Shown piece by piece: positions 1-64,000 of a DNA stretch of 64,000 nucleotides. The notes under the pieces were generated by a model. The model was not told the origin of the DNA, did not search any database, and saw only the letters and a list, made by a program, of their open reading frames with translations. A program made the position numbers and the translations under genes. Position 1 is the first letter of the stretch, and the number at the start of each line of letters is the position of its first letter. This DNA is from Podarcis pityusensis (lineage: Eukaryota), in the NCBI GenBank assembly GCA_964106645.2, contig OZ067047.1; one strand, written 5' to 3'.

Positions 1-1571
1 CAGACCGCATGCTCAGAAATATTTTTTCTGTATTTTGTAACACAATAATTTTCTACCTGTGTTCTTGCTGCTGCATGGAATAACACATGAATCTGATCTT
101 TGTTGTTAAGTAAAGTATTTAAACTTATTAGCAGTGTGTTCTGTTCATTGAGAGAGGGGTAGAGGGGAAGCAAAAGGTCTAAAAGCCTATATTCCTCATG
201 CTTCACTGCACTGTGTGATTTTGTGGTTTTAAACTCTGCTGGGGGCTCTCTCCTGTTTAGCCTACACTTTGGATCTAGGGATCCAGCCTGCTTATAATCT
301 ATCAAGGCAATGTGGGTAGGTAGTGATCCCCCTCCTGTTTCTACCAAAGTGAATGGAATAAATTTTCCTTAGACCAGCATTATGGGCTGTGTAAATTCTG
401 CCATTGTTGAGGGCACATTCAAGACGTTCAAGGTCTGCTCCTCCCTGTCCTGCCAATGTCTCCACACTGTGTGGCTGCTGCACTGGAGTTGTGTCAACAT
501 AGTGGCGTTGCATTGGTGTATCTGCACAGTTGTGTCAGCCTACCTCGTATAGCAGTAGCATCAAAGGGCTTCTGCCATGTAAGCCACTTAGCCGAGTGAC
601 TGAAGCATAGGATCCTTCCCCATACAATATTTGCTAAACTGCCACAAAACTCGTGTGTGTATTTGGAAAACGACAAAAGTAGTATGAGCTACACTGAGGT
701 CTTGTAGCTTGACAGCTGACGCTTTTTAATTATTCCAGATGACCTTATACGCCTCTTGAAAATAACAACTTCAGAACTTTTTCAGATGGGTGAGGTATAA
801 ATAACGAAGTATTATTATCACCACCATCATTGGTAGCCGCCTCACTGGAGAACGACAACCATTTCTCTAGATTGCTTTATCCTAAACACAAAAAAATCTA
901 CTGGATTACACCAAAGCCTTTGTAGCCTGGAATCCCATTTCCCACAGTGGAGAGCCAGATGTTTATGGGATGCCCCACCATGAAGCGATGAGGGCAACAA
1001 CAGCTGTCTCCTAGTGTTCTTTCTGTTATTTAATTATTATGATTAAATTAGATTACCTGGCCTTCAGCAGCAGTTCCCAGGGCAGGCTGCAACCATTTAA
1101 TTTTTTTCAAAATAAAAAAAAACAGTTAAGTAACAGTAGGGTGGATCCCGAAAAAAAAACGGTGTCAAAGGTCAGGGAAAGGAGGCGCGTCTTCAGTATT
1201 CTCCGAAAGCGGGTCAACGGAAAGGGGCCTCTGATATTGGAGGCAGCCTAGAGCCATCTTTGCCTCGTTCCCTATCGATAACTTCACCCTCCGTGAATCT
1301 GATACCACATCTTACGGCAGCGGAGTCGCTTGGGGCCTAGATTCACTCTAAGCGTCACGAGCGGCGTTTGTGACGACCCTGCTGCGCCCCAAAGGAGTCG
1401 CCTCACTGTCCACTGAAACGGCCGCTCTGAGGGGATACAATTCTAGAACCAGCCCTTTCTCTTTAAACTTCTACTGTAAAAGCACCGTTATTTCTCATTC
1501 TGCTGTGTAGAACTTGCTGCTGAACAGGCAGGCGACCCCCACCGCTGCCCATTGCCGACACATAGCGGAGG

Positions 1572-1590
1572 ACTACAACTCCCATCATGC
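1572..1590 (+). promoter_or_regulatory. ZNF143/THAP11(Ronin)-type composite motif ACTACAACTCCCATCATGC
   Basis: Matches the ACTACAANTCCCANNATGC motif typical of CpG-island and bidirectional promoters, about 300 nt upstream of the ATG. Confidence 0.7.
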
Positions 1591-1701
1591 CGTTCGACGT
1601 CCCCTTTGTGATGTTTTCGCTGCCCCTTCTCGGAGGAAAGAGAAGCGCGACGGTGGGGAGGGGGAGCGGGAAAGCGCGAGCGAGAGAAGCCGGAGCTGAG
1701 C

Positions 1702-1711
1702 TCTCGCGAGA
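1702..1711. promoter_or_regulatory. TCTCGCGAGA palindrome (BANP / CGCG element)
   Basis: Exact TCTCGCGAGA inside the longer palindrome GCTCTCGCGAGAGC (1700-1713) in the promoter. Confidence 0.75.
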
Positions 1712-1883
1712 GCAGGCGCCAGCAAACGGGGAAAGGGTGGTGTCTCGCGTACAAGTTTGGGGTCTGACTGGGCCGCGGCGGCACACGGCCAAGGAACCGA
1801 AAGTGAACGGTGCGCTCGCTCGCGTGCACGTCAGTTCGAAGCCGCTCCCTGCCGCGTCGGTGAGCGGCTGAGTAAACCCCCTT

Positions 1884-2487
1884 ATGGCGGCTCCTGCGCC
1901 TGAGGGGAAGGCGGCGGCGGCGGCCTCGAGCGACCTCTCTCCGCGAGAGGAAGGGGAGCTGGAGGACGGGGAAATCAGCGACGACGACAACAACGACAGC
2001 GGGCCTCCGGAGCCCAGCAGTAGAGATGGCGGCGGAGGCACCACCACCAAGGGCCCTTACGCCAGGCGTAGGCCGCCTCCCGACCTGCGGAACAGCCTCC
2101 TCCTCTCCTCGTCTCGCCGCTTCTCCCACTTGCGCCACCAGCCTCCCCCTGAGCTCGGGCACCTCCATGGCCGAGGAGGAGGAGGCGGCTACCGACTCAA
2201 GGAACCTTTCCGGCCGCACCCGCAGCAGCCGCCGCCTCCGTCGTCTTCGTGCTCGCGGCTGCCGCCCGGCTCGCACCAGGACTCCGGCCCCAGGCTCTCC
2301 TTCTGGGAGCGCAGCCACAACGCCCTGGACCGCTTCCGCTTCCGAGGAAGGCCTTTTCGGGGCGGGGGCCGATGGGGCCGGAGCCGAGGAGGAAACCCCC
2401 CGGGAAGACCCCCCGGGGGAGGTGGGGGAGGGGGCGGCGGCGGGTACGGCGGGAACCAGGGCTGGAGGGAACCCTCTCCTCGGAAAT
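1884..2487 (+). CDS. ZFC3H1: ZFC3H1 exon 1 (coding part)
   Basis: MAAPAPE...EEGELEDGEI...WREPSPRK; donor GTATCCTT (U12 type). Confidence 0.93.
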
Positions 2488-2711
2488 GTATCCTTGCCAT
2501 TAAGAAAAGGCCACTTGGCCTTTCTCTGCTGCGTCTCGCAGGAAGTGGGGTGGGGTGGGGTTGCCTGTCCTGGTCTCTTACAACATGGGGTAGTTTGGCC
2601 CCAGGGTGGTCCTGGAGTTGGACCGGCGGCCTGTTTTGTTTTCTCTGGTCTGGGTGGAGGCCGTAGTGACGACAGCAGAAAGGGCAAAGCGGAAATGAAT
2701 GCAGAGGTAGG

Positions 2712-2751
<40 letters not shown>

Positions 2752-5700
2752 TTTAAGGAGGTTCTGCAGAAGTGAAGTGTGTGGTCCGAGACAGAAGATG
2801 TCATCTGGTATCTTGGAAGGAGCCTCATTGGCTTTCAAATGTGATGCCTGAAATACTTGAAACACTTAATGAGTGTTTTACATTTAAGCAACTTTGCCGG
2901 CCACACAGCTGGCCTTTAGTTGTGTAACCAAAGATGGCAGGGAATATCCTAACCAAGGAATGCTTAAAGTTTGTCCTCAACCGAGAATATGTTTTTAATT
3001 TTTGTCTTTCTGTTTTTAGGATGATAAATGTAAATTTCCTTGAAATGTTGAAGGCATAGGGGGAATAGTTCCCCCTTTATTTTGAGGGTGAGGAACGGAA
3101 ACATGCAATTCTTGCATCAGTTAGTATACAGTACTATGTACTAAAATGGTACCTTTAAAAAGTACTATTGAAGTAAGTTATCATTTTCATCCAATTTTTA
3201 AAGCATGTTTACTTATGAATAATGCCCAAAAGATTACATTCATTCTGATGGCCATCCTAGGAGTATGTCCCATTGAACTCCTAGGGCTTATGTTCGAAAA
3301 GATTATGTTGTTCGTTGTGTAGCAGGGTGCCTGTGCTGTAGCTTTTGAGAACATAAGTGAAAATGTTGGCCACAGGAAAGCCAGGTGAAAGGACAGAAAA
3401 TGAAGTATATTTAAATAAGGCTGCCCAATAACATTCTCAAGCTGTCCGGCAATTTAAATACTATCAGAGAACAGCATACTGTCTAAAATTTCTGGTGGAG
3501 ACAAGCTTAAAGCCAGATGACAAAAAATAAAATAAAACCCACAAAAATAATTAGTACAATCACATTTTGTTTGTGAAGGCACAGGGAAAATAGAAGTTTA
3601 TTTACCTGGTGCCAGAACGGCAATAAAGAATATGCTAGGCCTGCATGAGCCTCTCTGGGTAGAGTGTTCTACAGTTCATGGTTGCTGCCTGTCTAAATGG
3701 AGGCACCTTGAGCAGGACCTCTGAGAGGGATCTTTTGGTTAGCCATGTTAACTGAGGTGCTGGGAAATGGAAGCCACCAACATCTGGAGGGCCACAAATT
3801 TCCCATGTCTGGTCTAATATTTAAAAACAGCACTTTGATCCCAGAAACTGACTTGGAGACAGTACAGCTGATAAAACAATAACATAATTAACACGCTAAC
3901 ATATCCCAGTCAAAAGCCTTGATGTCCTATTTTGGACCAGCTGCAGTTTCCAGACCCTTTCCAATTGCAGTAATGTAAATCGGAGGTTACTAGAGCATGT
4001 GTAACTATTCCCAGGCTGTTTCCATCTAGGTATGGCTGCAGGTAACATAACAGCATAAGTTGATAAAAGCTTTTAGTATCTCCAGACAAGACCGAATGGA
4101 GGCAAGCGGAACTTACAAGCAATGAATGTACTGTATGGTCGTGTCAGAACTGCAGTTAGATAGCAGAAATTCGAGAGTGCTTATGTTTGCTATTAAATTT
4201 AAATGTATATTCAAGGACTCTGTTGCTTGAGTGGCTTATCATTGTCAGAATTTCCATCAGTGATTAATATCTTTCACATTTATTATTTGAACAAGTAACT
4301 TTTAAAAACTGAATTTAAGTTCACTACTAGAGTCATATTCTTTAGTTACACATTGTCTAGGGCGTGGTTCTTGTCCAGTTTACTAGTTTCGGTTTTGCCC
4401 ATGAACTGAAAGAATAAAAAAGGCATATTGTGGGGGCATACAAAGAACTGTTTAGTTTGTTCTGTGTGAGCTGCATGTAGTAATTTCCTCATATGTATCT
4501 CTGTGTCTTTATGGAATTATGCTAAAAGAGAATAGGATAAAAGCTGAGGCTTCTCAATTGGTGCTACTGTATATTTTTACTCATCTCCCAGTTTTATTAT
4601 TCTAAAGATGACACAAGGAGTTGCTTTTGTTTCTCTTGGGTTGCATTCTATTTAGAAGCAGATAACTTGCTTCAATGGCCAAATTAAGCTTGTGGTATGG
4701 TAGATATAGTGGTGGACTTGGAATGTTGACACTGCTTAGTCCAGATCGTCCTGGATGGTGAGTTGCTGTCTTTTCAGCTTTGCCTTATCCTGCTAAGTGG
4801 TTGTGAGAATAAAACAGGACAACCCAATGTATTCCTTCTTGTGATCACCGGAGGAAAGAAACTTCGGAAAAAGAAAATGGATTTTGCCTTCCAGTCTCTG
4901 CATGTAACTCTGTCACTACAAGCTGAGTTCAACATGTTGCAATGCAAGCCTATGACTGGCTCAGTGTGGAAGTCTGTTTTGGCTAGCTTTTACCCCTTGA
5001 CGGCTATTGGTTTTCTGTTAGAATTGCCCAACCTGGGGCTCTTGTTTTGGACTAACTCCTATTAGCTCCTCAATGCATAGCTGGCGTAACACATGAGTAA
5101 GCTTCTGTTTTTGAAACACCATTGGATTCTGTTCCAATGTATTTTAGGATGCTTTCCAATCAGAGGCAGTTGTTCAAAAGAACCACTGTAATGAAGTACT
5201 GTGTAGGCAGCTAATTAAAACCCTGAAGCCCTAGTTCTAGGGGAATGAAGAAAGCACATAAAATGATACTGGCCACAGAATTTAGCTCCCTGAGTATATG
5301 GAGTTTCATTTAACAGAAACAACTTTCTGGTCTCTTATCCTTGTGAAGACATATTTGAAAGTGTATAGTGAAATCAGAGGCCTGTGATAGCTTAATACTG
5401 CTGGTAGTTAGAGGTGAGCAGCTGTGCCTGCACTACTGGTTGCCCATATTTAGGGAAAACCAGAACATTTGCAGATAGAGCAGTAGTAGAATAAAGTATA
5501 AAAAGAAGAGGTCTATATATATACAAATCCAAATAATTTTTCATATGCGACAAATGGACTCAATTATTTTTAGCACAGAGTGCACACAGCCTTAAGGTAT
5601 ATCTGTGTCATAAATGAGGGCAATTTCAGTGGTGTCCAGATCTTTTTCAAAGAGGGCCAGATTTGATGAAGTGAAGGGCCTTGGGGCCGACCAAAGTTGT

Positions 5701-8700
5701 TGACCTTTTTACCTTTTTTTAGGATTGAAGTTGTTGAGCTTCTTTTAGGATTGAAGTTGTTGAGGTTTTTTAAGAATTTTACCCCAGGAAATAAACTGCC
5801 ACATGGATGGAATTAAATCAACTGGCAGGCCAGATTAGGCCCCCAGAACTGACTTTGGACATGGCTGCTTCAGACTCTGCACTAGAGGCTGTCATGTCAA
5901 GCAGAGGTAGAGAAAGTTCCATTGCACATCCAGAAGTCCTTGTGCTAGCAGAATTGTGTAGTTGGATACTGCCTAAAATATCAAAGTTCACCAAATTAGG
6001 TTTTTTTGACACCTTATACTTAAGTAGATCTGCCACCAGCTTATTTAAATAGGAAAGAGGCCAGCCAGAAGTATTTGTGTATTGCTAACATTTAAGATTG
6101 TGATCAGAAATACTTTAGGGGAGGAAATCATCTGGGATGTGTATAATGAGAGTTGACGTGTCCCAGGAGGGAAATAAACCAAACTGGTTGTGGCAGTGGA
6201 ATTGAGGTCAGGAAACCTCTTCAAAGGTGTGGTTGCAATGCCTGGCGTCAGATGTTTGGGAAGAGGACAAAAGAATGCCGCTTCACGTACTGCAGAATCT
6301 TGTAAGGAAGCACTGTGTGAGTAAACATGGAAGTTGTATGTATTATCTCCTGCATGTTGAAACATGATTGAATTGCTGTTTGGAATGAAAGGTTTCAGTG
6401 GCTATATGCTTTTGATCACTTCCTTACAATGGTGCAAGTGACAAATGTTCTCTAGACCATTTTCTTAATAAATAAATTAGCCAAAAGCTTTGGAAAATCT
6501 CCATCTAGAAAGCAGAACTATTCATCTAAGAATGATAACTCTGTTGAAGAGAGTTTTGAGGATCTGTTGTTGAAATATAAGCAGATTCAACTAGAACTTG
6601 AATATATTAATAAAGATGAGAAACTGGCTCTGAATAACAAAGAGGAAACTGCTCAGCAAGGCAATGATGAAATGGCCAGTCCTGAGGACCAAGTATCTAC
6701 AGAAAATGTCAGTATTACAAAGGATGCTGTAAATGAAGTGTCTCCTGAGGAGAAGAATAAAGTGTTAACCTTTCAGGCATTTGAACTGAAGCCTCTCAGG
6801 CAAAAACTGCCAACCCTAGCTGAGAGGAGCAAGTTGAAAAAAGTGAAAGATGGAGTAAAGCAAGTGTCACAGAAATCTGAATTACTGGATGCCAGTCAAG
6901 GTAATTGTTCTTTATGTGTAATAAACTCATGATTTTATCCTTTCTGTAATTTTTAAAACTGCTTTTTCTTGTGACAGAGTAGCTCGCATTTTTACAGACA
7001 TTGTAATGTTGGCACAGATTACAGTTTGTTGTTTTTATTTAACTTTTATTACTGGTAAACAGAAGTGCTTTGAAAATGCAACATTTCTTAAGAATGTTTA
7101 TATCTTGTTTTACTAACAGAATATAACTCAAGTAAACTCAGCCAAGAATAAAAAGAGAATCAAACAACAATCTAACATATATTAAAAGTACATTGTAAAA
7201 ATAACGTGTAGGGGGAATTCCATGCCCTCATTTGTTTGATAACTTTGGCACGCACTTCTGTTTTATCTTTCCATTCCTGGACCATTGTTTGCCTGGGAAC
7301 TTGGAACAGATTGAATCTAGAGTGCTGTTTAGTACTGGAGAATAATAGAGTAGTATCCTCTGGCACCTCCTGTTTTGTTTGAGATGTTTATCTATTTTTC
7401 TACCTTTTTGCTGTTCGAAATGCTGCATGTTTCATTTGAGGGCATAGCAGGCATTCTTTACAATACTAGTGTGGACAAATCAAGCCTGGACCTGACTGTA
7501 AGAGTAGATAGTTTGGAATCTGCAGTGTTGCTCTATGAGTTGAGGTCTTGAGCTGATCTTGATAATGAGTTTGGGGGTGCCTCTGCTTGAGTTTCTCTTA
7601 CACTGTGATGCTGATGCTTCTAGGCCTTCAGACTGGGTCACAGAATTAGTGGAAGTATTAAGGTGACCAGGGAGCATGAGTTTTCCCCAGTATGAAGTAC
7701 ACCTCTTGTGTAATGTAATAATAAAAAAAGAGTCGAAGACAGGAACTTAGGAGAATGTATGCTTGCTTTTGCACACTGGGCAAGTATAAATTGGGACCAT
7801 GGCAAGATTAAAAGAACCAGGCATATAGATTTTGCAGCATATTCTGCTTAATATACATGTTAGAAATTTATGTATAATATGACTATTCCTTTGCATGCTT
7901 AAATTCATTTACTTTGTCATTGTGCTTGATAAAATATATCATTTATCTTTTTAAGCAGTAGATGAAAAAGAGCAAGGAGAACAACATCTTAGCCCATCAG
8001 GTGCTGCAGTAGAGAAGGTAAGTGGAGCCACTTGTTTTTCCAGCTGCAACATCAGTCACTTAAAATTTAGCTCTAGCCTAATATATACTTACAGTGCAAT
8101 CCTATGTGTGTTGTTTCAAAGCAAGTCCTACAGTGTTAAATGTGGCTGATGCTTGAGTAAAATGTGTTTTAGGATTCTGTCTGTAAAGTTTGAAAACCAT
8201 CCTTCTGTAGCTAGTGTTTTGCATAGAGTGATTTTTTTTTAGTCAAAACCTTTTTAAAATATCAGTTTAATGATGAATAAAGAACTGAAGTGTGTTTGTG
8301 CTTTTCATTTTACAAAAGAAATTGCTTGATGAAGAGGAGGAAGTGTCAGAGTTGCAGCTAAGACTACTAGCTTTGCAGTCTGCCAGTAAAAAGTGGCAAC
8401 AGAAAGAGCAACAAGTGATGAAAGAAAGCAAGGAAAAACTTACAAAGGCAAAAAATGTACCACAAAAGATCAAAACCAGCACAAAATCGCATTCGGCCAA
8501 AAAAACCAGCACTGCAGGTAAATGGTTAAATTGGTGAGCAGTGGCTTTCCAAGTTGAGATCTGTAATGTTCAATATTTGACAGCTTACTTTCTCCATAGA
8601 TTTGTTGTGTGTCTTTGGAAAAATTAAGTGTAATTAATCAATACTCTTATTTAAAGCTAAGCAAGCACTGAGGAAACAGCAAACAAAAGTGTGGAAAAAA

Positions 8701-11700
8701 CTGCAACAACAGAAGGAACAAGAAAGGCGTCAGAAGGAAGAGGAACAACGGAAACAAGAAGAGGAGGAGGAGAGAAGGAAAAGGGAAGAGGAAATAAGAA
8801 AAATCCGTGATCTTTCAAATCAAGAAGAACAGTATAATAGGTTTATGAAGCTGGTTGGAAGCAAGGCAAGATCAAGAAGCAAGGTAAATTGACAGGCATG
8901 GAGTATGGCTTTAACATGGATGTACTTGTGTAATTAATTTGCTGTTGGGGGTGGGGTGGGGTTTGCTCATCTTGGTGACCCATGATCTGATAGGATTAGA
9001 TTAGGACTTGAGGGTCTTAGCTCTCCATGGATATGGACATACTGGTCCTGGACAACTTGCTGTCTTTCAGCCTGTTTTCTGTCAGAAATACTGACCACCT
9101 TCTCTAGTTTGCTGGGCTTTATGAAATAAGGGTTGTAAAACCTTTGGTAGTGCTATGTAAGCAAAAAATGCTGAGCGATCTGGAAAACGAGAACTTTTTA
9201 ATTCAAATATACACATTAAAAAACAAAGTCATTAACATTGGGTGTTTTTTCTCAACCTGATGGTTGTGAAAGGAATTACAAATGGAAATTGATACAGATG
9301 AGTAGGAAGACCAAATTAGGCATAAAATTCTCACTAGTAAGTAGTGAGGCCTTAAAGATTAGTGGCAACTGTGTTGAGGCACTGTAAATATTAAACTCAT
9401 TTTGTTAGTCATGTTTTTAAGTTGATTAGGAATGGTGGTGTAAATATCCATGATTTGAGAATTTTCTGTTGTGAGCAGTGCCACAAGCACTTGTGTAAAA
9501 TTGCATCCTGAAAGCACAAGGGATAATTTCCACTTGTGTTTTCATTGGGGAATAAAAGCAGCAACTGGCTGTGCAAGGTGTTGTAACAGTGAGAAATTGC
9601 AGAAATTCCTGAATCCCTCCAACTATATTTCTAACTGTAGCACATTCTTCCCCAGAGGAGAATCTGAAGTAGTTTTAAGTTCATTTTGAGTCCATAATAC
9701 GAATTCATGGCTGACAGTGGCGTTCAAGTCCTACAACTAGGTTTTCGCAGGGTCAGATACAGGTTTGAGACGCTCTCTGCCAGATGCCCTCTGCAGACCC
9801 CCCCCCCCGCCCCCGGCAACACAAGATTGAGGATGAGGAACTGTCACTTAAGTTACTGTGGGCACCAGCAGAAAAGGAATGCCTCCTCTGGGGCCTGTTC
9901 CTTTTAATTTTCTTTATTTCCTGGTGCTCCATTGAGTGTTTGGAAAGAGAATTTAATTTTGAGGGATTGGGGACCCTGGAGGAACACAGATAGCAGTGCT
10001 TCCCCTGCCACTAATGGCTGACCACCATGACAACTTCTCTCCTTACCCAGAATACCATAGTCAGTCACCTGGATTAGGAGCAGGGGGAAGCAGCAGTGGC
10101 CAGCCAGCAACAGAGGAGAAGCTCTGCACTCTGTACTACTCTGGGTTTCCTGGCCTATTTCCACTGATGGGCACCTGCCTAGGATTGTCAAGGCATTTCT
10201 CTGTCCATGGCTCGCTCACTTTCTTGCTGCCAGTTGGGCCTCACACCTGATGTACACCCCAGGGAAGGAAAGGAGCCCGGGGTCATTGGAGACAAGTATA
10301 ATTACAGTAGCAGCAGCTGTAGCTGCTTCAATCAGCGCTCAGTGATTTTTAAAAAAGAGGCTGACATTAGCCTTGTGATAGGCCATGCCACATGCTGACG
10401 CCAACTGTACCATTCTGTTGTCATGACCTTTGGGATCATAATTATTCATTTTTTTGCAGGTTGGAAATGGTTGGGAGATTTGCCTTCCCACACACTTAAA
10501 AATAATTAGAGTATGACTTGGTAGCTTTGAAAAATGCAGTGTTTTGTAAAAACGAACTGTTCTGCTGCTTGCTGTCCCTTACTGAAACCACAGTTGTTAT
10601 GAGAGAAGATCCAGCAAATAGGAGTCAGTAGTTTGCCACTGCTATCTTTCCTATAGCTTTTCTTCCGACAACTGGGCAGCTGTTTGAGGCAAAACAGGCA
10701 GCATTGCATGTGTTTAAGAAAGGAAATAAAATATATCTGAGGCTAACAAAACTTTTTTGTGTAGTCTTCAGATAAAGACTTGAGACGGTCAATAGATAAG
10801 CAATCTACTGAGAGTGCAGGAGGAATCTATCAATATGATAATTACGATGAAGTTGCCATGGACACAGAAAGTGAAACTAACTCTCCTGGTAAGTGTTAAC
10901 TTACCTAATGTGTGGATTACAACATTTTATTTTTGCTAATTTTCTAAAAAAGGTAAAGGTACCCCTGCCCGTACGGGCCAGTCTTGACAGACTCTAGGGT
11001 TGTGCGCCCATCTCACTCAAGAGGCCGGGGGCCAGCGCTGTCCGGAGACACTTCCGGGTCACGTGGCCAGCGTGACAAAGCCGCATCTGGCGAGCCAGCG
11101 CAGCACACGGAAACGCCGTTTACCTTCCCGCCAGTAAGCGGTCCCTATTTATCTACTTGCACCCGGGGGTGCTTTCGAACTGCTAGGTTGGCAGGCGCTG
11201 GGACCGAGCAACGGGAGCGCACCCCGCCGCGAGGATTCAAACCGCCGACCTTTCGATTGGCAAGCCCTAGGCGCTGAGGCTTTTACACACAGCCCCACCC
11301 GCGTCCCCTAATGAACCCGCGTTCCTAATGAAGCCATAATTAAAGCTTGTGTTCCACTGTTTTGTTTACTCATTTACCTAATGTTATGGCTGCTACATGA
11401 AAAATAAAAAATTCAATAGCTGACCCAGCATAAGAGCAGGAGCAGTATGTGATGAGAGAAATTACTGCTTATTCTATTGTTTGGATCTCGATAGTTTTCA
11501 TGAATTGAAGTACAGTTGTACCTTGGTTTTTGAACAGCTTAGTTCTCGAACATTTTGGCTCATGAACGCCACAAACCCAGAAGTGACTGTTCTGGTTTGC
11601 AAACTATTTTTCGAAGCCGAACATCTAATGGGGCTTCCGTGGCTTCTGATTGGCTGCAGGAGCTATCTGCAGCCAATCAGAAGCCACGCTTTGGTTTTGA

Positions 11701-14700
11701 CAGTCGAATGGACTTCCGGAACGGATTCTGTTCGACTTCCAAGGTACGACTGTATATAAAGGTTATATAATTAAAATCTTGCCTAGTGTAACCTTTTGTT
11801 TTTTGCTTTCCATAATCCTTTTGTAGCATCATCTCCAGTGCAGCCTCCGTATTTTGAATGCCCTGCTGGATACTTTTCTCCTACCATTCCACAAATAACA
11901 CTGCCTCTTGCAGCACAGATTTCAGTAAGTGCTTTTTCAAGATGGTCGTTTTGAAGTAGAAACATTTGAAACCAGAAATATTGTTAGACCAGCCTATCTT
12001 TAAATTATGATGCGCTTCTCTTTTGTGTGCATCCCTTCAGGCTGTCTTGGAAGTTATTTGTTCTGGTATATATTGAAATGGGACTTGGCCTGGATCAAAA
12101 TTATTTCTAGTCCCACTCTTATTACTGATTAATGCTAGTACTCATACTCACTGAGCTTCTATATCCTGTGCTACCTATTTCTTCTACTGGAAATATAAAT
12201 AAAAAATCCCCAGTCATTATATAGCTACTTACTACTAAACTTTTGTGCGTTTTTAGAGTTGTGTTGCTTAAATGTTATTTAAGGAACTAAAATGAATAAT
12301 TAAAATCACTTACCTGGGAGTAAGTTCAACTGCTTAGTGCAGTCTAGTACTGGCGACTAATGGTTTTGAATAAGCAAGTCATTCTCTGTTATTTTCTGTC
12401 TTGGAAAATCTTGATTTTCAACTGCAGTGTCTTGGCTTTTGGAGTTGCTGATGTTTTGTATTGAAGCGTAGCATGAGCCAAATGTGCTTGGCACACTATT
12501 TGTGAAGGTCAAGTAGTAATTAAGCTATTTCTCTTTTCCTTTCCAACGTTTTAAGGCTTTGCCACCAGGTAGCCAGTTGTACGTGGAAGGTATTTCAAGT
12601 GCTTCTCTTGAGCCACTACCACCCCTTCCTCCACTTCCACCTGAAGAACCTGAACAGCCACCCAAACCGCCATTTGCAGATGAGGAGGAGGAGGAAGAAA
12701 TGTTGCTGCGAGAAGAGCTACTTAAATCTCTAGCAAACAAACGAGCTTTCAAACCGGAGGTATTCATCACTTCTAAATATAGCCACTAGATGTCAGCCTT
12801 GGTGCATTATGATCTGCATCACACCAGAAAACTTTGTTGTGTTACTTTGGAAAAACAAAAGTGTGACTGGACAACTTGAAGGTGGCATGCAGTTCTTTAA
12901 CCAGCGTAATCTGTTCTTTAACCTTAAAAGTTTAAAGTTCTCTTGGTTAGGGTTAAATTTGCTGTAAACTGAACAAGTTGCCTCCCACTTGTTTGGTATT
13001 GTCCTAGCTATTTCAGCTGGATCATTAGTAGGATTATGACATTTCACATGGTTGAAATCTGAGCAACGATTACTTCACTTACCACTGATGTTGGCCATTT
13101 CCATGCTCAGTGGCTTCTGTTGTCGTTAAAAATCTATGCCTTCTAAAATGGCAGCTTCTAACAGGTTGAGCAGGCTTTGTTTGTGTTACGTTTTTGCAGC
13201 ATTTGTGTATTTAAATATTTAAAAGCCTTTCACAGTGGCTTTTCTGATTATTTATTTATTTATAGGAGAACTCAAGTAATAGTGGTCCACCTTCACCGCC
13301 TTTCCCCAATAACTCCCATGCCGTGCCAAGAAGCAATCTTTCAGCCGTCAGTATTAACACTGTTTCTCAACCTCGTGTAAAGAACACAAAGATTATTAGA
13401 GTACCAAGACTCCCACGAACAGTGATTACGGTAATGAAATATTTTTTACTTGGCTTCATATAGAAAGGTGCATCATGTTTGAGGTTAACACTGCCAAAGT
13501 AGGGCAAGAAACTAACATGCAAAATCCTAGGTAGTTGGCTTGTGCTGATTCGGCAGCTGGGAACAGTAGCATTTTGGAGGTGGGTTAGGTTGGTTCCTGT
13601 GTACTGTTTCAAAGAAGAGCAAGGCCACTATTCTTAAGAGAGTTGCTCACTCAAAATTATTTAACCTTTTATTTCTTTAGCTTCCAAAGCACAAGTCAGT
13701 CGTGGTTACACTGAATGATTCAGATGACAGTGAATCGGATTCAGAACAACCCATCTCTGCTGCTAGTGTGTTTGGTGGCCTAGAATCTATGATCAAAGAA
13801 GCTCGAAGGACTGTAGAGGTAAATAAAATGGATGTGGATGTGGAAATGACATTCTTTGAAAAGAGCACATGAAATTTAGTTTTTAAAATCTTAACCTGCA
13901 TTTGCTGTGCACTGCAATGGCCAGCTGTGTAAAACAGACTTCCTTGTCTATAGGTAGGAGAACAGGAAGGACAGACCCTCCAAGTGTCCCTATTTTCTAG
14001 GGACATCTCTGATTTAGAGAAGCTGTCCTGGTTTCTGATTTGATCCTGGAATGTCCTGCTTTTCCTTAGGACGCCCCTGTTTTCATTGGAGAAATGTTGG
14101 AGGGTATGGCATTATCTGACCCCCAAGCCGTCTGAAGGCAATCCTGTATAGGGAGGGTTTTTTAAAAAAATGTTTTATTATGTTTTTATATATGTTGGAA
14201 GCAGCCCAGAGTGGCTGGGGCAACCCAGTAAGATGTGTGGGATATAAATAGTAAAATGATCGTTCTGGAATGGGACATCCCTATTTTTATTGGAGAAATG
14301 TTGGAAGGTATGGGTAGTCTTAATTGGTTCAGAAGTTACGAGAAACAAATTATTCCTTTCAGAGAAAAGTTCATCCCAGTTCTTGGGCCCACCTTCTGAC
14401 AAGGAGTGAAAGTCATTGCCAGCCTTTTATCTTTAAGTACATTTTGTCTTATTTTCCTTCCTGCACCTGATGTGAAAGCAGGAGCTTAGTAATTGTTCGC
14501 ACTGATCCCTTTGGGTAGCTATACAATAAGCAGATCACCTGTCAGAGCTCCGGGTCTCCTTTCTCATGTTCTCATTCAGTGAAGGAGGTCCTGTTTCACA
14601 CTCTTGCTGGTGAAGACTGCTAGTTGAGCACAGGAGTCGGCAGCACGGCACTGCTTTCTTGTCCTGGCCCTCATTTTTAATTGGGGATACGAGATAGTCA

Positions 14701-17700
14701 ATGCATATTTACTTTGGGCTCCAGCAGTGTGGCAGCAGTGTGCCTCTTTCAGTAGGTGTGTGCCACAGCGGGTTTTCCAAAGAATTGCCCATAATAGTCT
14801 GTTTACTCTGGAACCCACTGCGGAATGTGGTTCTGCTTCAGAGTATCCTTGTTCTGCCTGGTCTTCTACCATTAAATGAAAACAAGAAGTTGGACATAAC
14901 TTTACAGAAGGAATCTTCATAGCTAGGTAGGAGAGCATGTAAGATCTTGCCAGCACTAGAGAAGGATTTGACTTTTGGGTGGCTGTGGGGGCAAGTTGCA
15001 TCCTGTTAAAATAAGCTATAACTTGGACTCATAATATCCTTTTGAAAGTGTTTTTTTGCTACTTACTTTTCCCTTATATTTCTCTGGATATTCTGGTTCC
15101 TTTGTGGATGGCTCATTTTTTCCCCTCAAGTCTTACACTTAGTTTGTTATTACTCAAGTTTTTTTTCCCATTCCAAAACTGGAAAGGAACTCTCCTTTTA
15201 AAAGAAGCAAAGTTGGTTGACCCTGCTTTCTGAATCAGTAGAGTTAATCCTGTCTTCTAGATAGAAAGAAACTTTGTGGTAAATCCAATTTCCCTTTCTT
15301 CAATAATTTCAGTTTTTTATTTCGGTTCCTATATATAACGGTGTTGGATTCTTCTGTTACAGGCTTCAAAACCCAAAGCACCTTTAAAATCTGAAAAAGA
15401 AAACAATCCTGTAAGAACCCCAGAGGCCTTACCAGAAGATAAAAAGATTGAATACAGACTCCTAAAAGAAGAGATTGCCAGGTATTTGGGCTTCACACAA
15501 TGAAAATCAAGAAAAGCACGAGTTGTTAGCCAAAAACTGACTGATTTAAAAATCAGTGGCCTGATGTAGTCATCCATATTTTTTAATTATTCTATTTTGT
15601 TTATTTAAAGCCTTGGTTTTATTTATAAATTATCTTGTGAGCTGTTCTAATTCAAAGTGGTAGTGATAACAAATCTGATTTTACTTTCTTGGAAAATAAG
15701 TTTCAGATTTTTGTCTGAAAACTAAAGTTTTGAAAATAATGTGTCTTGAATATTTTAGCAGGGAGAAACAACGCCTGATAATATCTGAACCCTTGAAGAC
15801 AAGTTCATCACCAGCAAACTCTGACGTTGAAGTTGATGGGGTTGGTAGGATAGCAATAGTAACAAAACAAGTTACAGATGCAGAGGCAAAACTCAAAAAA
15901 CACAAGTAAGTCCCCTCATCTTAATGGTAACCCTCCGTAGCAATGGTTAGTATGTGTTGTTTGTGTGTTTGGGACACTTCACTTTAACTACATGCAGGTC
16001 CCACTATCTGCCCACTCGTTACGTAAAAATTCCCTTATCTGAACATGAGAACTTTGCATCCGTACACATACAAGCTGATTTAGATATCGAAACAGCTGGA
16101 CCTGCCTATGAACAAAACACTATGAGAGAATGACTTTCCTTAATCTCAGTGAAAATAAAACAACAGCTTTAAAGCAGCTCGTTTAGTCCTCTTCTTACTT
16201 GTTTGCCTTTTGCTGGTTGGGGGCAGCCTGTTTGGGTGCTGTGCTCGCTGATCCTGGCTCCTTAGTTTTCATTCCCGATGCCTCTCCCCAGCAGCCATCC
16301 TCGCTCTACCCTTGACTCCGATCCTCCCCTTAACTTGTGTGCAGAGAAGTTGCTCATGAAGGAGCAGCACCATGCATGATTGGAACTTCCTGCTAAGCAG
16401 AAGGATTGGATCTTGAATGGTGCTGCTCCTTCACAAGCAGCTTTCCTTGTCTGCTGGGAAACTGCAGTGGTGATCTCCCCACCAGCTCTCTGCTTCTCTG
16501 TGTTTTTCTGCCTGTGCCTTCCCACCCCAGCATAATGCTCACTGCAGCTTCGCAGCATTAAAAAATCCCCCAACAATAACCTTAATATGAACTGTATTCT
16601 TAAATAATACCTAAATACTTTGAACAGTTTAGATGGTGGCTCTAATTTCATACAGCTTTTGTATATAGAAATGAATATAGGTGAAATTTGAACTCCATTT
16701 TCTTTTCTTTAGACTTCTCTTGATGAAGGATGAATCTGTGTTGAAACATCTATTGCAGCAAGAGGCAAAGAAGAAAGAGTCTGTTCGTCTTGCTGAAAGC
16801 AAGATTGCAAAACTTAATGAGCAGTTGCAAGCAGCAGAGAAGATATTAAATGCTAATAAAGTGTTCTTGAAGAAGCTTCAGGAACAAGTAAGTTGTCATT
16901 TTCTATAGCACTATAAAACATGTTTGTTTAACCATAGTGTTGTCGGACAGTCATTTTTTACTAGACATATTTCAGACTAATTTGTTAGCTTATTTGGTTT
17001 ATATCCATGCTTGGGTTCAAATGTGACATCTGAAGAATGCATAAATGTTTCAGATCCACAGAGTACAGCAACGAGTAACAGCAAAAAAAGCGCTAGCATT
17101 AAAATATGGAGAAGAGCTTGCTCGAGCGAAAGCACTGGCTAGCAAAGAACTTGGAAAACGAAAACTTGAATATGATCAGTTTGGAGTAAGTATAGCCTTG
17201 AAAACTATAGACCAGAAAACAAGAATATTAACCGAGAGTTGAAATGAACCTCCAAACATACCTGTGCTTTATAATACCAGTTTTCAGTTATTGGAGAAAG
17301 CATAAGAGATTGTTGCATTATGAACATTGGCCACAATCCAAGTAGCATTCTACTTTTTCTGCTTGCTAAGGAGGGTTTGGAGTTCTTTCTCAAAGGGCAC
17401 CCGTCCTTGCCACATGGAATTTGAAAGTGAGATTTTCAAATTCAATTTGTGATCCGGCACAGGGATCTTGGTGCTCATATATTATCCTTACTATTAAAAA
17501 GTCAAATATCCCATGAAATGCGCCTCATCTGTTGGGTCCATTCTGGGAAATAATAGCTTTCAGAGATCATGTTCAACAGATTTGAATATTAAAACTTACG
17601 CTACTGTACCTAAAAGCTTGTTAACACTTCACTTTATGCTGAGCCTCTGAAATACAGCATGATGTCAGAGACAATCCCCCTCTGCCCATTTCAGACCTAA

Positions 17701-20700
17701 GGTTGGAACTGGGGAAGGCAGTGTGAGGGATTCTGAACAATGTGAAAACATGCCCCTGCTCTCTATGTAGTACAGAGCTCAGCAGGATAAAGGCTTGCCT
17801 AGTAAATGCAAAGAAAAAGCTGTCATTATGTATTCAAGGCCGCACACTTCTTTCTGCCAGCTCAGATGGACAATAGGAGGCAGAGCTGGAGGCTTGGCTT
17901 AAAGTTTGTCAGGTGCTCAGAATATCCCATTAGAACAGAGACAAACTCCCATCTGCTCCCACCAGCTTGGAGCTGCATGGAGGATGCAGAGACTGGCTTA
18001 GTTTGTGCCCTTGCTGGGAAGCAAACAGATCAGTTTGGAGGTTGTATCTGTATTTGTAGGCCAAGTGCACATGTTCCAAGCACCTGACATGCATAGAGTC
18101 AAAACAAATTCCAGGCTGGACTTTGGATTATCCATCCCCTCTCCCTGCTAGTCTAAGTTGGGGGAGAGCCTGGGGTATGTCACCTTTGCTAAGGACTGAA
18201 TGAGCTCTTCCCACGGAGAGCAAAATTGTGGGTTCTCGGAAATATATTTGAAATGACATAGATTAATTGAAACACTAATAGTTATACCACTGGTAAATTA
18301 TGTTCTGTTTTTCCCATTTGTATGTGTGAATTGTCTGGTAAGAATTTAAACTACAAAGCTAGTGTTTTTATTTATTTATCTTGTCTGTAAATGTGAAGTA
18401 CTAAGAATTTTGAGTGTGTTTCTTGGCAGCCAAACAAAATATTGAAATTGGAGAAATCTCCTTCGTCGAGCCCCAAGAAACATTCAGCAGAACTGATTGC
18501 ACTGGAGAAAAAAAGATTACAGCAACTGCAGTATGAATATGCTCTAAAAATTCAGCAGCTGAAGGAGGCCCATGCACATCAGACTAAGGACCGATCAAAT
18601 ATTCTTCCCGTTACAGAAGAGGAACCTGAATTTGCACTACCTCAACCTTCCCTTCATGATCTGACACAAGACAAACTGACATTAGATACAGAAGAGAATT
18701 ATTGTGATGATGAAATTTTGTCCAATTCCACCAGAGAACGAAGGAGGTCTTTCAGAGAATCAAATTCTTCTACTAAACCTAACCTTAAGCACATTGACAC
18801 CCCCAAGCAAGAGACTTCAAGCAAACTTTCTAAAAAGATACTAGAACAACCCGAGCTCTTTTTGGGTCTGAATATTGATGAACTGAAAAAACTTCATGGG
18901 AAAGCTGATGGCTTAAAAGATCTCTTGAGAGAAAATACTATGCTTACGGTTTCTAATGAAGAAAACTTACATGGGCAGGTAATTCAGTATACTAATTAAT
19001 ACTAAAAGATCAAGAGTTTTTTTAATGAATTACTGTGGCTTGAGTCTCTGTATGGTTATATATTGTATCTTTTCCCTAGGAAATAAAAGTGGATGTAGAC
19101 CCTTTCACAGCTCCAAGTAAACAAACAGAAGGGAAGCCATATCCATTTGGACCTTATCATAGCCCACTTCTTGTTTTTAAATCTTACAGGTATGAATACT
19201 GAGTTGAGTAAGGATGCTATGTTGCATAGCGGCTTTGAGTATGGTTGGGGATTTCTGTTGTAAACTCCTTTATATGAAAGGATGGTGAGCTTTGAAGTAG
19301 CAATGGAGAACAGAGTTGTAGAACTATAGCTACATTTATGATTCTTGAAGAGGAAGAGCTCTGCAGATGTGAGAAATTAGAGTTTGGTAGCAAATGTTGC
19401 TAAATCGCTCTTGTACAGTGGTGCCCCGCAAGACGAAAAACTCGCTAGACGAAAGAGTTTTCCGTTTTTTGAGTCGTTCCGCAAGACGAATTTCCTTATG
19501 GGCTTGCTTTGCAAGACGAAACGTCTTGCAAGTTCTTGAGAGTTTGTTTCCTTTTTCTTAAAGCCGCTAAACCGTTAATAGCCGCTAAGCCGCTAATAGC
19601 CGTGCTTCGCAAGACGAAAAAACCGCAAGACGAAGAGACTTGCGGAACGGATTAATTTCGTCTTGCGAGGCACCACTGTATTTGTAATTATTGGACTTTC
19701 ATTTAGAACATCAAACACCAAACTGTAGACAATTTAAATGCATTACATGAAGAGGACACATACACATGTAAACAAAAAACAAAAACAGCTACAAAATACA
19801 TATAGAATACAGTTCTCTCTTAAAAGTGGGTGGTAAGAATTAAGAACTACCAGCTGACTTGGTCTTAAATACTTTCGTGGATGAAAGAAAAACAAGCTTC
19901 TATTCCCTTTTGGGATGAACAACAGGTGATGCTACATATCTGCTTATGGTTATGATTATTTTTGAAAAGTGATATAGCATTCAATTTTAGTATCGTTAGT
20001 ACATGTTCGTGTGTTAACCATGAGCTAATTGTATTGGCCTGGAAATATTAACATCTCATGTTTTTACTTTGCTTAGGTTTAGTCCCTATTTTCGAACAAA
20101 AGAAAAGCTTTACCTCAGTTCAGTATCCTACAGCAATATGATTGAGCCTAAACAGTGTTTCTGCCGTTTTGATCTAACGGGTACATGCAATGATGATGAT
20201 TGTCGATGGTGAGTGATTCTCCCTTTCACCTCATACTTCTTTAATTGAATGATCTCTACTGCAGAGGCTATTGCCTTGGGTTTCCAAGCAAATTTGTCAT
20301 TTGATTAAGAAAGATTTTTGTCTGCTGCAAACCAGTTGCTTATGTTAAAAGAAAAGGAGTGTTCATCGAATAACCTGTTTCACTTTTGTATCCTGGAAAG
20401 GATGGGAATGAGGAGAAAGGTACACAGATGGCTTTTTTGGCCATGGCAGTGGAGGGAATCCCTGACCTTTGCTCTACAAACAGATGCAGGAAGATGAGTT
20501 CCAAAGTGCCTTTTGCAGAGTTTTGAAGGCCTCTTAATACAAGCTGGGGGGGGGGGATTTTGCCACTATTTTCTTGAGCATCCCTTGAATATACTGCTCC
20601 AAGAAAAATAGATCATTTTCTGCCCAGAGCAGAAGGGATTTAGCTTCTATATGAAGGCATCAGAATCTGCCTGTTCAGGTGTGGTTTTGCTGTAGTGTGT

Positions 20701-21332
20701 TTGTGTCCTGCTCTGTGTGTAAAAAGAAATGAACCTGGGGTACATTTAAAGAAATCAGTACAGTGGTACCTCTGGTTACGAATGCTTCAGGTTACGAGCT
20801 CTGCTAACCTGGAAGTAGCTGCTTCTGGTTGCGAACTTTACCCCAGGATGTGAACGGAAATCATGTGCGGAGGTGTGTGCACAGCGGGAGGCCCCATTAG
20901 CGAAAGCATGCCTCAGGATAAGAACGGTTTCAACTTAAGAACGGACCTCTGGAATGAATTACCGTAAGTTCATAATCAGAGGTACCACTATAATGGTAAG
21001 AACTTATATACCCAGGAGCAATAGACAGTATTCTGAACTGCCGGCAGCCAAAGCCCCAAAGCACGTTCTCATTCACCCAGCCAAGAAATAATATGCATGG
21101 TTAAATGCCCAGCGATCCTTTCTCCCATAGTTAGGGTTTTGAAGCAAGGCTCTTGGAGAAGCCTTAATCAATGGAGTGAAGTGGGGTGGGGACACCTACA
21201 GGAAAAGAAAGTCATTGCTATTTGTGTGTGTTTGCAGTCCTTTAGAAGGGTTAGAATAACCCATTTAGTCTCCTCATCAATTCTCATTTTATACACATTC
21301 TTCAGTTTTGATGTTACATGGTATTTGAAATC

Positions 21333-21372
<40 letters not shown>

Positions 21373-24300
21373 CCTGTTCGCTGGATCGAATTGGGAATTA
21401 CAAACTGGTTGCCTGAATGGCTGGACCCTGCCCTCAAAACACTTGTATTCAGCTGCTTGTAGCCGTATCATATTGACATATCTGTGTGACCTTATTTAAA
21501 CTCAGATGATAGCTAACATTTGAACGTGAGGTACAGTATGTCGGAGATGCTCTTCAAAGTTCACTTTGCTTTTGAGTAATAAAAAGTTTGAGATGTGTTC
21601 TGTAACACACTGGGATTTCTGAAGTCAGTCCTAATGAGTAATAGTGGCACCTGAGTATTAGGTGGAGTGCATATGTACACTATCCTGTCTTTTATACACT
21701 TGGCTTGCAGCTGCACACTTCTTAGAGTTTCTGGAAATGTTTTAAATGCTGTTTGAAAATAACATTCACTTACTTTAGGTATGATGTTCACAGAGTCCTT
21801 GGCTGATTTTTAAGTGGGATTATTTTTTATTTCAGGCAACACATGAAAGATTGCACTCTCAGCCGAAGACAGCTGTTTGAAGATGTTCTTTCATACAATT
21901 TAGCTCTGATAGGCTGTTCAGAAAAAAGCACGGATGAAGAGATAAGCACTGCAACAGGTATGTTGCTTGTTGGTCTTGCCAGCAAAGCAATTTAGTTCCG
22001 CAATTAGGTATTCTGGTTTCATAGCCAAAAGTTAAGGAAGCAAGCTGCTTCCTAATGCATGCTTTCACTCTGCACTATATTAATATTAAACAAAGTGTGA
22101 TTCCGCCTTCTGCTGTCATGTGTAAATCTGTAGTTGCTTTGTACTTTTCACCTGTGTAAACTTTCAGCAAAAGATAATAAAAGTGAAAAGTATTTGCAGT
22201 TGTATTGATGGACATTGATGCCACCATTTTGAAACAATTTGTAGTGTTAAAAGTTTCATCAGAGTTCTGTGGATTTGGTCATAGATATACAGTATGAATA
22301 CATATAGTTGTAAACTACTGATAACAATATGTGTCTTAGATATTGCTACCATCTTATTTCAGAAAAATATGTTGAAAAACTGTTCGGTGTGAACAAAGAT
22401 CGCATGGCGATGGATCAAATGGCTGTTCTTCTTGCTAGTAATGTCAATGAAAGCAAAGGTCACAGTAAGTAACTTTTAATATCTCAAGATCCGGTCTATA
22501 GCAGTATTCAGTGGGTTTAAAAAAAAAAATGTAGCTCGATAAGCGAGATTTGCTTTGATGATAAAACACGATGCAAAGAATTTAATGTATACTTCAATTT
22601 AATCTCTTTTGCAAATAGCCCCTCCGTTTACAACTTGGAAAGACAAAAGGAAATGGAGACCTAAGCACTGGGGAAAAACTCATTTGGACAGTGATATCAG
22701 CAGTGAAGAGGAACAGTCTTCTGGACCTATTAAATATGGTAGCATTAATTATTAAATCTGGAATGTTAAGAGTAATTTTGAAAAAGGGCAAAAAAATGTA
22801 CTCGAACACATTTACTTGCCCTGTAATGATAAAACTGATATAGGCATATAGAGCTGGTGTCACAGGTAGGTGGCACCATTTCCATACAGACCCAGTGAAA
22901 CTTAGGTTTGAAAAAATCATTCTGTTGCCTACAATGGAAGACTTTTTTGATGTCTAATTTCAGCAGGGGGCGGGTTGTTATAGGATCCTGCTGGAGCTAG
23001 GAAAGGCCTCTGCAAGTATACATGTGTCTGTAGGCACTGTGTTGGCTTAGTTGTCAAGAGTCCTGTGCCTGAGTCAGTCAGTCATGTTAATTGGAGGAAA
23101 GTGTCCTGAACGTCTTGCACTGCTGTCACTCATGATTCAGCATTGACTCACGTAACGATAAGAAAAAAATCAAAATGTTTAAATAAAATTCTCATAGAAT
23201 ATTAGACAAAAGTAACTCAGTTTATTTTGCCATAACAATTACTGTGTGCGCGCACACATACATACTACTGTTTATCAGTGTGTTTGGCTTTTAGTAGATT
23301 GCTTTTTATTCACACTGAAGTCATAACTTGCTGCAGCTTAAAATGAAAGTTGGATTTCAAATCATGAAAGTTGTGACAATCCTTAAAAAAAGAGAATTGT
23401 TTTTATTTGCAGCTCCCGCAGTACAGAACAGAATAAATCTTCCTGCTCTGGATGCTGTTGTGACGCCGGATGATGTTAGGTATTTTACAAATGAGACCGA
23501 TGACATTTCAAACCTGGAAGCAAGTGTACTTGAGAACCCATATAACGTTCAGCTTTGGATCAAACTGGCCTACAAATATCTGAATCAAAATGAAGGGTGG
23601 GTAATTCTTTCTTTGCAAACAAATCAGTTGCACTTTTTGTCTCAAGCTTCTCACCTGTGCTGTTGGAAGCAAGCTTTGTCGCTAGCATCAAAGGACTCTT
23701 TGTTTCTTTGGCCAGTGTACAAATAGGTTATTGTTTTAAAGCAATGGGGAGTGGAATTGATTTGCTCTTTTGTTGTGCACAGTCCAGAGTAAGCATAATA
23801 AATTATTATTATGCTTTAAAGTGCTTCATTTCAGCATGGAAATAGTAAAAAGGGGTTTCATTTTAAGAAAAATGAAGGATACAATTGATTGGATTTCTAA
23901 GGTTGGTTTTCTTAATTCATGATGATAAAATGGAAAACTCCTTAAGCAAGATGGTAGAAGTCATTTTCAGATGTTTTACGTTTACATCAGGAACCAGCAG
24001 GTGTCTGAGAGTATTGGCAACAAACTGCAGTTGTACTTTACCATCCACAAGTGCCTTAGAGTTACCGTGCAAGTTCCCTGTTCTTCCTCTCACTGCTGCA
24101 TTTCAAATCCCTCAAACTGTTTTAAATACAGAAGAGAAAAAGGTGTTGTATGAAGTGCAGAGAGCCTCTGAAAGGGAAATGCATGTGCATGCCTTGGCAT
24201 TGTACCATGAAACTGAGAATGTGAAAATGAATATATTGCTTTCCTTTCTTATTGAAGATCATCCTCCGAACGCTTGGATTCTGCTTTAAATGTCCTGGCT

Positions 24301-27300
24301 CGAGCACTAGAAAATAACAAAGAAAATTCTGAAGTCTGGTGTCATTACCTCAAGCTATTTTCAAAAAGAGGAATAAAGGAAGAGGTGCAAGAAATGTGTG
24401 AGACTGCAGTGGAATATGCTCCTACTTACAAGATTTGGTGGACAGTAAGTTTGATCACTGGAAAAACTATATGTAGTAATTATGAAGTTAGTACACATTT
24501 GCACACTACATCTCACTTCCATGTATGTTTCATTTGAAGGCTTCCACTAAATAGCTTTTACAGCTCAAAAAGAACTTTTACAAAAACTTCTTAAACTTAG
24601 GATTTCCTTTTTTCTGCCACAGGGAATATAGAATCCCATAAAATGTACCAGGCAAATGGATGCCCGTTTGGGGTTCCTTTCACATTACCTTGCACCCAAA
24701 CTTTCCCCCCAACATCATGCCTCCAGGATAATATGTGATACAGTGCAATTGGCTGTAGTTGAAAGCAAACCAAAGGTGACTACAACTAATCCAGAATGCG
24801 GCAGCTAGACTGGTGACTGGGAGTGGCCGCTGAGACCACATAACACCAGTCTTGAAAGACCTACACTGGTTCCCAGTATGTTTCCGAGCACAATTCAAAA
24901 TGTTGGTGCTGACCTTTAAAGCCCTAAACGGCCTCAGTCCAGTATACCTGAAGGAGCGTCTCCACCCCCATTGTTCTGCCCGGACACTTGAGATCCAGCG
25001 CCGAGGGCCTTCTGGCGGTTCCCTCATTGCGAGAAGCCAAGTTACAGGGAACCAGGCAAAGGGCCTTCTCGGTAGTGGCCCCCACCCTGTGGAATGCCCT
25101 TCCACCAGATGTCAAAGAGAACAACAACTACCAGACTTTTAGAAGACATCTGAAGGCAGCCCTGTTTAGGGAAGCTTTTAATGTTTAATAGACTATTGTA
25201 TTTTAATATTCTGTTGGAAGCCACCCAGAGTGGCTGCTGCTGCTGCTGCTGCTGCTGCTTCTTCTTCTTATATCTCTGAAATGTCTCTGTGCATACACAG
25301 AAGCACTTTAGACATTTGCACACAGCTATTTAGATCCCAAAACAAAATGAGATGAATCCTCAAACGTTTTATCTTTCTTAACTGCCCTTCAGTTTCTAAA
25401 TCTGGAAAACTCATTTGATGGAAAGGATTATGTATGTGGGAGAATGCTACAGTTCCTGATGGAGAGTCCAAAATGTGAAGAGAATCTGGATCTTCGGTCC
25501 TTTCACTTGCTGGAGATGTTGCTGTATAGAGTTCACCTAAGCCTTTTTACTGGGAAATATCAAAATGCTGTTGCGTTATTCCAGGTACTTGCTTATGTAT
25601 ATCATGTTACGGTGATTTTTTGGCTTTGGCATCCATTGCTGTTTTGTCCTATATATCTAGTTTGAAGGTAATGTCCCTGCTGCACTATTCAGTAGCAGAT
25701 GAGAGCAATTTCATACAGACCAGAGTGTGCTTCCCTACAGTTATGAAAAAATGCTTGTAAATATGTAAGATCACAAAATCTCCACCATTTTTACTGGGTC
25801 TTCTAGGGAGCAGGGACTTCAGTAGTCTATAATACTGTCTGTGATTAAATGTTCCTCTGTCACATGGTCTACCAGTGTAATATATGGCCGTTGCATACAG
25901 TTTTCAACGTTTGTGTCTTATGCCATCTCAGTCCTTGTAGAAATAGTTTTAACTGCAAATTTATTTATTTCACAACATTTATATGCTGCTTAATTGTAAT
26001 ACCTTAAAGCATTTTTTTAAAAAATGTGAGACTTGGATACAGAACAAATTAGGCCAGGCAAATTTCTAAAACCTGGAATTCCCCAATTGTGACCATGGGA
26101 TCTGTTTAGTGAAACAAAACATTCAAGCTTGATTGCTAGAATATATTTCTATGACTAGGCATAATATAGCAAGGTTGCCCGTTATTTAAGCTGTCAGATT
26201 TAATCATCATATAACTTTCTTCTCCGCAGAATGCACTGAAGTCAGAAAGTGAACCGGTTTTGGTGCAACATCTCACCATAAGTGACCGCTGCTTAGCTTG
26301 GTTATCCTATATACATCTGATTGAGTTTGGCGATCTCCCCATCAAGTTCTATGATCCTGCCAATAGCAACCCTTCAAAAATAATGAAGAAGGAGCCTTTT
26401 TTAATACCTTGGAAAACAATTGAAGATGTGAAAGCTGATCCTGATACTTTGTTAGCGGTGTTTGAAGGTGAGGTTACCCATTTAAATTCAGCTGTGGTTT
26501 ATTTCTTGAATTAATATTGATAGAATATCTAAAATAATTGTGCTATGGTTACGTATGCAGTGGACTTTTGCTTTTCAGTGTGTAGTCTCTTGTGGTCTTC
26601 ATTGATTCAGAGGCAGTTTGCTTATGCTTATCATGTATAGGAGAAGCCATGACTTCTGTCCTTACAAGTCATCTGGGACCAATCCCATGGAGCTTGCTTC
26701 TGAGTAGAATCCATGTATTTTGCAGCAAGACAGTTTATTGTAGTGGATTGTGCAGACTGGCTTGATAATTTCTTCCTATAGGTTTAAAAAACGTAACATT
26801 TGCAGCATTGATAGCCATACAAACTGCAGCGTGAAGAACGGCAGGCTGGTTGGAGTGAGCTGTTGAATGGATGCTGGGAGGCCCTTCTTCTTGAAGTTTA
26901 GCATGCTGTTGGGGGAAGTTCCTTCTCCCCCTCCCTTAAATGCACCAGCAGATAGGCTAAAGGAAAGGGCCCTTTACCTTGTTTTTTTTAGCAAGCAGCT
27001 GGGTGAAGGGCCTCCCCCTCCTTCCAAAGGGGGGAGGGCTTGGGGGAGCTGTGGAAGGATAGGCGGGGGGGGGTGTAAAGGGATGGAGGGAGGGGGGTTG
27101 GTCAAGAATGTGGGAAGGGCAAAAGGGGCTTGTGAGCGCAGCAAGCAGGGAAGGCAGTAGTAAATAATAGTAAGAGGAATCTGTTTACAACAAGTAACTG
27201 AACTGAGACACAGCTTCCTACTGTGATCCTGCATGTTCAGTAATGCACATGTATGTACACAAAGGAAATTCTTTAAATGTTCGTAAAAAATAATTTTGCT

Positions 27301-30300
27301 TTGAGAATAATCAGTGATAATTGGAAGACTGGCTTTGTTGCTTTCTTAACAGTTTGGAAGAACTCAGATCTTATTTTATCTCTTCCGGTTTTTAAAATTA
27401 TTTATTATTATTATTATTATTAGTTGGTATTTTTGTAATGGGAATTTAAAACTTAATTTTGTGTGCTTGGATAATTTACATCTTCACCTCTTAAAAGAAA
27501 CTTTGAAATTATTTCATACCTAACTAAAGCACAATGACTGAAATGAAATGCATGACTACATTGTCTCCCCATCCCCCCCAAAACCCCACCAAAATACAGG
27601 TGTATTTATACATTAACATAAGCTTTTTATGTGGTAATGCTTTTGTATTTGTGAATGTGTAATCTTACTTGATGTTTGCTTGTTTTTAGATGCCATCCAG
27701 TCATGCACCAGTGAGGATTCTGCAGCTGATGAAAGAGTAGTTCTCTGTCTTCCGCTATATAGAAACATGGTCATTTTGCAGCAGCTGTTAGAAAGGTAAG
27801 TCACTTGCAAAATTGCTATTTTTATATGCTGTGTTAAGCATTATGGGTTATATTCAACTAGGTTTTACTCAGAGTAGAACCACTATAATTAATTGCTGCA
27901 AGTTAGCCAAGGCAATTAATTTAAATGGGTCTCCTCTGAGTAAAATTTAGTTGAATAGAATCCTTTGTACAAAAATGCATGGTGAGTGACAATTTCCCAT
28001 TTTTCTGGTATTAACACAGATGAATATATCAGCACTAAGAAAGGAGGTTCATGCCCATTGTTATGATTAAAAAAGAATAGGTAATAGGAAAGAGTGTAAT
28101 AGTTCACAAGATTGTCTTGGAAGTTCTTCTAGGTCACTGTCTTTTTAAAAATAAGATAAGTAATTGCTGTTTTTCACTGTTTTCATTCAAGGTGGGAAGC
28201 TGCTATTGAGCTTTGTAAATCACTCTTGAAACTAAACCCCATTGACTGTCGGCTGCTAGAAGCACTAGTTGGTTTGTACTTGCAGACTGGCCAGATGGAA
28301 AAAGCATGTGACGTGTGGCTTACAGCATTTGAGAAAAACCCTCAAAATGCCCAGGTTTTCTACTTTATGTGCAAATTCTTCATTCTGCAGGTAAAACACC
28401 AATGACTTTATTCAGCTTTTTGTAACTGGTTGGAGAGAAACCCAAGTTTATTTAATATAAAATGGTGACAGTCAGAGTACATTACAGTGAAAGGATTTGA
28501 CCAGGAGTTTGATTTTCAGACTTTAAGCAGCTGAGTTTTTGTTTTGCCTAAAGTTGTTGTTGCCCACAAATGCTAAAAACAAAAAAAGCTGGAATGTGAA
28601 TCTGAAGGGAGTGGTTTATTGGACGATGCAGAACAGCCTTCTTCAGATGATTGGGACTCAACTGTTATCGGCTCCAGCTTGGGTTGGTGAGAGCTGTAGA
28701 GGAAAACATCCGGTTGGGGCACGCTGGCGTTAGAATGTGACACAGATGTTGCAGCAGTCGTGTGTGACTCTTTATCCTTCTTTTGTAATGTGCAAAAGGG
28801 TGAGCTGATGAATCTAACCTATGGAGAGATGAAAAAGTTCATCCTTGAATGTTAACCATTTGAAGCACTGCAGAAAATTTAGGTAGCATTCTGCTTTTGG
28901 GTAATGTCTGCCCACCATCTGCATTCATGGTTTTGAAAGAGCCATTAAAATGTATTACGCAGAAGTTTGATTTGCTCTTCACATTTTGTAACTTTAGTCC
29001 AATGTCACTTACTCTCTCATGACAGAATAGATCAGATAGTATTCCTCCACTGTTGCAAGCCTTCGTTGCAGCATTCTTTGAGTGTGTGACTCGAGACAAC
29101 AGTCCTGTGGATCTGTTACGGTAAGTCTGGCAAGCAAACTAATCATTCCATGCTGCTATGAGCTCAGTTTATGTGATGCGTTGCTCGGTTCCGTTTATAA
29201 AATTTCTGTATGGTTACTTGTAAAAACGCTTACGTTACACACTGCCATTTTGCACAAACCTTAGTTTCTTGGAGAACTTTATGGCGATGCTGTCCTTAGA
29301 TTTCTCATTACAGTGAAAAGCAATTCACATGTTACTTTATTATTTGTCAGTTTGTGTGTTGAGTGTAAGGCAACTAGTGCTTGTGATATAAAAGTAGACA
29401 AATACTTTTAGGAAAGTGGTGCACAGCTATGTCGAGAGAAGCTATTATTTCTTGAGATATTCTTCCAGAATCTTTTAGCACCCTGTAATTATTGGCACAA
29501 ACCCCATTTACATATGAGGTAGCCAGGTTACGTAGCTGAAACTGATGCTGCAAACAGGTAGATAGATTTCTGCAACACCTCAGGCTTTTGAAATAAGCCT
29601 TGCAGCACCCTATGTTGGGGTTGCTATGGGAGCCTATGTTACCTTATGTGTTTCTGTAACTTAATGAAAACACTGCATTTGAGGTAAAAAGTTTATTAGT
29701 GGGTTGCACATAGTGCAAGGCTTCTTTATTTGCCATGTTTATATAGGTATGTATATGTCCATACACGTAAAATACAAGTTTTGAAAGGAAAACAAGCAAA
29801 TAAGCATATACCGTAATAATTGCACAATTTTCAAAAAAATACACCAGATTATGACTAAATTTTAAATAAATGTTAATATTTTAATTCAGAATATTATGAA
29901 TAAACAAATAAGGAAAACACAGGGGGGAACCCCAACATACTTAATATATTTAATATAGTCAATAAGGAGAAGATATTTATATATTGATAATATTTTGCTT
30001 GAGAGACATTATTTTATTCTTATTATTAAAATTGGTATACCGCCGTATACCTGCAGGTGTCAGGGCAGATCACACATATTTATATGTTCTCATAAGATTG
30101 TGAAAGGATTATAACAAAGCCTTCTTCAGACATCTCTTTAAAAGCATATTAAGCATAGCTTAAATACATTTCTTTGGTATCTCCTTCACTGTTTTGTTTT
30201 CACTTGGAATCAAACTAGATACCACAGTAATCCTTGGCGCAAGGGAATGCAGAAAATCATGATTTTGAAACGCAGCTATGCTCTACACTACAGATGGGGA

Positions 30301-33300
30301 AACTAGACAAGCAGCTACCGTTTTCAGTGGCTGCCATACGCTTCTTCCAAATTCTAGTCTGGCTCTTACTCGCTTGGTGATACACATAGGTGGTGTGTCC
30401 ACTCTTTGCTCAGATTGCTTCAGGTTAGGATTGTTTCGGTGTAGTGAACATTTGTCACACTGAATGAGGACTCTTTGTTCTAGATATTTTTTGAATTTCC
30501 CAATGCCAATTGAATTCACACCGCCTATGTATAAGGGAAGCTTTACAGAAGAGCTTTTAAACCAGCAAATTCCTTATTTGTGGCAAATATACTGGTGAGT
30601 TTTTCCAAAGTCTGATAATTTTTTAAATATTGCAACACTTTCTAACTAGGGAACTACAGATTGTAGAGGAGGCAGCTAATCTTGTATTATATATAATAAG
30701 AGCAAATATAAGGAGTGCCATGGTTGTCCTAGTTTCTGCCAGTATCCTTTAGGATTTTGGTATTTCTGTCATGAACATACACCATGCACTGCTTTGCTTG
30801 CCCTTTCTTATGCTATTTAGTTTGCAGTTTGGTGTTACAAACATCTGTTGTAATTTTTTTACTTAAAACACCATGAAGTTGGCTGTGTCTAAGTTTAAAA
30901 TCAGAAGACAGATGTGCTGCTTGAGCCCTGTGTCCCACACTTTAGTTTTGAATTATATATAAATGGAAGAGAGAACTTCTTAGAAGTACTTAGGCAGCTG
31001 CCAAAATCCCTTTATTCAAGTGCTTAGATTCATAAAGTGTAAGGAATTTCTACTAAAATACTCTCATCATCTGCATTGTTGGCCGCAGTATTCTCTTGCA
31101 GACATTCAGTCAAAATGAGATGAAGAGCTGTTTTGCTGACTTACATTAATTACATTAATTACAGTATTAATTATTGCCTGTTAACCACTGTGAATAGTTA
31201 AAGTGTTGAAACACTTTTAAAATTAGGAAACATTTTGTACCTCTGATCATTTTTTTTGGCTTATACTTGCGTATAATGTCAAGCTTCTCCATTGCCCTTT
31301 TCTTTCACAAAAGGCATGTAACAGTTTCAAAAAAGCTAACGCTGTTTTCTTTCAATGAAAAATAGCTTATACCAGTCTCTTCATGGAAGTTCTGGCGATG
31401 CAGTGGATGCTTATGAGGCAGCTCTGGGAGCAGTTATGCAAGAGGAAATAGTTCAGCAGATTTGGATAGAGTAAGTTTAAATGACGAGACATTATACCTG
31501 TAAAAGTAATGCATTTGGAAGTGTTAACACCTGGGTTTCTTTCTTTTTCAGTTACCTTGTTTTCATCAATGGCAAGGTTGTCAGATCTAACAATCAAGTT
31601 CAAGAATTCAAGCTTTTTACAGATCTTGTGAACAGATGTCTTGTTACAGTCCCCACCCGTTACCCTATTCCATTTAGCACCGCTGATTACTGGACCAACT
31701 ATGAATTCCACAACAAGGTATAAGTGTTTTGGTAATTCAGATACAGGACTCTGTATATAAAACACGTTATGCTAAAATACATGTAGGGTTTCCTTAGCAT
31801 TTTGTTCAACATATTGCGCTAAAATACCAGTTCTGTAAGGGAAATGAGAACTGTACACATATACAAAAGCTCCTTGCTGCAGAGTGTGTGTGCACATCTG
31901 TGCAGTGGCTAAATTTGTAGAGTATCAACTTCTCTAAAATGTTTTCTAGGCTGGGGATTGGCGAACTGTAGAAGCCTAGTGTTGCTGTATAGGGAAGGGT
32001 TGTCTGTCTCACTTTCCTTTCAGAGCTGACCTCCTTCAGGTTCCTTAGGCTGCTTGGAGATCATCCTTGGCTAACACCTCTGAAATGCTGCGTCAGCTGG
32101 TGTCTCTTCCACCAGCCCTCCCTACTTTTTGAAGGACTCCAGCATTTGCTGGAAAAGTGCAAATTCCCCTGTTTTCTTCTTGCTGTGGTTCATCTTTGGG
32201 GCCACTGGTACCTGGAAGAGCTATTTGTAGATGCTGCTACTAACTCAGTGCCACTGTCTTCGTCATCAAATTCAAGAGAGAGTGCACATCAGTGTTGGAT
32301 TTGTGAACAAAGCAGGCAGCTTGAATGATCTAACTTCTTGAAAATTAACCTTTACAGGTTATTTTCTTTTATCTGAGTTGTATTCCGAAGTCTCAGCATT
32401 CCAAAGAATTGGAAAGATTTTGCTCTACCATGCCTGCTAATCCTGGACTTGCATTCAGGTAAGAGAATATTGGCGGAAGCATTTAGAAGCAAGTACCTGT
32501 TTTCCCCGATGCCCTTTAAAAAAGTTACTTGCCATCTTCTAAGCTGGATGGCTGAGTGGGGCTTTCTTTGAAGAAAAAAAAATTTCTTCACAAAGATTAG
32601 ATCTGGAAATAAATAGTCTAGAGCAGGGCTTGGGTCTCCAGCTGCTTTTGGACTACAATTCCCCTCGTCCCTGACCACTCGTCCTGCTAACTGAATGATG
32701 GGAGTTATAATCCAAAAAGAGCTTGGAGACCCAGGTTTGGGAAACCCTGGTATAGAGCAAAGAGAACTAATACATAATATGATTTCTAAGCCTTCCTACA
32801 AACTGAAATAATACTTGTTAACAAAAAAACAGGAGGAGAGGAATTTAGTGTTGCTCTTATGGCAGAGCTTTCCAGACTTTCTCAACACTCCTCCCGGGAC
32901 TGGAAAAGGGTTAGTTTGCTAGTAAAACTCAATTACTGCGTCACAAAATGATGTGTGTCTAAAAAGTGTGTCACCAACATGAAAAATTTGGAAAGCCTTG
33001 CTCTAAGGTGATCATTACATTAGGGCAAGCATTTTGGTTTGCCAGATAGAACAGTCTCCCCTTCCCCCCCTGGCATTACGTCTGGGTTTGTGGGACTCAT
33101 TCTTAGACCAAGTATTCTACAGTAGGTTTATAAGAACACTGGACAGAGAGGCTTCACCTGTTATTCCAAAGTAGTATAATTACAACTATTATTGTGAAAG
33201 TCATACAGAAAACGATTATTTCAAGTTATTGATGCTAAAGGTGGTTCTTCAAGCTATTGAGTGATAAGGTGTACTTAGTTTTTCACACATGGCTTCTCCA

Positions 33301-35760
33301 TTTGGGCTTTATTTTTGTTAAATAAACCATGATACAATATGATGTCCTGATGTGTACAACCACAACAGAGGGTGTACTTTCTTTTCCCCCTAACGGCACT
33401 CTCACTTGCACCTCTTCTCCCACCTCCCCCCACCCCTGTTCAAGCTTTTAAAAGAGCTTAGTATTACTGCTTTACATTCTTATTCAGCACTGCATGTTTC
33501 CCTTTGCTCCTTTGTCACTGCAGGCTGCTTCAACAACACTGGGAAGAGAGCAATGTCCAGATTCTGAAACTACAAGCCAAGATGTTTACATATAATATCC
33601 CAACATGCCTGGCCATCTGGAAAATGTAATTCAACAGTCATACACCTGTTAACATAGATAATTTTTTTTAAAAAATAAGGTTTGCTTCATAAAGCTACAT
33701 TTGAAGTAGGCCTTCAAATTTGGTTTTATGCTAGAAAGGTTTTTCATTATTGCAGTCTTTCCACAAACTTTGGTTTAGACAGATTCCTGGCACTAATGTT
33801 GTAAAATGAGGACTGTTGCTTCCCATACAAAAAATATTTCAGAAGTAAGTATGCCTTGTGTGTCTAAGTAAGGAAAATGTGTTGATGAATTTTATTGTTG
33901 CTGCTTTGGAATGTTTACCATTAAATTATTGACTTCTGTTTCCCTCCTCCTTTCTACCCTCCCCTTTATATATCATAATAGCAATATCCAGTGGTGATGA
34001 ACTGATCATTGTCTGCAGTGTTTGTACATAATGGGAACAACTGAAATGTCTTGCTCATGTAAGATTGTTTATGAAATGGATCTTTTTTGTCTCTTCACTA
34101 TAGATTATCATCATTGGGAGTTAGTCTGTTACTTTCCAGGACTTTTATAGTTCCATCCCATACTCAGTGTTCTTCCCATAAAGATATTCGGTATTCTGCA
34201 AAAAAATAAGTCATTTTTATTTCTTCCCTTCAGAGCCATTGCTGCTGAGTGCTTTCTAAAGGGACAGAGAGAGGTATGTAAGAAAAGCTTATTGAAATAG
34301 CCAGTTGCAAAGATACTTAACTAGCCTCACCCCTGGGTTTAATGAACTAGTCCACAGCTTTAAAAAAAAGAAGAAGCTTGAGAACAGTGTTCTTGCTAAG
34401 CTAGCTTTAGAGTAAGAGGTCTGCTCCTCAGAAATTGTGTCTGTTATCAAATGAAGGCAAGGAGGAAGAAAGGTTCTGGCTAAGTCTTTTTTCCTTTTAG
34501 GTTAATTCTGTCAGGTGCTCAATGTGCTAGAGCCAGACTTGGTTGAAACAGACTTTGTGCATTCCTGCAGCTTTCAAACACAGTAGTGTGCCAACACAAG
34601 GACACTTAGGATGTTAATTTAACATACTTAATTCTTCCCACTTGTTCACATAATGCTCATTTACTATGCAATCCTGTACATGTCAGAAGCAAAACCTGAT
34701 TATTTGAATGAGGCTTAGGTCCCAAATAGCTGTCTCCTTCCCTACAAACTAGATAAGTGTCCAAGGAGTGGCAATTTATTTGGCAGTCCCTGAGCTACAG
34801 AAGTGTGTCGGACATCTTCATTCTGTAATTTTTCACATGCTGATGAAGGCGCACCTCTTTACTCTGTCCTTTGACGCCTAAGATATGTATTTGGGACCTA
34901 TCTTGTTCCCTTCAGTATAATCTGTTTTTTTAGTGGATGTCAATGCTGTATTTTTATATAGTTACACCATGGGTCCTCACTGTGAAGGGTGGATAAGAAA
35001 TCAGAACAATTAATTCCTCAGTAAGTGGTGTAGGATTGCAGAGCCTTTAAATAACAAAAGAAGCTTAAATCCAACAAAGGAGTCTTCAGTGATCAGTACA
35101 AACTTTTGAATATATGGCACACAGAAACTTGTTGATGTAGTAAACCAATTCAGTCAATTTGAAATAGGGACAGATAGGACTCTCCTAACTTGCTTCTATG
35201 CATTTACAATGTGATCATCAGGCTTCCATGTCTCCTCTACAGCCTTAAAACTAAGCACTTTTTGAAGAATGTAAAGCTCTTAAATCTAGCAGTAGCCCTC
35301 AAGCATTTCCCTGCCATAGCTTCACCATTCCTAACCTGTGTTACAGGCACTTAAGACAGAAAAAGTGCATGTTGCGCAACAAACATAAGTTTTGTTGGGA
35401 TAACATTAGATTGATTCTTGTCTCTTCTTTACAGGTCCATCACTTATATCAGAGAGCCTTTCAGAAGCTACCTCTTTGCGCAACCCTGTGGAAAGATGTA
35501 ATGTTTTCTCCTTATGTTTCCGTTTAAGGTTTCATTTCAATTTTCTGCATATCCCATGTCCATTGATGTGGTGATATTCCAGCTCTGGCTAAATCTTATG
35601 TCTGCTTCACCATCTCTTACAGCAGCTCCTGTTTGAAGCATCAGGAGGAGGTAAAACTGATAACCTGAGAAAACTAGTTTCCAAGTGCCAAGAGGTTGGA
35701 GTCAGCCTAGATGAGCTTTTAAATTTAAACACTTACAGAACAGAAAGCACGAATCGCTGA
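1884..35760 (+). CDS. ZFC3H1: Zinc finger C3H1-type containing protein (PAXT adaptor), complete 35-exon CDS, about 1991 aa
   Basis: N-terminal EEGELEDGEI motif, coiled-coil and proline-rich regions, C3H1 finger CRFDLTGTCNDDDCRWQH, C-terminal TPR/HAT-like region ending LNLNTYRTESTNR*; all exons join in frame with GT-AG sites; convergent LGR5 matches vertebrate synteny. Confidence 0.97.
2712..2750. repeat. (GT)n(GA)n compound microsatellite
   Basis: Directly visible. Confidence 0.95.
3400..4110 (-). mobile_element. Degenerate L2/CR1-clade LINE fragment
   Basis: Minus-strand translation ...LQPYLD...VTHALVTSDLHYCN resembles the L2 ORF2 C-terminal motif; boundaries approximate; interrupted by a MITE remnant near 3760-3812. 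Confidence 0.6.
5627..5867. mobile_element. hAT-like MITE with internal tandem repeat (TTTTAGGATTGAAGTTGTTGAG)
   Basis: Ends CAGTGGTGTCCA...TGGACATGGCTG are imperfect inverted repeats; no clear TSD. Confidence 0.55.
6481..6900 (+). CDS. ZFC3H1: ZFC3H1 exon 2
   Basis: SKSFGKSPSRK...FEDLLLKYKQIQLELE...DASQ; phase 1-1. Confidence 0.93.
7956..8017 (+). CDS. ZFC3H1: ZFC3H1 exon 3 (start could be 7956, 7959 or 7962)
   Basis: AVDEKEQGEQHLSPSGAAVEK; phase 1-0 needed to join exons 2 and 4; donor AAG/GTAAGT. Confidence 0.85.
8319..8517 (+). CDS. ZFC3H1: ZFC3H1 exon 4
   Basis: KLLDEEEEVSELQLRLLALQSASKKWQQKE...; AG/GT flanks. Confidence 0.92.
8657..8883 (+). CDS. ZFC3H1: ZFC3H1 exon 5
   Basis: AKQALRKQQTKVWKKLQ...EQYNRFMKLVG...SK. 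Confidence 0.92.
10765..10888 (+). CDS. ZFC3H1: ZFC3H1 exon 6
   Basis: SSDKDLRRS...YQYDNYDEVAMDTESETNSP. Confidence 0.92.
10950..11308 (-). mobile_element. Sauria-type SINE, full length
   Basis: tRNA-like head GGGGACGCGGGTGG..., conserved core CTAGCAGTTCGAAAGCA...GCAAGTAGATAAATAGG, (ACCTTT)n tail; CpG still rich, so young. Confidence 0.88.
11513..11752. mobile_element. Tc1/mariner (Tigger-like) MITE
   Basis: TIRs CAGTTGTACCTTGG / CCAAGGTACGACTG flanked by TA. Confidence 0.85.
11827..11924 (+). CDS. ZFC3H1: ZFC3H1 exon 7
   Basis: ASSPVQPPYFECPAGYFSP...QIS; donor GTAAGT. Confidence 0.9.
12556..12759 (+). CDS. ZFC3H1: ZFC3H1 exon 8
   Basis: LEPLPPLPPLPPEEPEQPPKPPFADEEEEEEMLLREELLKSLANKRAFKPE. 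Confidence 0.93.
13266..13430 (+). CDS. ZFC3H1: ZFC3H1 exon 9
   Basis: ENSSNSGPPSPP...RSNLSAVSINTVSQPR...RTVIT. Confidence 0.9.
13681..13818 (+). CDS. ZFC3H1: ZFC3H1 exon 10
   Basis: LPKHKSVVVTLNDSDDSES...FGGLESMIKEARRTVE. Confidence 0.92.
13972..14312. mobile_element. Putative non-autonomous DNA element with internal repeat and L2-tail fragment
   Basis: CAGACCCTCCAA...TTGGAAGGTATG inverted ends; TTGGAGAAATGTTGGARGGTATGG occurs twice. Confidence 0.55.
15363..15481 (+). CDS. ZFC3H1: ZFC3H1 exon 11
   Basis: ASKPK...TPEALPEDKKIEYRLLKEEIA. Confidence 0.92.
15759..15905 (+). CDS. ZFC3H1: ZFC3H1 exon 12
   Basis: REKQRLII...SSSPANSDVEVDG...KLKKH; TAGCAG tandem acceptor. Confidence 0.9.
16713..16887 (+). 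CDS. ZFC3H1: ZFC3H1 exon 13
   Basis: LLLMKDESVLKHLLQQEAKKKES...KKLQEQ. Confidence 0.92.
17054..17185 (+). CDS. ZFC3H1: ZFC3H1 exon 14
   Basis: IHRVQQRVT...KYGEELARAK...DQFG. Confidence 0.92.
18430..18978 (+). CDS. ZFC3H1: ZFC3H1 exon 15
   Basis: PNKILKLE...LPQPSLHDLTQDKLTLDTEE...NLHGQ. Confidence 0.93.
19080..19189 (+). CDS. ZFC3H1: ZFC3H1 exon 16
   Basis: EIKVDVD...PYHSPLLVFKSYR. Confidence 0.92.
19416..19678. mobile_element. Tc1/mariner (Tigger-like) MITE
   Basis: TIRs CAGTGGTGCCCCGCAAGACGAA / TTCGTCTTGCGAGGCACCACTG, TA TSD, internal GCAAGACGAA repeats. Confidence 0.9.
20077..20208 (+). CDS. ZFC3H1: ZFC3H1 exon 17 (C3H1 zinc finger)
   Basis: FSPYFRTKEK...QCFCRFDLTGTCNDDDCRW. Confidence 0.94.
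20761..20990. mobile_element. Tc1/mariner (Tigger-like) MITE, same family as 61548-61774
   Basis: CAGTGGTACCTCTG...CAGAGGTACCACTA, TA flanks, shared internal GGAGGCCCCATTAGC. Confidence 0.85.
21333..21371. repeat. (ATT)n microsatellite
   Basis: Directly visible. Confidence 0.95.
21836..21957 (+). CDS. ZFC3H1: ZFC3H1 exon 18
   Basis: QHMKDCTLSRRQLFEDVLSYNLALIGC... Confidence 0.92.
22363..22464 (+). CDS. ZFC3H1: ZFC3H1 exon 19
   Basis: EKYVEKLFGVNKDRMAMDQMAVLL...ESKGH. Confidence 0.92.
22619..22738 (+). CDS. ZFC3H1: ZFC3H1 exon 20
   Basis: TPPFTTWKDKRKWRPKHW...GPIKY. Confidence 0.92.
23413..23596 (+). CDS. ZFC3H1: ZFC3H1 exon 21
   Basis: PALDAVVTPDDVRYFTNETDDI...KYLNQNEG. Confidence 0.92.
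24258..24444 (+). CDS. ZFC3H1: ZFC3H1 exon 22
   Basis: LDSALNVLARALENNK...CETAVEYAPTYKIWWT. Confidence 0.93.
24778..25270 (+). mobile_element. L2/CR1-clade LINE 3' fragment with (GCT)n(CTT)n tail
   Basis: Encodes LQLIQNAAARLVTG...DLHWFPV...FKMLVLTFKALNG...RAFSVVAPTLWNALP, typical of L2 ORF2 C-terminus; contains stop and frameshift. Confidence 0.88.
25393..25584 (+). CDS. ZFC3H1: ZFC3H1 exon 23
   Basis: FLNLENSFDGKDYVCGRML...AVALFQ. Confidence 0.92.
26230..26467 (+). CDS. ZFC3H1: ZFC3H1 exon 24
   Basis: NALKSE...SDRCLAWLSYIHLIEF...LLAVFE. Confidence 0.93.
27690..27795 (+). CDS. ZFC3H1: ZFC3H1 exon 25
   Basis: DAIQSCT...CLPLYRNMVILQQLLER. Confidence 0.92.
27845..27963. mobile_element. Palindromic (fold-back) MITE
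   Basis: TATTCAACTAGGTTTTACTCAGAG...CTCTGAGTAAAATTTAGTTGAATA long inverted repeat; relative at 52633-52752. Confidence 0.7.
28192..28390 (+). CDS. ZFC3H1: ZFC3H1 exon 26
   Basis: WEAAIELCKSLL...WLTAFEKNPQNA...CKFFILQ. Confidence 0.92.
29026..29120 (+). CDS. ZFC3H1: ZFC3H1 exon 27
   Basis: NRSDSIPPLLQAFVAAFFE...DLLR; phase 0-2. Confidence 0.88.
30484..30594 (+). CDS. ZFC3H1: ZFC3H1 exon 28
   Basis: YFLNFPMPIE...NQQIPYLWQIYC. Confidence 0.9.
31366..31470 (+). CDS. ZFC3H1: ZFC3H1 exon 29
   Basis: LYQSLHG...DAYEAALGAVMQEEIVQQIWID. Confidence 0.9.
31552..31717 (+). CDS. ZFC3H1: ZFC3H1 exon 30
   Basis: YLVFIN...FTDLVNRCLVTVPTRYPIPF...YEFHNK. Confidence 0.93.
32358..32458 (+). CDS. ZFC3H1: ZFC3H1 exon 31
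   Basis: VIFFYLSCIPKSQHSKELERFC...GLAFR. Confidence 0.92.
32624..32749. mobile_element. hAT-type MITE
   Basis: CAGGG...CCCTG ends, internal palindrome, 8-bp TSD GTCTAGAG/GTATAGAG. Confidence 0.8.
33524..33625 (+). CDS. ZFC3H1: ZFC3H1 exon 32
   Basis: LLQQHWEESNVQILKLQAKMFTYNIPTCLAIWKI. Confidence 0.93.
34234..34273 (+). CDS. ZFC3H1: ZFC3H1 exon 33
   Basis: AIAAECFLKGQRE; 40 nt, phase 2-0. Confidence 0.9.
35435..35497 (+). CDS. ZFC3H1: ZFC3H1 exon 34
   Basis: VHHLYQRAFQKLPLCATLWKD. Confidence 0.92.
35623..35760 (+). CDS. ZFC3H1: ZFC3H1 exon 35 (coding part, stop TGA)
   Basis: QLLFEASGGGKTDNLRKLVSKCQEVGVSLDELLNL...*; CAGCAG tandem acceptor. Confidence 0.93.
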   Translation, partial: QLLFEASGGGKTDNLRKLVSKCQEVGVSLDELLNLNTYRTESTNR

Positions 35761-36489
35761 ACACTGGGTGCAGTCAGTGCTAAGTCCTATTAAATGCCAA
35801 AATCATTTGAATGATTCTCCAGGCTGATCTCTGGCTTTAGGCCTCTGAAAAGCAGATGCGCAAAGCTGAGCATATCAAGTCTCTCTCTGGCCTGCTTTCC
35901 TTGAACCTGGAAACAATTGACATGATCGCCTCCTTGGATAAATGAATGTCCTCTATGGCCTGCTTCTGGGCCCTGCCAGACTCTCATAACATCATGTACG
36001 TAAGTATAGTTCATCCCAATGACAGACTTTAAATGTGTTAATTTTTATATTTTATTTTCGATTTTTCATTTTCTTTTGTGCGGTTCCTGATTTCACTTGA
36101 CGCTCGCACTGATGCCTGAGAGATCTGTGTTTGGGGCTAAAAATATGGGCTGAGTTTACAGCAAAAACTATCGGTCCACTTTGTTTTCCTCCCAACCCCA
36201 CCCCACCCTCTTTCCCAATCCCTTTTTGTTTCGTTTTGGAGATTCGTTTTCATTGCAGGATATAAAAACAAAAGCAGCCGCTCTTAAGGAAAGTAACTGC
36301 CATGGCCACAAGTATGCTTTTTGCACTTGAAGGCTCATTGAGGGTGGTTTCCTGCCCTTTCTGCATTCTGGACTTGTGGCAGAGACTTAAACTTGAAGAT
36401 TAAAGATACAGTTGCAATTGCCAGTGCATCAGAACCTAAGAGTGGTCAATTTATTATGTGCAATTTTTTGTAAAGAAATTTTAATTTAT

Positions 36490-36495
36490 AATAAA
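36490..36495 (+). terminator. Likely ZFC3H1 polyadenylation signal AATAAA (ATTAAA also at about 36529)
   Basis: Canonical hexamer 730 nt after the stop in AU-rich context with upstream TGTA. Confidence 0.6.
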
Positions 36496-36879
36496 AGTTT
36501 AACAGTTAATAATATTGAACTGATTTGTATTAAAATACTACTCTGTAGTATTGCCATTGTTTATACAAAGATATTTTGAATATAAGTTTTAAAAAAATAT
36601 CCTGTTTCCATTGTCTTTAATTAAGCTGGTGCAAATGTGGGGGTCGGTTGGTTTTGCTTGTCGATACAGGCACAATAACTGTAGGCCACTGGACGCATTT
36701 CCCATGAATTTCCCCCCATTGATAGGAGCATTGATGGTTAAAATTAAAAACAAATACACTGGAGAACCGGAGCTAACTCTTATCTACTGCACACCCTGGA
36801 GCCACAAAGTGAAACAACTTACATGGGCTAATCCTCAACCACAGTCACACATTGGGAAGGGGGAGAAGATTTTGTTAAT

Positions 36880-37365
36880 AACAAGAGAGCATGTTGCATC
36901 AAGCCACTGGTCGATCTAGTCCAGCATCTTGTTCTCAGTGGCCAACCAGATGCCTATGGGAAGCGCCAAAGCAGGACCCAGTCACAAGAACACACTCCAC
37001 CTGCCCTTTCCGGCAGCAGGTATTCAAAAGCCTACAGCCTCCGACGCAGCGCATAGCCATGAACGGCTAGTTGCCATCGATAGCATTTACCTTCCACATA
37101 TTTCTCTATTTTAAAGCTGGTGGCCATCCCTGCTTCCTGTGGCAGCAAGTTCCACAGTTTATTTATTTTTGGTATCCTGGGTCTTTCAACGTGCAGCTTC
37201 ATTGGGTGCCCATGCTGCCTATGAATTCTCATGTTACGAGAGACAGAGGAATAACCTTTGTCCACTTCATGGCATGCAAGATTTTATACACTGAGGTCAT
37301 GTTGCCCCTAACCCTTTCTCCAGGGTAAGAGTTCCACATGTTGCCGCCCTTTTCCCATAGGAGGT
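36880..37365 (-). mobile_element. CR1 LINE 3' fragment
   Basis: Minus-strand HGHPMKLHVER...KLWNLLPQEAGMATS matches CR1 ORF2 C-terminus; followed by CR1-like 3' UTR; boundaries approximate. Confidence 0.8.
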
Positions 37366-37520
37366 GGGGTCACGTCGTTAATCTGTACCCCCACTCCCCA
37401 GTTGGACTGTGCATGTAGTTCGCTGGTTTTCCTGTCGCATCACTTCCAAATTAAAGAGAAATTGAACTAGCCTTTGGTCCAAATACTGTTCTTTGTTAGC
37501 AGCACCAAGCAACGCAATGA

Positions 37521-37637
37521 TTTATTTTATTTAAGCCCCGCCCATCTGGCCGGGTTTCCCCAGCCACTCTGGGCGGCTCCCAACAGAATATTAAAAACGT
37601 GATAAAACATCAAACATTAAAAACTTCCCTAAACAGA
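37521..37637 (-). mobile_element. L2-type LINE 3' tail fragment
   Basis: Reverse complement of the tail seen at 25160-25235 and 43100-43215. Confidence 0.8.
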
Positions 37638-37647
37638 AGGAACTATT

Positions 37648-37847
37648 GTGATGTAGTGGTTAGAATGCTAGACATGGGAGACCAGGGTTTGGACCCTCAG
37701 CTGTGAAACTTGCTGGGTGAACCTGGACCAGTCACTGCCTCTCTGCCTGACCTACCTCACAGGGTTTTTGTGGGAGTTAAATGAGAAGAGGGAAGAACCA
37801 CACAAGCCACTTTGAGCTCCTTGGAGAAAAAAGGCTGGGTTATAAAC
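37648..37847 (+). mobile_element. Old tRNA-derived SINE (MIR/Squam3-like)
   Basis: GTGATGTAGTGGTTAGA head, B-box remnant, CCTACCTCACAGGG core; degenerate relatives near 4690, 8980, 40080 and 59520. Confidence 0.65.
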
Positions 37848-40800
37848 GTGGGGGTGGGGGTGGGAGAAGACCATGCCTGCCCTGCCTATTTAGGCCATGA
37901 TTCTCTCAAACTAGATTAGAGAAGCTGGCGCTAAAGGGAAATGGTGTGTCCTGAGGTCGAATGCTGGGTCTCTGGCAGCAAACCTCTTTTTGAGGGATAG
38001 CACATGAAGTGAGGACAAAGCAAGCGGATGCCAGAGAATCTTCATTTCATGCCTAAATAGAAAGAAAACAATCTGCCACCAGCAATTGAGGAGAACCAGC
38101 TATGGACAAAAACCATGCAGTATTCATCTGGCTGCTACAAACTTGTTACTCACTCACTCTTGCACAGTTCTCTGCTTCGATTCTTCATAAGTGGGAATAA
38201 ACCGTTTCATCCTATTTGGTGTTTCAGGGCAAACACCAATAATACCAATCACTTTTTCCATGCTACTCAAGCTGTATGTGGAGTGAAGACAACTGCAATA
38301 GTAGGGCATTTTATTTTGATAAACGCAAGCATAGCTTCGTTCTTTTATAGACTTTCTGTGGGGTAAGTATCATTGAATCCACTGACAAGAAGTAGAGTGT
38401 GTTTGCTTTCTTAAATAAGAGGTGCCTTTTTAGTCCTGAGGTGGGGTAAATATATTAAGCAAAGTTATATATTTTACTGAGTACATAGCAGACACAGGCG
38501 TGGCATATTCTCTATCCAAAAAAAGGAATTTTTCTTCCTTTTTGCAGGTAGCTCCCTGACTGGAAAAAGTTATGCAGATGCAACCTTTTCACATCAGGAG
38601 CATTCCTGTGACACTGATTCAGCTGCTAACTATTGCTGGGAGTTTTTATTCCTCCTATACATATTTCTGGGCACCCCTTCCACTGTGGAGAGATTGGAGA
38701 GGTGTGAATTTGTGGTTCTTTATTCTTTTTTCTTAGTCTCTTGCACCTAAAAGGTTGCAGAGCGACTTGCGTTCAAAAAACATACATGTAAGTGCATTGT
38801 TAACTGTAAGGAAAAAAGTTATATGAAACATTAACATTTCATACAACATGTAAAAATGAAAACAGCCCTTCACACCCGGTAACAGCGATGGACAAGGTTT
38901 AGCACCACACTAAAAGCAGACAATACAGTCTTTCAAAGGCCTGGAGAAAAAGTTCCGTTTCTACCTGGTACTGAAAAGGGGTGCAGAGATGGACCGGGCA
39001 GACCTCACTGGGGAGAGCATTCGGCATGATTGTATTTCAGTGGTGGAATACATGCTTTGCATGTGAAAAGTTTATGAGCTTCCCCCTACTTTCAGGCATT
39101 TGGTTCCTTTTAATTTGGTGCTGGAGAAATCCCTTTAAAAATAGATACTAGTATTTATACTGGAATACACACAGTTCAAAAACACGACGATGCTAAATTG
39201 TCACAACCAGATTTCCTGTGTCAGAAAAAGTCATCTCTTCCAGACTTAAAAGTTGAAAGCGAAGATGGTATTTCGCTTAATTGGTTTAACTCATGAAGGC
39301 ATTTCAGCTAAAGCAACAGTGATGCTAAGAAAGGAAGTTGTGACTGCAGATGAGGCTGTTCAATTGCCTTGATAGCCTCTTTCCTCTATATTTATATGTT
39401 TGCAGTAGAACTTCTGCCAGAAGTAATCTTAACGGTCCTGCCTGGCTGTCGGGCACAATAAAGACTTACTGCAACCGAAATCAAAGCTTGTGAAATTGCT
39501 GGCATGGAATGCTGAGATTTATTTGCTTTTCCGTTAAAGAGGAGTGTACTCCTGGATCATAAAAGTTTTTTTCACACTTGCACCTGTCGGTTCAGAACAG
39601 TCCCGGGCAAGAAGAAAGGGCAGCTTAAGGCCTTTCCTGTATAGGTAGAAAGAGGTCAAAGGAAAGCAAGCAGGATTATTATATTTTTAGCTGCCTTCCT
39701 AAGAAGTGTGTGCATTTGAGCTTTCCGTGCTGTTCACAGGTGGCTGCTTCCAGTATTTTTATATTAACAATTTGTGTGCTTTGAGCGCTGTATTTCCATC
39801 TAAAGATGAAGTAGTTGAGCTGGTGACTCACTCCTCTGAAGCCCCACAACCCCTCCCCAGTGTTGTATCCATGATATGGGTGTAGTCAGGATTTTTTTGG
39901 GGGGGGGTAGCCAAAGTTGTTGAGCTTTTCTTAGGAAATCAAAGTTGGGAAATACCCCAGGAAGAAGACATTATAGGGGGCAGGCTTCCGCTGCGGGAAG
40001 AACCTCAAATAATTGAGTCGTTTCAATGCTTTCCAAAAATATTTGGATCCATGGGGCTGGCTTCCTCCTAACCTCTGGACCAAGGTCACCCAGTGAGCTT
40101 CAAGGCTGAATGGGGATTCAAACCCTGATCTCCCAGGTCCTAATCCAAAACCCTAACCATTACGCCACAGTGGCAACTTCAGAGCTGATATTGGTCTCTT
40201 TTGGGGGCTTTCTGCTGGGAGGAGATAATTGCTATGATCTGAATGGAAAATTGGAGCCTTAGAACGTATCGATTGTAAAAATAAAAAATCCCTGTGTCAA
40301 GATTTGTGGACTCATACTGCAGAAAACGGAATATCCCTTGGACACGTTCCAAGATATAAGCAGCAACTTAATTCATAGAGCCTACACGAGTCAGTTGAGG
40401 ACTATAAAATCCAAACTGGCACATGAAACTCATGTTTATATCCCTTGTTCAGGGACATCATCAAGGAGCCTCACAGTTAGTAGCTTTTTGCTGGGGTTTA
40501 TCAGGTCAATTTAGATCAAAGTGTAGGTCGCCTCTACAGAAATACAGCTGTTGACTAACTTCATCTAAGGATTGTCCTGATTTTTCCACAAAATTGTGTT
40601 GAATCTTTCTGAGCTCTTACCTATTTGAAAAATGATGTTTACTAATATTTCTGCCACTTATTTTAATCTTGTAACTAGCAGTGTGATTGAAAGTTTCAGC
40701 TTCCAGCAACCAATCAAGGTGGCGATCCTGCCTGCCGTTAAAGAAACCCAAAGATTATTCCTACCTTAGTTAAATGAGCTCACATATTATTGTACTTAAT

Positions 40801-42980
40801 ATAAGCTGGACTGACACGAGAAGGTTAACAAAACCTGATCCCTATGCATATGCATTTAAGGAACCGGATAATTGTATAAATGACCCACACCCCAAGGGAC
40901 TTTGCATCCTTCCCGCAATGTGATGGCAACTCCGTAGTATTCAACAGTATATTTCTGATGTATGCACACACATTCTGTCCTTGAAAAGTACACACATTTA
41001 CTGATCAATGTCTGTAATACATCTTCCGGTTTGACTTCATTTGCTCGGTGTAAGTAGGTTCCTTGTATTCTCCGAAAAAGTGCATTTTCTCCATAATTCC
41101 CAGTGGTTGTTTCGTTCACATTCAACTCAATATATTGTTACATTTGGTTCAGATGCTGTGGAAGTGCCAGGGACACCGCTTGCCTGAGCTTGGCTTCCTT
41201 TGGAAACAGCAGTCAACAAAGACTTAAGGATTTTATGCCAATTTTGAGTTCATTTTCTAAAATACAGGTTTTGCAGCTAAACTCCTACAAATAAGCAGTC
41301 CCCAAAAGACATTTTCCAGAGCTGCAAGCCTGCATTTCTTCCTCTGCTTCAAAACCGCTACTTCCCTCGCTCTCTGGCCCCACCTACCACTTGCAGTGCG
41401 GCCCCTGGAAGGTAAATCACGAGGGACAAAGTCTCCCATCCTTGTTTGTTAGGGCTTTTTATTGTTTCCAAATGGTGCCTTTAATGACTTAAGGAGTGTT
41501 CCCTGAATGATTAGGGATATGCTTAGGTTCATTCATACAAGTCTGCTCTGAGCATAGGACAGAGATAATGAATGGAAGAGAAAATTTTCTAGGAAGGTGA
41601 TTGGCCATGAATTTAACCCCATGCACCTCTTTTCGGTTAGGCCCACAGTAAAATTTACATCCACTGTACCTCCAAGAAATATTGAGTAGGAATTATACTC
41701 TAATTGCAAGAGTTCTATCATCTGTCATACACATTCTGTTTCCAGTCATGTTACACTTACCCAAGTTCCCTAGGGACAAATATGCCCTTTGTGCATTTAA
41801 TAACTGAAAGAGGATGTGATTAAAAAAATAAATAAATATGTAACATACTTCTTGAAAAGCCTTAGACCCAGGCATAACAATATATTGATTTTGGGGGGTA
41901 GTGGTGGTATGATGATGAAGATCTAATTGTTAGAAACCATTCTCTGAGATTCTTTTGCTAGCCAGTTAAGGTCACCCTTGGCTGGTGCACGGTTTAAAAT
42001 CATAAATGTTAAATGTTTCTAAATGTCTTCCGTATGCCAGAGGAATTTTGGATGGAAAACTGGAAGCAGAGGGTTGCCAGGGAATTTAACTGGGCAATCT
42101 CGAACTGGATAATAATTTCCTAATTACTCTAATGACTTTCATTATCAAGAATTCTCAGTGTGTCCCCCAGGAAAATAAAAATGATGGAGTGTTTAATTTC
42201 TAAAATGTGAGGTGCCAGAGATCAATTGTGTTTGTGCCATGTATTTTTCTCAGTGGGCCATGGCTTCTGAGCAGCGAGTCTCCGGTCTGCCTATCTAGCT
42301 TTGATCATCTTTCACCGACGCAAGGTGAGCAGTTTACAGGAGACTCAATAACTCACATCAGCTGCCTGTTAGGGTCAACTCAGCTGGCAGAATTATTTGG
42401 CTGCCCTCAGCCTGATCTCGGAGATGGTGGCCATCTGGATTGGTTTGGGATAAAAGAACAAAGCTATGTCGAAATTACCATTTACTCTGGCTCCAGTGCA
42501 CTCCCAACACCTGCCTCAGGTAAAAGACATCCCCACCCCTACATAGCCCAAGTTAGGAACACTGTGGGAGGCTGTTCTCCAAACAACTAAAATTGCTGAA
42601 TTTTTTAATTACATTGTTGGACTCAAGGGCACCCACAGTAGTTTTTCCAGGGCAGGGGGGCAAAGTAAGAGGGAGTTGGGTGGAGCAGGCTCGTAGGAAG
42701 ACAATGATGTCCCCATTTTGTCTCATTTCTACGTTTCGCCTCTCTCATACTCTCTCTCTCTTAATGAAAGCTGGGAATCTGGTGGCTATGTTTAGTTGGG
42801 GGAAGGAAATTGTGCCCTTTGCACTCATCACATGGACCACCACAGTTGGACAACAGTCCAAACTCTTGCGCTATTTCACTGCTCCTTCTGTTTGCACACA
42901 ACACAAAGTCTGAATGGAAAATTTTCAGTCTGGTTCCTGCTGATCTCCAGACAATTGAGGCAAGGGAGGGGAGTCTTTTT

Positions 42981-43222
42981 ACAGGGAACCAGGCAGAGGG
43001 CCTTCTCGGTAGTGGTGCCCACCCTGTGGAACGCCCTCCCACTGATGTCAAGGAAATAAACAACTACAGTAATCTGACTGTTCGAAGACACCTGAAGGCA
43101 GCCCTGTTTAGGGAAGTTTTTAATGTTTGATGTTTTATTGTGTTTTTAATATTCTGTTGGGAGCTGTCCAGAGTGGCTGGGGAAACTCAGCCAGATGAGC
43201 AGGGTATAAATAAGAAATAAGA

Positions 43223-43261
<39 letters not shown>
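42981..43261 (+). mobile_element. L2-type LINE 3' fragment with (AAT)n tail
   Basis: Near-identical to 25045-25235; ends in (AAT)n at 43223-43261. Confidence 0.85.
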
Positions 43262-43262
<1 letters not shown>

Positions 43263-44658
43263 TCCACCTTCTGCAACCTGCTCTCCTTCAGGAATCCACA
43301 AACCATCATTTATTTGTTTGAAAACCTTACACCTCACAAAGAAATTCAAAGCAGCTTAAAGCAATGAAATATACATGCAATAAAAAACCAACAAAGCAAA
43401 ATGCTTTACAGGCTCATGCAGATCAGTCCTTTCTTCTCCATTATAAACAGACACTATCAACATTCCCGTGGCTCAACTACTCCAAGTCATAGGCTCCACT
43501 TGTAAATTCACACAATCTGACTGACCTCTGATTCCTCTGACTGTCCTCTCCTCCCCTGACAGATATGAGACATATTGAAAACAATAGAGAAACCTAGGAT
43601 CTTAGCATAGCTGTGATTGGGCGTCAGGATGACACCAACCAAACAGGGAAGCAGCAGAGACTGGAGGTTTTGGCTTTGACTTCACACAATGGGATGAGTT
43701 ACTTTAGTATTTCTTATCTCCCTTACTCATTCTGGAAGCTCTCAGGGTGGTGTTTGTGTGTGTGTCAAAGTAGTTTACAGTAAAGCAAATTAACAAATAA
43801 TAGTACAAAACACACAACATAAAATGGAAGGCAGCAAAACACAACCCATCCAGCAGCAATAATAAAGCAATAGTCAAACAAATGGGTAGCCCAAAGCAAA
43901 AACAACAGGTAAGTCAGCAGAACCAGCCATCAGCAGAACTATCAGCCTCATTCAAAGTCTTGCCTGAGTAGCCAAACTTTCATTAGGCATCAAAATGATA
44001 GTATAGGGCTGTGTGGGTTTTCTTCAGAGGGCATACCTTACAATCCATCCCATAACTAAAACCATCTCCCTGGTCTTTGTACCCACCTACCTGGATTAGG
44101 CGCTTGGCTGTTGATTGAAGCATGGTGTGGTATGTACAGAGAAGACAGTACATTACGTACCTGCATTCCAAAATGTTTTAGGCTTTTGGTAGCACAAGGA
44201 TAGAGAAAGCTGTGGCCTCTCAAGTATTGTGGGACTCCAACTCTGTCAGCCCCAGCCAGTGTAGCTAATGATCAGGAATGAGAGGATATATAGTCTAGCA
44301 ACACCTGGAGGTCTACAGATTCCCACCTGAACTCGTTGTGGGATAACCAGCTTATGTAGCCAACATGCTGAAGTCTAATTAATCCATGAAGGGGTTAATA
44401 CCATAGAGTAAGCAGTCCTACCTAACTTAGCTATGTTCACTTCCCCCTCACCTTGAGAGGAACAAGGTAGTCAAGCCTTTGGTCTCTTCAGTCTGCCTGA
44501 GCAGCTCAGCGTGTAAAGAGGTTTGAGCTAATTGCTACAACTCAGACTGCATGGTTTTCACAAGCCACTCTTGAGTTCCTATACCAATAATTTAGGAGCA
44601 TTCACCACTTTGTAACTAAGTTTTACTGCCTGTGTAAGTTTTTCTGAATGCTGTAGTG

Positions 44659-44921
44659 CAGGCATGTCCAACCAGTAGATCGTGATCTACTGGTAGATCC
44701 CCGGCTGATCCTCTTATCGATCGTAGGATTAAATAAAGTTTATCGAAAGTTAATAAAAGCTGAAGAACTCTGGGCAATCCTATCCCCCAAAAAGCTCAAC
44801 AGCTCTGGGCAATCCACCCGCCCCACGCACACTCCTCCTCCTTCCAATGACAATGGGTAGATCACTGCCAGTTTTTTTTATACTGGGAGTAGATCAGTCT
44901 CTTGGGAACTGGACGTGCCCA
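44659..44921. mobile_element. hAT-type MITE
   Basis: CAGGCATGTCCA...TGGACGTGCCCA ends, GTAGATC repeats, 8-bp TSD CTGTAGTG/CTGTATTG. Confidence 0.8.
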
Positions 44922-46152
44922 CTGTATTGAAAAGCACATGACTCTGACCTTTGGTGAGTTTGTAAGTAAAGCGTTTTAAACTTACTTTTGAACTTAAAGG
45001 GCATATTTTAAAAGTCTAACAGCCTATATTTCCACACTTTACTTTGCTGCATGTTTTGTAACATTAAATATCTGTTGGGGTTGTCTCACTCAAGAGTACT
45101 TGCCCCAAACTTGGATATTGGCGTTCAATAATTCTCCTTTCTATATGTATTATTTTCCCTCAAATGAACACTAGGAACTTAAATTGTGTCTAGAAATGAG
45201 CACGCAATCACAGGCTCATACAGCATCTCAGAAATAAACTCTAGCCAACCTCAGACCAAAAAAGTGTTGTGATATTTGCACTAATTTGATTTTCTGGATG
45301 CTTTTCAAATGCAGTTCCACATACAACATGACAATCTTAGTGATGAAAAAATATTAATGGCATTGTTTATTCCTTCTCGTTTCCATGCATGAGTATACCA
45401 AAATGGGAAGAAATATATTTAGTACTTTTTTCATAAATTGGCATTTTCTATTAAAGCGGGGTATCATGAAAAGCAGCACAAAATCTCTCATAATTTGAAG
45501 TCAGATTTCTTCAAACGTAATGCAGAGCCAGCTTTTATTTCGAGACTGGAGGTTTTAAAAAACTTTTTACATGCTAGATCAGTCTGTATCTCAAAAGGAA
45601 GTTGCATTATTGTTGGCTAAATTGCTGGTCTACATCCATCAATGGATGTTTATTGCCCAAGGTCAAATACCCAATAATAGGCTACTACAAACAAATGTAA
45701 GTATTGGTGAGTGTGGAAAAGTTTTCTTAAGCTTTCTCTGATTACTTTCCTCCTCACTACCTCTAATCTTTACCTCTTGGGGAGCCTTTGTGTTGGCAAC
45801 TGTAATTCACCATTACTGGCTTATTCTAAAATTATAGCCTTTCATGCAATTCCTCATGAGAATTTTGTTAGGGTGACACAAACTTCCAACATTAAAAGCT
45901 ATAGGTATGTGACATGCAAATCCCTGGACTATAATGCCGATACCTCTTATATGTGAGAAACATTAGATTAGGTAAATTGTAAACGTTATGAGAGAAAGTA
46001 TTTTAGGTTTATGTTTTTGTCCTCTGTGAAAGAGAGTTACTTGCAAGTTCTATTATCATGAGGTGGTAAAAATGTTCTGGAAATATTTGGAACTGCTGCC
46101 TATCTTCTGGGAGTGTAAGATACCGAAGCACTCTTTCTGCTTAGCTGCAGGT

Positions 46153-46158
46153 TTTATT
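46153..46158 (-). terminator. Candidate LGR5 polyadenylation signal (AATAAA on - strand)
   Basis: TTTATT on + at the distal end of an AU-rich 3' UTR-like block about 1.35 kb past the stop; other candidates exist near 46412 and 46526. Confidence 0.45.
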
Positions 46159-47506
46159 ACAAATTCCATATATTTGAAACACCAGTAGAAAAGAAAGCAC
46201 ATCCTCTATTTACAATCACTACACATTTACATATATTATGTACAGATAGCGAATTTAGTCAAATATATGAGAAGAAAATAGAAATCTAGGAAATATATCA
46301 GTACAAAACTGTACATGGCTTACTCTCATTTTTAGTATGATTTTACTTTAATAATAAATACAGTTCTATATTTACAAATCGTTTTTTTTAAAAAAAGCTT
46401 CTCAAATGAATTTTATTATTTTCCCATTAAAATATCTCAATTATAGCTTTCAAACTTGCTTATGAAAATAGTATGCATAGTGGCCTGTTTTTGTTCTGAA
46501 GTTCAATTTTTAATATAAAAGAATCTTTATTGAGCCAGTCTTCAGACTTATTCTTTTACTTCTTGTATACAAAAGAATATATATTCATGTGAGGAACAGT
46601 TTCACTGACATTAAGCAGCACTCCATAACCGAACCGCAGTAAAAGTAAAGCTAAATAAACATTGTAGTATGTATTGTGCCATGGTCAGATGATCTCTTGT
46701 TTAATCCAAAGTAGTTTTAAGAACAGAGCTCCAGTTGCACGCTGCATTGCTTCAAAATCCAAGGAGACAAAGGAATATGATAACCGTGCAGCCGGCGTTC
46801 GGGTGCATACTTTCCGCATTTGTTCATTTTCTTTCCCAAGGATGCATGTGTCAGCTCAGAAAAGTGATGCTGGATAAATCTGAAAACAATTCAGGTCTCC
46901 CAACCTATAGTATTCAATGTGGTTATTCCAAAGCAGGTCTGCTATTGCTAATGGGACTTCTTAATGTAAAATTCTAACTCAAATGCCTATAAGCTGTGCT
47001 ATGTTCAACCTCTTTAACCAGTTAAGAGCGGCTCTTCACTTTCACGCTTAGTTAAACAAGAACATTGAGGCCAGTTCATGTGTAAATATGTATTGTGCAA
47101 CTAGGAGTGGTACATTTTCCATAAATACTTCCAAGATAATCTCATTTTCTTAATATTTGAAGTCCCATTAAAATAAAAAAAATCAGCTTAGTGGAAGTTT
47201 CATTGTGACCATTAAAAGATTCATGAACGGACAGTGAGAAATGTTGATCTATTTTGAATCACCAGAGCCAGTGCTGTAAACATCAATGGCTTTTGGATTT
47301 TTTCTTGAGTCTGAACCTCAGCTGATTCAAGAGTGGTTGTCTCTAAACCAGACTGAGATGGTATCTGTTAGGCTTTAGGATGCCAATTTTCATTGTCGCC
47401 AAGCCTTTGCCACTCAATAGTAGTAGACAATTATTTTCCTCTTACTGCACCCATTTAATAAACGTGTGATTGATAATTTTTAAACACAGGTGACTCTGAG
47501 ATGAAG

Positions 47507-48597
47507 CTAATGACATGGAACAAATGTTACTGAAGACAGGTTACAGCTTTCACTCATTCGATACGATGATGGCACTAGTGAATTGTTGGCGGGAATATCA
47601 TATGATATTCTGGTGCTTGCAAAGGTTACGAGAGCCTGAGTTGAATCACATGACTGTTTTTCTGCATCCTCTGAATTAACAGAGACCAGGCTGGCATGCT
47701 TGGATGCTTTCCATGAAAAAGTCTGCTTTCGAAGACTTCCCAGGTCTTCCTTGAAGTGTGGGTTGAAAAGTATGTAGAGAAGTGGGTTTAGACATGCAGG
47801 TAGGGGGACAATTACTAAAAGTATTGGTTTAATTACTTCTGGGCTAATAAACGTAAGGTTTAACAAGGAAGAAAATGATAAGATGGCCACAGGACAATAA
47901 AGAATGCAGTTAGTAAAAAGTAGCAAAGCAATATGCTTGACCATGGAACAGTCCCAAACATTATCCAATTCTCTCTTATCCAAACTACAGTAGAGTTTTG
48001 TATAGGCTATTGTCATTATAAGAAAACAGAGAGAGTTCAGCAAGACCAGTGCCACCATGTAACCCACAGCAGTTGGCTTCCCAAAAGGCAAAGGTATGCA
48101 CAGAGGGGAAACCCCATACTCACTTCCCCCAAGTACTGGAATCACTGCAACGATTAAGGCCAAGACAAAGCAAAACAAGATGGCTACCCTCATGCTAGCA
48201 AGAGTGGCACTGGTCTCAAACTTTGTGGTGTGTTTCACGGAAAAGCCGCGCTCAAGAGCTGCTAGCGTCAGCAAGAAAACGGAAGCCTCTGAAGCAAAGA
48301 TGAAGAGAAGTCCAACCAAGTGGCAACCAAGTCCACCTTCCCACCAAGCTCCGTACTGAGCAAAGACTCCAAAAGTTAATGCATCCATGCTGGCAAGCAC
48401 GCTGCTGGACACACCCATGAGTGTGTTCACAATGGCTATTAGTCCAATCAAGAGCTTTATGGAGGAAATGAAGAGCGGGAATCTGAAGATCGTTGCAACC
48501 ACCAATGCATTGCAAACAAAGGCCAAAACCACGATGGTCCAGACTCCAATTCGGATTAGCCAGCTCCCGAAGAGGTAGTCACAAGGCTTGAAGGGTC
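47507..48597 (-). CDS. LGR5: LGR5 last exon (7TM and C-tail)
   Basis: Acceptor CAG at 48600-48598; GPFKPCDYLFGSWLIRIGVWTI...FVPCH*. Confidence 0.95.
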
Positions 48598-48780
48598 CTG
48601 CAAAGGCAAGACAGGAAAGATGAGTGCTTTTAGCTGCCGTGGCAACAACACAGGCCTTCTCTTGGACACTTTGCCCAGAGTGCCTGAGCCCTAAGAAGAC
48701 ACCCTTTCCTCTGCCAGCCCTTTCGCGGAGCCCAGGAGAGGTGGTGAAGAAACTGCCAGTGTTGCTGCTGCTATTGCAAC

Positions 48781-48825
<45 letters not shown>

Positions 48826-51800
48826 TTAAGGGAAGAAGGAAAGGGGATTGTGGTGGTGCTGGTGCCACTAAAAGAAGAATGCAGCACAGGAGTTTCTAAC
48901 AGCAGGGCATTGGCAGAGGCTCCATAAAGCACAGCCCTGGGTTACATGCATTTTGTCTGCTGTTTCAGAGAGGTGGTGGTTTGAGCATTGCCTTTTTTTT
49001 GTTCTGTGTAATGGGTTTTTTTGTGGTGCTCACAACAGCTGTTTAGATTTACAAATGTGCCCCCAGGCCCCTAAAGGTTGGGCAGTGGCTCTCCAGGGCT
49101 TCCGCCAAGAGTCCTGCATAGCCCTACCTGCATAGCCCTACCTAGAAAAGCCAGGAATTGTATCTGGGATCTTTTGTGTACAAAGCACGCACTGAGTTGC
49201 AGTCATGCACACCATGGAGCACTGCGCTTTTTCATAGCTCCTTTTTCTAGAATATAGTGCAGAGTCTGCCAAGAGAGGAAGCGAAGGAGTTTTGAAACCA
49301 ACCAACCAACAGATTGGATGTAGCTAGATCAATACCTGGAGAGGGAGAGCATTGCACCGAATGATGAGCTTTCAAATCTTCATCAAAGTCAAGAAGAAAA
49401 TCCTCAAAGTCGCGGTCATCTGTAAAAAGATGAGAACGAGGAATGAGAACAAGGTCGGTGCCAGTCTTGTCTCACTTGGAAAGCAGTTCCATAGCCGGGG
49501 GGCAGCCACTGAGAAGGTCCTCTCCCTCGTCCCCGCTAAACATACCTCTAAGGGTGGTGCTACCGAGATGCACTTTCCCTGAAGATCTCAGAGCAAGTAT
49601 ATGGTCCTTCAAATAGCCTGGGCCTAAGCCATATAGTCATGCTGGCCACATGACAGGGAGCTGTACACCGGCTCCCTCGGCCAATAAAGCGGGATGAGCA
49701 CTGCAACCCCAGAGTCAGCCACGACTTGACCTAATGGTCAGGGGTCCCTTTACCTTTTTAAGCCATATATCATTAATCTCTTAAGCATTCAGACAAAGGG
49801 TGACAGCTTATCCATTACTTCAGTATTTCCAGAAGATGCCTTACAGTAACTTAGCCAGTAACTAACTCTAAGGACACCTAACTCAAATAAATAACAAATT
49901 CTATCCCAGTTTACACCTACTTCCCTCCCTTTCGTCTGGGCTGAATTTTAGATAATGCACTTATTGGGCAGACATTTGTCCTCTTGTAGTCTCTAAAGAA
50001 AAGAGGCAATGCTAGATTAAAAAAAAAATCAGTAAGGCATTTTGTGTTAAATTCAGGAAATTGATTTTAACGACAGTAGCAACAGTAGATTCTAAGGCAG
50101 AGCTGGATCTACAAATTTTGTCACAGAAGGCAAAAGTCTGCATTGCTGCCCTTGCTCTCTTGCAGATGTGGTCCCCCCCCCATTCCACACCCCTTCCCCT
50201 TGGAGTGGAGAAGCCTTGCTGGAGCTGGGAGTGGGAATCAAGAGGAATTCTAGATCCCCAACTCACCAAGCCCTGGATCCCTCTCCTTCACCACAAAAAA
50301 AACTTGAATCCTGCAGCTCCTCACTACCAATGTCTGCCCACAGAAAGCTGGGGAGAAAGAACCCAAGAGGAGGTAAAATTTGAAAATATTACTTTGCAAG
50401 GGTAAAATAGGCATCTTATTGGAGGCTCATTTGTACTGGCATTTTATTTTAAAGGCTGAAATCAGAAAGGCATACATTCATTTGATTACTGGTAGCCACA
50501 TTCCAGTGGCCTCTTTTAAAACTGATTCTTACCATGTGTATGGAAAACGCCAACATCTTTCCTTTGAAATTCCTCAGCACTGCTGTTCTCATCCTTGTTC
50601 CACTGGTTTTGGATTTTGTAGTGGCCATCGCAAGCTCCAAATGCACAGCACTGATAAGCATAAGGCATTTCAATCACCCTTTAGAATTAACAGACAAGAT
50701 TATGAACATTAAAACATCTCAGTGTACTCAACCTACATCCTTTGCAAAGTAAACGCACACGGCATTAGCATCAAACTGAAGCAACAGAGAGGCAGAGCTC
50801 TGACTCATTAAACAAATATAAAAAATTAAGGGAAAGCACATTCTTCCCACATCCCTGTACATTTCAGATCATTGTACACATGCCATAATTCCTTCTATTT
50901 TCAATGTTCAGGCTGTGAGCACTGTTGCTTATGTAGCTACACAACACTGCTGATGAACAAGAAGGAATTATCAGCAGATGTGTGTGTAAATCCTAAGAAT
51001 TACATTAAAAAAACCAGAAAAACTCTAAACGGAAAGGAAACCGAAAAATATCCACATGAGGACTATTCAATAACTATGGAATAATGTCTGCAGGGGGTGA
51101 GAATCAGAAAACAAGTGGGGAGTCAGATTGGAGTGGAGTGGCTATGAACAGAATAATGATTTATATGACCTGAACAGGAAACATAACTTGGATATTTCAA
51201 ATGTGATGCCAAACTATAGGTTGTTGGTTTTTTAAAATAATCCTTGCATAATCCTTAGCTCAATTACATTGCTTATTTGAACCTCACACTTTTGATCTTG
51301 TAGACTTATGTAGATACAGAAGCTCAGAATGGCTTATGCTGACATATTGACCTTTTGTGCTGCCTCCAGGCTGCAGTTCCATGATGGCAACCAACACTGG
51401 TGCATTGCATCAAATTTTGATGCTGTTCCTGTTTGGCATTGGTTGAGCCTGACTGGTATCTTTTTACATGCCAACTCCACCTCTCAAAAGAACAGACCAC
51501 CAATAGCTCTTCCTCAGATGTTCTGGTTACAGTATTTTTGCATTAAGTCAATATGGCAAAGTATTTTACTGCCACCCTCAAACCACCTACTTGATTCAAT
51601 TCTTTTCTTTTTGTTTGCAGCTATATATTCCCTACATTTTTCAAAATGGGGGTAGTTTATAAAGCAATAGTCAAGTGCTCGCTTTGGCAGCACAAATGCT
51701 AAAATAAAGCAACGGTCAAATGAAGGGAGCTAGCCACTATAAAACACAAATTAGACAAATTTTAACAGAGGCTGTTTATTTGCGGGGGGGGGGATATTGC

Positions 51801-54800
51801 TGAGAAGCAGATGTGTTTTAAAGTGAGCAGCTACCAGGGTGTCCAAAATCAATCATATTTTCTTGAGATAAAAAGGATGTAGTAAGTCTATAATTTTACC
51901 ATGTATATCTTTGTTTCAGTGCTGTGGTTCAAAGCCTCTGAACAGGAAGTAACTCACATTATACAGTGACACCCCTCCCACTGCACATGAGCACAAGTGT
52001 GCCTTATTAGTTTTAATGAGGTACTCACTTGAGTTCTGGAAAGTTTTCAGATGATATCAAACTTTGTAGTGCATGATTTCCTGTTAATTTTAGATGAGTT
52101 AAACCATATAGGCCAGTTACAGGAAAAGAGGACAAAAGGTTGGATGACAGATCCCTGCAAAATTAAAGGGGGGGGGGGACCAGTTTACTATTCCAGAAGG
52201 GTGGGATTTTTTTTTTTTTTTTTTTTTTGCCTGAGGGTATTTGTTATTGTCGCAGAGTATTCAATTTTGCAAACGATAAAACATAAAGACGATTCAGCTG
52301 ACAAAAGATGCACAATGGGTCACTGGTAAATTTGCTGATTCACCTCAGAGCCCAATCCACTTGAAAGGTCTCTTGTACAAGCCACATGGAAAGGAATAGG
52401 ACTGTAATAACATGTTATTGGATTCTTCCCTCCGTTTTTATTGTTGGCAACTCTTTGATGCGTAAAGGACCTTTACTGAAGTTATGTGTACTTGGATGTC
52501 AGTGTGCTTACAACCTAACCAGATTGTCTTGCTTGGATTCTGCAAAATTGGTCAGCATCTGGGATATTAGCAACAGCAACCACAGAATTAAAAAACCAGC
52601 CATTGTTACTTATACTGATGCCTTCTAGCACAGGGTTGTGTCCAACTTTAGTCCTCCTCTAATGTTGATCTAGAGCAGTCCTAGAATTAAGGGACTCGAC
52701 TAACTTCAGGCCATTAATTTTACTCTGAGTAAAACATAGTTGGATACAGCCCACAGTTTTTAAAGAGCAGGCAAACTTTTCCATGGTATGTTATTTGTAT
52801 GTAATCATCGTTGACCTGGTTCACATGCCACACTAAGCCAATCTATGGCTTACCAGGAGAATATGAATGTGCAGGCTCCTGGAGACAAGCTCACAGAACC
52901 TTTGCTTCTCCCTGGTCTTTCTTTAAATTATTTTTTTACTCCTGTGCTGTGTTGAACCTGGGCTCATCAAAACTGACTCTCGTGGTTAAACTCTCTCCTC
53001 ACTAACCAAAAGTTGTAGCCAAGGTTTGCTCTTAGCTTTGGCTTATTGTGTTGTGCAAACCAGCCACTGTCGTGTCAAAAGCCAGAACATAAAGTGAGAG
53101 AGAAAAACTTGCACCGTGCAAGTCATGCTGCTTACTCTACATAGTAGAGCCCACCCTACTCCTGGTATCTATGCACGCTGCCAAGAACATGCACAGCGGC
53201 ACCTACTGATGGGATGCTATGGTTCCAAGCACCTGTGCAGTTACCTATAGTCACTTGAAGGCCTCATGCCACAGGACATGTAAGTCGTCCTCGCCACTTT
53301 AGTAAACTAGGGGAAATGTGGGACAACATGGAGGGCTCTAGTTAAATACTGTGGTAGGCAGGAGCTGACTGAATCTAATTAGATTTAGAGCCAGGCTCCA
53401 GAGTGATCTGGGTCTGATCCAAATTTAATCATGTGGTGCTAGACATTAGGCATCTGCTGCCCAAGCTCTCCTGTTCTGCATTCTCTCCATCACTAATTGA
53501 TACCATGAAACAATGCAGAAATGCAAGACCACTATGGCTGGCCAAACAAAGGCCAAAGCTACTTTGTTTTGCATTTTGTTGTTCATTAAATTGTCATTCC
53601 ATCTTACTCTGCACTGAATAGAGCTTTTTTGCCACTGGGTATTTGAATGATCATAATAGGACAGCATCAGACATAAAAAAAAGCAGAATACTTACAGTTT
53701 AATCAGAGACAACAAAGAGGAGAATGCATTGGCATGAATGACTGATATTTTGTTCCAAGCTAAATCCCTGCAGAAAGGAAGAAAATTATATATGCTTAAA
53801 AATGCATGGAGATTTACTTTGAATCTTTTAAATTAAACAACAATTAACTGCATGAAATCACTTCCAGTAGGCTAATTTTAGACCCGTGTTTGGACATTAT
53901 GATAAGCCACAAGTCATGGCTTACTGTGAATGAGGAGCATGCTACTGCACACAGCCAGATTGCTTCTCCCTTTGTTGACCTGGGACCAACAAACCACTAG
54001 TCTAGGCTTAGTGTGCTGTATGAACCAGTGCTCACAGTTTGTTTGCCTCCAAGGTTTGTTCTTGGCTTACCTACTATGGTTTGTTTGGAAGAAACAAACC
54101 ATAAGCACTGGTTCACACATCACACTAACAAGGCTCATAGTTTTTTGCTCTTGGCTCAAGAAAGGGAGCACAGCAGAAGAAGAAGAAGAAGAGTTTGGAT
54201 TTGATATCCCGCCTTTCACTCCCTTTAAGGAGTCTCAAAGCGGCTAACATTCTCCTTTCCCTTCCTCCCCCACAACAAACACTCTGTGAGGTGAGTGGGG
54301 CTGAGAGACTTCAAAGAAGTATGACTGGCCCAAGGTCACCCAGCAGCTGCATGTGGAGGAGCGGAGACGCGAACCCGGTTCCCCAGATTACGAGACTACC
54401 GCTCTTAACCACTACACCACACTGGCTCTACACCACACTGGCACCACACAGCAGGAGCACATTTTATGACTTACTGAAATGTACAAATATTTTGGGTTGC
54501 AAATTTGAATGCACACATCTCTTCCCCTTGATCCAGGATCTAGCTACCTAATAAGCAAATCATGGGATGATCTGGTTCAGATAAACTTCTGTTTGAACAA
54601 GCCATGGTTTATTGGGGGGGAGTGTTGGGTTCTCCTCTCACTCCCTTCACTCCTCAGTTACATTCAGATTGAGACCCAACTACTAAATCACCATGACAGC
54701 TGAATGAGGAAATGTAGGCAGTTTTAAGTTTACAATCAGCATCAAACCCTGATTTGTAATCCTGGTTCACAGGCTATATTTAAACCATAGCTATCTAGTT

Positions 54801-57500
54801 CAGATGTTACAGGAAATTGATTTTATAAATCAGAAAGTGTCTCCTCAAACTAGGCATGTGAAAGGATGGCAGAAAGGGAGGAAGACTGCTCTAACAAACC
54901 ATGGTTTGTGGAAGTGTTAAACCTGAAATGAACCTTTCTCTGTTATCTACTAGCTTTTCAATAGACCTTCTTCCTCTTTCACGACTGCTACTTCTCTCAT
55001 ATGCCAATTTCTCTGTCTTTCCACCCTTTATCCCACATTTTCCCTTTCATATCTCCTTCTGGATGCATGCTTTTTTTTTTGCACCAATGCTTCATTATAA
55101 TAACAGCATATATAAGAAGAGTCTGCTGCCTGTGGAAAACCCAACATAGGATAATACAACACTGAATAGAATATTATAGAAACGGATCAATTATTACTCC
55201 CATTACATGAAGTGTGGCCGTCAATTTTTGTACATTTACCCACTCTGCTCCTTGCTCTTTCCTATTGCCATCTGTATACAATTCACTCAGCTTTTCCATT
55301 CAGCAGTGGATTTTGAAGTGTACCCATAAGAGGCTTCTATATGAGTTAAATCAAACTTCCTATTTCTTCAGAGAAGTCTGCAAGCGGAAGCTATTTCAGG
55401 GTTGGGGTTTTTTGTTGTTGTTCACGGCTGTGTGAATTCATTGCTGGAAATTTTCAACGTCAGAATGTTTGTTTTGCTTTGGCAAATCTAACCTGGCAAG
55501 CTGAATGATCAAAGGGGGGAAAATGGAAAGCAGAATATGTAGGAGCAGGCAGAGGAAAGGAATGTGAGCTTCCATGTTTCTCAGTACCAAGGTAAATAGC
55601 TCTTTTATGGCTATACTCACAGCGAACGTAGGGCAACCAGCTGCTGAAACGTGCCCACTTTGATTTCATATATTTCATTGTGGTGTAAATCACTATAATG
55701 GCAAAACAAAAATGGCTTTAGAGAAAACAACTTCTAGAGAACTTCAAATGCTGCCCAGGATCCCAGAACTACTTCAGATGTCCCAAGAGTTTGAGCATAT
55801 CTAGTGGGACTTCGACTGCCTCCTCCTGCCCCTGAACTTCCAGTCCCTGTACCACATCACAAACTGATCTCTCAGATGCAAAAGTTGCTTGGTTTACGGT
55901 ACTTGGGGCTGGTTATCAGGAAGCATAGGTACAAAGCCCCCTTTGGTTGAGTGTGCAGAACTAGTTGTATGTTTATTTGAATCCTGGCCATTGTTTAGAT
56001 TTCTTTTAGAGCTATATGTTACACGAAAAACAGAATTTCCAGTCTTCTCATGCATAAGAAACAACTTGCACTCCAGAAATATGTATCCTATCCATCCTGT
56101 CTCTTTATCCAAAAGGAAGAGAGCAAGGCTTAAGGAGCTGTGAAGGCGTCATAAGACGCAAGCTAGATGGGAAGAGCATCATATCCTGGATCAAAGTTAG
56201 AGCTTATCCACTCCACTGAAAACTCCACGGACAGAGTCATCTAAAAATTGAATCATCAATCCTCCCCACCATCAAAAGCCCCTTATAGTTATATTTTTTA
56301 TTATTCTTCCACATTAAACATGCAAAAGAAATGGGTGATATTATGGGATACATGATGCACCAGACCTCACCAAATGCTTCTCCCCCTAACCCAAAACTAT
56401 GAGTTTAAAATACAAACAAAGGTTCTGACTCATATATACAGGTCTACTCCCTGCATTGGAGGGGATGGTAAAACCTTCCTCATGGGCACATACATTATTA
56501 TTTTATTTTATTTTTGGTAACCTTACACTTTCTGAAGATTTTCACAAGCAGTAAAATGAGGCAAGTCACCCAGCTGGTTATACGAGAGGTCTCTGAAATA
56601 CAAATACAGAAAAATATAAGGTGCCTAATTCTGTTAAATAGTAAAAATATATTTAGGGTTATTGCTTCTTTCTGGATTCAGTTTTCCTTCAAAACACAAC
56701 TCTTCTTTTAATTGTTTAAAATAATCTACTAGATACTTGGTTTTAAACCATTTTTCTAGGTGGATCTGATCTTTCGAACTACAATCACAGTGAAATTTAA
56801 TTAGCTTCCCAGACTACACTTTAAATTAAATAATCTTGCCTCTGACCTTTAGAACTGCCATATCTTTAACTGAGGAAAGTGGTTTGAGGAACTAGAACTA
56901 ACTTTGAAATCAATCACTACGGGGTGGGGGTGGGGGGAAGAGAAAGCCCTTCAAATGATTTGAGCCAAAACTCAACAAATTGCAGAATAACTGAAACATC
57001 TGGACTCATTTATAGTATAATATAGCTAATCAAAAACAAGCCATGGTAATTTGCAGAAATTGTAAAAAGAAGAAAGAAAAAAAGGAAATAGATTTGCATC
57101 CTGTACTCCTTTGCGCAGGGGAAACTCCCATCAGGCTTAATATGACTTTTGCCTCTGTAAAGAAAGAAATGAGAGTGGACACAGGGACATGTCCCTTGGT
57201 TCTGTTTTTTAACCTTAGATGGTAAGGTTTTGTCCCTGGGCTAATATTCTTTAAAATTAACTTACGAAGTTAATTTTAAAGTTCTCCTTGTATGGGTGCG
57301 ATGGGAAAGCTCCCCGCCTAAAGAGCATTTACTTCTCGTAGGATCGATCTCCACTCATTGGGAGAAGGGTATCAATGCCAAAGTCAAAGGGCATGCTCAT
57401 TTAGCAGGAAGTAAAACACAATAGCTGCACTTGTAACCTCATCAGGTGTAAGTTGCAGAGGCACAAAAATGGTAAAGTTATAGTAGGTCATTTTGGCTAC

Positions 57501-57540
<40 letters not shown>

Positions 57541-60500
57541 AAATTCTATCCCAAGGGTAACGTAAAGTAACTGTAAAAATGGTCAATACAACAAAACCAC
57601 AAAAAGCAGAAACACTGGAGGAAAGAACTGTCAGGCCACCCTGTGGATGAGGAACGGTAATCTTTGCATGTCAGGTTCCCTGGTTTTAAGGACTGGTTGC
57701 TTCAGATATTGAAGATTCTCATGGAAGCATATGGCCCACTGCACACACTGCACATTTTAAGCCTGTAGACAATTATCCTCCTTACTCAGATATGGCTCTA
57801 CACTACAAGGAGAGGCTGCAAGGAAACTCTGCTTAGATGCTTTCTCTCCCACCCCCCCACCCCCCAAAAAACAACAGGTGGGCAGTAGAAGGAGGAGTGG
57901 AGGGGACATCATAATGCCAGGGCTGGAACCAGCAGGCTTGCGTGATGGTTAATTGCATGAGAGGAATGCCGAAATAGAAACAAATGAGAAACTTGCAATC
58001 TGAACAAAGAAAAATATTCCGTAAGTTGAGCCAACATTTCTGAATGATTTTGTTTATACGTAGGCCTTTTCTGCATTTAAAATAAAATTGTCAATGCTTA
58101 CCCCCTTTAAAAAAACAACAACCCACAAATGTGAATTTAAATCAGATAATTCTATACATATACAGTTGATCTGTGATGGTAACAGTGCTGTCAGTTGAAA
58201 CACCTTTACTGAGTTTGGTCCTATTCTATGCTTTGCAGGAAAAGATACTTCATTTTGCTCCCAAAGCCAGAGGAGCAAAGGTAGCTCATAACCAGCAATA
58301 TTTAATGTTGCTGTGATAGAATTAGTACCCAACTTTCTAAGAAGTGCCCACAAGAGCCATTTTGGCACTATGATTGTATGTTTTTAGCTAGTGTTATTAG
58401 AACGTTGGCTAAGCAAACTAATGCCAGATACATTCATCATGATGTAATCATTAAAGGAAAGTGCAGTTGGCCCATTCACAAAGAAGTAGACAGAATGATT
58501 ACTTTTGATAGTGATTAAACTAACACTGCAGCATTCTTGTAAGCTACAATAATGTATTGGTTAATCATTAGAAGGAAACAGGTCTCCCATACATCTTGGA
58601 AATAGTGTTCAAAAATCCAATTGAATAAATATGCCTTGGAGAGAAAATAAAGGTATGGAACATTAAGGTATAAGTGAGGATGGAGTCTGTCCCCATTTCG
58701 GTGATTATCGGAAAAAGGAAAACCTTTAACAGAATGGAAACTGGGCTTCCCTGGCCCCTTGTGTATGATTTCTGGACACGGGTGACTTTTAAAAATTATT
58801 TGAAAAGTAGGAGGAAGCTTGCTTAAATCCATACATTCTATAAATCCTATACATTCTCAATTTTCTCCCTCTTATGGTCACTGCAATCAGTTAACTGAGC
58901 ATATTCTGACTGGTGATATTGCTTGCTCATCTCATTTTGCCAGGCCGTCCCACCATGTGTTTTACTTTTCTAGCATTATAAAGACATTGTCTCTCCACCA
59001 CAATCCTGTGTATCAAGTACAGACTGTAGGCACTGCAACTAGGGGCCATGCAGCATTTACGTTCTGTACTCTGCTTAATGGGACACGGGTGGCACTGTGG
59101 GTTAAACCACAGAGCCTAGGACCTGCCGATCAGAAGGTCGGCGGTTCGAATCCCCGTGACGAGGTGAGCTCCCGTTGCTCGGTCCCTGCTCCTGCCAACC
59201 TAGCAGTTTGAAAGCACAAAGTGCAAGTAGATAAATAGGTACCGCTCTAGTGGGAAGGTAAACGGCATTTCTCTGCGCTGCTCTGGTTCGCCAGAAGCAG
59301 CTTAGTCATGCTGGCCATATGACCCGGAAGCTGTACGCCAGCTCCCTCGGCCAATAAAGCGAGATGAGCGCTGCAACCCCAGTCGGCCACGACTGCACCT
59401 AATGGTCAGGGGTCCCTTTACCCTTTACCTTTACTCTGCTTAATACACCATTAGCTCTGGATCAGTGCTGGATTCATTTTATTTTATCTTGCCCTCTCTG
59501 CAAGGGACTTAACATGACATATAGTTCTTATCCCACCTGCCCAAGAGCCTTGAGAGATGGGTTAGACTAAGAGACAGCAACAGGTCCTGGGTCACCTAAT
59601 GAGCTTTGCGGCTCAGTGGGGACTTAAGCTCAGTCTCACCAGCCCTGGACCAACACACTAAGCACTCACCATGCTCAATCTAGTGCTAGTACTAAGTCTT
59701 TACATAATGCTGCAATATTGTTGCTAGGCTCTTTGTTATGCATCTATTTTTACTCTTGAATTACAAGGGCTAAATATGTGAATTTCCATGGTGATGATAT
59801 AACACATTTCTGAGAACACTGTATCTTGAAAGTTCCTAGGAGTTAACGTAAATATGTATTTTATACTTACAGTACTTGGAGGTTGGGTAGCTGATCACAG
59901 ATTGTTTCAGGAAGGTATGTGATCCGAGCTCCTGTAAGGGTCCTGTTAAGAAATTAGGCACATCTCCTTAGAATGATTCATGCCAATGCCCACCAGGGAG
60001 GAGGGACTGAGAGAAGATCCCGTGAATTGGGCTTATGTGAGAATGGGCTTCTGAATGGAGTATGGAGCATGGGGAGGGGTGTTCAGTTGTTTCTCCACCA
60101 TGCAAGGAGTAAGAGCATGAATCAGATCTTAGTGTCAATAGGATCAAACTAGCTCAAATCCATGAAATTTGAATTGATCACGGTTGCAGACTGGGTTGAA
60201 CATGACTGGTTGAAGGACAGCTTCATTAAAGCAAGTCAGCATCGGCAATAATTAATGCCATCTGCGTTCGGCAGTAACATGAACTATCTGTCTGATACTT
60301 ACAGGCTTTCCAGACTTGTTGTCCCAGTCAGATCGGGAAACTCTGTTATCTGTGAAGCACCATTTAGTGTCCTAAAGTTACAAACACAATGTAATTAGTG
60401 GGATTTTTATTTTTTTATTTTTATAGAAAGAGCAAAGGAGTTGTTGTTTTAGTGGTGAACTTATGGATACATACAAGGTTCTGAGTTCGGGTAAGTGCTG

Positions 60501-61515
60501 AAAAGCAGACTTTTCCACAATCTGAATAGGGTTGTCATAAAAATGGCTGTGAGGAAGAAGAGGAGGACACATTTAACACTCAAGATTTATATCTTTAAAT
60601 ACTTTTGCAATAAACTGGCGGGGGGGGGGGGGGCAGGGCAGGACGTTTCTTATTGAAGCTTTGAAGAGCTAGCTTGCAATCTATTCATTACCCCTTCTCC
60701 TCTGGAGTTACTTCTTTTAATGTGCCACACCTTTCTCCCTTGCTTTTTGAATTTGCTCCCCAGATTACAATTATATGTTTAGTTTGATTTAGACCAACTG
60801 TATGATTATACCTTAGTGTGCATTACTGACAAAATGTGTGGCCTAGGGACATCAGAGTGAAGGGCAGGAAATGAATGAATGAATGAATGAATGAAGGCAG
60901 GGATGGAATTGAACACACCTTACACATTCAGAGTAAGAAAGGAATAGGAAGATAGTGTTCATACTAGCCTAGCGAAACTCTCCTATCTTGTTTCCACACT
61001 AACATATCTCAGTTTATTAAGCAGAGATATGCACAAGACTTGTGCCAGCATGCTCTGTTTTCCAAATGTGGAAACTAGGGTTATCAGGTTACGGAAAAAA
61101 CAGGATCTGAAACCAACGTCAACCTGGTAAACAGTTTCCTGGTTTGGATATAAAGAGAAACTATGTAAGGCCTTTTAGACAGGTAACTCTTTATAAAATG
61201 GCATTTTATTCACTTTTTCACCTTCCACATGCCATTGTATCATGTATGTGTCTGTTGGGAGCTGGAGCTCAAAATTTGGATTCCCCAACCTTGATTTTAA
61301 TGTGTACAAAGGGGGGGGGGCACAAGATTTCATAAAGTTTGAGAAGCAATGGCCTGCTCACAGAAAGCAGAGAAGCAAGATACACAACGAAATTTAGTAA
61401 TTAATTCCACATTTTCTATTAAAAGTGAACTGATACTACTTACATTGCTATGAGGGATGGATTGCCCACAAATGCCTGTCCAGGTATTGACTTGATATTA
61501 TTACTATGAAACCCT
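47507..61515 (-). CDS. LGR5: Leucine-rich repeat GPCR 5 (R-spondin receptor), 3' part: 11 exons equivalent to human exons 8-18; 5' exons lie beyond the window
   Basis: LRR exons, PYAYQCC hinge, DFLLDFDEDLK...CSPSPGPFKPC, 7TM with ERG and PLPACLNPLLY, C-tail EKQSCDSTQALVTF...VTFVPCH*; convergent to ZFC3H1 as in other vertebrates. Confidence 0.96.
48783..48824. repeat. (ATT)n microsatellite
   Basis: Directly visible. Confidence 0.95.
49336..49419 (-). CDS. LGR5: LGR5 exon 17-equivalent
   Basis: DDRDFEDFLLDFDEDLKAHHSVQCSPSP. Confidence 0.93.
49636..49758 (+). mobile_element. 5'-truncated Sauria-type SINE
   Basis: Matches the 3' third of 59080-59431; 11-bp TSD TAAGCCATATA at 49625-49635 and 49759-49769. 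Confidence 0.88.
50533..50678 (-). CDS. LGR5: LGR5 exon 16-equivalent
   Basis: VIEMPYAYQCCAFGACDGHYKIQNQWNKDE... Confidence 0.93.
52029..52154 (-). CDS. LGR5: LGR5 exon 15-equivalent
   Basis: DLSSNLLSSFPVTGLYGLTHLKLTGNHALQSLISSENFPELK. Confidence 0.93.
52633..52752. mobile_element. Palindromic MITE related to 27845-27963
   Basis: GGGTTGTGTCCAACT...AGTTGGATACAGCCC, flanked by ACA on both sides. Confidence 0.65.
53696..53767 (-). CDS. LGR5: LGR5 exon 14-equivalent (LRR)
   Basis: DLAWNKISVIHANAFSSLLSLIKL; 72 nt, phase 2-2. Confidence 0.92.
54177..54426 (-). mobile_element. tRNA-derived SINE (Squam3-like) with (TTC)n tail
   Basis: Minus-strand head GCCAGTGTGGTGTAGTGG (A box) and GGTTCGCG (B box-like); TSD-like CACAGCAG at 54169-54176 and 54447-54454. 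Confidence 0.82.
55621..55692 (-). CDS. LGR5: LGR5 exon 13-equivalent (LRR)
   Basis: DLHHNEIYEIKVGTFQQLVALRSL; 72 nt. Confidence 0.92.
56527..56592 (-). CDS. LGR5: LGR5 exon 12-equivalent (LRR)
   Basis: DLSYNQLGDLPHFTACENLQKV; 66 nt. Confidence 0.9.
57503..57539. repeat. (GT)n microsatellite
   Basis: Directly visible. Confidence 0.95.
59080..59431 (+). mobile_element. Sauria-type SINE, full length
   Basis: Head GGGACACGGGTGGCACTGTGG, B box GGTTCGAATCC, (CCTTTA)n tail, perfect 13-bp TSD TACTCTGCTTAAT at 59067-59079 and 59432-59444. Confidence 0.92.
59871..59942 (-). CDS. LGR5: LGR5 exon 11-equivalent (LRR)
   Basis: TLTGARITYLPETICDQLPNLQVL; 72 nt. Confidence 0.92.
60303..60371 (-). CDS. 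LGR5: LGR5 exon 10-equivalent (LRR)
   Basis: TLNGASQITEFPDLTGTTSLESL; 69 nt. Confidence 0.93.
60475..60546 (-). CDS. LGR5: LGR5 exon 9-equivalent (LRR)
   Basis: HFYDNPIQIVEKSAFQHLPELRTL; 72 nt. Confidence 0.93.
60870..60895. repeat. (GAAT)n microsatellite
   Basis: Directly visible. Confidence 0.9.
61444..61515 (-). CDS. LGR5: LGR5 exon 8-equivalent (LRR)
   Basis: GFHSNNIKSIPGQAFVGNPSLIAI; 72 nt. Confidence 0.92.
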
Positions 61516-61547
61516 CTGGAAAGGAAACAGAAAGCATGATACACATA

Positions 61548-61774
61548 CAGTGGTACCTTGGGTTACATACGCTTCAGGTTACAGACTCCACTAACCCAGA
61601 AATAGTACCTTGGGTTAAGAACTTTGCTTCAGGATGAGAACAGAAATCATGCTCTGGCGGCACAGCGGCAACAGGAGGCCCCATTAGCTAAAGTGGTGCT
61701 TCAGGTTAAGAACAGGTTTCGGGTTAAGAATGGACCTCCGGAACGAATTAAGTACTTTATCCGAGGTACCACTG
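61548..61774. mobile_element. Tc1/mariner (Tigger-like) MITE
   Basis: TIRs CAGTGGTACCTTGG / CCGAGGTACCACTG with TA TSD. Confidence 0.88.
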
Positions 61775-64000
61775 TACTCACAAAATGTGAAAGAAATATG
61801 TGAAAGGCACAGTCTCTTGGGATAAAAAAATTCAAATCTGTAGAATGCTAGGAGGTGTAATAATGGAGGTCTTCTGTTTTCTAGACTTTACGGCAGTAAA
61901 TGGGGATAGATGGATGGACAATCAGGATGGGTGGGGAGGGGGAAAATTTTGCAACAGCACCAGTCTTTCTTTTTATTCCTAAAAGCTGCAGGAAGTGAAC
62001 TTGCCCATTCCCTCTAGTAGCAACATGAAGAAATGTTTCTGTGATACACTGGTAAAGTAGTGTTTATGAACAGTTTATGCTGAGCGACATTTTTTGTTCA
62101 TGAGATTTGCAGCCAGAGCTCGCATACATGTTTATTTTGGAGGTAGGTCCCACTGAACCTGTCCTCATGCAAGCATGCCACTCTTCTAAATATCTTACTG
62201 GACAAAGTTAACTAAAATAAACAGGACCAGCTCCCAAGAAAATGTGTTTCAGATCAGGGTGCTAATGAATGCGAACATACATAAAATCCCAGGGCATCCT
62301 GTACATTTTAGGCTTTCACAATTTCTTTATGAAAAGTATTTTAGATGAACAAGCTAAAAAGGACAAGCTAAACAATGTAATTGCTGCCATTTAAGAAGGA
62401 AGCAAATTGTCTCCAAATTAATTACAGCATTTTATTCACATGAGTAATAATCTATTGTCAGAAACAAAGGCATCAATGAAGTGTTCAGCAGGAACAGTAA
62501 TGATTTGTGTGGGAAATGTTCATTTGTTCAGTCAGGTATGAACAAAGCTTCCCAGATTTACACTGAAGCATGGCTTGGGCAAGACCATCAGCTGCTGCTA
62601 TTAGTAGGTTGGCTCAGAATACTGGCTGCGCAAGAAAATTATCTCTAGAGCAGAACCCTGAACAATTAAAGTTGAGGCAGAGCACAACACTAATTATTAT
62701 TATTTTTTAAAAAAAGATTTCTAAGCTACATATAAAAACCCAGACATTTCCACAGTGCTTTATCCTCTGCAACATCATATCATGGGAGGAGGGGGGAATG
62801 TAAAGGAGAGTTTTTCAAGATTCAGGCAGTGAGCATGCCTACTGTAGAAGTTAGCTATTTGTTCATTAATGTTGTTTCAACATACAGTAACAACCTTACA
62901 TTAACTTTCTGCCTACCATGACAATTTTGAATGTGCAGTTGCATGGCCAGGTGAAAAAAGAACAGGCATCCTCTTGCATATTTAAGTTGCGTAGAAGAGG
63001 CCCTTTTTAGTAGATGGAGCTTTTTTCTGATTTCCCTACGTGCAGGATGGAATGGTACAGACCAGATGTAGAAGCATCGTGTCAGCCTCCTGATTGCGTA
63101 TTTCAACCTTAAGCAGGTGGGGGGAATAGCTTAAGAAAGGGTTGCAGCTATTCCATGCTGTAATAGAGTAAAGGCACATACCCCTTACTCTCTTATAAAT
63201 CTCTTGGTGAGGAAAGTTACTGTTGTCCATGATCCCCAAAGGAAGTCAACTCATAGCACAGTGCTTTTCCCAGCGCAGTGGCTGAGTATCTCATCTTGTG
63301 AGCATACTAAATCTGAGAAATTCAGATTCTTATTTGGTTAGATGCTGGCTTCCTCTATGTCAGCCTCCCCATCTCTTGGGGACAGAACATAAAAATGTAT
63401 CATTTTGAACACGGTGTTTTGCCTTGATCACATGAAAATTACTGAATCTATCCTTGAGGCACCAGCCATTTAGAATCAGTATTACTGTTATCTTTTATTT
63501 TCCTCCATTTCATGTATTCCCTGATCCAAAGACTTTAATAAAAATGCTTTCAACCATAAACCTTGCATTGACTGACTTAGGACCTGCCTGACCCACAAGT
63601 TTAATTTATGCTATAGATTAACTAAAGAGGGGAACGTGGGAATATCCAAAGTGAGTCCGGCTGGCAGTGACCAACAGGTCTGAGAAGCATTGATACGCTA
63701 TTCTTAAAAAAAACTCTGTAGATCTCAACAACCTCCTGGCTTATGAGCAGGGGTACAAAATGGGAGGTGGTGGTGGCAACTAATATTTACAGAGGTTCCG
63801 CTCCCCTGAGAGTGCATGCACACAAACACACCAGATATAGGAGTGGCAAAAGGTTATGATGATTTCAAATCCAGTTCCCTAATGTGTATGGTACACAAAA
63901 GCATGCTACTAAAAACAGATATTATGGTCCCCTTGCACACAGCCTGAACAGTTGGGAGTTCTTAGTCAAAGGGGAAAGATGAAAGGAGAACTTTAAAAGT

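Follow-up and report, generated by a model that had tools for sequence, protein, structure and literature searches.

The closest described systems are those in which a 5' splice site lies upstream of a poly(A) site and the transcript is handed to the nuclear decay machinery. Lee 2015 (PMC4380460) reported that a 5' splice-site motif in the 3' UTR causes the mRNA to be retained and destabilised. Nearly 6% of human 3' UTRs contain the consensus motif, which is about 25% depleted there, and a stem over the motif abolished retention in a reporter. Lee 2022 (PMC9074902) placed ZFC3H1 and U1-70K in one pathway, and in both studies the terminal-exon 5' splice site is reported to be inhibitory to 3'-end processing. 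According to Soles 2024 (bioRxiv), PAXT decay is triggered by the junction of a 5' splice site and poly(A). In their reporters, a 3' UTR 5' splice site combined with a poly(A) site resulted in a 4- to 7.6-fold loss, which was relieved by depleting ZFC3H1 or EXOSC3, and sites created by SNPs in the UTRs of F9 and p14 led to exosome-dependent loss. RNAs with weaker sites were more stable, the working strength being a MaxEnt of 6.02 or more. The authors proposed that introns bearing assembled spliceosomes escape decay. If so, we would expect that a working acceptor downstream of a UTR donor could blunt the retention of the message rather than add to it.

There is also evidence of self-regulation in PAXT. 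Rapid depletion of LENG8 or ZFC3H1 raised the ZFC3H1 mRNA modestly by RT-qPCR, in both nucleus and cytoplasm, and the synthesis of LENG8 and ZFC3H1 went up reciprocally (PMC13391367). The rise of the human ZFC3H1 mRNA is below the DESeq2 threshold of that study. Its text ties the self-regulation to retained introns and, in the parts available, names no UTR element. Its intron list, which appears to be a PAXT-sensitive set, includes one ZFC3H1 row (chr12:71657302-71663012, 5.7 kb), whose coordinates place it near the 5' end; a UTR intron that is not annotated could not figure in the list. Another nuclear decay factor, PABPN1, limits its own mRNA by binding to an A-rich tract of the UTR and controlling its last annotated intron (PMC12385487), and PABPN1-sensitive terminal introns are reported to be insensitive to ZFC3H1 loss (PMC10158996). 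Within the mostly open-access full-text literature that we searched, no paper describes an element of the ZFC3H1 UTR that resembles a splice site. In the available parts of PMC12179342 and PMC12048591, ZFC3H1 is found only in the references, and a term search of the available text of PMC12363940 returned no passage on ZFC3H1 autoregulation.

The ZFC3H1 gene and the donor-like site in its 3' UTR

The window, a stretch of 64,000 nt from Podarcis pityusensis, includes the whole ZFC3H1 gene, which lies on the + strand. When one large exon was used as the query, 160 proteins were returned, and the top match, at 98%, was ZFC3H1 of Podarcis raffonei (P0001), which has zf-C3H1 and HAT/TPR domains. Once the exon model was mapped from this protein, the gene gave a single open frame that encodes 1990 residues, and 1969 of them are identical to P0001. 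The assignment to ZFC3H1 made in the initial annotation is thus borne out. The features of the gene and of the donor-like site are:

1884..35760, + strand: ZFC3H1 coding region, 35 exons, ATG at 1884 (exon model from P0001)
35758-35760, + strand: stop codon TGA
35997..36007, + strand: donor-like U1 site TAC/GTAAGTAT (8-mer at 36000-36007), 9/11 U1 matches
35995..36008, + strand: predicted weak hairpin of 5 bp around a GUAA loop, pairing -1..-5 with +5..+9 of the donor

The initial annotation had placed TAC/GTAAGTAT at 36000-36007, 240 nt past the stop, and had called it a strong 5' splice site. The motif is present and begins 239 nt 3' of the stop by our count; its strength was overstated. Its U1 matches are at the level of the best 2 among the 34 real donors of the gene, and its duplex with U1, predicted at -7.6 kcal/mol, surpasses 19/34 of theirs in strength. 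On a matrix built from the gene's own donors the site scores 3.2, which beats only 3/34 real donors, because of the C at -1. Hence, this is a site of average, or medium, strength. The motif of Lee 2015, [C/A]AGGU[C/A]AG, has no match in the UTR. The donor-like site reads TAC/GTAAG and, since it has no AG at -2/-1, falls outside that consensus.

We then asked how often such motifs occur. In the 64 kb, GTAAGTAT has 5 copies on the + strand and 4 on the - strand, and among 2000 dinucleotide shuffles of the UTR (755 nt) it appeared in 12. A donor with 9 matches together with an equally good acceptor arose in 7/2000 of the UTR dinucleotide shuffles and in 3/129 real 755-nt tiles of the window. The donor/acceptor pair is uncommon, yet it is not remarkable for a motif picked post hoc. 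The + strand copy at 17186 is a real donor; those at 33845, 38363, and 45697 are not annotated donors, and one of them lies inside intron 32.

The hairpin predicted over the donor has -2.1 kcal/mol alone and a predicted pair probability of 0.6-0.8 in context. It would explain why the C at -1 has been kept (see below). The folding of the donor region as a whole was no better than that of shuffled sequences (z of 0.76, 0.64, -0.56, and 0.21), and a search against Rfam gave no matches.

Conservation of the donor block

The conservation of the UTR was read through an open frame of 84 codons that runs antisense to the gene (35793-36044). The frame matches no Pfam family and we do not claim it as a gene; gene callers sometimes call such antisense frames on the contigs of other organisms, and the resulting peptides can be compared. 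A word-based search gave 7 proteins from 7 candidates and an exhaustive search gave 11, with 4 shared. One protein (P0129) was excluded as a false match driven by a repeat, and 13 peptides were kept. In several frames, they run collinear with 35764-36092 of the UTR, indicating that they derive from orthologous UTRs. They are not independent: 9 of them form one group (78-100% in the core) and the other 4 are at 42-63% from these, which makes at least two deep sequence groups. Judging from this divergence, the divergent group is probably non-squamate. One peptide (P0131) presumably resembles the mammalian ZFC3H1 UTR.

35964..36011, + strand: conserved 48-nt block containing the donor-like site, 11/16 antisense-frame columns invariant in 13/13 peptides

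When the alignments were anchored on residues away from the donor, the residues NYTYV over 35997-36011 were found in all 13 peptides. The adjoining region (35937-35963) has 0/9 invariant columns, although the anchoring is ungapped and indels inflate the contrast with the 48-nt block. The invariant residues fix most of the donor bases, namely -2 A, -1 C, +2 T, +3 A, +5 G, +6 T, and +8 T. At +1 and +7 the peptides require no more than a purine, and the bases at +4 and -3 are free. At +1, a change from G to A would be silent in the peptides, and a change to C or T makes a stop, which could hide the record. We conclude that the donor-like motif is real and conserved at the level of these alignments, and is hence more than a motif expected by chance.

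The invariance is not confined to the bases required by U1. It is equal 20-35 nt upstream of the donor and at +9 to +12. Since much of the UTR also aligns, the constraint may serve something else. Upstream of the donor, another invariant block spans about 35964-35980. A 5-bp hairpin predicted there in short contexts (35965-35980) was discarded, as it is gone in a 120-nt context. Scans of metagenomes for the motif in vertebrate orthologs were discarded as well: they gave 0 matches, and then 5 that covered only the 19-20-nt seed and were attributed to chance.

The candidate intron and the poly(A) signals

The initial annotation proposed that the donor at 36000 pairs with an acceptor downstream to make an intron within the 3' UTR. 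The U-rich stretch, the pyrimidine tract, the acceptor AG, and the AATAAA at 36490 were all found where it had placed them.

36000..36258, + strand: candidate 259-nt 3' UTR intron with GT-AG ends, from sequence
36038-36082, + strand: U-rich stretch, 67% T
36178-36237, + strand: pyrimidine tract, 83% C+T
36247..36259, + strand: acceptor-like site CATTGCAG/G, ending CAG/G, with the AG at 36257-36258
35789..35794, + strand: proximal ATTAAA, possible alternative poly(A) signal about 30 nt past the stop and upstream of the donor
36490..36495, + strand: AATAAA, likely the main poly(A) signal (motif)

The acceptor-like site outscores 27/34 of the real acceptors of the gene. A branch-like yTnAy motif is lacking 12-56 nt before it, where 27/34 of the real introns have one, and the closest yTnAy is 100 nt upstream. 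The last 97 nt of the candidate intron include only one intervening GAG. At the other end, the first ~90 nt align with two of the conserved peptides (P0122 and P0133). Peptide searches on the acceptor side gave no matches. Peptides of the junction form were found in 0/13 cases, a weak observation as some of the source contigs are genomic. The candidate junction would lie 239 nt past the stop, exceeding the 50-55 nt distance for NMD.

The AATAAA at 36490 is in the same exon, 231 nt past the acceptor and 490 nt past the donor, and a further ATTAAA is found at 36399, downstream of the donor-like site. The antisense residues over the proximal ATTAAA are kept in P0124 and P0126. If this signal were used, it could yield a short UTR without the donor-like site.

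Splicing and NMD catalogues

If the candidate intron were spliced in other vertebrates, it might figure in published catalogues. In the parts of the Ensembl 3'-UTR-intron tables available for human, mouse, and zebrafish (PMC7310861), no principal ZFC3H1 isoform is of this kind. The sole ZFC3H1 row is a human 34-exon transcript whose UTR measures 1655 nt, with the farthest junction at 787 nt. The difference leaves 868 nt, which is near the 888 nt of the lizard's unspliced last exon and suggests that no UTR intron is used. In the exon junction complex (EJC) libraries of PMC8091538, 0/5 of the unannotated human ZFC3H1 junction rows in the tables available are in the UTR; annotated junctions are not listed there. 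Judged by its flanking letters, the lowest of the 5 corresponds to intron 27. This intron is at 29121-30483 in the window, and its human counterpart holds an unannotated 103-nt cassette exon that is enriched in these libraries and of low conservation.

For comparison, in the NMD meta-analysis of PMC5238794, ZFC3H1 is at row 6195 with a final value of 0.35 and a UPF1 P of 0.83, with the order of the columns inferred from the table. It is outside the top 1000 NMD targets, and it has signal only in the double knockdowns, weak in SMG6/SMG7. The supplements of PMC9203280 (12 of 34 files) and of PMC9249230 (4 very small files) held 0 matches. A search of sequencing runs with 35420-36560 listed 24 runs, none of them recorded as RNA. 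Of 14 contig sets guessed to be RNA, 12 contain 0.79-0.87 of the words of this region, where a share of 0.74 is the maximum if the candidate intron is always removed. As these sets may be DNA, we do not count them as evidence. In short, the part of the earlier proposal in which splicing within the UTR exposes the mRNA to NMD found no positive support: the human, mouse, and zebrafish tables searched contain no annotated isoform, there are no UTR junctions among the five listed, and the gene-level sensitivity to NMD is weak.

Possible roles of the conserved donor

Our preferred reading, held tentatively and with somewhat less than even confidence, is that the conserved UTR donor of medium strength stays mostly unspliced and makes part of the ZFC3H1 mRNA a PAXT substrate. 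U1 snRNP would probably be bound at the 36000 motif, usually without splicing. Together with the poly(A) factors, it could recruit ZFC3H1-MTR4, as the literature describes for a UTR 5' splice site, leading to nuclear retention and exosome decay. More ZFC3H1 would then remove more of its own message, a gentle negative feedback that the C at -1, the predicted weak hairpin over +5..+9, and the possible upstream poly(A) signal would keep partial. This accords with the donor residues invariant in 13/13 collinear peptides, with the 9/11 U1 matches, with the ZFC3H1- and EXOSC3-dependent losses of the reporters of Soles 2024, with the higher ZFC3H1 mRNA upon depletion of LENG8 or ZFC3H1 (PMC13391367), and with the absence of a spliced isoform from the catalogues searched. 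The stem that cancelled retention in PMC4380460 is a precedent for structural tuning. Against it, the donor is outside the Lee 2015 consensus and low on the own-gene matrix, the +1 G is not directly read by the peptides, and an even better consensus motif is present in the almost 6% of human 3' UTRs already mentioned (PMC4380460). Furthermore, the invariance goes past the needs of U1 in a UTR that largely aligns. The initial annotation had suggested that the unspliced mRNA is retained by its own product. The conserved block, the published decay signal, and the rise of the human mRNA point in this direction, but that rise falls short of the DESeq2 threshold and could be explained by an intron near the 5' end, where the sole ZFC3H1 row of PMC13391367 lies. 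The retention arm is plausible and the NMD arm unsupported.

It is unlikely, although far from implausible, that the block is instead a UTR element unrelated to splicing, such as a site for an RNA-binding protein or a microRNA or a small structure, and that the resemblance to a donor is fortuitous. Feedback on ZFC3H1, if real, would then act through the 5' intron or weakly spliced coding introns. The human ZFC3H1 intron on the presumed PAXT-sensitive list (PMC13391367) and the EJC-enriched cassette exon from a coding intron of the human gene, another unproductive route (PMC8091538), would suit such a scenario. So would the invariance of the non-consensus C at -1, of +9 to +12, and of the second upstream block, as well as the comparable donor and acceptor pairs in 3/129 real tiles and the GTAAGTAT copy inside intron 32. 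However, a neutral terminal-exon site with 9/11 matches should be counter-selected, given the ~25% depletion of the consensus (PMC4380460), and this one has been kept; neither an Rfam match nor a significant fold speaks for a different function. We find it quite doubtful that a true UTR intron, spliced slowly from a distant branch point, occupies 36000-36258, an intron whose retained form goes to PAXT and whose spliced form goes to NMD. The acceptor above 27/34 real ones, the long pyrimidine tract, the yTnAy 100 nt upstream with one intervening GAG, the pair recovered in 7/2000 shuffles, the conservation of the donor and of the first ~90 nt, and the weak human signal in the SMG6/SMG7 double knockdown (PMC5238794) would all be in line with it. 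It is difficult to reconcile with the sole human row, which implies an intact 868-nt last exon, and with the lack of a mouse or zebrafish row in the tables available (PMC7310861). The 0/5 unannotated human junctions in the UTR (PMC8091538), the position in the NMD meta-analysis (row 6195 and UPF1 P 0.83, with the column order inferred; PMC5238794), the 0/13 junction-type peptides (weak, as some contigs are genomic), and the missing proximal branch motif weigh on the same side. On the evidence so far, splicing to 36258 followed by NMD is a minor side route at most. Finally, U1 at 36000 might dampen the downstream ATTAAA at 36399 and AATAAA at 36490, so that the choice between proximal and distal signals sets the output independently of the level of ZFC3H1. 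We consider this very unlikely. It would fit the reported inhibition of 3'-end processing by a terminal-exon 5' splice site (PMC9074902, PMC4380460) and the proximal ATTAAA kept in P0124 and P0126, but the loss of the F9 and p14 reporters was rescued by exosome depletion (Soles 2024), which favours decay over blocked processing.

Comparison with known systems

The site resembles the NRDC/PAXT substrates that combine a 5' splice site with poly(A) in having a donor-like motif in the terminal exon with a canonical poly(A) signal downstream. The cases described so far comprise intronic poly(A) transcripts, reporters, and strong sites made by SNPs. The SNP-made site in F9 has a MaxEnt of 10.93 and is 208 nt before the signal, against 490 nt in ZFC3H1 (Soles 2024). 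Unlike these cases, the ZFC3H1 site is natural and conserved, lacks AG at -2/-1, is followed downstream by a possible acceptor, and belongs to the mRNA of the very protein that reads such sites. It would supply a cis element for the rise of the ZFC3H1 mRNA reported upon PAXT depletion in the work on PAXT self-regulation through the LENG8 and ZFC3H1 mRNAs (PMC13391367). The parallel with PABPN1 drawn in the initial annotation is loose. PABPN1 likewise keeps its own mRNA down by means of the exosome and a feature of the 3' end that stays unspliced (PMC12385487), whereas the longest A-run in the ZFC3H1 UTR is 5 and the candidate intron is wholly past the stop instead of being the last annotated intron. 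With the NMD-coupled 3' UTR introns of ARC and SRSF4 (PMC7310861) and TARDBP (PMC12179342), the candidate shares GT-AG ends more than 50 nt past the stop and a place in an RNA-processing gene; those introns are demonstrably spliced and annotated, whereas 36000-36258 is a candidate based on sequence.

The component mechanisms are all known, and ZFC3H1 applying them to its own mRNA would be new. The level of PAXT sets how much aberrant polyadenylated RNA exits the nucleus. If our preferred reading is correct, a decay code would be used on purpose on a full-length mRNA and not on faulty transcripts, and a conserved natural donor would make the self-regulation loop of PAXT accessible through two bases. 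If the donor plays no role, a conserved UTR block remains to be explained.

Other introns and neighbouring features

Other features of the locus include:

35498..35622, + strand: intron 34, the last in the coding region, 125 nt, with a weak donor, GAT/GTAATG
47510-48784, - strand: large terminal exon encoding a 7-transmembrane receptor (7tm_1), tail-to-tail with ZFC3H1

Gene models reading through the last coding intron were found in 3 of 120 relatives, and the read-through starts with the residues VMF, as in the window. They are from a rattlesnake (P0016) and two frogs (P0116 and P0119), which suggests that the first bases of intron 34 are conserved to amphibians. This makes intron 34 (35498-35622) a candidate retained terminal intron as well. 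An alternative C-terminus made by splicing exon 34 to 36258 was not seen in a by-eye check of the 120 C-termini. Intron 34 ends in a tandem acceptor, CAGCAG, at 35620-35625, and one relative (P0008) has no Q at this junction, consistent with the use of the second AG. At the other end of the gene, intron 1 (2488-6480) has a weak donor, AAT/GTATCC, and is likely the counterpart of the human 5.7-kb 5' ZFC3H1 intron. The neighbouring 7tm_1 exon is one that we take to be part of LGR5, presumably the usual neighbour of ZFC3H1.
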